Origin: Auanema rhodensis
Taxonomy: Eukaryota > Animalia > Nematoda
Direction: 5' to 3'
Length of the DNA stretch: 64,000 nt
Assembly: GCA_964057225.1 (NCBI GenBank)
Contig: OZ059898.1
Coordinates: forward strand, 1,364,001-1,428,000
Within the stretch, counting starts at the first letter, position 1, and each line of letters begins with the position of its first letter. The position numbers and the translations under genes were made by a program. The notes beneath the pieces were generated by a model. That model searched no databases. It had not been told where the DNA came from and saw nothing but the letters and a program-made list of their open reading frames with translations. Below are positions 1-64,000 of the stretch, piece after piece.

Positions 1-658
1 GGAATCTAAAAACATCTACTTTTTGCTAAATTATTTTGAAATTTTTCGAAAAAATTTTTGTCAAAATGTTTTTGGAAGCAATGTTGAGTGTACATAGAAA
101 CTCAACATACACTAATGCATCATTTTTCAAACGATCATAACTAATTTTTGTATTAAGCGTTTCTCAATGTAGTATAGTGCATTCGATGCGGATTTTTAAG
201 CTGCGTCGTTCTGTGTTATCAGATTTGCGCTAGCTTAAAAATGCACCGAGATATCAACTGATATAAGTTCACACTTATATCCTCGATTTTCACCCTGAAG
301 AATTAATTTTTTCGTTGAATAACATTGTCCATCGTCTTTGCCTTGAAAAAAGGAATCTAAAAACATCTACTTTTTGCTAAATTATTTTGAAATTTTTCGA
401 AAAAATTTTTGTCAAAATGTTTTTGGAAGCAATGTTGAGTGTACATGGAAACTCAACATACACTAATGCATCATTTTTCAAACGATCATAACTAATTTTT
501 GTATTAAGCGTTTCTCAATGTAGTATAGTGCATTCGATGCGGATTTTTAAGCTGCGTCGATCTGTGTTATCAGATTTGCGCTAGCTTAAAAATGCACCGA
601 GATATAAACTGATATAAGTTCACACTTATATCCTCGATTTTCACCCTGAAGAATTAAT
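1..658 (+). repeat. 351-bp tandem satellite, forward orientation (runs off the window start)
   Basis: GGAATCTAAAAACATC recurs at 1 and 352. Forward orientation stops after ...ACCCTGAAGAATTAAT at 658. Confidence 0.97.
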
Positions 659-3600
659 GACAATGTTATTCGACGAAAAAATTAATTCTTCAGGGTGAAA
701 ATCGAGGATATAAGTGTGAACTTACATCAGTTGATATCTCGGTGCATTTTTAAGCTAGCGCAAATCAAAAATTAGTTATGATCGTTTGAAAAATGATGCA
801 TTAGTGTATGTTGAGTTTCCATGTACACTCAACATTGCTTCCAAAAACATTTTGACAAAAATTTTTTCGAAAAATTTCAAAATAATTTAGCAAAAAGTAG
901 ATGTTTTAAGATTCCTTTTTTCAAGGCAAAGACGATGGACAATGTTATTCAACGAAAAAATTAATTCTTCAGGGTGAAAATCGAAGATATAAGTGTGAAC
1001 TTATATCAGTTGATATCTCGGTGCATTTTTAAGCTAGCGCAAATCTGATAACACAGAACGACGCAGCTTAAAAATCCGCATCGAATGCACTATACTACAT
1101 TGAGAAACGCTTAATACAAAAATTAGTTATGATCGTTTGAAAAATGATGCATTAGTGTATGTTGAGTTTCCATGTACACTCAACATTGCTTCCAAAAACA
1201 TTTTGACAAAAATTTTTTCGAAAAATTTCAAAATAATTTAGCAAAAAGTAGATGTTTTTAGATTCCTTTTTTCAAGGCAAAGACGATGGACAATGTTATT
1301 CAACGAAAAAATTAATTCTTCAGGGTGAAAATCGAGGATATAAGTGTGAACTTATATCAGTTTATATCTCGGTGCATTTTTAAGCTAGCGCAAATCTGAT
1401 AACACAGATCGACGCAGCTTAAAAATCCGCATCGAATGCACTATACTACATTGAGAAACGCTTAATACAAAAATTAGTTATGATCGTTTGAAAAATGATG
1501 CATTAGTGTATGTTGAGTTTCCATGTACACTCAACATTGCGAAAAAATTAATTCTTCAGGGTGAAAATCGAGGATATAAGTGTGAACTTATATCAGTTGA
1601 TATCTCGGTGCATTTTTAAGCTAGCGCAAATCTGATAACACAGAACGACGCAGCTTAAAAATCCGCATCGAATGCACTATACTACATTGAGAAACGCTTA
1701 ATACAAAAATTAGTTATGATCGTTTGAAAAATGATGCATTAGTGTATGTTGAGTTTCCATGTACACTCAACATTGCTTCCAAAAACATTTTGACAAAAAT
1801 TTTTTCGAAAAATTTCAAAATAATTTAGCAAAAAGTAGATGTTTTTAGATTCCTTTTTTCAAGGCAAAGACGATGGACAATGTTATTCAACGAAAAAATT
1901 AATTCTTCAGAGTGAAAATCGAAGATATAAGTGTGAACTTATATCAGTTGATATCTCGGTGCATTTTTAAGCTAGCGCAAATCTGATAACACAGAACGAC
2001 GCAGCTTAAAAATCCGCATCGAATGCATTATACTACATTGAGAAACGCTTAATACAAAAATTAGTTATGATCGTTTGAAAAATGATGCATTAGTGTATGT
2101 TGAGTTTCCATGTACACTCAACATTGCTTCCAAAAACATTTTGACAAAAATTTTTTCGAAAAATTTCAAAATAATTTAGCAAAAAGTAGATGTTTTTAGA
2201 TTCCTTTTTTCGAGGCAAAGACGATGGACAATGTTATTCAACGAAAAAATTAATTCTTCAGGGTGAAAATCGAGGATATAAGTGTGAACTTATATCAGTT
2301 TATATCTCGGTGCATTTTTAAGCTAGCGCAAATCTGATAACACAGATCGACGCAGCTTAAAAATCCGCATCGAATGCACTATACTACATTGAGAAACGCT
2401 TGATACAAAAATTAGTTATGATCGTTTGAAAAATGATGCATTAGTGTATGTTGAGTTTCCATGTACACTCAACATTGCGAAAAAATTAATTCTTCAGGGT
2501 GAAAATCGAGGATATAAGTGTGAACTTATATCAGTTGATATCTCGGTGCATTTTTAAGCTAGCGCAAATATGATAACACAGATCGACGCAGCTTAAAAAT
2601 CCGCATCGAATGCACTATACTACATTGAAAAACGCTTAATACAAAAATTAGTTATGATCGTTTGAAAAATGATGCATTAGTGTATGTTGAGTTTCCATGT
2701 ACACTCAACATTGCTTCCAAAAACATTTTGACAAAAATTTTTTCGAAAAATTTCAAAATAATTTAGCAAAAAGTAGATGTTTTTAGATTCCTTTTTTCAA
2801 GGCAAAGACGATGGACAATGTTATTCAACGAAAAAATTAATTCTTCAGGGTGAAAATCGAGGATATAAGTGTGAACTTATATCAGTTGATATCTCGGTGC
2901 ATTTTTAAGCTAGCGCAAATCTGATAACACAGATCGACGCAGCTTAAAAATCCGCATCGAATGCACTATACTACATTGAAAAACGTTTAATACAAAAATT
3001 AGTTATGATCGTTTGAAAAATGATGCATTAGTGTATGTTGAGTTTCCATGTACACTCAACATTGCTTCCAAAAACATTTTGACAAAAATTTTTTCGAAAA
3101 ATTTCAAAATAATTTAGCAAAAAGTAGATGTTTTTAGATTCCTTTTTTCAAGGCAAAGACGATGGACAATGTTATTCAACGAAAAAATTAATTCTTCAGG
3201 GTGAAAATCGAGGATATAAGTGTGAACTTATATCAGTTGATATCTCGGTGCATTTTTAAGCTAGCGCAAATCTGATAACACAGATCGACGCAGCTTAAAA
3301 ATCCGCATCGAATGCACTATACTACATTGAAAAACGTTTAATACAAAAATTAGTTATGATCGTTTGAAAAATGATGCATTAGTGTATGTTGAGTTTCCAT
3401 GTACACTCAACATTGCTTCCAAAAACATTTTGACAAAAATTTTTTCGAAAAATTTCAAAATAATTTAGCAAAAAGTAGATGTTTTTAGATTCCTTTTTTC
3501 AAGGCAAAGACGATGGACAATGTTATTCAACAAAAAAATTAATTCTTCAGGGTGAAAATCGAGGATATAAGTGTGAACTTATATCAGTTGATATCTCGGT

Positions 3601-4003
3601 GCATTTTTAAGCTAGCGCAAATCTGATAACACAGATCGACGCAGCTTAAAAATCCGCATCGAATGCACTATACTACATTGAAAAACGTTTAATACAAAAA
3701 TTAGTTAAGATCGTTTGAAAAATGATGCATTAGTGTATGTTGAGTTTCCATGTACACTCAACATTGCTTCCAAAAACATTTTGACAAAAATTTTTTCGAA
3801 AAATTTCAAAATAATTTAGCAAAAAGTAGATGTTTTTAGATTCCTTTTTTCAAGGCAAAGACGATGGACAATGTTAATCAACGAAAAAATTAATTCTTCA
3901 GGGTGAAAATCGAGGATATAAGTGTGAACTTATATCAGTTGATATCTCGGTGCATTTTTAAGCTAGCGCAAATTTGATAACACAGATCGACGCAGCTTAA
4001 AAA
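659..4003 (-). repeat. Inverted block 1 of the 351-bp satellite (3345 bp, includes deleted monomers)
   Basis: Reverse complement of the monomer. CAG(G/A)GTG anchors at 691, 970, 1321, 1557, 1908, 2259, 2495, 2846, 3197, 3548 and 3899 give unit lengths 279, 351, 236, 351, 351, 236, 351, 351, 351, 351. Confidence 0.95.
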
Positions 4004-5423
4004 ACCCTGAAGAATTAATTTTTTCGTTGAATAACATTGTCCATCGTCTTTGCCTTGAAAAAAGGAATCTAAAAACATCTACTTTTTGCTAAATTATTTT
4101 GAAATTTTTCGAAAAAATTTTTGTCAAAATGTTTTTGGAAGCAATGTTGAGTGTACATGGAAACTCAACATACACTAATGCATCATTTTTCAAACGATCA
4201 TAACTAATTTTTGTATTAAGCTTTTCTCAATGTAGTATAGTGCATTCGATGCGGATTTTTAAGCTGCGTCGATCTGTGTTATCAGATTTGCGCTAGCTTA
4301 AAAATGCACCGAGATATCAACTGATATAAGTTCACACTTATATCCTCGATTTTCACCCTGAAGAATTAATTTTTTCGTTGAATAACATTGTCCATCATCT
4401 TTGCTTTGAAAAAAGGAATCTAAAAACATCTACTTTTTGCTAAATTATTTTGAAATTTTTCGAAAAAATTTTTGTCAAAATGTTTTTGGAAGCAATGTTG
4501 AGTGTACATGGAAACTCAACATACACTAATGCATCATTTTTCAAACGATCATAACTAATTTTTGTATTAAGCGTTTTTCAATGTAGTATAGTGCATTCGA
4601 TGCGGATTTTTAAGCTGCGTCGATCTGTGTTATCAGATTTGCGCTAGCTTAAAAATGCACCGAGATATCAACTGATATAAGTTCACACTTATATCCTCGA
4701 TTTTCACCCTGAAGAATTAATTTTTTCGTTGAATAACATTGTCCATCGTCTTTGCCTTGAAAGAAGGAATCTAAAAACATCTACTTTTTGCTAAATTATT
4801 TTGAAATTTTTCGAAAAAATTTTTGTCAAAATGTTTTTGGAAGCAATGTTGAGTGTACATGGAAACTCAACATACACTAATGCATCATTTTTCAAACGAT
4901 CATAACTAATTTTTGTATTAAGCGTTTTTCAATGTAGTATAGTGCATTCGATGCGGATTTTTAAGCTGCGTCGATCTGTGTTATCAGATTTGCGCTAGCT
5001 TAAAAATGCACCGAGATATCAACTGATATAAGTTCACACTTATATCCTCGATTTTCACCCTGAAGAATTAATTTTTTCGTTGAATAACATTGTCCATCGT
5101 CTTTGCCTTGAAAGAAGGAATCTAAAAACATCTACTTTTTGCTAAATTATTTTGAAATTTTTCGAAAAAATTTTTGTCAAAATGTTTTTGGAAGCAATGT
5201 TGAGTGTACATGGAAACTCAACATACACTAATGCATCATTTTTCAAACGATCATAACTAATTTTTGTATTAAGCGTTTCTCAATGTAGTATAGTGCATTC
5301 GATGCGGATTTTTAAGCTGCGTCGATCTGTGTTATCAGATTTGCGCTAGCTTAAAAATGCACCGAGATATAAACTGATATAAGTTCACACTTATATCCTC
5401 GATTTTCACCCTGAAGAATTAAT
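4004..5423 (+). repeat. 351-bp satellite, forward orientation (~4 monomers between the inverted blocks)
   Basis: Starts with ACCCTGAAGAATTAAT at 4004 and ends with the same 16-mer at 5408-5423. Confidence 0.95.
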
Positions 5424-8417
5424 GACAATGTTATTCGACGAAAAAATTAATTCTTCAGGGTGAAAATCGAGGATATAAGTGTGAACTTACATCAGTTGAT
5501 ATCTCGGTGCATTTTTAAGCTAGCGCAAATCAAAAATTAGTTATGATCGTTTGAAAAATGATGCATTAGTGTATGTTGAGTTTCCATGTACACTCAACAT
5601 TGCTTCCAAAAACATTTTGACAAAAATTTTTTCGAAAAATTTCAAAATAATTTAGCAAAAAGTAGATGTTTTAAGATTCCTTTTTTCAAGGCAAAGACGA
5701 TGGACAATGTTATTCAACGAAAAAATTAATTCTTCAGGGTGAAAATCGAAGATATAAGTGTGAACTTATATCAGTTGATATCTCGGTGCATTTTTAAGCT
5801 AGCGCAAATCTGATAACACAGAACGACGCAGCTTAAAAATCCGCATCGAATGCACTATACTACATTGAGAAACGCTTAATACAAAAATTAGTTATGATCG
5901 TTTGAAAAATGATGCATTAGTGTATGTTGAGTTTCCATGTACACTCAACATTGCTTCCAAAAACATTTTGACAAAAATTTTTTCGAAAAATTTCAAAATA
6001 ATTTAGCAAAAAGTAGATGTTTTTAGATTCCTTTTTTCAAGGCAAAGACGATGGACAATGTTATTCAACGAAAAAATTAATTCTTCAGGGTGAAAATCGA
6101 GGATATAAGTGTGAACTTATATCAGTTTATATCTCGGTGCATTTTTAAGCTAGCGCAAATCTGATAACACAGATCGACGCAGCTTAAAAATCCGCATCGA
6201 ATGCACTATACTACATTGAGAAACGCTTAATACAAAAATTAGTTATGATCGTTTGAAAAATGATGCATTAGTGTATGTTGAGTTTCCATGTACACTCAAC
6301 ATTGCGAAAAAATTAATTCTTCAGGGTGAAAATCGAGGATATAAGTGTGAACTTATATCAGTTGATATCTCGGTGCATTTTTAAGCTAGCGCAAATCTGA
6401 TAACACAGAACGACGCAGCTTAAAAATCCGCATCGAATGCACTATACTACATTGAGAAACGCTTAATACAAAAATTAGTTATGATCGTTTGAAAAATGAT
6501 GCATTAGTGTATGTTGAGTTTCCATGTACACTCAACATTGCTTCCAAAAACATTTTGACAAAAATTTTTTCGAAAAATTTCAAAATAATTTAGCAAAAAG
6601 TAGATGTTTTTAGATTCCTTTTTTCAAGGCAAAGACGATGGACAATGTTATTCAACGAAAAAATTAATTCTTCAGAGTGAAAATCGAAGATATAAGTGTG
6701 AACTTATATCAGTTGATATCTCGGTGCATTTTTAAGCTAGCGCAAATCTGATAACACAGAACGACGCAGCTTAAAAATCCGCATCGAATGCATTATACTA
6801 CATTGAGAAACGCTTAATACAAAAATTAGTTATGATCGTTTGAAAAATGATGCATTAGTGTATGTTGAGTTTCCATGTACACTCAACATTGCTTCCAAAA
6901 ACATTTTGACAAAAATTTTTTCGAAAAATTTCAAAATAATTTAGCAAAAAGTAGATGTTTTTAGATTCCTTTTTTCGAGGCAAAGACGATGGACAATGTT
7001 ATTCAACGAAAAAATTAATTCTTCAGGGTGAAAATCGAGGATATAAGTGTGAACTTATATCAGTTTATATCTCGGTGCATTTTTAAGCTAGCGCAAATCT
7101 GATAACACAGATCGACGCAGCTTAAAAATCCGCATCGAATGCACTATACTACATTGAGAAACGCTTGATACAAAAATTAGTTATGATCGTTTGAAAAATG
7201 ATGCATTAGTGTATGTTGAGTTTCCATGTACACTCAACATTGCGAAAAAATTAATTCTTCAGGGTGAAAATCGAGGATATAAGTGTGAACTTATATCAGT
7301 TGATATCTCGGTGCATTTTTAAGCTAGCGCAAATATGATAACACAGATCGACGCAGCTTAAAAATCCGCATCGAATGCACTATACTACATTGAAAAACGC
7401 TTAATACAAAAATTAGTTATGATCGTTTGAAAAATGATGCATTAGTGTATGTTGAGTTTCCATGTACACTCAACATTGCTTCCAAAAACATTTTGACAAA
7501 AATTTTTTCGAAAAATTTCAAAATAATTTAGCAAAAAGTAGATGTTTTTAGATTCCTTTTTTCAAGGCAAAGACGATGGACAATGTTATTCAACGAAAAA
7601 ATTAATTCTTCAGGGTGAAAATCGAGGATATAAGTGTGAACTTATATCAGTTGATATCTCGGTGCATTTTTAAGCTAGCGCAAATCTGATAACACAGATC
7701 GACGCAGCTTAAAAATCCGCATCGAATGCACTATACTACATTGAAAAACGTTTAATACAAAAATTAGTTATGATCGTTTGAAAAATGATGCATTAGTGTA
7801 TGTTGAGTTTCCATGTACACTCAACATTGCTTCCAAAAACATTTTGACAAAAATTTTTTCGAAAAATTTCAAAATAATTTAGCAAAAAGTAGATGTTTTT
7901 AGATTCCTTTTTTCAAGGCAAAGACGATGGACAATGTTATTCAACAAAAAAATTAATTCTTCAGGGTGAAAATCGAGGATATAAGTGTGAACTTATATCA
8001 GTTGATATCTCGGTGCATTTTTAAGCTAGCGCAAATCTGATAACACAGATCGACGCAGCTTAAAAATCCGCATCGAATGCACTATACTACATTGAAAAAC
8101 GTTTAATACAAAAATTAGTTAAGATCGTTTGAAAAATGATGCATTAGTGTATGTTGAGTTTCCATGTACACTCAACATTGCTTCCAAAAACATTTTGACA
8201 AAAATTTTTTCGAAAAATTTCAAAATAATTTAGCAAAAAGTAGATGTTTTTAGATTCCTTTTTTCAAGGCAAAGACGATGGACAATGTTAATCAACGAAA
8301 AAATTAATTCTTCAGGGTGAAAATCGAGGATATAAGTGTGAACTTATATCAGTTGATATCTCGGTGCATTTTTAAGCTAGCGCAAATTTGATAACACAGA
8401 TCGACGCAGCTTAAAAA
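5424..8417 (-). repeat. Inverted block 2 of the 351-bp satellite (2994 bp; copy of block 1 minus one monomer)
   Basis: Same junctions (GAATTAAT|GACAATGTTATTCGACG and GCAGCTTAAAAA|ACCCTGA), same 72- and 115-bp deletions and same private SNPs as block 1. It is exactly 351 bp shorter. Confidence 0.95.
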
Positions 8418-11400
8418 ACCCTGAAGAATTAATTTTTTCGTTGAATAACATTGTCCATCGTCTTTGCCTTGAAAAAAGGAATCTAAAAACATCTACTTTT
8501 TGCTAAATTATTTTGAAATTTTTCGAAAAAATTTTTGTCAAAATGTTTTTGGAAGCAATGTTGAGTGTACATGGAAACTCAACATACACTAATGCATCAT
8601 TTTTCAAACGATCATAACTAATTTTTGTATTAAGCTTTTCTCAATGTAGTATAGTGCATTCGATGCGGATTTTTAAGCTGCGTCGATCTGTGTTATCAGA
8701 TTTGCGCTAGCTTAAAAATGCACCGAGATATCAACTGATATAAGTTCACACTTATATCCTCGATTTTCACCCTGAAGAATTAATTTTTTCGTTGAATAAC
8801 ATTGTCCATCATCTTTGCTTTGAAAAAAGGAATCTAAAAACATCTACTTTTTGCTAAATTATTTTGAAATTTTTCGAAAAAATTTTTGTCAAAATGTTTT
8901 TGGAAGCAATGTTGAGTGTACATGGAAACTCAACATACACTAATGCATCATTTTTCAAACGATCATAACTAATTTTTGTATTAAGCGTTTTTCAATGTAG
9001 TATAGTGCATTCGATGCGGATTTTTAAGCTGCGTCGATCTGTGTTATCAGATTTGCGCTAGCTTAAAAATGCACCGAGATATCAACTGATATAAGTTCAC
9101 ACTTATATCCTCGATTTTCACCCTGAAGAATTAATTTTTTCGTTGAATAACATTGTCCATCGTCTTTGCCTTGAAAGAAGGAATCTAAAAACATCTACTT
9201 TTTGCTAAATTATTTTGAAATTTTTCGAAAAAATTTTTGTCAAAATGTTTTTGGAAGCAATGTTGAGTGTACATGGAAACTCAACATACACTAATGCATC
9301 ATTTTTCAAACGATCATAACTAATTTTTGTATTAAGCGTTTTTCAATGTAGTATAGTGCATTCGATGCGGATTTTTAAGCTGCGTCGATCTGTGTTATCA
9401 GATTTGCGCTAGCTTAAAAATGCACCGAGATATCAACTGATATAAGTTCACACTTATATCCTCGATTTTCACCCTGAAGAATTAATTTTTTCGTTGAATA
9501 ACATTGTCCATCGTCTTTGCCTTGAAAGAAGGAATCTAAAAACATCTACTTTTTGCTAAATTATTTTGAAATTTTTCGAAAAAATTTTTGTCAAAATGTT
9601 TTTGGAAGCAATGTTGAGTGTACATGGAAACTCAACATACACTAATGCATCATTTTTCAAACGATCATAACTAATTTTTGTATTAAGCGTTTCTCAATGT
9701 AGTATAGTGCATTCGATGCGGATTTTTAAGCTGCGTCGATCTGTGTTATCAGATTTGCGCTAGCTTAAAAATGCACCGAGATATCAACTGATATAAGTTC
9801 ACACTTATATCCTCGATTTTCACCCTGAAGAATTAATTTTTTCGTTGAATAACATTGTCCATCGTCTTTGCTTTGAAAAAAGGAATCTAAAAACATCTAC
9901 TTTTTGCTAAATTATTTTGAAATTTTTCGAAAAAATTTTTGTCAAAATGTTTTTGGAAGCAATGTTGAGTGTACATGGAAACTCAACATACACTAATGCA
10001 TCATTTTTCAAACGATCATAACTAATTTTTGTATTAAGCGTTTCTCAATGTAGTATAGTGCATTCGATGCGGATTTTTAAGCTGCGTCGATCTGTGTTAT
10101 CAGATTTGCGCTAGCTTAAAAATGCACCGAGATATCAACTGATATAAGTTCACACTTATATCCTCGATTTTCACCCTGAAGAATTAATTTTTCCGTTGAA
10201 TAACATTGTCCATCGTCTTTGCCTTGAAAAAAGGAATCTAAAAACATCTACTTTTTGCTAAATTATTTTGAAATTTTTCGAAAAAATTTTTGTCAAAATG
10301 TTTTTGGAAGCAATGTTGAGTGTACATGGAAACTCAACATACACTAATGCATCATTTTTCAAACAATCATAACTAATTTTTGTATTAAGCGTTTCTCAAT
10401 GTAGTATAGTGCATTCGATGCGGATTTTTAAGCTGCGTCGATCTGTGTTATCAGATTTGCGCTAGCTTAAAAATGCACCGAGATATCAACTGATATAAGT
10501 TCACACTTATATCCTCGATTTTCACCCTGAAGAATTAATTTTTTCGTTGAATAACATTGTCCATCGTCTTTGCCTTGAAAAAAGGAATCTAAAAACATCT
10601 ACTTTTTGCTAAATTATTTTGAAATTTTTCGAAAAAATTTTTGTCGAAATGTTTTTGGAAGCAATGTTGAGTGTACATGGAAACTCAACATACACTAATG
10701 CATCATTTTTCAAACGATCATAACTAATTTTTGTATTAAGCGTTTTTCAATGTAGTATAGTGCATTCGATGCGGATTTTTAAGCTGCGTCGATCTGTGTT
10801 ATCAGATTTGCGCTAGCTTAAAAATGCACCGAGATATCAACTGGTATAAGTTCACACTTATATCCTCGATTTTCACCCTGAAGAATTAATTTTTTCGTTG
10901 AATAACATTGTCCATCGTCTTTGCCTTGAAAAAAGGAATCTAAAAACATCTACTTTTTGCTAAATTATTTTGAAATTTTTCGAAAAAATTTTTGTCAAAA
11001 TGTTTTTGGAAGCAATGTTGAGTGTACATGGAAACTCAACATACACTAATGCATCATTTTTCAAACGATCATAACTAATTTTTGTATTAAGCTTTTCTCA
11101 ATGTAGTATAGTGCATTCGATGCGGATTTTTAAGCTGCGTCGATCTGTGTTATCAGATTTGCGCTAGCTTAAAAATGCACCGAGATATCAACTGATATAA
11201 GTTCACACTTATATCCTCGATTTTCACCCTGAAGAATTAATTTTTTCGTTGAATAACATTGTCCATCATCTTTGCTTTGAAAAAAGGAATCTAAAAACAT
11301 CTACTTTTTGCTAAATTATTTTGAAATTTTTCGAAAAAATTTTTGTCAAAATGTTTTTGGAAGCAATGTTGAGTGTACATGGAAACTCAACATACACTAA

Positions 11401-14400
11401 TGCATCATTTTTCAAACGATCATAACTAATTTTTGTATTAAGCGTTTTTCAATGTAGTATAGTGCATTCGATGCGGATTTTTAAGCTGCGTCGATCTGTG
11501 TTATCAGATTTGCGCTAGCTTAAAAATGCACCGAGATATCAACTGATATAAGTTCACACTTATATCCTCGATTTTCACCCTGAAGAATTAATTTTTTCGT
11601 TGAATAACATTGTCCATCGTCTTTGCCTTGAAAGAAGGAATCTAAAAACATCTACTTTTTGCTAAATTATTTTGAAATTTTTCGAAAAAATTTTTGTCAA
11701 AATGTTTTTGGAAGCAATGTTGAGTGTACATGGAAACTCAACATACACTAATGCATCATTTTTCAAACGATCATAACTAATTTTTGTATTAAGCGTTTTT
11801 CAATGTAGTATAGTGCATTCGATGCGGATTTTTAAGCTGCGTCGATCTGTGTTATCAGATTTGCGCTAGCTTAAAAATGCACCGAGATATCAACTGATAT
11901 AAGTTCACACTTATATCCTCGATTTTCACCCTGAAGAATTAATTTTTTCGTTGAATAACATTGTCCATCGTCTTTGCCTTGAAAGAAGGAATCTAAAAAC
12001 ATCTACTTTTTGCTAAATTATTTTGAAATTTTTCGAAAAAATTTTTGTCAAAATGTTTTTGGAAGCAATGTTGAGTGTACATGGAAACTCAACATACACT
12101 AATGCATCATTTTTCAAACGATCATAACTAATTTTTGTATTAAGCGTTTCTCAATGTAGTATAGTGCATTCGATGCGGATTTTTAAGCTGCGTCGATCTG
12201 TGTTATCAGATTTGCGCTAGCTTAAAAATGCACCGAGATATCAACTGATATAAGTTCACACTTATATCCTCGATTTTCACCCTGAAGAATTAATTTTTTC
12301 GTTGAATAACATTGTCCATCGTCTTTGCTTTAAAAAAAGGAATCTAAAAACATCTACTTTTTGCTAAATTATTTTGAAATTTTTCGAAAAAATTTTTGTC
12401 AAAATGTTTTTGGAAGCAATGTTGAGTGTACATGGAAACTCAACATACACTAATGCATCATTTTTCAAACGATCATAACTAATTTTTGTATTAAGCGTTT
12501 CTCAATGTAGTATAGTGCATTCGATGCGGATTTTTAAGCTGCGTCGATCTGTGTTATCAGATTTGCGCTAGCTTAAAAATGCACCGAGATATCAACTGAT
12601 ATAAGTTCACACTTATATCCTCGATTTTCACCCTGAAGAATTAATTTTTCCGTTGAATAACATTGTCCATCGTCTTTGCCTTGAAAAAAGGAATCTAAAA
12701 ACATCTACTTTTTGCTAAATTATTTTGAAATTTTTCGAAAAAATTTTTGTCAAAATGTTTTTGGAAGCAATGTTGAGTGTACATGGAAACTCAACATACA
12801 CTAATGCATCATTTTTCAAACAATCATAACTAATTTTTGTATTAAGCGTTTCTCAATGTAGTATAGTGCATTCGATGCGGATTTTTAAGCTGCGTCGATC
12901 TGTGTTATCAGATTTGCGCTAGCTTAAAAATGCACCGAGATATCAACTGATATAAGTTCACACTTATATCCTCGATTTTCACCCTGAAGAATTAATTTTT
13001 TCGTTGAATAACATTGTCCATCGTCTTTGCCTTGAAAAAAGGAATCTAAAAACATCTACTTTTTGCTAAATTATTTTGAAATTTTTCGAAAAAATTTTTG
13101 TCGAAATGTTTTTGGAAGCAATGTTGAGTGTACATGGAAACTCAACATACACTAATGCATCATTTTTCAAACGATCATAACTAATTTTTGTATTAAGCGT
13201 TTCTCAATGTAGTATAGTGCATTCGATGCGGATTTTTAAGCTGCGTCGATCTGTGTTATCAGATTTGCGCTAGCTTAAAAATGCACCGAGATATCAACTG
13301 ATATAAGTTCACACTTATATCCTCGATTTTCACCCTGAAGAATTAATTTTTTCGTTGAATAACATTGTCCATCGTCTTTGCTTTAAAAAAAGGAATCTAA
13401 AAACATCTACTTTTTGCTAAATTATTTTGAAATTTTTCGAAAAAATTTTTGTCAAAATGTTTTTGGAAGCAATGTTGAGTGTACATGGAAACTCAACATA
13501 CACTAATGCATCATTTTTCAAACGATCATAACTAATTTTTGTATTAAGCGTTTCTCAATGTAGTATAGTGCATTCGATGCGGATTTTTAAGCTGCGTCGA
13601 TCTGTGTTATCAGATTTGCGCTAGCTTAAAAATGCACCGAGATATCAACTGATATAAGTTCACACTTATATCCTCGATTTTCACCCTGAAGAATTAATTT
13701 TTCCGTTGAATAACATTGTCCATCGTCTTTGCCTTGAAAAAAGGAATCTAAAAACATCTACTTTTTGCTAAATTATTTTGAAATTTTTCGAAAAAATTTT
13801 TGTCAAAATGTTTTTGGAAGCAATGTTGAGTGTACATGGAAACTCAACATACACTAATGCATCATTTTTCAAACAATCATAACTAATTTTTGTATTAAGC
13901 GTTTCTCAATGTAGTATAGTGCATTCGATGCGGATTTTTAAGCTGCGTCGATCTGTGTTATCAGATTTGCGCTAGCTTAAAAATGCACCGAGATATCAAC
14001 TGATATAAGTTCACACTTATATCCTCGATTTTCACCCTGAAGAATTAATTTTTTCGTTGAATAACATTGTCCATTGTCTTTGCCTTGAAAAAAGGAATCT
14101 AAAAACATCTACTTTTTGCTAAATTATTTTGAAATTTTTCGAAAAAATTTTTGTCGAAATGTTTTTGGAAGCAATGTTGAGTGTACATGGAAACTCAACA
14201 TACACTAATGCATCATTTTTCAAACGATCATAACTAATTTTTGTATTAAGCGTTTTTCAATGTAGTATAGTGCATTCGATGCGGATTTTTAAGCTGCGTC
14301 GATCTGTGTTATCAGATTTGCGCTAGCTTAAAAATGCACCGAGATATCAACTGGTATAAGTTCACACTTATATCCTCGATTTTCACCCTGAAGAATTAAT

Positions 14401-17400
14401 TTTTTCGTTGAATAACATTGTCCATCGTCTTTGCCTTGAAAAAAGGAATCTAAAAACATCTACTTTTTGCTAAATTATTTTGAAATTTTTCGAAAAAATT
14501 TTTGTCAAAATGTTTTTGGAAGCAATGTTGAGTGTACATGGAAACTCAACATACACTAATGCATCATTTTTCAAACGATCATAACTAATTTTTGTATTAA
14601 GCGTTTTTCAATGTAGTATAGTGCATTCGATGCGGATTTTTAAGCTGCGTCGATCTGTGTTATCAGATTTGCGCTAGCTTAAAAATGCACCGAGATATCA
14701 ACTGGTATAAGTTCACACTTATATCCTCGATTTTCACCCTGAAGAATTAATTTTTTCGTTGAATAACATTGTCCATCGTCTTTGCCTTGAAAAAAGGAAT
14801 CTAAAAACATCTACTTTTTGCTAAATTATTTTGAAATTTTTCGAAAAAATTTTTGTCAAAATGTTTTTGGAAGCAATGTTGAGTGTACATGGAAACTCAA
14901 CATACACTAATGCATCATTTTTCAAACGATCATAACTAATTTTTGTAATAAGCGTTTTTCAATGTAGTATAGTGCATTCGATGCGGATTTTTAAGCTGCG
15001 TCGATCTGTGTTATCAGATTTGCGCTAGCTTAAAAATGCACCGAGATATCAACTGGTATAAGTTCACACTTATATCCTCGATTTTCACCCTGAAGAATTA
15101 ATTTTTTCGTTGAATAACATTGTCCATCGTCTTTGCCTTGAAAAAAGGAATCTAAAAACATCTACTTTTTGCTAAATTATTTTGAAATTTTTCGAAAAAA
15201 TTTTTGTCAAAATGTTTTTGGAAGCAATGTTGAGTGTACATGGAAACTCAACATACACTAATGCATCATTTTTCAAACAATCATAACTAATTTTTGTATT
15301 AAGCGTTTCTCAATGTAGTATAGTGCATTCGATGCGGATTTTTAAGCTGCGTCGATCTGTGTTATCAGATTTGCGCTAGCTTAAAAATGCACCGAGATAT
15401 CAACTGGTATAAGTTCACACTTATATCCTCGATTTTCACCCTGAAGAATTAATTTTTTCGTTGAATAACATTGTCCATCGTCTTTGCCTTGAAAAAAGGA
15501 ATCTAAAAACATCTACTTTTTGCTAAATTATTTTGAAATTTTTCGAAAACATTTTTGTCAAAATGTTTTTGGAAGCAATGTTGAGTGTACATGGAAACTC
15601 AACATACACTAATGCATCATTTTTCAAACGATCATAACTAATTTTTGTAATAAGCGTTTTTCAATGTAGTATAGTGCATTCGATGCGGATTTTTAAGCTG
15701 CGTCGATCTGTGTTATCAGATTTGCGCTAGCTTAAAAATGCACCGAGATATCAACTGGTATAAGTTCACACTTATATCCTCGATTTTCACCCTGAAGAAT
15801 TAATTTTTTCGTTGAATAACATTGTCCATCGTCTTTGCCTTGAAAAAAGGAATCTAAAAACATCTACTTTTTGCTAAATTATTTTGAAATTTTTCGAAAA
15901 AATTTTTGTCAAAATGTTTTTGGAAGCAATGTTGAGTGTACATGGAAACTCAACATACACTAATGCATCATTTTTCAAACAATCATAACTAATTTTTGTA
16001 TTAAGCGTTTCTCAATGTAGTATAGTGCATTCGATGCGGATTTTTAAGCTGCGTCGATCTGTGTTATCAGATTTGCGCTAGCTTAAAAATGCACCGAGAT
16101 ATCAACTGGTATAAGTTCACACTTATATCCTCGATTTTCACCCTGAAGAATTAATTTTTTCGTTGAATAACATTGTCCATCGTCTTTGCCTTGAAAAAAG
16201 GAATCTAAAAACATCTACTTTTTGCTAAATTATTTTGAAATTTTTCGAAAAAATTTTTGTCAAAATGTTTTTGGAAGCAATGTTGAGTGTACATGGAAAC
16301 TCAACATACACTAATGCATCATTTTTCAAACAATCATAACTAATTTTTGTATTAAGCGTTTCTCAATGTAGTATAGTGCATTCGATGCGGATTTTTAAGC
16401 TGCGTCGATCTGTGTTATCAGATTTGCGCTAGCTTAAAAATGCACCGAGATATCAACTGGTATAAGTTCACACTTATATCCTCGATTTTCACCCTGAAGA
16501 ATTAATTTTTTCGTTGAATAACATTGTCCATCGTCTTTGCCTTGAAAAAAGGAATCTAAAAACATCTACTTTTTGCTAAATTATTTTGAAATTTTTCGAA
16601 AAAATTTTTGTCAAAATGTTTTTGGAAGCAATGTTGAGTGTACATGGAAACTCAACATACACTAATGCATCATTTTTCAAACGATCATAACTAATTTTTG
16701 TAATAAGCGTTTTTCAATGTAGTATAGTGCATTCGATGCGGATTTTTAAGCTGCGTCGATCTGTGTTATCAGATTTGCGCTAGCTTAAAAATGCACCGAG
16801 ATATCAACTGATATAAGTTCACACTTATATCCTCGATTTTCACCCTGAAGAATTAATTTTTTCGTTGAATAACATTGTTCATCGTCTTTGCTTTGAAAAA
16901 AGGAATCTAAAAACATCTACTTTTTGCTAAATTATTTTGAAATTTTTCGAAAAAATTTTTGTCAAAATGTTTTTGGAAGCAATGTTGAGTGTACATGGAA
17001 ACTCAACATACACTAATGCATCATTTTTCAAACGATCATAACTAATTTTTGTATTAAGCGTTTCTCAATGTAGTATAGTGCATTCGATGCGGATTTTTAA
17101 GCTGCGTCGATCTGTGTTATCAGATTTGCGCTAGCTTAAAAATGCACCGAGATATCAACTGATATAAGTTCACACTTATATCCTCGATTTTCACCCTGAA
17201 GAATTAATTTTTTCGTTGAATAACATTGTCCATCATCTTTGCTTTGAAAAAAGGAATCTAAAAACATCTACTTTTTGCTAAATTATTTTGAAATTTTTCG
17301 TAAAAATTTTTGTCAAAATGTTTTTGGAAGCAATGTTGAGTGTACATGGAAACTCAACATACACTAATGCATCATTTTTCAAACGATCATAACTAATTTT

Positions 17401-20400
17401 TGTATTAAGCGTTTCTCAATGTAGTATAGTGCATTCGATGCGGATTTTTAAGCTGCGTCGATCTGTGTTATCAGATTTGCGCTAGCTTAAAAATGCACCG
17501 AGATATCAACTGATATAAGTTCACACTTATATCCTCGATTTTCACCCTGAAGAATTAATTTTTTCGTTGAATAACATTGTCCATCGTCTTTGCTTTGAAA
17601 AAAGGAATCTAAAAACATCTACTTTTTGCTAAATTATTTTGAAATTTTTCGAAAAAATTTTTGTCAAAATGTTTTTGGAAGCAATGTTGAGTGTACATGG
17701 AAACTCAACATACACTAATGCATCATTTTTCAAACGATCATAACTAATTTTTGTATTAAGCGTTTTTCAATGTAGTATAGTGCATTCGATGCGGATTTTT
17801 AAGCTGCGTCGATCTGTGTTATCAGATTTGCGCTAGCTTAAAAATGCACCGAGATATCAACTGATATAAGTTCACACTTATATCCTCGATTTTCACCCTG
17901 AAGAATTAATTTTTTCGTTGAATAACATTGTCCATCGTCTTTGCCTTGAAAAAAGGAATCTAAAAACATCTACTTTTTGCTAAATTATTTTGAAATTTTT
18001 CGAAAAAATTTTTGTCAAAATGTTTTTGGAAGCAATGTTGAGTGTACATGGAAACTCAACATACACTAATGCATCATTTTTCAAACAATCATAACTAATT
18101 TTTGTATTAAGCGTTTCTCAATGTAGTATAGTGCATTCGATGCGGATTTTTAAGCTGCGTCGATCTGTGTTATCAGATTTGCGCTAGCTTAAAAATGCAC
18201 CGAGATATCAACTGATATAAGTTCACACTTATATCCTCGATTTTCACCCTGAAGAATTAATTTTTTCGTTGAATAACATTGTCCATCGTCTTTGCCTTGA
18301 AAAAAGGAATCTAAAAACATCTACTTTTTGCTAAATTATTTTGAAATTTTTCGAAAAAATTTTTGTCGAAATGTTTTTGGAAGCAATGTTGAGTGTACAT
18401 GGAAACTCAACATACACTAATGCATCATTTTTCAAACAATCATAACTAATTTTTGTATTAAGCGTTTCTCAATGTAGTATAGTGCATTCGATGCGGATTT
18501 TTAAGCTGCGTCGATCTGTGTTATCAGATTTGCGCTAGCTTAAAAATGCACCGAGATATCAACTGATATAAGTTCACACTTATATCCTCGATTTTCACCC
18601 TGAAGAATTAATTTTTTCGTTGAATAACATTGTCCATCGTCTTTGCCTTGAAAAAAGGAATCTAAAAACATCTACTTTTTGCTAAATTATTTTGAAATTT
18701 TTCGAAAAAATTTTTGTCGAAATGTTTTTGGAAGCAATGTTGAGTGTACATGGAAACTCAACATACACTAATGCATCATTTTTCAAACGATCATAACTAA
18801 TTTTTGTATTAAGCGTTTTTCAATGTAGTATAGTGCATTCGATGCGGATTTTTAAGCTGCGTCGATCTGTGTTATCAGATTTGCGCTAGCTTAAAAATGC
18901 ACCGAGATATCAACTGATATAAGTTCACACTTATATCCTCGATTTTCACCCTGAAGAATTAATTTTTTCGTTGAATAACATTGTCCATCGTCTTTGCCTT
19001 GAAAAAAGGAATCTAAAAACATCTACTTTTTGCTAAATTATTTTGAAATTTTTCGAAAAAATTTTTGTCGAAATGTTTTTGGAAGCAATGTTGAGTGTAC
19101 ATGGAAACTCAACATACACTAATGCATCATTTTTCAAACGATCATAACTAATTTTTGTATTAAGCGTTTTTCAATGTAGTATAGTGCATTCGATGCGGAT
19201 TTTTAAGCTGCGTCGATCTGTGTTATCAGATTTGCGCTAGCTTAAAAATGCACCGAGATATCAACTGGTATAAGTTCACACTTATATCCTCGATTTTCAC
19301 CCTGAAGAATTAATTTTTTCGTTGAATAACATTGTCCATCGTCTTTGCCTTGAAAAAAGGAATCTAAAAACATCTACTTTTTGCTAAATTATTTTGAAAT
19401 TTTTCGAAAAAATTTTTGTCAAAATGTTTTTGGAAGCAATGTTGAGTGTACATGGAAACTCAACATACACTAATGCATCATTTTTCAAACAATCATAACT
19501 AATTTTTGTATTAAGCGTTTCTCAATGTAGTATAGTGCATTCGATGCGGATTTTTAAGCTGCGTCGATCTGTGTTATCAGATTTGCGCTAGCTTAAAAAT
19601 GCACCGAGATATCAACTGATATAAGTTCACACTTATATCCTCGATTTTCACCCTGAAGAATTAATTTTTTCGTTGAATAACATTGTCCATCGTCTTTGCC
19701 TTGAAAAAAGGAATCTAAAAACATCTACTTTTTGCTAAATTATTTTGAAATTTTTCGAAAAAATTTTTGTCGAAATGTTTTTGGAAGCAATGTTGAGTGT
19801 ACATGGAAACTCAACATACACTAATGCATCATTTTTCAAACGATCATAACTAATTTTTGTATTAAGCGTTTTTCAATGTAGTATAGTGCATTCGATGCGG
19901 ATTTTTAAGCTGCGTCGATCTGTGTTATCAGATTTGCGCTAGCTTAAAAATGCACCGAGATATCAACTGGTATAAGTTCACACTTATATCCTCGATTTTC
20001 ACCCTGAAGAATTAATTTTTTCGTTGAATAACATTGTCCATCGTCTTTGCCTTGAAAAAAGGAATCTAAAAACATCTACTTTTTGCTAAATTATTTTGAA
20101 ATTTTTCGAAAAAATTTTTGTCAAAATGTTTTTGGAAGCAATGTTGAGTGTACATGGAAACTCAACATACACTAATGCATCATTTTTCAAACGATCATAA
20201 CTAATTTTTGTAATAAGCTTTTTTCAATGTAGTATGGTGCATTCGATGCGGATTTTTAAGCTGCGTCGATCTGTGTTATCAGATTTGCGCTAGCTTAAAA
20301 ATGCACCAAGATATCAACTGATATAAGTTCACACTTATATCCTCGATTTTCACCCTGAAGAATTAATTTTTTCGTTGAATAACATTGTTCATCGTCTTTG

Positions 20401-23400
20401 CTTTGAAAAAAGGAATCTAAAAACATCTACTTTTTGCTAAATTATTTTGAAATTTTTCGAAAAAATTTTTGTCAAAATGTTTTTGGAAGCAATGTTGAGT
20501 GTACATGGAAACTCAACATACACTAATGCATCATTTTTCAAACGATCATAACTAATTTTTGTATTAAGCGTTTCTCAATGTAGTATAGTGCATTCGATGC
20601 GGATTTTTAAGCTGCGTCGATCTGTGTTATCAGATTTGCGCTAGCTTAAAAATGCACCGAGATATCAACTGATATAAGTTCACACTTATATCCTCGATTT
20701 TCACCCTGAAGAATTAATTTTTTCGTTGAATAACATTGTCCATCATCTTTGCTTTGAAAAAAGGAATCTAAAAACATCTACTTTTTGCTAAATTATTTTG
20801 AAATTTTTCGTAAAAATTTTTGTCAAAATGTTTTTGGAAGCAATGTTGAGTGTACATGGAAACTCAACATACACTAATGCATCATTTTTCAAACGATCAT
20901 AACTAATTTTTGTATTAAGCGTTTCTCAATGTAGTATAGTGCATTCGATGCGGATTTTTAAGCTGCGTCGATCTGTGTTATCAGATTTGCGCTAGCTTAA
21001 AAATGCACCGAGATATCAACTGATATAAGTTCACACTTATATCCTCGATTTTCACCCTGAAGAATTAATTTTTTCGTTGAATAACATTGTCCATCGTCTT
21101 TGCCTTGAAAAAAGGAATCTAAAAACATCTACTTTTTGCTAAATTATTTTGAAATTTTTCGAAAAAATTTTTGTCAAAATGTTTTTGGAAGCAATGTTGA
21201 GTGTACATGGAAACTCAACATACACTAATGCATCATTTTTCAAACGATCATAACTAATTTTTGTATTAAGCGTTTTTCAATGTAGTATAGTGCATTCGAT
21301 GCGGATTTTTAAGCTGCGTCGATCTGTGTTATCAGATTTGCGCTAGCTTAAAAATGCACCGAGATATCAACTGGTATAAGTTCACACTTATATCCTCGAT
21401 TTTCACCCTGAAGAATTAATTTTTTCGTTGAATAACATTGTCCATCGTCTTTGCCTTGAAAAAAGGAATCTAAAAACATCTACTTTTTGCTAAATTATTT
21501 TGAAATTTTTCGAAAAAATTTTTGTCAAAATGTTTTTGGAAGCAATGTTGAGTGTACATGGAAACTCAACATACACTAATGCATCATTTTTCAAACGATC
21601 ATAACTAATTTTTGTAATAAGCGTTTTTCAAAGTAGTATAGTGCATTCGATGCGGATTTTTAAGCTGCGTCGATCTGTGTTATCAGATTTGCGCTAGCTT
21701 AAAAATGCACCGAGATATCAACTGATATAAGTTCACACTTATATCCTCGATTTTCACCCTGAAGAATTAATTTTTTCGTTGAATAACATTGTCCATCGTC
21801 TTTGCTTTGAAAAAAGGAATCTAAAAACATCTACTTTTTGCTAAATTATTTTGAAATTTTTCGAAAAAATTTTTGTCAAAATGTTTTTGGAAGCAATGTT
21901 GAGTGTACATGGAAACTCAACATACACTAATGCATCATTTTTCAAACGATCATAACTAATTTTTGTATTAAGCGTTTCTCAATGTAGTATAGTGCATTCG
22001 ATGCGGATTTTTAAGCTGCGTCGATCTGTGTTATCAGATTTGCGCTAGCTTAAAAATGCACCGAGATATCAACTGATATAAGTTCACACTTATATCCTCG
22101 ATTTTCACCCTGAAGAATTAATTTTTTCGTTGAATAACATTGTCCATCATCTTTGCTTTGAAAAAAGGAATCTAAAAACATCTACTTTTTGCTAAATTAT
22201 TTTGAAATTTTTCGTAAAAATTTTTGTCAAAATGTTTTTGGAAGCAATGTTGAGTGTACATGGAAACTCAACATACACTAATGCATCATTTTTCAAACGA
22301 TCATAACTAATTTTTGTATTAAGCGTTTCTCAATGTAGTATAGTGCATTCGATGCGGATTTTTAAGCTGCGTCGATCTGTGTTATCAGATTTGCGCTAGC
22401 TTAAAAATGCACCGAGATATCAACTGATATAAGTTCACACTTATATCCTCGATTTTCACCCTGAAGAATTAATTTTTTCGTTGAATAACATTGTCCATCA
22501 TCTTTGCTTTGAAAAAAGGAATCTAAAAACATCTACTTTTTGCTAAATTATTTTGAAATTTTTCGTAAAAATTTTTGTCAAAATGTTTTTGGAAGCAATG
22601 TTGAGTGTACATGGAAACTCAACATACACTAATGCATCATTTTTCAAACGATCATAACTAATTTTTGTATTAAGCGTTTCTCAATGTAGTATAGTGCATT
22701 CGATGCGGATTTTTAAGCTGCGTCGATCTGTGTTATCAGATTTGCGCTAGCTTAAAAATGCACCGAGATATCAACTGATATAAGTTCACACTTATATCCT
22801 CGATTTTCACCCTGAAGAATTAATTTTTTCGTTGAATAACATTGTCCATCGTCTTTGCCTTGAAAAAAGGAATCTAAAAACATCTACTTTTTGCTAAATT
22901 ATTTTGAAATTTTTCGAAAAAATTTTTGTCAAAATGTTTTTGGAAGCAATGTTGAGTGTACATGGAAACTCAACATACACTAATGCATCATTTTTCAAAC
23001 GATCATAACTAATTTTTGTATTAAGCGTTTTTCAATGTAGTATAGTGCATTCGATGCGGATTTTTAAGCTGCGTCGATCTGTGTTATCAGATTTGCGCTA
23101 GCTTAAAAATGCACCGAGATATCAACTGGTATAAGTTCACACTTATATCCTCGATTTTCACCCTGAAGAATTAATTTTTTCGTTGAATTACATTGTCCAT
23201 CGTCTTTGCCTTGAAAAAAGGAATCTAAAAACATCTACTTTTTGCTAAATTATTTTGAAATTTTTCGAAAAAATTTTTGTCAAAATGTTTTTGGAAGCAA
23301 TGTTGAGTGTACATGGAAACTCAACATACACTAATGCATCATTTTTCAAACGATCATAACTAATTTTTGTATTAAGCGTTCCTCAATGTAGTATAGTGCT

Positions 23401-26400
23401 TTCGATGCGGATTTTTAAGCTGCGTCGATCTGTGTTATCAGATTTGCGCTAGCTTAAAAATGCACCGAGATATCAACTGGTATAAGTTCACACTTATATC
23501 CTCGATTTTCACCCTGAAGAATTAATTTTTTCGTTGAATAACAGTGTCCATCGTCTTTGCCTTGAAAAAAGGAATCTAAAAACATCTACTTTTTGCTAAA
23601 TTATTTTGAAATTTTTCGAAAAAATTTTTGTCAAAATGTTTTTGGAAGCAATGTTGAGTGTACATGGAAACTCAACATACACTAATGCATCATTTTTCAA
23701 ACGATCATGACTAATTTTTGTATTAAGCGTTTTTCAATGTAGTATAGTGCATTCGATGCGGATTTTTAAGCTGCGTCGATCTGTGTTATCAGATTTGCGC
23801 TAGCTTAAAAATGCACCGAGATATCAACTGGTATAAGTTCACACTTATATCCTCGATTTTCACCCTGAAGAATTAATTTTTTCGTTGAATAACATTGTCC
23901 ATCGTCTTTGCCTTGAAAAAAGGAATCTAAAAACATCTACTTTTTGCTAAATTATTTTGAAATTTTTCGAAAAAATTTTTGTCAAAATGTTTTTGGAAGC
24001 AATGTTGAGTGTACATGGAAACTCAACATACACTAATGCATCATTTTTCAAACAATCATAACTAATTTTTGTATTAAGCGTTTCTCAATGTAGTATAGTG
24101 CATTCGATGCGGATTTTTAAGCTGCGTCGATCTGTGTTATCAGATTTGCGCTAGCTTAAAAATGCACCGAGATATCAACTGGTATAAGTTCACACTTATA
24201 TCCTCGATTTTCACCCTGAAGAATTAATTTTTTCGTTGAATAACATTGTCCATCGTCTTTGCCTTGAAAAAAGGAATCTAAAAACATCTACTTTTTGCTA
24301 AATTATTTTGAAATTTTTCGAAAAAATTTTTGTCAAAATGTTTTTGGAAGCAATGTTGAGTGTACATGGAAACTCAACATACACTAATGCATCATTTTTC
24401 AAACAATCATAACTAATTTTTGTATTAAGCGTTTCTCAATGTAGTATAGTGCATTCGATGCGGATTTTTAAGCTGCGTCGATCTGTGTTATCAGATTTGC
24501 GCTAGCTTAAAAATGCACCGAGATATCAACTGATATAAGTTCACACTTATATCCTCGATTTTCACCCTGAAGAATTAATTTTTTCGTTGAATAACATTGT
24601 CCATCGTCTTTGCCTTGAAAAAAGGAATCTAAAAACATCTACTTTTTGCTAAATTATTTTGAAATTTTTCGAAAAAATTTTTGTCGAAATGTTTTTGGAA
24701 GCAATGTTGAGTGTACATGGAAACTCAACATACACTAATGCATCATTTTTCAAACGATCATAACTAATTTTTGTATTAAGCGTTTTTCAATGTAGTATAG
24801 TGCATTCGATGCGGATTTTTAAGCTGCGTCGATCTGTGTTATCAGATTTGCGCTAGCTTAAAAATGCACCGAGATATCAACTGGTATAAGTTCACACTTA
24901 TATCCTCGATTTTCACCCTGAAGAATTAATTTTTTCGTTGAATAACATTGTCCATCGTCTTTGCCTTGAAAAAAGGAATCTAAAAACATCTACTTTTTGC
25001 TAAATTATTTTGAAATTTTTCGAAAAAATTTTTGTCAAAATGTTTTTGGAAGCAATGTTGAGTGTACATGGAAACTCAACATACACTAATGCATCATTTT
25101 TCAAACGATCATAACTAATTTTTGTAATAAGCTTTTTTCAATGTAGTATAGTGCATTCGATGCGGATTTTTAAGCTGCGTCGATCTGTGTTATCAGATTT
25201 GCGCTAGCTTAAAAATGCACCAAGATATCAACTGATATAAGTTCACACTTATATCCTCGATTTTCACCCTGAAGAATTAATTTTTTCGTTGAATAACATT
25301 GTTCATCGTCTTTGCTTTGAAAAAAGGAATCTAAAAACATCTACTTTTTGCTAAATTATTTTGAAATTTTTCGAAAAAATTTTTGTCAAAATGTTTTTGG
25401 AAGCAATGTTGAGTGTACATGGAAACTCAACATACACTAATGCATCATTTTTCAAACGATCATAACTAATTTTTGTATTAAGCGTTTCTCAATGTAGTAT
25501 AGTGCATTCGATGCGGATTTTTAAGCTGCGTCGATCTGTGTTATCAGATTTGCGCTAGCTTAAAAATGCACCGAGATATCAACTGATATAAGTTCACACT
25601 TATATCCTCGATTTTCACCCTGAAGAATTAATTTTTTCGTTGAATAACATTGTCCATCATCTTTGCTTTGAAAAAAGGAATCTAAAAACATCTACTTTTT
25701 GCTAAATTATTTTGAAATTTTTCGAAAAAATTTTTGTCGAAATGTTTTTGGAAGCAATGTTGAGTGTACATGGAAACTCAACATACACTAATGCATCATT
25801 TTTCAAACGATCATAACTAATTTTTGTATTAAGCGTTTTTCAATGTAGTATAGTGCATTCGATGCGGATTTTTAAGCTGCGTCGATCTGTGTTATCAGAT
25901 TTGCGCTAGCTTAAAAATGCACCGAGATATCAACTGGTATAAGTTCACACTTATATCCTCGATTTTCACCCTGAAGAATTAATTTTTTCGTTGAATAACA
26001 TTGTCCATCGTCTTTGCCTTGAAAAAAGGAATCTAAAAACATCTACTTTTTGCTAAATTATTTTGAAATTTTTCGAAAAAATTTTTGTCAAAATGTTTTT
26101 GGAAGCAATGTTGAGTGTACATGGAAACTCAACATACACTAATGCATCATTTTTCAAACGATCATAACTAATTTTTGTAATAAGCTTTTTTCAATGTAGT
26201 ATAGTGCATTCGATGCGGATTTTTAAGCTGCGTCGATCTGTGTTATCAGATTTGCGCTAGCTTAAAAATGCACCAAGATATCAACTGATATAAGTTCACA
26301 CTTATATCCTCGATTTTCACCCTGAAGAATTAATTTTTTCGTTGAATAACATTGTCCATCATCTTTGCTTTGAAAAAAGGAATCTAAAAACATCTACTTT

Positions 26401-29400
26401 TTGCTAAATTATTTTGAAATTTTTCGTAAAAATTTTTGTCAAAATGTTTTTGGAAGCAATGTTGAGTGTACATGGAAACTCAACATACACTAATGCATCA
26501 TTTTTCAAACGATCATAACTAATTTTTGTATTAAGCGTTTCTCAATGTAGTATAGTGCATTCGATGCGGATTTTTAAGCTGCGTCGATCTGTGTTATCAG
26601 ATTTGCGCTAGCTTAAAAATGCACCGAGATATCAACTGGTATAAGTTCACACTTATATCCTCGATTTTCACCCTGAAGAATTAATTTTTTCGTTGAATAA
26701 CATTGTCCATCGTCTTTGCCTTGAAAAAAGGAATCTAAAAACATCTACTTTTTGCTAAATTATTTTGAAATTTTTCGAAAAAATTTTTGTCAAAATGTTT
26801 TTGGAAGCAATGTTGAGTGTACATGGAAACTCAACATACACTAATGCATCATTTTTCAAACGATCATAACTAATTTTTGTAATAAGCTTTTTTCAATGTA
26901 GTATAGTGCATTCGATGCGGATTTTTAAGCTGCGTCGATCTGTGTTATCAGATTTGCGCTAGCTTAAAAATGCACCAAGATATCAACTGATATAAGTTCA
27001 CACTTATATCCTCGATTTTCACCCTGAAGAATTAATTTTTTCGTTGAATAACATTGTTCATCGTCTTTGCTTTGAAAAAAGGAATCTAAAAACATCTACT
27101 TTTTGCTAAATTATTTTGAAATTTTTCGAAAAAATTTTTGTCAAAATGTTTTTGGAAGCAATGTTGAGTGTACATGGAAACTCAACATACACTAATGCAT
27201 CATTTTTCAAACGATCATAACTAATTTTTGTATTAAGCGTTTCTCAATGTAGTATAGTGCATTCGATGCGGATTTTTAAGCTGCGTCGATCTGTGTTATC
27301 AGATTTGCGCTAGCTTAAAAATGCACCGAGATATCAACTGATATAAGTTCACACTTATATCCTCGATTTTCACCCTGAAGAATTAATTTTTTCGTTGAAT
27401 AACATTGTCCATCATCTTTGCTTTGAAAAAAGGAATCTAAAAACATCTACTTTTTGCTAAATTATTTTGAAATTTTTCGTAAAAATTTTTGTCAAAATGT
27501 TTTTGGAAGCAATGTTGAGTGTACATGGAAACTCAACATACACTAATGCATCATTTTTCAAACGATCATAACTAATTTTTGTATTAAGCGTTTCTCAATG
27601 TAGTATAGTGCATTCGATGCGGATTTTTAAGCTGCGTCGATCTGTGTTATCAGATTTGCGCTAGCTTAAAAATGCACCAAGATATCAACTGATATAAGTT
27701 CACACTTATATCCTCGATTTTCACCCTGAAGAATTAATTTTTTCGTTGAATAACATTGTTCATCGTCTTTGCTTTGAAAAAAGGAATCTAAAAACATCTA
27801 CTTTTTGCTAAATTATTTTGAAATTTTTCGAAAAAATTTTTGTCAAAATGTTTTTGGAAGCAATGTTGAGTGTACATGGAAACTCAACATACACTAATGC
27901 ATCATTTTTCAAACGATCATAACTAATTTTTGTATTAAGCGTTTCTCAATGTAGTATAGTGCATTCGATGCGGATTTTTAAGCTGCGTCGATCTGTGTTA
28001 TCAGATTTGCGCTAGCTTAAAAATGCACCGAGATATCAACTGATATAAGTTCACACTTATATCCTCGATTTTCACCCTGAAGAATTAATTTTTTCGTTGA
28101 ATAACATTGTCCATCATCTTTGCTTTGAAAAAAGGAATCTAAAAACATCTACTTTTTGCTAAATTATTTTGAAATTTTTCGTAAAAATTTTTGTCAAAAT
28201 GTTTTTGGAAGCAATGTTGAGTGTACATGGAAACTCAACATACACTAATGCATCATTTTTCAAACGATCATAACTAATTTTTGTATTAAGCGTTTCTCAA
28301 TGTAGTATAGTGCATTCGATGCGGATTTTTAAGCTGCGTCGATCTGTGTTATCAGATTTGCGCTAGCTTAAAAATGCACCGAGATATCAACTGATATAAG
28401 TTCACACTTATATCCTCGATTTTCACCCTGAAGAATTAATTTTTTCGTTGAATAACATTGTCCATCGTCTTTGCTTTGAAAAAAGGAATCTAAAAACATC
28501 TACTTTTTGCTAAATTATTTTGAAATTTTTCGAAAAAATTTTTGTCAAAATGTTTTTGGAAGCAATGTTGAGTGTACATGGAAACTCAACATACACTAAT
28601 GCATCATTTTTCAAACGATCATAACTAATTTTTGTATTAAGCGTTTTTCAATGTAGTATAGTGCATTCGATGCGGATTTTTAAGCTGCGTCGATCTGTGT
28701 TATCAGATTTGCGCTAGCTTAAAAATGCACCGAGATATCAACTGGTATAAGTTCACACTTATATCCTCGATTTTCACCCTGAAGAATTAATTTTTTCGTT
28801 GAATAACATTGTCCATCGTCTTTGCCTTGAAAAAAGGAATCTAAAAACATCTACTTTTTGCTAAATTATTTTGAAATTTTTCGAAAAAATTTTTGTCAAA
28901 ATGTTTTTGGAAGCAATGTTGAGTGTACATGGAAACTCAACATACACTAATGCATCATTTTTCAAACGATCATAACTAATTTTTGTAATAAGCGTTTTTC
29001 AAAGTAGTATAGTGCATTCGATGCGGATTTTTAAGCTGCGTCGATCTGTGTTATCAGATTTGCGCTAGCTTAAAAATGCACCGAGATATCAACTGATATA
29101 AGTTCACACTTATATCCTCGATTTTCACCCTGAAGAATTAATTTTTTCGTTGAATAACATTGTCCATCGTCTTTGCTTTGAAAAAAGGAATCTAAAAACA
29201 TCTACTTTTTGCTAAATTATTTTGAAATTTTTCGAAAAAATTTTTGTCAAAATGTTTTTGGAAGCAATGTTGAGTGTACATGGAAACTCAACATACACTA
29301 ATGCATCATTTTTCAAACGATCATAACTAATTTTTGTATTAAGCGTTTCTCAATGTAGTATAGTGCATTCGATGCGGATTTTTAAGCTGCGTCGATCTGT

Positions 29401-32400
29401 GTTATCAGATTTGCGCTAGCTTAAAAATGCACCGAGATATCAACTGATATAAGTTCACACTTATATCCTCGATTTTCACCCTGAAGAATTAATTTTTTCG
29501 TTGAATAACATTGTCCATCATCTTTGCTTTGAAAAAAGGAATCTAAAAACATCTACTTTTTGCTAAATTATTTTGAAATTTTTCGTAAAAATTTTTGTCA
29601 AAATGTTTTTGGAAGCAATGTTGAGTGTACATGGAAACTCAACATACACTAATGCATCATTTTTCAAACGATCATAACTAATTTTTGTATTAAGCGTTTC
29701 TCAATGTAGTATAGTGCATTCGATGCGGATTTTTAAGCTGCGTCGATCTGTGTTATCAGATTTGCGCTAGCTTAAAAATGCACCGAGATATCAACTGATA
29801 TAAGTTCACACTTATATCCTCGATTTTCACCCTGAAGAATTAATTTTTTCGTTGAATAACATTGTCCATCATCTTTGCTTTGAAAAAAGGAATCTAAAAA
29901 CATCTACTTTTTGCTAAATTATTTTGAAATTTTTCGTAAAAATTTTTGTCAAAATGTTTTTGGAAGCAATGTTGAGTGTACATGGAAACTCAACATACAC
30001 TAATGCATCATTTTTCAAACGATCATAACTAATTTTTGTATTAAGCGTTTCTCAATGTAGTATAGTGCATTCGATGCGGATTTTTAAGCTGCGTCGATCT
30101 GTGTTATCAGATTTGCGCTAGCTTAAAAATGCACCGAGATATCAACTGATATAAGTTCACACTTATATCCTCGATTTTCACCCTGAAGAATTAATTTTTT
30201 CGTTGAATAACATTGTCCATCATCTTTGCTTTGAAAAAAGGAATCTAAAAACATCTACTTTTTGCTAAATTATTTTGAAATTTTTCGTAAAAATTTTTGT
30301 CAAAATGTTTTTGGAAGCAATGTTGAGTGTACATGGAAACTCAACATACACTAATGCATCATTTTTCAAACGATCATAACTAATTTTTGTATTAAGCGTT
30401 TCTCAATGTAGTATAGTGCATTCGATGCGGATTTTTAAGCTGCGTCGATCTGTGTTATCAGATTTGCGCTAGCTTAAAAATGCACCGAGATATCAACTGA
30501 TATAAGTTCACACTTATATCCTCGATTTTCACCCTGAAGAATTAATTTTTTCGTTGAATAACATTGTCCATCGTCTTTGCCTTGAAAAAAGGAATCTAAA
30601 AACATCTACTTTTTGCTAAATTATTTTGAAATTTTTCGAAAAAATTTTTGTCAAAATGTTTTTGGAAGCAATGTTGAGTGTACATGGAAACTCAACATAC
30701 ACTAATGCATCATTTTTCAAACGATCATAACTAATTTTTGTATTAAGCGTTTTTCAATGTAGTATAGTGCATTCGATGCGGATTTTTAAGCTGCGTCGAT
30801 CTGTGTTATCAGATTTGCGCTAGCTTAAAAATGCACCGAGATATCAACTGGTATAAGTTCACACTTATATCCTCGATTTTCACCCTGAAGAATTAATTTT
30901 TTCGTTGAATAACATTGTCCATCGTCTTTGCCTTGAAAAAAGGAATCTAAAAACATCTACTTTTTGCTAAATTATTTTGAAATTTTTCGAAAAAATTTTT
31001 GTCAAAATGTTTTTGGAAGCAATGTTGAGTGTACATGGAAACTCAACATACACTAATGCATCATTTTTCAAACGATCATAACTAATTTTTGTATTAAGCG
31101 TTTTTCAATGTAGTATAGTGCATTCGATGCGGATTTTTAAGCTGCGTCGATCTGTGTTATCAGATTTGCGCTAGCTTAAAAATGCACCGAGATATCAACT
31201 GGTATAAGTTCACACTTATATCCTCGATTTTCACCCTGAAGAATTAATTTTTTCGTTGAATAACATTGTCCATCGTCTTTGCCTTGAAAAAAGGAATCTA
31301 AAAACATCTACTTTTTGCTAAATTATTTTGAAATTTTTCGAAAAAATTTTTGTCAAAATGTTTTTGGAAGCAATGTTGAGTGTACATGGAAACTCAACAT
31401 ACACTAATGCATCATTTTTCAAACGATCATAACTAATTTTTGTATCAAGCGTTTTTCAATGTAGTATAGTGCATTCGATGCGGATTTTTAAGCTGCGTCG
31501 ATCTGTGTTATCAGATTTGCGCTAGCGTAAAAATGCACCGAGATATCAACTGGTATAAGTTCACAATTATATCCTCGATTTTCACCCTGAAGAATTAATT
31601 TTTTCGTTGAATAACATTGTCCATCGTCTTTGCCTTGAAAAAAGGAATCTAAAAACATCTACTTTTTGCTAAATTATTTTGAAATTTTTCGAAAAAATTT
31701 TTGTCAAAATGTTTTTGGAAGCAATGTTGAGTGTACATGGAAACTCAACATACACTAATGCATCATTTTTCAAACGATCATAACTAATTTTTGTATTAAG
31801 CGTTTTTCAATGTAGTATAGTGCATTCGATGCGGATTTTTAAGCTGCGTCGATCTGTGTTATCAGATTTGCGCTAGCTTAAAAATGCACCGAGATATCAA
31901 CTGATATAAGTTCACACTTATATCCTCGATTTTCACCCTGAAGAATTAATTTTTTCGTTGAATAACATTGTCCATCATCTTTGCTTTGAAGAAAGGAATC
32001 TAAAAACATCTACTTTTTGCTAAATTATTTTGAAATTTTTCGTAAAAATTTTTGTCAAAATGTTTTTGGAAGCAATGTTGAGTGTACATGGAAACTCAAC
32101 ATACACTAATGCATCATTTTTCAAACGATCATAACTAATTTTTGTATTAAGCGTTTCTCAATGTAGTATAGTGCATTCGATGCGGATTTTTAAGCTGCGT
32201 CGATCTGTGTTATCCGATTTGCGCTAGCTTAAAAATGCACCGAGATATCAACTGATATAAGTTCACACTTATATCCTCGATTTTCACCCTGAAGAATTAA
32301 TTTTTTCGTTGAATAACATTGTCCATCGTCTTTGCCTTGAAAAAAGGAATCTAAAAACATCTACTTTTTGCTAAATTATTTTGAAATTTTTCGAAAAAAT

Positions 32401-35400
32401 TTTTGTCAAAATGTTTTTGGAAGCAATGTTGAGTGTACATGGAAACTCAACATACACTAATGCATCATTTTTCAAACGATCATAACTAATTTTTGTATTA
32501 AGCGTTTTTCAATGTAGTATAGTGCATTCGATGCGGATTTTTAAGCTGCGTCGATCTGTGTTATCAGATTTGCGCTAGCTTAAAAATGCACCGAGATATC
32601 AACTGGTATAAGTTCACACTTATATCCTCGATTTTCACCCTGAAGAATTAATTTTTTCGTTGAATAACATTGTCCATCGTCTTTGCCTTGAAAAAAGGAA
32701 TCTAAAAACATCTACTTTTTGCTAAATTATTTTGAAATTTTTCGAAAAAATTTTTGTCAAAATGTTTTTGGAAGCAATGTTGAGTGTACATGGAAACTCA
32801 ACATACACTAATGCATCATTTTTCAAACGATCATAACTAATTTTTGTAATAAGCGTTTTTCAAAGTAGTATAGTGCATTCGATGCGGATTTTTAAGCTGC
32901 GTCGATCTGTGTTATCAGATTTGCGCTAGCTTAAAAATGCACCGAGATATCAACTGATATAAGTTCACACTTATATCCTCGATTTTCACCCTGAAGAATT
33001 AATTTTTTCGTTGAATAACATTGTCCATCGTCTTTGCTTTGAAAAAAGGAATCTAAAAACATCTACTTTTTGCTAAATTATTTTGAAATTTTTCGAAAAA
33101 ATTTTTGTCAAAATGTTTTTGGAAGCAATGTTGAGTGTACATGGAAACTCAACATACACTAATGCATCATTTTTCAAACGATCATAACTAATTTTTGTAT
33201 TAAGCGTTTCTCAATGTAGTATAGTGCATTCGATGCGGATTTTTAAGCTGCGTCGATCTGTGTTATCAGATTTGCGCTAGCTTAAAAATGCACCGAGATA
33301 TCAACTGATATAAGTTCACACTTATAACCTCGATTTTCACCCTGAAGAATTAATTTTTTCGTTGAATAACATTGTCCATCATCTTTGCTTTGAAAAAAGG
33401 AATCTAAAAACATCTACTTTTTGCTAAATTATTTTGAAATTTTTCGTAAAAATTTTTGTCAAAATGTTTTTGGAAGCAATGTTGAGTGTACATGGAAACT
33501 CAACATACACTAATGCATCATTTTTCAAACGATCATAACTAATTTTTGTATTAAGCGTTTCTCAATGTAGTATAGTGCATTCGATGCGGATTTTTAAGCT
33601 GCGTCGATCTGTGTTATCAGATTTGCGCTAGCTTAAAAATGCACCGAGATATCAACTGATATAAGTTCACACTTATATCCTCGATTTTCACCCTGAAGAA
33701 TTAATTTTTTCGTTGAATAACATTGTCCATCATCTTTGCTTTGAAAAAAGGAATCTAAAAACATCTACTTTTTGCTAAATTATTTTGAAATTTTTCGTAA
33801 AAATTTTTGTCAAAATGTTTTTGGAAGCAATGTTGAGTGTACATGGAAACTCAACATACACTAATGCATCATTTTTCAAACGATCATAACTAATTTTTGT
33901 ATTAAGCGTTCCTCAATGTAGTATAGTGCTTTCGATGCGGATTTTTAAGCTGCGTCGATCTGTGTTATCAGATTTGCGCTAGCTTAAAAATGCACCGAGA
34001 TATCAACTGGTATAAGTTCACACTTATATCCTCGATTTTCACCCTGAAGAATTAATTTTTTCGTTGAATAACAGTGTCCATCGTCTTTGCCTTGAAAAAA
34101 GGAATCTAAAAACATCTACTTTTTGCTAAATTATTTTGAAATTTTTCGAAAAAATTTTTGTCAAAATGTTTTTGGAAGCAATGTTGAGTGTACATGGAAA
34201 CTCAACATACACTAATGCATCATTTTTCAAACGATCATAACTAATTTTTGTATTAAGCGTTTTTCAATGTAGTATAGTGCATTCGATGCGGATTTTTAAG
34301 CTGCGTCGATCTGTGTTATCAGATTTGCGCTAGCTTAAAAATGCACCGAGATATCAACTGATATAAGTTCACACTTATATCCTCGATTTTCACCCTGAAG
34401 AATTAATTTTTTCGTTGAATAACATTGTCCATCATCTTTGCTTTGAAGAAAGGAATCTAAAAACATCTACTTTTTGCTAAATTATTTTGAAATTTTTCGT
34501 AAAAATTTTTGTCAAAATGTTTTTGGAAGCAATGTTGAGTGTACATGGAAACTCAACATACACTAATGCATCATTTTTCAAACGATCATAACTAATTTTT
34601 GTATTAAGCGTTTCTCAATGTAGTATAGTGCATTCGATGCGGATTTTTAAGCTGCGTCGATCTGTGTTATCCGATTTGCGCTAGCTTAAAAATGCACCGA
34701 GATATCAACTGATATAAGTTCACACTTATATCCTCGATTTTCACCCTGAAGAATTAATTTTTTCGTTGAATAACATTGTCCATCGTCTTTGCCTTGAAAA
34801 AAGGAATCTAAAAACATCTACTTTTTGCTAAATTATTTTGAAATTTTTCGAAAAAATTTTTGTCAAAATGTTTTTGGAAGCAATGTTGAGTGTACATGGA
34901 AACTCAACATACACTAATGCATCATTTTTCAAACGATCATAACTAATTTTTGTATTAAGCGTTTTTCAATGTAGTATAGTGCATTCGATGCGGATTTTTA
35001 AGCTGCGTCGATCTGTGTTATCAGATTTGCGCTAGCTTAAAAATGCACCGAGATATCAACTGGTATAAGTTCACACTTATATCCTCGATTTTCACCCTGA
35101 AGAATTAATTTTTTCGTTGAATAACATTGTCCATCGTCTTTGCCTTGAAAAAAGGAATCTAAAAACATCTACTTTTTGCTAAATTATTTTGAAATTTTTC
35201 GAAAAAATTTTTGTCAAAATGTTTTTGGAAGCAATGTTGAGTGTACATGGAAACTCAACATACACTAATGCATCATTTTTCAAACGATCATAACTAATTT
35301 TTGTAATAAGCGTTTTTCAAAGTAGTATAGTGCATTCGATGCGGATTTTTAAGCTGCGTCGATCTGTGTTATCAGATTTGCGCTAGCTTAAAAATGCACC

Positions 35401-38400
35401 GAGATATCAACTGATATAAGTTCACACTTATATCCTCGATTTTCACCCTGAAGAATTAATTTTTTCGTTGAATAACATTGTCCATCGTCTTTGCTTTGAA
35501 AAAAGGAATCTAAAAACATCTACTTTTTGCTAAATTATTTTGAAATTTTTCGAAAAAATTTTTGTCAAAATGTTTTTGGAAGCAATGTTGAGTGTACATG
35601 GAAACTCAACATACACTAATGCATCATTTTTCAAACGATCATAACTAATTTTTGTATTAAGCGTTTCTCAATGTAGTATAGTGCATTCGATGCGGATTTT
35701 TAAGCTGCGTCGATCTGTGTTATCAGATTTGCGCTAGCTTAAAAATGCACCGAGATATCAACTGATATAAGTTCACACTTATATCCTCGATTTTCACCCT
35801 GAAGAATTAATTTTTTCGTTGAATAACATTGTCCATCATCTTTGCTTTGAAAAAAGGAATCTAAAAACATCTACTTTTTGCTAAATTATTTTGAAATTTT
35901 TCGTAAAAATTTTTGTCAAAATGTTTTTGGAAGCAATGTTGAGTGTACATGGAAACTCAACATACACTAATGCATCATTTTTCAAACGATCATAACTAAT
36001 TTTTGTATTAAGCGTTCCTCAATGTAGTATAGTGCTTTCGATGCGGATTTTTAAGCTGCGTCGATCTGTGTTATCAGATTTGCGCTAGCTTAAAAATGCA
36101 CCGAGATATCAACTGGTATAAGTTCACACTTATATCCTCGATTTTCACCCTGAAGAATTAATTTTTTCGTTGAATAACAGTGTCCATCGTCTTTGCCTTG
36201 AAAAAAGGAATCTAAAAACATCTATTTTTTGCTAAATTATTTTGAAATTTTTCGAAAAAATTTTTGTCAAAATGTTTTTGGAAGCAATGTTGAGTGTACA
36301 TGGAAACTCAACATACACTAATGCATCATTTTTCAAACGATCATAACTAATTTTTGTATTAAGCGTTTTTCAATGTAGTATAGTGCATTCGATGCGGATT
36401 TTTAAGCTGCGTCGATCTGTGTTATCAGATTTGCGCTAGCGTAAAAATGCACCGAGATATCAACTGGTATAAGTTCACAATTATATCCTCGATTTTCACC
36501 CTGAAGAATTAATTTTTTCGTTGAATAACATTGTCCATCGTCTTTGCCTTGAAAAAAGGAATCTAAAAACATCTACTTTTTGCTAAATTATTTTGAAATT
36601 TTTCGAAAAAATTTTTGTCAAAATGTTTTTGGAAGCAATGTTGAGTGTACATGGAAACTCAACATACACTAATGCATCATTTTTCAAACGATCATAACTA
36701 ATTTTTGTATTAAGCGTTTTTCAATGTAGTATAGTGCATTCGATGCGGATTTTTAAGCTGCGTCGATCTGTGTTATCAGATTTGCGCTAGCGTAAAAATG
36801 CACCGAGATATCAACTGGTATAAGTTCACAATTATATCCTCGATTTTCACCCTGAAGAATTAATTTTTTCGTTGAATAACATTGTCCATCGTCTTTGCCT
36901 TGAAAAAAGGAATCTAAAAACATCTACTTTTTGCTAAATTATTTTGAAATTTTTCGAAAAAATTTTTGTCAAAATGTTTTTGGAAGCAATGTTGAGTGTA
37001 CATGGAAACTCAACATACACTAATGCATCATTTTTCAAACGATCATAACTAATTTTTGTATTAAGCGTTTTTCAATGTAGTATAGTGCATTCGATGCGGA
37101 TTTTTAAGCTGCGTCGATCTGTGTTATCAGATTTGCGCTAGCTTAAAAATGCACCGAGATATCAACTGATATAAGTTCACACTTATATCCTCGATTTTCA
37201 CCCTGAAGAATTAATTTTTTCGTTGAATAACATTGTCCATCATCTTTGCTTTGAAGAAAGGAATCTAAAAACATCTACTTTTTGCTAAATTATTTTGAAA
37301 TTTTTCGTAAAAATTTTTGTCAAAATGTTTTTGGAAGCAATGTTGAGTGTACATGGAAACTCAACATACACTAATGCATCATTTTTCAAACGATCATAAC
37401 TAATTTTTGTATTAAGCGTTTCTCAATGTAGTATAGTGCATTCGATGCGGATTTTTAAGCTGCGTCGATCTGTGTTATCCGATTTGCGCTAGCTTAAAAA
37501 TGCACCGAGATATCAACTGATATAAGTTCACACTTATATCCTCGATTTTCACCCTGAAGAATTAATTTTTTCGTTGAATAACATTGTCCATCGTCTTTGC
37601 CTTGAAAAAAGGAATCTAAAAACATCTACTTTTTGCTAAATTATTTTGAAATTTTTCGAAAAAATTTTTGTCAAAATGTTTTTGGAAGCAATGTTGAGTG
37701 TACATGGAAACTCAACATACACTAATGCATCATTTTTCAAACGATCATAACTAATTTTTGTATTAAGCGTTTTTCAATGTAGTATAGTGCATTCGATGCG
37801 GATTTTTAAGCTGCGTCGATCTGTGTTATCAGATTTGCGCTAGCTTAAAAATGCACCGAGATATCAACTGGTATAAGTTCACACTTATATCCTCGATTTT
37901 CACCCTGAAGAATTAATTTTTTCGTTGAATAACATTGTCCATCGTCTTTGCCTTGAAAAAAGGAATCTAAAAACATCTACTTTTTGCTAAATTATTTTGA
38001 AATTTTTCGAAAAAATTTTTGTCAAAATGTTTTTGGAAGCAATGTTGAGTGTACATGGAAACTCAACATACACTAATGCATCATTTTTCAAACGATCATA
38101 ACTAATTTTTGTAATAAGCGTTTTTCAAAGTAGTATAGTGCATTCGATGCGGATTTTTAAGCTGCGTCGATCTGTGTTATCAGATTTGCGCTAGCTTAAA
38201 AATGCACCGAGATATCAACTGATATAAGTTCACACTTATATCCTCGATTTTCACCCTGAAGAATTAATTTTTTCGTTGAATAACATTGTCCATCGTCTTT
38301 GCTTTGAAAAAAGGAATCTAAAAACATCTACTTTTTGCTAAATTATTTTGAAATTTTTCGAAAAAATTTTTGTCAAAATGTTTTTGGAAGCAATGTTGAG

Positions 38401-41400
38401 TGTACATGGAAACTCAACATACACTAATGCATCATTTTTCAAACGATCATAACTAATTTTTGTATTAAGCGTTTCTCAATGTAGTATAGTGCATTCGATG
38501 CGGATTTTTAAGCTGCGTCGATCTGTGTTATCAGATTTGCGCTAGCTTAAAAATGCACCGAGATATCAACTGATATAAGTTCACACTTATAACCTCGATT
38601 TTCACCCTGAAGAATTAATTTTTTCGTTGAATAACATTGTCCATCATCTTTGCTTTGAAAAAAGGAATCTAAAAACATCTACTTTTTGCTAAATTATTTT
38701 GAAATTTTTCGTAAAAATTTTTGTCAAAATGTTTTTGGAAGCAATGTTGAGTGTACATGGAAACTCAACATACACTAATGCATCATTTTTCAAACGATCA
38801 TAACTAATTTTTGTATTAAGCGTTTCTCAATGTAGTATAGTGCATTCGATGCGGATTTTTAAGCTGCGTCGATCTGTGTTATCAGATTTGCGCTAGCTTA
38901 AAAATGCACCGAGATATCAACTGATATAAGTTCACACTTATATCCTCGATTTTCACCCTGAAGAATTAATTTTTTCGTTGAATAACATTGTCCATCATCT
39001 TTGCTTTGAAAAAAGGAATCTAAAAACATCTACTTTTTGCTAAATTATTTTGAAATTTTTCGTAAAAATTTTTGTCAAAATGTTTTTGGAAGCAATGTTG
39101 AGTGTACATGGAAACTCAACATACACTAATGCATCATTTTTCAAACGATCATAACTAATTTTTGTATTAAGCGTTCCTCAATGTAGTATAGTGCTTTCGA
39201 TGCGGATTTTTAAGCTGCGTCGATCTGTGTTATCAGATTTGCGCTAGCTTAAAAATGCACCGAGATATCAACTGGTATAAGTTCACACTTATATCCTCGA
39301 TTTTCACCCTGAAGAATTAATTTTTTCGTTGAATAACAGTGTCCATCGTCTTTGCCTTGAAAAAAGGAATCTAAAAACATCTACTTTTTGCTAAATTATT
39401 TTGAAATTTTTCGAAAAAATTTTTGTCAAAATGTTTTTGGAAGCAATGTTGAGTGTACATGGAAACTCAACATACACTAATGCATCATTTTTCAAACGAT
39501 CATAACTAATTTTTGTATTAAGCGTTTTTCAATGTAGTATAGTGCATTCGATGCGGATTTTTAAGCTGCGTCGATCTGTGTTATCAGATTTGCGCTAGCG
39601 TAAAAATGCACCGAGATATCAACTGGTATAAGTTCACAATTATATCCTCGATTTTCACCCTGAAGAATTAATTTTTTCGTTGAATAACATTGTCCATCGT
39701 CTTTGCCTTGAAAAAAGGAATCTAAAAACATCTACTTTTTGCTAAATTATTTTGAAATTTTTCGAAAAAATTTTTGTCAAAATGTTTTTGGAAGCAATGT
39801 TGAGTGTACATGGAAACTCAACATACACTAATGCATCATTTTTCAAACGATCATAACTAATTTTTGTATTAAGCGTTTTTCAATGTAGTATAGTGCATTC
39901 GATGCGGATTTTTAAGCTGCGTCGATCTGTGTTATCAGATTTGCGCTAGCTTAAAAATGCACCGAGATATCAACTGGTATAAGTTCACACTTATATCCTC
40001 GATTTTCACCCTGAAGAATTAATTTTTTCGTTGAATAACATTGTCCATCGTCTTTGCCTTGAAAAAAAGAATCTAAAAACATCTACTTTTTGCTAAATTA
40101 TTTTGAAATTTTTCGAAAAAATTTTTGTCAAAATGTTTTTGGAAGCAATGTTGAGTGTACATGGAAACTCAACATACACTAATGCATCATTTTTCAAACG
40201 ATCATAACTAATTTTTGTATTAAGCGTTTCTCAATGTAGTATAGTGCATTCGATGCGGATTTTTAAGCTGCGTCGATCTGTGTTATCAGATTTGCGCTAG
40301 CTTAAAAATGCACCGAGATATCAACTGGTATAAGTTCACACTTATATCCTCGATTTTCACCCTGAAGAATTGATTTTTTCGTTGAATAACATTGTCCATC
40401 GTCTTTGCCTTGAAAAAAGGAATCTAAAAACATCTACTTTTTGCTAAATTATTTTGAAATTTTTCGAAAAAATTTTTGTCAAAATGTTTTTGGAAGCAAT
40501 GTTGAGTGTACATGGAAACTCAACATACACTAATGCATCATTTTTCAAACGATCATAACTAATTTTTGTATTAAGCGTTTTTCAATGTAGTATAGTGCAT
40601 TCGATGCGGATTTTTAAGCTGCGTCGATCTGTGTTATCAGATTTGCGCTAGCGTAAAAATGCACCGAGATATCAACTGGTATAAGTTCACAATTATATCC
40701 TCGATTTTCACCCTGAAGAATTAATTTTTTCGTTGAATAACATTGTCCATCGTCTTTGCCTTGAAAAAAGGAATCTAAAAACATCTACTTTTTGCTAAAT
40801 TATTTTGAAATTTTTCGAAAAAATTTTTGTCAAAATGTTTTTGGAAGCAATGTTGAGTGTACATGGAAACTCAACATACACTAATGCATCATTTTTCAAA
40901 CGATCATAACTAATTTTTGTAATAAGCGTTTTTCAAAGTAGTATAGTGCATTCGATGCGGATTTTTAAGCTGCGTCGATCTGTGTTATCAGATTTGCGCT
41001 AGCTTAAAAATGCACCGAGATATCAACTGATATAAGTTCACACTTATATCCTCGATTTTCACCCTGAAGAATTAATTTTTTCGTTGAATAACATTGTCCA
41101 TCGTCTTTGCTTTGAAAAAAGGAATCTAAAAACATCTACTTTTTGCTAAATTATTTTGAAATTTTTCGAAAAAATTTTTGTCAAAATGTTTTTGGAAGCA
41201 ATGTTGAGTGTACATGGAAACTCAACATACACTAATGCATCATTTTTCAAACGATCATAACTAATTTTTGTATTAAGCGTTTCTCAATGTAGTATAGTGC
41301 ATTCGATGCGGATTTTTAAGCTGCGTCGATCTGTGTTATCAGATTTGCGCTAGCTTAAAAATGCACCGAGATATCAACTGATATAAGTTCACACTTATAA

Positions 41401-44400
41401 CCTCGATTTTCACCCTGAAGAATTAATTTTTTCGTTGAATAACATTGTCCATCATCTTTGCTTTGAAAAAAGGAATCTAAAAACATCTACTTTTTGCTAA
41501 ATTATTTTGAAATTTTTCGTAAAAATTTTTGTCAAAATGTTTTTGGAAGCAATGTTGAGTGTACATGGAAACTCAACATACACTAATGCATCATTTTTCA
41601 AACGATCATAACTAATTTTTGTATTAAGCGTTTCTCAATGTAGTATAGTGCATTCGATGCGGATTTTTAAGCTGCGTCGATCTGTGTTATCAGATTTGCG
41701 CTAGCTTAAAAATGCACCGAGATATCAACTGATATAAGTTCACACTTATATCCTCGATTTTCACCCTGAAGAATTAATTTTTTCGTTGAATAACATTGTC
41801 CATCATCTTTGCTTTGAAAAAAGGAATCTAAAAACATCTACTTTTTGCTAAATTATTTTGAAATTTTTCGTAAAAATTTTTGTCAAAATGTTTTTGGAAG
41901 CAATGTTGAGTGTACATGGAAACTCAACATACACTAATGCATCATTTTTCAAACGATCATAACTAATTTTTGTATTAAGCGTTCCTCAATGTAGTATAGT
42001 GCTTTCGATGCGGATTTTTAAGCTGCGTCGATCTGTGTTATCAGATTTGCGCTAGCTTAAAAATGCACCGAGATATCAACTGGTATAAGTTCACACTTAT
42101 ATCCTCGATTTTCACCCTGAAGAATTAATTTTTTCGTTGAATAACAGTGTCCATCGTCTTTGCCTTGAAAAAAGGAATCTAAAAACATCTACTTTTTGCT
42201 AAATTATTTTGAAATTTTTCGAAAAAATTTTTGTCAAAATGTTTTTGGAAGCAATGTTGAGTGTACATGGAAACTCAACATACACTAATGCATCATTTTT
42301 CAAACGATCATAACTAATTTTTGTATTAAGCGTTTTTCAATGTAGTATAGTGCATTCGATGCGGATTTTTAAGCTGCGTCGATCTGTGTTATCAGATTTG
42401 CGCTAGCGTAAAAATGCACCGAGATATCAACTGGTATAAGTTCACAATTATATCCTCGATTTTCACCCTGAAGAATTAATTTTTTCGTTGAATAACATTG
42501 TCCATCGTCTTTGCCTTGAAAAAAGGAATCTAAAAACATCTACTTTTTGCTGAATTATTTTGAAATTTTTCGAAAAAATTTTTGTCAAAATGTTTTTGGA
42601 AGCAATGTTGAGTGTACATGGAAACTCAACATACACTAATGCATCATTTTTCAAACGATCATAACTAATTTTTGTATTAAGCGTTTTTCAATGTAGTATA
42701 GTGCATTCGATGCGGATTTTTAAGCTGCGTCGATCTGTGTTATCAGATTTGCGCTAGCTTAAAAATGCACCGAGATATCAACTGGTATAAGTTCACACTT
42801 ATATCCTCGATTTTCACCCTGAAGAATTAATTTTTTCGTTGAATAACATTGTCCATCGTCTTTGCCTTGAAAAAAAGAATCTAAAAACATCTACTTTTTG
42901 CTAAATTATTTTGAAATTTTTCGAAAAAATTTTTGTCAAAATGTTTTTGGAAGCAATGTTGAGTGTACATGGAAACTCAACATACACTAATGCATCATTT
43001 TTCAAACGATCATAACTAATTTTTGTATTAAGCGTTTCTCAATGTAGTATAGTGCATTCGATGCGGATTTTTAAGCTGCGTCGATCTGTGTTATCAGATT
43101 TGCGCTAGCTTAAAAATGCACCGAGATATCAACTGGTATAAGTTCACACTTATATCCTCGATTTTCACCCTGAAGAATTGATTTTTTCGTTGAATAACAT
43201 TGTCCATCGTCTTTGCCTTGAAAAAAGGAATCTAAAAACATCTACTTTTTGCTAAATTATTTTGAAATTTTTCGAAAAAATTTTTGTCAAAATGTTTTTG
43301 GAAGCAATGTTGAGTGTACATGGAAACTCAACATACACTAATGCATCATTTTTCAAACGATCATAACTAATTTTTGTATTAAGCGTTTTTCAATGTAGTA
43401 TAGTGCATTCGATGCGGATTTTTAAGCTGCGTCGATCTGTGTTATCAGATTTGCGCTAGCGTAAAAATGCACCGAGATATCAACTGGTATAAGTTCACAA
43501 TTATATCCTCGATTTTCACCCTGAAGAATTAATTTTTTCGTTGAATAACATTGTCCATCGTCTTTGCCTTGAAAAAAGGAATCTAAAAACATCTACTTTT
43601 TGCTAAATTATTTTGAAATTTTTCGAAAAAATTTTTGTCAAAATGTTTTTGGAAGCAATGTTGAGTGTACATGGAAACTCAACATACACTAATGCATCAT
43701 TTTTCAAACGATCATAACTAATTTTTGTATTAAGCGTTTTTCAATGTAGTATAGTGCATTCGATGCGGATTTTTAAGCTGCGTCGATCTGTGTTATCAGA
43801 TTTGCGCTAGCTTAAAAATGCACCGAGATATCAACTGGTATAAGTTCACACTTATATCCTCGATTTTCACCCTGAAGAATTAATTTTTTCGTTGAATAAC
43901 ATTGTCCATCGTCTTTGCCTTGAAAAAAGGAATCTAAAAACATCTACTTTTTGCTAAATTATTTTGAAATTTTTCGAAAAAATTTTTGTCAAAATGTTTT
44001 TGGAAGCAATGTTGAGTGTACATGGAAACTCAACATACACTAATGCATCATTTTTCAAACGATCATAACTAATTTTTGTATTAAGCGTTTCTCAATGTAG
44101 TATAGTGCATTCGATGCGGATTTTTAAGCTGCGTCGATCTGTGTTATCAGATTTGCGCTAGCTTAAAAATGCACCGAGATATTAACTGATATAAGTTCAC
44201 ACTTATATCCTCGATTTTCACCCTGAAGAATTAATTTTTTCGTTGAATAACAGTGTCCATCGTCTTTGCCTTGAAAAAAGGAATCTAAAAACATCTACTT
44301 TTTGCTAAATTATTTTGAAATTTTTCGAAAAAATTTTTGTCAAAATGTTTTTGGAAGCAATGTTGAGTGTACATGGAAACTCAACATACACTAATGCATC

Positions 44401-47400
44401 ATTTTTCAAACGATCATAACTAATTTTTGTATTAAGCGTTTTTCAATGTAGTATAGTGCATTCGATGCGGATTTTTAAGCTGCGTCGATCTGTGTTATCA
44501 GATTTGCGCTAGCTTAAAAATGCACCGAGATATCAACTGGTATAAGTTCACAATTATATCCTCGATTTTCACCCTGAAGAATTAATTTTTTCGTTGAATA
44601 ACATTGTCCATCGTCTTTGCCTTGAAAAAAGAAATCTAAAAACATCTACTTTTTGCTAAATTATTTTGAAATTTTTCGAAAAAATTTTTGTCAAAATGTT
44701 TTTGGAAGCAATGTTGAGTGTACATGGAAACTCAACATACACTAATGCATCATTTTTCAAACGATCATAACTAATTTTTGTATTAAGCGTTTTTCAATGT
44801 AGTATAGTGCATTCGATGCGGATTTTTAAGCTGCGTCGATCTGTGTTATCAGATTTGCGCTAGCTTAAAAATGCACCGAGATATCAACTGGTATAAGTTC
44901 ACACTTATATCCTCGATTTTCACCCTGAAGAATTAATTTTTTCGTTGAATAACATTGTCCATCGTCTTTGCCTTGAAAAAAGGAATCTAAAAACATCTAC
45001 TTTTTGCTAAATTATTTTGAAATTTTTCGAAAAAATTTTTGTCAAAATGTTTTTGGAAGCAATGTTGAGTGTACATGGAAACTCAACATACACTAATGCA
45101 TCATTTTTCAAACGATCATAACTAATTTTTGTATTAAGCGTTTCTCAATGTAGTATAGTGCATTCGATGCGGATTTTTAAGCTGCGTCGATCTGTGTTAT
45201 CAGATTTGCGCTAGCTTAAAAATGCACCGAGATATTAACTGATATAAGTTCACACTTATATCCTCGATTTTCACCCTGAAGAATTAATTTTTTCGTTGAA
45301 TAACAGTGTCCATCGTCTTTGCCTTGAAAAAAGGAATCTAAAAACATCTACTTTTTGCTAAATTATTTCGAAATTTTTCGAAAAAATTTTTGTCAAAATG
45401 TTTTTGGAAGCAATGTTGAGTGTACATGGAAACTCAACATACACTAATGCATCATTTTTCAAACGATCATAACTAATTTTTGTATTAAGCGTTTTTCAAT
45501 GTAGTATAGTGCATTCGATGCGGATTTTTAAGCTGCGTCGATCTGTGTTATCAGATTTGCGCTAGCTTAAAAATGCACCGAGATATCAACTGGTATAAGT
45601 TCACACTTATATCCTCGATTTTCACCCTGAAGAATTAATTTTTTCGTTGAATAACATTGTCCATCGTCTTTGCCTTGAAAAAAGGAATCTAAAAACATCT
45701 ACTTTTTGCTAAATTATTTTGAAATTTTTCGAAAAAATTTTTGTCAAAATGTTTTTGGAAGCAATGTTGAGTGTACATGGAAACTCAACATACACTAATG
45801 CATCATTTTTCAAACGATCATAACTAATTTTTGTATTAAGCGTTTCTCAATGTAGTATAGTGCATTCGATGCGGATTTTTAAGCTGCGTCGATCTGTGTT
45901 ATCAGATTTGCGCTAGCTTAAAAATGCACCGAGATATTAACTGATATAAGTTCACACTTATATCCTCGATTTTCACCCTGAAGAATTAATTTTTTCGTTG
46001 AATAACAGTGTCCATCGTCTTTGCCTTGAAAAAAGGAATCTAAAAACATCTACTTTTTGCTAAATTATTTTGAAATTTTTCGAAAAAATTTTTGTCAAAA
46101 TGTTTTTGGAAGCAATGTTGAGTGTACATGGAAACTCAACATACACTAATGCATCATTTTTCAAACGATCATAACTAATTTTTGTATTAAGCGTTTTTCA
46201 ATGTAGTATAGTGCATTCGATGCGGATTTTTAAGCTGCGTCGATCTGTGTTATCAGATTTGCGCTAGCTTAAAAATGCACCGAGATATCAACTGGTATAA
46301 GTTCACAATTATATCCTCGATTTTCACCCTGAAGAATTAATTTTTTCGTTGAATAACAGTGTCCATCGTCTTTGCCTTGAAAAAAGGAATCTAAAAACAT
46401 CTACTTTTTGCTAAATTATTTTGAAATTTTTCGAAAAAATTTTTGTCAAAATGTTTTTGGAAGCAATGTTGAGTGTACATGGAAACTCAACATACACTAA
46501 TGCATCATTTTTCAAACGATCATAACTAATTTTTGTATTAAGCGTTTTTCAATGTAGTATAGTGCATTCGATGCGGATTTTTAAGCTGCGTCGATCTGTG
46601 TTATCAGATTTGCGCTAGCTTAAAAATGCACCGAGATATCAACTGGTATAAGTTCACAATTATATCCTCGATTTTCACCCTGAAGAATTAATTTTTTCGT
46701 TGAATAACATTGTCCATCGTCTTTGCCTTGAAAAAAGAAATCTAAAAACATCTACTTTTTGCTAAATTATTTTGAAATTTTTCGAAAAAATTTTTGTCAA
46801 AATGTTTTTGGAAGCAATGTTGAGTGTACATGGAAACTCAACATACACTAATGCATCATTTTTCAAACGATCATAACTAATTTTTGTATTAAGCGTTTTT
46901 CAATGTAGTATAGTGCATTCGATGCGGATTTTTAAGCTGCGTCGATCTGTGTTATCAGATTTGCGCTAGCTTAAAAATGCACCGAGATATCAACTGGTAT
47001 AAGTTCACACTTATATCCTCGATTTTCACCCTGAAGAATTAATTTTTTCGTTGAATAACATTGTCCATCGTCTTTGCCTTGAAAAAAGGAATCTAAAAAC
47101 ATCTACTTTTTGCTAAATTATTTTGAAATTTTTCGAAAAAATTTTTGTCAAAATGTTTTTGGAAGCAATGTTGAGTGTACATGGAAACTCAACATACACT
47201 AATGCATCATTTTTCAAACGATCATAACTAATTTTTGTATTAAGCGTTTCTCAATGTAGTATAGTGCATTCGATGCGGATTTTTAAGCTGCGTCGATCTG
47301 TGTTATCAGATTTGGGCTAGCTTAAAAATGCACCGAGATATTAACTGATATAAGTTCACACTTATATCCTCGATTTTCACCCTGAAGAATTAATTTTTTC

Positions 47401-48927
47401 GTTGAATAACAGTGTCCATCGTCTTTGCCTTGAAAAAAGGAATCTAAAAACATCTACTTTTTGCTAAATTATTTTGAAATTTTTCGAAAAAATTTTTGTC
47501 AAAATGTTTTTGGAAGCAATGTTGAGTGTACATGGAAACTCAACATACACTAATGCATCATTTTTCAAACGATCATAACTAATTTTTGTATTAAGCGTTT
47601 CTCAATGTAGTATAGTGCATTCGATGCGGATTTTTAAGCTGCGTCGATCTGTGTTATCAGATTTGCGCTAGCTTAAAAATGCACCGAGATATTAACTGAT
47701 ATAAGTTCACACTTATATCCTCGATTTTCACCCTGAAGAATTAATTTTTTCGTTGAATAACAGTGTCCATCGTCTTTGCCTTGAAAAAAGGAATCTAAAA
47801 ACATCTACTTTTTGCTAAATTATTTTGAAATTTTTCGAAAAAATTTTTGTCAAAATGTTTTTGGAAGCAATGTTGAGTGTACATGGAAACTCAACATACA
47901 CTAATGCATCATTTTTCAAACGATCATAACTAATTTTTGTATTAAGCGTTTTCCAATGTAGTATAGTGCATTCGATGCGGATTTTTAAGCTGCGTCGATC
48001 TGTGTTATCAGATTTGCGCTAGCTTAAAAATGCACCGAGATATCAACTGGTATAAGTTCACACTTATATCCTCGATTTTCACCCTGAAGAATTAATTTTT
48101 TCGTTGAATAACATTGTCCATCGTCTTTGCCTTGAAAAAAGGAATCTAAAAACATCTACTTTTTGCTAAATTATCTTGAAATTTTTCGAAAAAATTTTTG
48201 TCAAAATGTTTTTGGAAGCAATGTTGAGTGTACATGGAAACTCAACATACACTAATGCATCATTTTTCAAACGATCATAACTAATTTTTGTATTAAGCGT
48301 TTCTCAATGTAGTATAGTGCATTCGATGCGGATTTTTAAGCTGCGTCGATCTGTGTTATCAGATTTGCGCTAGCTTAAAAATGCACCGAGATATTAACTG
48401 ATATAAGTTCACACTTATATCCTCGATTTTCACCCTGAAGAATTAATTTTTTCGTTGAATAACATTGTCCATCGTCTTTGCCTTGAAAAAAGGAATCTAA
48501 AAACATCTACTTTTTGCTAAATTATTTTGAAATGTTTCGAAAAAATTTTTGTCAAAATGTTTTTGGAAGCAATGTTGAGTGTACATGGAAACTCAACATA
48601 CACTAATGCATCATTTTTCAAACGATCATAACTAATTTTTGTGTTAAGCGTTTTTCAATGTAGTATAGTGCATTCGATGCGGATTTTTAAGCTGCGTCGA
48701 TCTGTGTTATCAGATTTGCGCTAGCTTAAAAATGCACCGAGATATCAACTGGTATAAGTTCACACTTATATCCTCGATTTTCACCCTGAAGAATTAATTT
48801 TTTCGTTGAATAACATTGTCCATCGTCTTTGCCTTGAAAAAAGGAATCTAAAAACATCTACTTTTTGCTAAATTATCTTGAAATTTTTCGAAAAAATTTT
48901 TGTCAAAATGTTTTTGGAAGCAATGTT
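8418..48927 (+). repeat. 351-bp tandem satellite, ~115 head-to-tail monomers
   Basis: GGAATC anchors at 9531 and 48843 are 39312 bp = 112 x 351 apart. Monomers differ by only a few recurring substitutions. Confidence 0.98.
48923..48927 (+). other. Left copy of 5-bp target-site duplication ATGTT
   Basis: The satellite reads GGAAGCA-ATGTT-GAGTG. ATGTT lies on both sides of the element, and satellite phase shifts by exactly 7543+5 bp (anchors 48843 and 56742). Confidence 0.9.
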
Positions 48928-49248
48928 TGTTTCGTATATTATACGAAATTTAATGAAAGTAACGGAGAAACTATTAAAAAAGTGAGAATTCATTAAATAT
49001 TAAAATCATCCTGAAAAGAAATTATTCATTAATCATTTATTCTCATTTGGTTTGAGAAAAACCGGTTGTATACGCGTCACGTCATAAGCGCGTGAAATTG
49101 ACGTAACGAGGACTATAAAGTTATCTTTCAGTTCACATAGTTGGCTCATAGCGCGTAGTCGCATATTTAATATTATATATATCGTGATTCATAAAATATT
49201 TCTTATAAATAAATCATTTTCATTATATTTCGTTTTAATTTCGAGATA
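48928..49248 (+). repeat. 5' LTR (321 bp, TGTTTCG...CGAGATA)
   Basis: Base-for-base direct repeat of 56150-56470 by eye. Contains an ACGT/CGCG cluster (49071-49108), TATAAA (49114-49119) and AATAAA (49208-49213). Confidence 0.96.
49071..49133 (+). promoter_or_regulatory. LTR core promoter: ACGT-motif cluster plus TATA box
   Basis: TACGCGTCACGTCATAAGCGCGTGAAATTGACGTAACG is a CpG-rich patch in an AT-rich LTR and is followed by TATAAAG. Function is inferred from position. Confidence 0.6.
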
Positions 49249-49255
49249 TAAAAAG

Positions 49256-49267
49256 TGGTGCATCGGC
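49256..49267 (+). promoter_or_regulatory. Primer-binding site, tRNA-Gly(GCC) type
   Basis: TGGTGCATCGGC starts 7 nt after the 5' LTR and is complementary to the ...GCCGATGCACCA 3' end of invertebrate tRNA-Gly(GCC) (recalled from memory). Confidence 0.8.
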
Positions 49268-49377
49268 AAATCTAGAATCACAAACATAAAAGAAATATCA
49301 ATTCCAAAAATAAGATCAATTCTTAAACAGAGAATAAACTTATAAAATTAATTGGAAAAAAAAAATTATAAGCTGAA

Positions 49378-51291
49378 ATGAGCAGTCAAGGAAACAAAAA
49401 TGACAATAGTGCCTATAAATCAGCTATACAAAGAAAAATAAACTGTACATTAGCAAGAAGAGAAAAAATAAAAATTATTTTCGATTCAGATTTGAACGAA
49501 ATGGAAGTTTATTTACCAGAAATAAAGGAATACTTAAATTATTTTGTTAGATTCATGGAAAGTGTGATTTCTCTCAGAATTGAAGAAGATTTTCCAATTA
49601 TAAAAGAAAAAGTTGAAAATTCAATCATAATTGAAAACTGGGAAAGCATAAAAAATGAAATATACTTTATTGCGAAAAATATTAATAGTGATATACAAAG
49701 CGCTTCACGAGAAGAAATAAAATTATGCATCAGAAATTTCAAATTAAATGAAAAAGACTTCCTAGAAGCAATAAATCAAAAAGATTTAATCGAAATCGAA
49801 GAGGAACCCTCAGATAATGAAGAGGAAACTCAATTTTCTTCAGAAGAAGATTTAGAATCGGAATACGAAAAGTTATCACAAAGATTCACTCCTACCAACT
49901 TCAAAATTAACCAATTTAAAAGCAAACATGCAAAATATGTGTACCAAACCCCAATCAAAAAAGGTACACCTAATTTAATAATATCCCCAAGAGCAAAACA
50001 AACAGTTCAATATAAAGAAAACGATTTACTATCAAAAATAAAACAATTGACAAACAATTTAAATGAATTAAAAACGAAATATAATGAAGAAATTGGAAAA
50101 ACACATAAAAAATGTGAAATACACAAAAGAACAGAAAAGTACGAAAGTAATGAAGAATATAATACAGAATCAGATGAAGAAAATATATCTTATGGAAAAA
50201 ACAAACACAAGATCATGAAAAATGAAGGATTCAAACCAAAAATGGAATTACAAAAATTTGATGGAGAAATCAAAAAATTTAAAGAATTTTACAACATGTT
50301 CAAAATGCTCATACATAATAATAAAAAAATAACAAAATTAGAAAAATTATACTATCTCAAAACATCACTTACCGGCTTCCCATCACAACTGTTGGAACAC
50401 ATCAGCCTAGAGGCGAACAATTATGCAAAAGCTCTGAAATTGTTAAAAGATACGTTTGATAGACCTTACGAAATTAAAAAAGATTTAAAAATGGAGCTTA
50501 GTAACGTAAGAAAATCATATAACAACCCAATACATGCAAGAGAAAATTTTTATAAAATTAAGTCAATAATATCAGCATTAGAAGAGTACGAAAACGTTGA
50601 TAATGATGAAATAATAGAAATAATAAAAAGCAAATTTGATATAGAGATCAACACAAAAATATCCGAAATAGAAATAACAGAAAAAAGGAGAATGAACATA
50701 GAAGACGTGCTAAAATGCATAGAAATCAAAATAGAAGCAGGAATTGCAGCAACAAAAAACAGCAAAAGTGAAAAATATGAGCATAGATCAACAATTAATT
50801 TTTTGACAAATTCAAATAAAGAAAGAAATCCGAAAACAATAAAAAATTATAATAGAATGAACGAAAATAATTATAGCCCTACAAAACAAATTGAAAAAAC
50901 ATGCATATACTGTAGAATGGATAATCATGATACGAAATACTGTAGAAAATTAAAACCAATTAGCGAAAAGCGAAATATTATTATGCAAAACAAAGTATGC
51001 TGGATTTGTTTTAGCAAAAAACATTCATCATTCGAATGTAAAGAAAAACCATGCGAAATATGCAATGGACGGCATCATCAAAGCATTTGCATAAAAAACC
51101 AATATGCTAATGAGCAAACTACACTCAAAAACAACAGAAACGCATATGCTAATGAAGGTACCCCAAACCAAAATGAAAGAAAATATTATGCTAATGAAGA
51201 GAGAGGCCAAAAACCTCAACTAACAGGTGGCAATCAAGAACCATTAGGGCAAAATTTTCGAATAATGAAAAATGTAATAGAAAAGGGATAA
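49378..51291 (+). CDS. gag: Gag protein, 637 aa (BEL/Pao capsid region of DUF1759 type plus three CCHC knuckles)
   Basis: LQKFDGEIKKFKEFYNMF...EKLYYLKTSLTG capsid-type motif. Knuckles are CIYCRMDNHDTKYC, CWICFSKKHSSFEC and CEICNGRHHQSIC. Confidence 0.93.
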   Translation: MSSQGNKNDNSAYKSAIQRKINCTLARREKIKIIFDSDLNEMEVYLPEIKEYLNYFVRFMESVISLRIEEDFPIIKEKVENSIIIENWESIKNEIYFIAKNINSDIQSASREEIKLCIRNFKLNEKDFLEAINQKDLIEIEEEPSDNEEETQFSSEEDLESEYEKLSQRFTPTNFKINQFKSKHAKYVYQTPIKKGTPNLIISPRAKQTVQYKENDLLSKIKQLTNNLNELKTKYNEEIGKTHKKCEIHKRTEKYESNEEYNTESDEENISYGKNKHKIMKNEGFKPKMELQKFDGEIKKFKEFYNMFKMLIHNNKKITKLEKLYYLKTSLTGFPSQLLEHISLEANNYAKALKLLKDTFDRPYEIKKDLKMELSNVRKSYNNPIHARENFYKIKSIISALEEYENVDNDEIIEIIKSKFDIEINTKISEIEITEKRRMNIEDVLKCIEIKIEAGIAATKNSKSEKYEHRSTINFLTNSNKERNPKTIKNYNRMNENNYSPTKQIEKTCIYCRMDNHDTKYCRKLKPISEKRNIIMQNKVCWICFSKKHSSFECKEKPCEICNGRHHQSICIKNQYANEQTTLKNNRNAYANEGTPNQNERKYYANEERGQKPQLTGGNQEPLGQNFRIMKNVIEKG

Positions 51292-54200
51292 TAAGAACTA
51301 ATCTTTTATCAGAAAATATAAATAACACAGAAAAAAATAGAAATAACACATTTTTCATATCATTTTTCAAAACTTATCATAAAAATCTAGTAATATTATT
51401 CGATACTTGCTCTCATCAATCATTTATAAAAGAAAAAACAGCGAAACTGTTGAATTTAAAAATTTTAAACGAAAAATCTTTAAGTATTTCAAGCATAAAT
51501 AACAATATAAAAAACATATCATCTAGAGAAGTTATGTGGGATATTCCCGAAGTCAAAAAAGCAGTAAAACTAATGAGTATTGATCAAATTACAAAATATG
51601 TTAATATGCCCATATTAAATGAAGAGGATATTAAAGAAATCAAAGCATATAAACTAAAAAGTAATACATTATTATTTGAAAAAGGTCTTGTAGAACCAGA
51701 TATTTTAATAGGAATGGACAATTTCTTCGATTTTGTTCCAAAAACTTTCAAATCTATTAATATACGTAATGATTTGATTATAATACCAACTATAATACAT
51801 CCTATTATTGCTCAAAGTGACTGTAATGATAGTAATTCAAAAGAATCCGTTCAAAACGAAGATATAAGCTGTTTTTTAAACGGAATTAGTTTAAATGATG
51901 ATAATAAAAAAGCAACTAAAGAAGAAATACGTAAATATGAAGATAAAATGGCTTGGAAACATTTTTACGATAATGTACAATATGTAAATGATCGAATTAA
52001 AGTTAAATTTCCAATAAGACCGGATGTTCAATCAATTAACAATAATTATGGCAAAAGTATCGGATGTTTGAATGGCATACTGAACACAATGAAAGATAAA
52101 ACCGATATTTTGATGAAATATAACGAAACAATGATGGAACAAATGAAAACTGGAATTCTAGAAATTGCTCCAGAGCAAAATCATCCTTTTTTCACTTATT
52201 ATATACCACATCATTATGTTTTAAAACTGTCGAGCCTGACTACAAAGCTCAGAATTGTTCTAAATGCATCAAGTAAAAAGAAAAATGAAAAATCTCTCAA
52301 TGACATACTGTATCAAGGTGAAGGCATCATACCAAGTCTTGCAGGCATGCTAATAAGACTCAGAATGAGTAGAAACTTCTTAATAGGGGACATAGAGAAA
52401 GCGTTCCACCAAATAGAATTAGACGAAAGTCATAGAGATTTAACAAGAATTTTATGGGTGAAAGACATTCACAAAGGAACGCAGAAAAGTAACATTCTAA
52501 ACTTACGATTTACAAGAATACCTTTTGGAGTGAACAGTTCACCATTCCTATTAGCAGCAAGCATAATTTATTTTTTAAAAACGGAAAAAAGTGAAATCTC
52601 AGAAAATATATTAAGAAACATTTATGTGGACAACATAATGCTGAAAATTGAAAATAAAGATCAAATTTTCAAATTTTATGAGGAAGTAAAAAATTTATTT
52701 TCAAAAATAGGAATGAACGTTAGAGAATTTTATACTAATGATGTAATTCAAAAAGACATGATCCCAATCAAAGACCAGATTAAAGAAACAAGCTTCAAAA
52801 TACTAGGAATGCATTACAACGGTGAAAAAGATGTTTTATTAATAAAAATACCCAAATGGGAAGAGAAGTCTATCACCAAAAGAGGAATTTTGAGCTATAT
52901 AAACTCAATATTCGACCCTCTCGGTATAACACAACCTCTAACATTAAAACTAAGGTTATTCTTGAAAGAAATTTGGGATTCCAAAATAGGATGGGACGAA
53001 CTAATACCAGAAAAACAACAATCAGTATGGAAAACCTTATATAAAAAGATCGAAAACGAAAAAATCGAAATTAAAAGAGCAATTATCGATGAAACAAGCG
53101 ATACATCTCAAAAATATGAATTTTTATTATTCACTGACGCGTCTAAAGATGTCATAGCGGCCGTCGCATATGTGATGAGTATAAATATTCATGGAAAAAT
53201 TGAAAAAATAGATTTTTTATGCTCTAAATCATCGACAATGGTTGAAGGAACCATACCAATGAAAGAACTAACTGCTGTTCTTTTCGGAATGAAAATGTTA
53301 AAAGAAAATATCAAAGAAATAAACGTAAAAATCAAAAATATTAAAATTTTCACTGATTCACAAGTTGTTCTATGTTGGTTACATAAGAATCCAACGAAAA
53401 AAATATATATACGGAACAGATTGAACAAAATAACAGAATTAATAACCGAAATTGAACAAGGAAACCGAAAAATTGAATTTTTTTATGTGAATACAAAGTT
53501 TAATCCTGCCGATTTACCTACGAGAGGTTTAGAAAAACCCGATGAAACATATATGCAATGGATCGAAGGTCCTCAATGGTATAAAGCAGAAAAAGAACGA
53601 AATTTGCACATAAAAACATTGAAAGAAGTTATAGAAAAGTATTGTGATGAACCACAACTAAAAATAGTGACTTTGTTGTTAAAATCTGAAATGAATCCAG
53701 CTGAGAATCAAGATTTAGATTTCTTGGCACAAACTTTTTCATCGTATTCAAAGTTCATTAACATAATTCGCCAAGTTCTAATTTTCATCACTAAAATGCA
53801 GAAAAATATCGGAAAAACAAGTCAAAATCTGCTTGAGAATTTTAATGAAAAAGATACGTTGACAAAAAACAAAATGATTCAACAACTTCTAATAAAATGT
53901 CATCAAAACCAAAACAGCAATTTGCTTAAAAAAGAAAAATACAAGAAATTGGATATAATTACAGATGATTCTGGAATATTAAGAGTGCGAGGCCGATTAA
54001 GCAACTCAGAAAATAGTAACAAACAGTATCCAATTCTTCTTTTTGGAAAAAAAACATTCACTAAACTCATTCTTACTTACATCCATGAGACATCGCTTCA
54101 TAGTTCGCGAGAAACCATGATGGCAATAGTAAGAAGAGAATTTTTCATCATAAAACTTAAAACATGCATAAATACAGTAATTTCAAAATGTTTAAAATGT

Positions 54201-55262
54201 AAAAAATTAAATAATAGGCCATATAAATACCCAAATTATCCTCAATTACCAAAAGAAAGAGTCCTAATATATAAACCTTTTGAAAATATAGGTATTGATT
54301 ACGCCGGTCCGTTATTAGTAAAAACAAATAGTAATTATGACAAGAAGGTTTGGATTATGTTAATTACTTGCCTTTGTACACGAGCAGTATATTTGGATTT
54401 AGCCAATGATTGCTCCAGTAAAGAATTAACACTAAATCTGAGAAAATTTTTTGCTCGAAAACGAGTACCAACAAAAATAATATCAGATAACGGCAGTCAG
54501 TTTATAAAAACTGATAAAATTCTCGAAACTTTCATTGAAAAAAAGCATGTAAACTGGCAAAAAATAACTCCTTATTCACCATGGAAAGGAGGATTTTATG
54601 AAAGATTGATTGGAGTAACAAAAAAGTACTTAATAAAAACACTTGGAACAAGAACAGTTTATTTCAATGAATTAAGTACAATTTTAACAGAAATTGAAAA
54701 TATAATAAATTCGAGACCTATATCGTACATACATGACGATTTTGACAAAATAATAACTCCTAAAAGTCTAGAGTACTACCATCCAGAAAACCTCATTTGC
54801 GAATTCTCGGATAATGCAAAGAAAACAAATTTATCTCAAATTAACGAAATAAAAGACTGGATGAGTATTTGCAATAGAACTATTTCGGAATTTTGGAGAG
54901 AATGGTCTTTAACTTACCTTGAAGAACTAAGAGCATTATCTAACAAGAGTGCTATCAACAAAAACTGTAATAAAACAAATCCCAAAGTTGGTGAAATTGT
55001 TTTATGCATTGAAAATAACGTAAAAAGACACAAATGGCCACTTGCAATTATTGAAGAATTGATATATTCGCAAGATGGAGAGATCAGAACCGTCAAAATT
55101 AGAAATTCTGAAGGGAATCGATTTCTCAGATCTATTAATCATCTCATCCCTCTGGAAATATCAGAAGATACACCAAATAACGAAGAAAATCATAGAATAA
55201 ACAGTGAATCATTGCAAAATCATGAAAAAAGTAATGAACCAAAAAAATATAAAAGAGAATAA
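51198..55262 (+). CDS. pol: Pol polyprotein (aspartic protease, reverse transcriptase, RNase H, integrase), -1 frame relative to gag
   Basis: The ORF track starts at TTG 51450, but the frame is open back to 51198 and includes the protease motif LVILFDTCSHQSFI (Asp codon 51402). RT: DIEKAFHQI, RIPFGVNSSPFLL, YVDN. RNase H: FTDAS, FTDSQ, NPAD. Integrase: HHCC (IHETSLH...CLKC) plus DDE motifs, and a DUF5641-type C-terminus. Confidence 0.95.
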   Translation, partial: RERPKTSTNRWQSRTIRAKFSNNEKCNRKGIIRTNLLSENINNTEKNRNNTFFISFFKTYHKNLVILFDTCSHQSFIKEKTAKLLNLKILNEKSLSISSINNNIKNISSREVMWDIPEVKKAVKLMSIDQITKYVNMPILNEEDIKEIKAYKLKSNTLLFEKGLVEPDILIGMDNFFDFVPKTFKSINIRNDLIIIPTIIHPIIAQSDCNDSNSKESVQNEDISCFLNGISLNDDNKKATKEEIRKYEDKMAWKHFYDNVQYVNDRIKVKFPIRPDVQSINNNYGKSIGCLNGILNTMKDKTDILMKYNETMMEQMKTGILEIAPEQNHPFFTYYIPHHYVLKLSSLTTKLRIVLNASSKKKNEKSLNDILYQGEGIIPSLAGMLIRLRMSRNFLIGDIEKAFHQIELDESHRDLTRILWVKDIHKGTQKSNILNLRFTRIPFGVNSSPFLLAASIIYFLKTEKSEISENILRNIYVDNIMLKIENKDQIFKFYEEVKNLFSKIGMNVREFYTNDVIQKDMIPIKDQIKETSFKILGMHYNGEKDVLLIKIPKWEEKSITKRGILSYINSIFDPLGITQPLTLKLRLFLKEIWDSKIGWDELIPEKQQSVWKTLYKKIENEKIEIKRAIIDETSDTSQKYEFLLFTDASKDVIAAVAYVMSINIHGKIEKIDFLCSKSSTMVEGTIPMKELTAVLFGMKMLKENIKEINVKIKNIKIFTDSQVVLCWLHKNPTKKIYIRNRLNKITELITEIEQGNRKIEFFYVNTKFNPADLPTRGLEKPDETYMQWIEGPQWYKAEKERNLHIKTLKEVIEKYCDEPQLKIVTLLLKSEMNPAENQDLDFLAQTFSSYSKFINIIRQVLIFITKMQKNIGKTSQNLLENFNEKDTLTKNKMIQQLLIKCHQNQNSNLLKKEKYKKLDIITDDSGILRVRGRLSNSENSNKQYPILLFGKKTFTKLILTYIHETSLHSSRETMMAIVRREFFIIKLKTCINTVISKCLKCKKLNNRPYKYPNYPQLPKERVLIYKPFENIGIDYAGPLLVKTNSNYDKKVWIMLITCLCTRAVYLDLANDCSSKELTLNLRKFFARKRVPTKIISDNGSQFIKTDKILETFIEKKHVNWQKITPYSPWKGGFYERLIGVTKKYLIKTLGTRTVYFNELSTILTEIENIINSRPISYIHDDFDKIITPKSLEYYHPENLICEFSDNAKKTNLSQINEIKDWMSICNRTISEFWREWSLTYLEELRALSNKSAINKNCNKTNPKVGEIVLCIENNVKRHKWPLAIIEELIYSQDGEIRTVKIRNSEGNRFLRSINHLIPLEISEDTPNNEENHRINSESLQNHEKSNEPKKYKRE
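51252..51258 (+). promoter_or_regulatory. Putative -1 ribosomal frameshift slippery heptamer A_AAT_TTT
   Basis: Fits X_XXY_YYZ in the gag frame (caa aat ttt cga) and lies inside the 51198-51291 overlap where pol is open in the -1 frame. Confidence 0.65.
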
Positions 55263-55382
55263 TCCAGAATTATGGAAAAATAGACTTCGGAATATCGAAA
55301 AAATTGACTACACTATGTTCTTTTAGCTATAACAACATTGAATTAAATTAAATTTTGTAGATGCATAGTGTAGTTTCTAGAA

Positions 55383-55383
<1 letters not shown>

Positions 55384-55410
<27 letters not shown>
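55384..55410. repeat. A10 run plus (AT)9 microsatellite in the spacer between pol and the accessory gene
   Basis: AAAAAAAAAATATATATATATATATAT read directly. Confidence 0.85.
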
Positions 55411-55414
<4 letters not shown>

Positions 55415-55461
55415 TTTAAATAAAAAGTAATTCAAATTATGTGAAGAGAGTTAATCGGTCG

Positions 55462-55548
55462 TTTTTTTTTGCGGCGGATGATTCGTGACACGTCATAACG
55501 TTACGTGAACGTCACGTAAAGTCACGCAACCAGAAATAGTATATAAAG
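55462..55548 (+). promoter_or_regulatory. Internal LTR-like promoter (relic PPT/LTR start, five ACGT cores, TATA box)
   Basis: T9-GCGGCGGA|TGATTCGT compares with GGGCTGGAA|TGTTTCGT at the 3' LTR. Blocks CACGTCATAA, CGTGAA and ACGTAA occur in the same order as in the LTR. TATATAAA at 55540-55547 lies upstream of ATG 55579. Confidence 0.65.
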
Positions 55549-55578
55549 AAAAGAATCTAACAGAAAAATTCATTTCTC

Positions 55579-56081
55579 ATGAAGGAACAGAACGAAATCA
55601 TGAATGATTATGAAGAACTACTTCTGGAGGAAGGAATTGAAGAAAACCAAGCAACCACCGACAATCTCATAGAAAGAATATCCTTTCTGGAGAAACACGT
55701 GGTTACTATGTGTGAAGCACTGAAGAAATTAAATGATATTTACTCTGAAAAACGAGAGATAAGTAGTAAACAACCAGAAAAGGTATATAATTTAATAATA
55801 AACAACTTATAAATAACAAAAAATTATTTAAGAAAGATGGTACATCAACTATAACATATAAACCGAAGTCATACTGCAAACTCTGTAAAAAAGAACACAA
55901 CACCGAAAAATGTTCCCAACATCTATCTAAACTTTCTAAGTTTACCAAAGCAGTCTCTATGAAGTTATGCTTACTCTGTCTTAACAGACATAAAGGAGAT
56001 TGCACAAAAGCAAAAATTTGTAAATTTTGTAATTTGAAGCAGTATAATTTTATTATCTGCCCATGTACCAAACGAAAATAA
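55579..56081 (+). CDS. Predicted spliced accessory gene, join(55579..55782,55833..56081), 150 aa: acidic/helical N-terminus plus Gag-like triple zinc knuckle
   Basis: Exon 1 is the first 68 codons of the 77-aa ORF. A phase-0 50-bp GT..AG intron joins it in frame to KDGTSTITYKPKSYCKLCKKEHNTEKCSQHLSKLSKFTKAVSMKLCLLCLNRHKGDCTKAKICKFCNLKQYNFIICPCTKRK*. AATAAA at 56097-56102. Confidence 0.75.
55783..55832 (+). other. Predicted 50-bp spliceosomal intron
   Basis: AAG|GTATAT...TTATTTAAG|AAA. It is almost pure A/T, contains the exon-1-frame stop, and its removal fuses two open frames in phase 0. Confidence 0.65.
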
Positions 56082-56140
56082 ACATTTTTTAAATGAAATA
56101 AAATGAATTCTTTCGTGAAACATATTAAACAACCCGATTC

Positions 56141-56149
56141 GGGCTGGAA
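56141..56149 (+). promoter_or_regulatory. Short, interrupted polypurine-tract equivalent GGGCTGGAA
   Basis: G-rich tract immediately 5' of the 3' LTR. Confidence 0.6.
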
Positions 56150-56470
56150 TGTTTCGTATATTATACGAAATTTAATGAAAGTAACGGAGAAACTATTAAA
56201 AAAGTGAGAATTCATTAAATATTAAAATCATCCTGAAAAGAAATTATTCATTAATCATTTATTCTCATTTGGTTTGAGAAAAACCGGTTGTATACGCGTC
56301 ACGTCATAAGCGCGTGAAATTGACGTAACGAGGACTATAAAGTTATCTTTCAGTTCACATAGTTGGCTCATAGCGCGTAGTCGCATATTTAATATTATAT
56401 ATATCGTGATTCATAAAATATTTCTTATAAATAAATCATTTTCATTATATTTCGTTTTAATTTCGAGATA
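56150..56470 (+). repeat. 3' LTR (321 bp)
   Basis: Identical to 48928-49248 and followed directly by the TSD ATGTT and resumed satellite. Confidence 0.96.
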
Positions 56471-56475
56471 ATGTT
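56471..56475 (+). other. Right copy of 5-bp target-site duplication ATGTT
   Basis: ...TTTCGAGATA|ATGTT|GAGTGTACATGG. Confidence 0.9.
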
Positions 56476-59400
56476 GAGTGTACATGGAAACTCAACATAC
56501 ACTAATGCATCATTTTTCAAACGATCATAACTAATTTTTGTATTAAGCGTTTCTCAATGTAGTATAGTGCATTCGATGCGGATTTTTAAGCTGCGTCGAT
56601 CTGTGTTATCAGATTTGCGCTAGCTTAAAAATGCACCGAGATATTAACTGATATAAGTTCACACTTATATCCTCGATTTTCACCCTGAAGAATTAATTTT
56701 TTCGTTGAACAACATTGTCCATCGTCTTTGCCTTGAAAAAAGGAATCTAAAAACATCTACTTTTTGCTAAATTATTTTGAAATTTTTCGAAAAAATTTTT
56801 GTCAAAATGTTTTTGGAAGCAATGTTGAGTGTACATGGAAACTCAACATACACTAATGCATCATTTTTCAAACGATCATAACTAATTTTTGTATTAAGCG
56901 TTTTTCAATGTAGTATAGTGCATTCGATGCGGATTTTTAAGCTGCGTCGATCTGTGTTATCAGATTTGCGCTAGCTTAAAAATGCACCGAGATATCAACT
57001 GGTATAAGTTCACAATTATATCCTCGATTTTCACCCTGAAGAATTAATTTTTTCGTTGAATAACATTGTCCATCGTCTTTGCCTTGAAAAAAGAAATCTA
57101 AAAACATCTACTTTTTGCTAAATTATTTTGAAATTTTTCGAAAAAATTTTTGTCAAAATGTTTTTGGAAGCAATGTTGAGTGTACATGGAAACTCAACAT
57201 ACACTAATGCATCATTTTTCAAACGATCATAACTAATTTTTGTATTAAGCGTTTTTCAATGTAGTATAGTGCATTCGATGCGGATTTTTAAGCTGCGTCG
57301 ATCTGTGTTATCAGATTTGCGCTAGCTTAAAAATGCACCGAGATATCAACTGGTATAAGTTCACACTTATATCCTCGATTTTCACCCTGAAGAATTAATT
57401 TTTTCGTTGAATAACATTGTCCATCGTCTTTGCCTTGAAAAAAGGAATCTAAAAACATCTACTTTTTGCTAAATTATCTTGAAATTTTTCGAAAAAATTT
57501 TTGTCAAAATGTTTTTGGAAGCAATGTTGAGTGTACATGGAAACTCAACATACACTAATGCATCATTTTTCAAACGATCATAACTAATTTTTGTATTAAG
57601 TGTTTCTCAATGTAGTATAGTGCATTCGATGCGGATTTTTAAGCTGCGTCGATATGTGTTATCAGATTTGCGCTAGCTTAAAAATGCACCGAGATATCAA
57701 CTGATATAAGTTCACACTTATATCCTCGATTTTCACCCTGAAGAATTAATTTTTTCGTTGAATAACATTGTCCATCGTCTTTGCCTTGAAAAAAGGAATC
57801 TAAAAACATCTACTTTTTGCTAAATTATCTTGAAATTTTTCGAAAAAATTTTTGTCAAAATGTTTTTGGAAGCAATGTTGAGTGTACATGGAAACTCAAC
57901 ATACACTAATGCATCATTTTTCAAACGATCATAATTAATTTTTGTATTAAGCGTTTCTCAATGTAGTATAGTGCATTCGATGCGGATTTTTAAGCTGCGT
58001 CGATCTGTGTTATCAGATTTGCGCTAGCTTAAAAATGCACCGAGATATCAACTGATATAAGTTCACACTTATATCCTCGATTTTCACCCTGAAGAATTAA
58101 TTTTTTCGTTGAATAACATTGTCCATCGTCTTTGCCTTGAAAAAAGGAATCTAAAAACATCTACTTTTTGCTAAATTATTTTGAAATTTTTCGAAAAAAT
58201 TTTTGTCAAAATGTTTTTGGAAGCAATGTTGAGTGTACATGGAAACTCAACATACACTAATGCATCATTTTTCAAACGATCATAACTAATTTTTGTATTA
58301 AGCGTTTCTCAATGTAGTATAGTGCATTCGATGCGGATTTTTAAGCTGCGTCGATCTGTGTTATCAGATTTGCGCTAGCTTAAAAATGCACCGAGATATT
58401 AACTGATATAAGTTCACACTTATATCCTCGATTTTCACCCTGAAGAATTAATTTTTTCGTTGAATAACATTGTCCATCGTCTTTGCCTTGAAAAAAGGAA
58501 TCTAAAAACATCTACTTTTTGCTAAATTATTTTGAAATTTTTCGAAAAAATTTTTGTCAAAATGTTTTTGGAAGCAATGTTGAGTGTACATGGAAACTCA
58601 ACATACACTAATGCATCATTTTTCAAACGATCATAACTAATTTTTGTATTAAGCGTTTTTCAATGTAGTATAGTGCATTCGATGCGGATTTTTAAGCTGC
58701 GTCGATCTGTGTTATCAGATTTGCGCTAGCTTAAAAATGCACCGAGATATCAACTGGTATAAGTTCACAATTATATCCTCGATTTTCACCCTGAAGAATT
58801 AATTTTTTCGTTGAATAACATTGTCCATCGTCTTTGCCTTGAAAAAAGAAATCTAAAAACATCTACTTTTTGCTAAATTATTTTGAAATTTTTCGAAAAA
58901 ATTTTTGTCAAAATGTTTTTGGAAGCAATGTTGAGTGTACATGGAAACTCAACATACACTAATGCATCATTTTTCAAACGATCATAACTAATTTTTGTAT
59001 TAAGCGTTTTTCAATGTAGTATAGTGCATTCGATGCGGATTTTTAAGCTGCGTCGATCTGTGTTATCAGATTTGCGCTAGCTTAAAAATGCACCGAGATA
59101 TCAACTGGTATAAGTTCACACTTATATCCTCGATTTTCACCCTGAAGAATTAATTTTTTCGTTGAATAACATTGTCCATCGTCTTTGCCTTGAAAAAAGG
59201 AATCTAAAAACATCTACTTTTTGCTAAATTATCTTGAAATTTTTCGAAAAAATTTTTGTCAAAATGTTTTTGGAAGCAATGTTGAGTGTACATGGAAACT
59301 CAACATACACTAATGCATCATTTTTCAAACGATCATAACTAATTTTTGTATTAAGTGTTTCTCAATGTAGTATAGTGCATTCGATGCGGATTTTTAAGCT

Positions 59401-62400
59401 GCGTCGATATGTGTTATCAGATTTGCGCTAGCTTAAAAATGCACCGAGATATCAACTGATATAAGTTCACACTTATATCCTCGATTTTCACCCTGAAGAA
59501 TTAATTTTTTCGTTGAATAACATTGTCCATCGTCTTTGCCTTGAAAAAAGGAATCTAAAAACATCTACTTTTTGCTAAATTATCTTGAAATTTTTCGAAA
59601 AAATTTTTGTCAAAATGTTTTTGGAAGCAATGTTGAGTGTACATGGAAACTCAACATACACTAATGCATCATTTTTCAAACGATCATAATTAATTTTTGT
59701 ATTAAGCGTTTCTCAATGTAGTATAGTGCATTCGATGCGGATTTTTAAGCTGCGTCGATCTGTGTTATCAGATTTGCGCTAGCTTAAAAATGCACCGAGA
59801 TATCAACTGATATAAGTTCACACTTATATCCTCGATTTTCACCCTGAAGAATTAATTTTTTCGTTGAATAACATTGTCCATCGTCTTTGCCTTGAAAAAA
59901 GGAATCTAAAAACATCTACTTTTTGCTAAATTATTTTGAAATTTTTCGAAAAAATTTTTGTCAAAATGTTTTTGGAAGCAATGTTGAGTGTACATGGAAA
60001 CTCAACATACACTAATGCATCATTTTTCAAACGATCATAACTAATTTTTGTATTAAGCGTTTCTCAATGTAGTATAGTGCATTCGATGCGGATTTTTAAG
60101 CTGCGTCGATCTGTGTTATCAGATTTGCGCTAGCTTAAAAATGCACCGAGATATCAACTGATATAAGTTCACACTTATATCCTCGATTTTCACCCTGAAG
60201 AATTAATTTTTTCGTTGAATAACATTGTCCATCGTCTTTGCCTTGAAAAAAGGAATCTAAAAACATCTACTTTTTGCTAAATTATTTCGAAATTTTTCGA
60301 AAAAATTTTTGTCAAAATGTTTTTGGAAGCAATGTTGAGTGTACATGGAAACTCAACATACACTAATGCATCATTTTTCAAACGATCATAACTAATTTTT
60401 GTATCAAGCGTTTCTCAATGTAGTATAGTGCATTCGATGCGGATTTTTATGCTGCGTCGATCTGTGTTATCAGATTTGCGCTAGCTTAAAAATGCACCGA
60501 GATATCAACTGATATAAGTTCACACTTATATCCTCGATTTTCACCCTGAAGAATTAATTTTTTCGTTGAATAACATTGTCCATCGTCTTTGCCTTGAAAA
60601 AAGGAATCTAAAAACATCTACTTTTTGCTAAATTATCTTGAAATTTTTCGAAAAAATTTTTGTCAAAATGTTTTTGGAAGCAATGTTGAGTGTACATGGA
60701 AACTCAACATACACTAATGCATCATTTTTCAAACGATCATAACTAATTTTTGTATTAAGTGTTTCTCAATGTAGTATAGTGCATTCGATGCGGATTTTTA
60801 AGCTGCGTCGATCTGTGTTATCAGATTTGCGCTAGCTTAAAAATGCACTGAGATATCAACTGATATAAGTTCACACTTATATCCTCGATTTTCACCCTGA
60901 AGAATTAATTTTTTCGTTGAATAACATTGTCCATCGTCTTCGCCTTGAAAAAAGGAATCTAAAAACATCTACTTTTTGCTAAATTATCTCGAAATTTTTC
61001 GAAAAAATTTTTGTCAAAATGTTTTTGGAAGCAATGTTGAGTGTACATGGAAACTCAACATACACTAATGCATCATTTTTCAAACGATCATAACTAATTT
61101 TTGTATTAAGCGTTTCTCAATGTAGTATAGTGCATTCGATGCGGATTTTTAAGCTGCGTCGATCTGTGTTATCAGATTTGCGCTAGCTTAAAAATGCACC
61201 GAGATATCAACTGATATAAGTTCACACTTATATCCTCGATTTTCACCCTGAAGAATTAATTTTTTCGTTAAATAACATTGTCCATCGTCTTTGCCTTGAA
61301 AAAAGGAATCTAAAAACATCTACTTTTTGCTAAATTATTTTGAAATTTTTCGAAAAAATTTTTGTCAAAATGTTTTTGGAAGCAATGTTGAGTGTACATG
61401 GAAACTCAACATACACTAATGCATCATTTTTCAAACGATCATAACTAATTTTTGTATTAAGCGTTTCTCAATGTAGTATAGTGCATTCGATGCGGATTTT
61501 TAAGCTGCGTCGATCTGTGTTATCAGATTTGCGCTAGCTTAAAAATGCACCGAGATATTAACTGATATAAGTTCACACTTATATCCTCGATTTTCACCCT
61601 GAAGAATTAATTTTTTCGTTGAATAACATTGTCCATCGTCTTTGCCTTGAAAAAAGGAATCTAAAAACATCTACTTTTTGCTAAATTATTTCGAAATTTT
61701 TCGAAAAAATTTTTGTCAAAATGTTTTTGGAAGCAATGTTGAGTGTACATGGAAACTCAACATACACTAATGCATCATTTTTCAAACGATCATAACTAAT
61801 TTTTGTATTAAGCGTTTCTCAATGTAGTATAGTGCATTCGATGCGGATTTTTATGCTGCGTCGATCTGTGTTATCAGATTTGCGCTAGCTTAAAAATGCA
61901 CCGAGATATCAACTGATATAAGTTCACACTTATATCCTCGATTTTCACCCTGAAGAATTAATTTTTTCGTTGAATAACATTGTCCATCGTCTTTGCCTTG
62001 AAAAAAGAAATCTAAAAACATCTACTTTTTGCTAAATTATTTTGAAATTTTTCGAAAAAATTTTTGTCAATATGTTTTTGGAAGCAATGTTGAGTGTACA
62101 TGGAAACTCAACATACACTAATGCATCATTTTTCAAACGATCATAACTAATTTTTGTATTAAGTGTTTCTCAATGTAGTATAGTGCATTCGATGCGGATT
62201 TTTAAGCTGCGTCGATCTGTGTTATCAGATTTGCGCTAGCTTAAAAATGCACTGAGATATCAACTGATATAAGTTCACACTTATATCCTCGATTTTCACC
62301 CTGAAGAATTAATTTTTTCGTTGAATAACATTGTCCATCGTCTTTGCCTTGAAAAAAGAAATCTAAAAACATCTACTTTTCGATAAATTATTTTGAAATT

Positions 62401-64000
62401 TTTCGAAAAAATTTTTGTCAATATGTTTTTGGAAGCAATGTTGAGTGTACATGGAAACTCAACATACACTAATGCATCATTTTTCAAACGATCATAACTA
62501 ATTTTTGTATTAAGCGTTTCTCAATGTAGTATAGTGCATTCGATGCGGATTTTTAAGCTGCGTCGATCTGTGTTATCAGATTTGCGCTAGCTTAAAAATG
62601 CACCGAGATATCAACTGATATAAGTTCACACTTATATCCTCGATTTTCACCCTGAAGAATTAATTTTTTCGTTGAATAACATTGTCCATCGTCTTTGCCT
62701 TGAAAAAAGGAATCTAAAAACATCTACTTTTTGCTAAATTATCTTGAAATTTTTCGAAAAAATTTTTGTCAAAATGTTTTTGGAAGCAATGTTGAGTGTA
62801 CATGGAAACTCAACATACACTAATGCATCATTTTTCAAACGATCATAACTAATTTTTGTATTAAGTGTTTCTCAATGTAGTATAGTGCATTCGATGCGGA
62901 TTTTTAAGCTGCGTCGATCTGTGTTATCAGATTTGCGCTAGCTTAAAAATGCACTGAGATATCAACTGATATAAGTTCACACTTATATCCTCGATTTTCA
63001 CCCTGAAGAATTAATTTTTTCGTTGAATAACATTGTCCATCGTCTTCGCCTTGAAAAAAGGAATCTAAAAACATCTACTTTTTGCTAAATTATCTCGAAA
63101 TTTTTCGAAAAAATTTTTGTCAAAATGTTTTTGGAAGCAATGTTGAGTGTACATGGAAACTCAACATACACTAATGCATCATTTTTCAAACGATCATAAC
63201 TAATTTTTGTATTAAGCGTTTTTCAATGTAGTATAGTGCATTCGATGCGGATTTTTAAGCTGCGTCGATCTGTGTTATCAGATTTGCGCTAGCTTAAAAA
63301 TGCACCGAGATATCAACTGATATAAGTTCACACTTATATCCTCGATTTTCACCCTGAAGAATTAATTTTTTCGTTGAATAACATTGTCCATCGTCTTTGC
63401 CTTGAAAAAAGGAATCTAAAAACATCTACTTTTTGCTAAATTATTTTGAAATTTTTCGAAAAAATTTTTGTCAAAATATTTTTGGAAGCAATGTTGAGTG
63501 TACATGGAAACTCAACATACACTAATGCATCATTTTTCAAACGATCATAACTAATTTTTGTATTAAGCGTTTCTCAATGTAGTATAGTGCATTCGATGCG
63601 GATTTTTAAGCTGCGTCGATCTGTGTTATCAGATTTGCGCTAGCTTAAAAATGCACCGAGATATTAACTGATATAAGTTCACACTTATATCCTCGATTTT
63701 CACCCTGAAGAATTAATTTTTTCGTTGAATAACAGTGTCCATCGTCTTTGCCTTGAAAAAAGGAATCTAAAAACATCTACTTTTTGCTAAATTATTTTGA
63801 AATTTTTCGAAAAAATTTTTGTCAAAATGTTTTTGGAAGCAATGTTGAGTGTACATGGAAACTCAACATACACTAATGCATCATTTTTCAAACGATCATA
63901 ACTAATTTTTGTATTAAGCGTTTTTCAATGTAGTATAGTGCATTCGATGCGGATTTTTAAGCTGCGTCGATCTGTGTTATCAGATTTGCGCTAGCTTAAA
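56471..64000 (+). repeat. 351-bp tandem satellite, ~21.5 monomers (runs off the window end)
   Basis: GGAATC anchors at 56742 and 63411 are 19 x 351 apart. Confidence 0.98.

Follow-up and report, generated by a model that had tools for sequence, protein, structure and literature searches.

Retroelements of the BEL/Pao type are classified as Belpaoviridae, for which the ICTV profile gives the genes gag, pol and env, with env as the sole third gene, and describes replication as poorly understood (PMC8742986). Extra ORFs downstream of pol are known in LTR elements (PMC5408684, PMC6431247). Here, a stretch of 64,000 nucleotides from Auanema rhodensis (the window) was analyzed, in which a BEL/Pao element differs from Belpaoviridae in its third gene: instead of env, ORF3 would encode a 150-aa nucleocapsid paralog and contains a predicted intron. 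A second nucleocapsid gene in BEL/Pao elements receives no mention in the accessible portions of PMC554778, PMC3118150, PMC2774666, PMC9094657, and PMC13524379. Nor was one found in our search of the accessible literature. Extra ORFs are reportedly discussed for Cer elements by Bowen and McDonald (1999) and Ganko (2001), where an earlier description may exist.

In C. elegans, the element Cer1 produces CERV from a spliced mRNA that uses an env-position ORF, and CERV is required for the export of genomic RNA (PMC10309623). As far as the accessible description extends, CERV has in common with ORF3 a nematode LTR element as its host, an env-position ORF, a spliced mRNA (predicted in the present case), a leucine-zipper-like helix, a Cys-rich site, and a predicted multimer; unlike ORF3, the env-position ORF of Cer1 supplies the C-terminal half only, the leucine zipper is common with Gag, and the domains, compared here by description, are not described there as a CCHC nucleocapsid (PMC10309623). 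CERV is a 517-aa Ty3/gypsy protein of another architecture, and the analogy is functional only. Similar to the putative arrangement at ORF3, foamy viruses, with Tas/Bet, possess a TATA-type internal promoter in the 3' region, a small regulatory gene, and cis elements in both promoter and LTR (PMC12789967). In contrast to ORF3, they belong to another virus family, and Tas is a DNA-binding protein. Tas is not known to derive from a nucleocapsid. With LINE-1 ORF1p the resemblance is one of architecture only, namely an RhxxhE coiled coil with nucleic-acid-binding domains; ORF1p is the main packaging protein of a non-LTR element, whereas ORF3 is additional to a full Gag. Ty1 p22 resembles the proposed role of ORF3 in being a regulator derived from Gag, but is part of Gag itself. 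Bdelloid LTR elements possess non-env extra ORFs after pol, but these encode env-like, GDSL, DEDDy, coiled-coil or TM proteins, and the term "CCHC" has no occurrence in the accessible text (PMC5408684). SDG-1 and ZK262.8 are the products of extra host-like genes within nematode LTR retrotransposons, but the accessible text describes no knuckles for them and reports them as restricted to C. elegans (PMC11793870).

The host element and its setting

The window is filled by a 351-bp satellite array, the sole interruption of which, and the only non-satellite island, is a 7,543-bp LTR retrotransposon located at 48928-56470 (all features described here are on the + strand). The satellite blocks at 1-48927 and 56471-64000 are homogeneous, with approximately 99% identity between the listed 351-bp units, and two inverted blocks are present at 659-4006 and 5424-8420. 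Both LTRs (48928-49248 and 56150-56470) are 321 bp in length, run from TG to TA and are 100% identical, and the target-site duplication ATGTT is located at 48923-48927 and repeated at 56471-56475, with the boundaries of LTR end and duplication uncertain by one base. The identity of the LTRs together with the duplication therefore indicates a recent insertion into the satellite array. A satellite-targeting tether was among the functions suggested in the initial annotation; regarding association with the satellite, the window contains a single insertion only. It can be observed that the LTR terminus is TA instead of the usual CA, and that the primer-binding site begins 7 nt past the LTR end (49245-49256). 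This site, at 49256-49267, starts with TGG and likely matches tRNA-Gly, which we take to be the primer. No host tRNA was found within the window. For Belpaoviridae, the primer is tRNA-Arg or tRNA-Gly (ICTV profile, PMC8742986). The 3' LTR contains AATAAA at 56430 and is abutted by a purine-rich tract at 56141-56149, the likely PPT; the RNA fold at the 3' end of the element is unremarkable (z -1.4).

The gag gene (49378-51291) is intact and encodes 637 aa with DUF1759 and a triple Cys-His box at aa 509-572. Its three knuckles start at 509, 541, and 559 with a first linker of 18 aa, which confirms the layout previously assigned to Gag. A slippery heptamer, A AAG GGA, at 51282-51288 adjoins the gag stop and likely directs a -1 frameshift into pol. 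The heptamer lies immediately 5' of two in-frame TAA codons (51282-51360), and no stable hairpin was found downstream of it (-0.9 kcal/mol). The pol frame (51198-55262) is stop-free and encodes a Pol of 1,354 aa with protease, RT with YVDN, RNase H, integrase, and DUF5641. The Pfam domains over cut-off were DUF1759 in gag and DUF1758, RVT_1, Peptidase_A17, Integrase_H2C2, and DUF5641 in pol, while rve was under cut-off. Between the pol stop and the putative ORF3 promoter, an A-tract with an (AT)n palindrome is present at 55383-55418 and may keep pol apart from the putative internal promoter.

The 321-bp LTRs and the 7,543-bp element fall within the sizes given for Belpaoviridae (LTRs 0.2-1.2 kb, genome 4.2-10 kb), and Pao-type gag and pol, the order PR-RT-RH-IN and the triple Cys-His box in Gag are those of the family. 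The element is a BEL/Pao retrotransposon, likely of the nematode type, with intact gag and pol. It has in common with the nematode type of Belpaoviridae/BEL-Pao (Semotivirus) the organization LTR-PBS-gag-pol-PPT-LTR and an RT with YVDN, in addition to the features already named. Pol is closest to the Logan protein P0001 (57%) and to a protein from Auanema sp. JU1783 (59%); the others among the best 120 of 384 relatives are at 34% or less. Accordingly, a rhabditid nematode is the likely host.

The intact state of the element within a satellite array would be compatible with a germ-granule or anti-silencing factor, that is, an RNA-binding oligomer which shields the RNA of the element from small-RNA silencing or tunes it, by analogy with SDG-1 in Cer9. 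The genes sdg-1 and ZK262.8 are carried inside C. elegans retrotransposons, SDG-1 is located in perinuclear granules (PMC11793870), and Cer9 is counted among the Pao-like elements (PMC554778). Against this, SDG-1 is reportedly without homologs beyond C. elegans, and the word "zinc" has no occurrence in the accessible text (PMC11793870). Such a role for ORF3 is considered improbable.

ORF3 and its predicted intron

Exon 1 of ORF3 is located at 55579-55782 (204 nt, 68 codons). It encodes a coiled coil, has an acidic N-terminus (net -8 over aa 1-25) and a second Met at codon 8, and carries an RhxxhE motif at aa 33-38 (55675-55692) within the coiled coil. The predicted intron at 55783-55832 is 50 nt in length, of the GT-AG type (AAG/GTATAT...TTTAAG/A), in phase 0 and 10% G+C. 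Exon 2, at 55833-56081, consists of 82 codons and a stop, is basic (+16), and contains the Pao-type triple knuckle at 55875-56060, composed of C15-C27 (CX2CX3HX4C), 18 aa, C46-C57 (CX2CX3HX3C), 5 aa, and C63-C76 (CX2CX4YX4C). In the third knuckle Tyr replaces His, and an additional C-x-C is present. A check of the sequence reproduced the coordinates of the exons and intron, the phase and the knuckle spacings that the initial annotation had proposed. No Pfam domain was named in either exon. An env or fusogen was rejected as the identity of ORF3, which is 150 aa in all, charged throughout, and without a Pfam glycoprotein match.

When the pol-LTR interval was shuffled with dinucleotides preserved, the triple knuckle arose in none of 72,859 shuffles, and two stop-free + strand frames of ORF3 size arose in 16 of 72,859. 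The codon bias of exon 1 is gag/pol-like in its own frame (+14.6 vs -32.1 and -26.5), that of exon 2 is neutral (-1.8 vs -6.9 and -40.7), and for the intron bases the score is non-discriminating (+2.8 over 9 codons, -0.7 over 14). Exon 2 is without Met ahead of knuckle 1, and the exon overlap at 55791-55812 contains no in-frame slippery heptamer, for which reason programmed frameshifting was rejected and splicing is the simplest route to translation of exon 2. Joining of exon 1 to gag through an acceptor further upstream appears less likely, as the nearest AG (55563) is without the T-rich context of the splice consensus.

In all, seven GT-AG pairs restore the frame, including that at 55783-55832, which was preferred over the six others because of its AAG/GT and TTTAAG/ context, assessed by eye, and its G+C content. 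Both of its splice sites are off the nematode consensus (+5 A, -3 A). The lowest-G+C windows across the ORF3 span fall on the intron (5 G+C in 50 bp), and 50-nt windows with 5 G+C or fewer were absent from gag (0/1,864), pol (0/3,921), exon 1 (0/154), and exon 2 (0/199). In a search of sequencing runs, no RNA run containing the element was listed. Three runs bearing the same species label, with 0.00 of the words of the stretch, were compared at 80% likeness: a 39-base piece of pol was present in two of the three, and nothing on ORF3, an outcome that counts neither for nor against splicing. Judged from the sequence features, ORF3 is likely to be spliced at the predicted intron. Since the two LTRs on either side of the predicted intron are identical and bordered by a target duplication of 5 bp, it must have survived reverse transcription, as had been proposed earlier. 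The AATAAA at 56097-56102, previously assigned to the gene as its own, is indeed present but at background frequency (20 copies in gag-pol, 3.4 per kb), and was not counted as evidence.

Homologs and the origin of the knuckles

A phmmer search with exon 2 as query against 1.84 billion representative proteins (E <= 0.001) returned seven matches, namely four Pao Gags that carry DUF1759 and three small proteins that lack it. The protein P0124, a single uninterrupted ORF of 106 aa with an acidic start, shows 41% identity with exon 2 across 75 aa (pairwise E 6e-17; library E 1.1e-6). It keeps every zinc ligand of exon 2 together with the unusual third knuckle, C-x2-C...Y...C-x-C, in which the added C-x-C could supply the fourth Cys as a ligand. 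A 37-residue predicted helix lies ahead of the knuckles. P0124 is located on three Logan contigs, the longest of which is 7,340 bp; the contigs of the Pol relative P0001 and of its cluster mate P0121 measure 7,340 and 7,328 bp, respectively. As two independent top matches thus have contigs of the same size, P0124 is very likely the third gene of a sister element.

The N-terminus of P0124 and exon 1 did not align significantly by plain alignment, nor was a BLASTP match obtained, and a score as good was obtained with 557 of 5,000 shuffles and with 54 of 2,956 control windows. The RhxxhE motif is at aligned positions in both, and arose in 207 and 282 of 10,000 shuffles in a post hoc test for which the motif was picked after inspection of the sequences. 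It is absent from the 637-aa Gag and the 1,354-aa Pol of the element. This motif has been linked to trimeric, and sometimes dimeric or tetrameric, coiled coils (PMC5381506). The two exons of ORF3 match the two halves of the contiguous P0124, which therefore provides the best support for the splice. The linker of P0124 is shorter and its ORF is without interruption, so that the intron may be unnecessary or confined to one lineage, a weakness for the feedback in the model described below.

The same layout is found in the 168-aa C. remanei protein GCK72_000732 (P0126), with K for R in the RhxxhE motif. CRE_27839 (P0130) terminates in a sequence almost identical to the N-terminal half of GCK72_000732, which stops just before knuckle 1 and is fused to an unrelated secreted-type domain. 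Judged by these sequences, several, partly broken copies are suggested in C. remanei. When profile A2 was searched against proteins of 37-294 aa, three of 716 candidates matched, being the two inputs and P0130; exon 2 matched none of the five candidates among proteins of 145-2,000 aa. Neither the 77-aa frame of the window nor Gag has an entry in the protein collection searched. In the ESM Atlas, a nematode cluster of 75 members, hypothetical proteins of 142 aa, was obtained at 0.89 and is a lead only, all leads being below 0.9. A fold search of PDB and BFVD with the P0124 model (pLDDT 75, pTM 0.45) gave no match at E <= 0.001 and returned only generic coiled coils (Z about 3), and the best E in the PDB sequence search was 0.21. 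The hydrophobic spacing of P0124 residues 2-11 is compatible with the pattern of a class 1a nuclear export signal, and that of exon 1 only if Tyr is accepted.

The homolog P0124 upholds the earlier proposal that the env position is occupied by a conserved accessory gene whose product carries a Gag-type triple knuckle, and ORF3 is probably, with good confidence, a real gene of this kind. A relic would be the alternative: no functional gene would exist, a second, internally deleted Pao element having been captured by recombination, and the two frames would be split by a frameshift instead of an intron. An LTR-like motif upstream of ORF3, knuckles foreign to the element and the weak homology of exon 1 in plain alignment are what such a capture would leave. 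Yet the zinc ligands, the unusual third knuckle, and RhxxhE are all kept in P0124, the likely host of which has a Pol just 57% identical, and at that distance a neutral relic would not be expected to survive; furthermore, the 50-bp segment is lower in G+C than all 5,785 of 5,785 gag and pol windows. A relic is thus regarded as very improbable.

In Pao Gag, the triple Cys-His box has been described as the motif that binds RNA (PMC554778), and dozens of Pao Gag-Pol proteins are matched by the A3 profile in their knuckle region. By sequence, the ORF3 knuckles are a Pao nucleocapsid domain. The initial annotation had regarded them as an old duplication of the element's own Gag, and the comparisons speak against this. 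Among triple-knuckle domains scored against exon 2, own Gag reaches 64 and rank 63 of 97, whereas P0124 reaches 158, and between the knuckles of own Gag and exon 2 the identity is 26% across 70 aa (E 1.1). A tree built from 30 of 98 domains over 70 columns shows exon 2 and P0124 as a pair (support 97/94), and their union with own Gag in one clade is rejected (p-AU 0.016), although the alignment is short and the set biased, as rows were chosen for nematode origin or a high score to either query and the closest neighbours had been retrieved by searching with exon 2. For these sequences, capture from a different Pao lineage is a better fit than duplication of own Gag; a duplication of very ancient date is the less likely alternative.

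The foreign grouping of the knuckles also bears on self-restriction, according to which an oligomer of capsid-less nucleocapsid rivals Gag, either of its own family or of the Pao lineage that donated the knuckles, for genomic RNA, and thereby limits copy number or excludes rival elements. DUF1759, the capsid-region domain, is absent from both ORF3 frames, P0124, and P0126, and the ORF3 protein is in effect a Gag without capsid domain whose knuckles group with other Pao Gags and not with that of the element. Ty1 p22 acts through its capsid domain, and this is missing in ORF3; in addition, at so low an identity with the knuckles of own Gag, a common RNA specificity is uncertain. Control of copy number by a trans-dominant Gag fragment is the subject of work on Ty1 cited in PMC7175516; for ORF3, self-restriction is judged an unlikely role.

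Putative internal promoter, proposed role, and distribution

Upstream of ORF3, a putative internal-promoter element at 55489-55519 contains five ACGT cores at 55490-55517 and resembles an ACGT-rich motif of the LTR, located at 49078-49106 and followed by TATAAA at 49114, with its 3' LTR copy at 56300-56328. A putative TATA box and initiator occupy 55540-55575, with TATATAAA at 55540 and, approximately 30 nt apart, TCATTT at 55570, which is initiator-like by the initiator consensus. The TATA box that had been attributed to the gene is therefore present, and its use as a promoter is presumed. A TATA box lies downstream of each copy of the motif. As the predicted 5' leader would be only 7 nt, translation may actually begin at Met 8 (143 aa), which aligns close to the N-terminus of P0124.

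The pattern CACGTCATAA-n-CGTGAA-n3-SACGTAA, drawn from its own three sites, occurs three times in the 64 kb, at both LTRs and at 55489, with 0 expected in 100 shuffles. The motif score was reached in none of 2,000 local dinucleotide shuffles; over the whole spacer, where 68 of 1,000 shuffles and also 9 of 57 control windows had scores as high, the likeness is not significant. For CpG, the ratio of observed to expected amounts to 2.8 (LTR) and 2.3 (spacer), compared with 0.6-1.0 for the coding parts. These sequence features suggest that the promoters are co-regulated, or that ORF3 derives from an LTR-gag piece that was captured.

A Tas-like transactivator would make use of such an arrangement. 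Produced from the internal promoter, it would bind the ACGT-rich element, either directly or via host bZIP/bHLH factors, and activate the LTR through its acidic N-terminus, in the manner of foamy-virus Tas, which is expressed from an internal promoter and stimulates both promoters (PMC12789967). The common motif ahead of a TATA box at both LTRs and at 55489, its absence from the local shuffles, the raised CpG of LTR and spacer and the acidic, hydrophobic tail with which exon 1 begins (net -8) would all be in line with this. On the other hand, the motif test was post hoc and gave no significance over the whole spacer, and the common motif is equally explained by one host factor serving both promoters or by a captured LTR-gag piece. 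Furthermore, Gag-type knuckles bind single-stranded nucleic acid, and duplex DNA is not their usual target. Transactivation of this type is accordingly held to be unlikely.

The preferred reading, to which we assign a probability of roughly one in three (0.36), is by analogy that of a Rev/CERV-like oligomeric factor, in which the ORF3 protein would bind full-length genomic RNA and favour its unspliced export. A short spliced mRNA from the putative internal promoter would yield the ORF3 protein first; subsequently, this protein would favour the intron-retaining full-length RNA, the source of new copies, which would explain the survival of the intron through reverse transcription. Hints of oligomerisation are the long predicted helix in P0124 and the RhxxhE motif in exon 1. 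The anatomy and phase of ORF3, the homology of its knuckles, a conserved homolog in one contiguous frame and the lack of a capsid domain are established; we infer promoter use, splicing, a three-stranded coiled coil, and RNA binding, while a role of its protein in export or protection is a guess. A wider generalization is more doubtful, namely that a clade of nematode BEL/Pao elements consists of "complex" retroelements which captured a foreign Gag nucleocapsid, dropped the capsid, and combined the knuckles with a trimeric coiled coil, an acidic tail, and an LTR-like internal promoter as a Rev- or Tas-like switch for their own genomic RNA, with the retained 50-bp intron as a sensor; the C. remanei protein and the 75-member nematode cluster would be included.

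If ORF3 is a small conserved regulator derived from a second nucleocapsid, BEL/Pao, a large animal family, would have retrovirus-like accessory genes, and one retroelement would have domesticated the Gag domain of another. It would also provide a 150-aa handle on the export of intron-containing genomic RNA in nematode germ lines, a question that in the literature covered, as far as the accessible texts extend, is addressed by CERV alone, from a different superfamily.

Of the homologues for which a search had been proposed, the protein P0124 was found, but none in the more distant elements examined. The Pol profile detected nine distant BEL/Pao loci among 587 metagenomic stretches (26-38% identity), none of which, several being fragments, contained a second knuckle ORF, and the gene is therefore not general to BEL/Pao. 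Among the long Pol and Gag-Pol relatives in which the integrase end was found, no knuckle follows the integrase. Exon 2 was found in none of 31 stretches of viral contigs, and the Pol profile in none of 158 from viral contigs and none of 69 from prokaryote genomes. P0005, which its source assigns to a gammaproteobacterial MAG (contig of 7,275 bp), is a BEL/Pao Pol-Env polyprotein with PF07245 and likely a mis-binned animal element. Another instance of knuckle multiplication is provided by P0122 and P0123 (Armadillidium vulgare assembly and Logan), Pao Gag-like proteins which carry DUF1759 and three tandem triple-knuckle units, with no pol in the same ORF.
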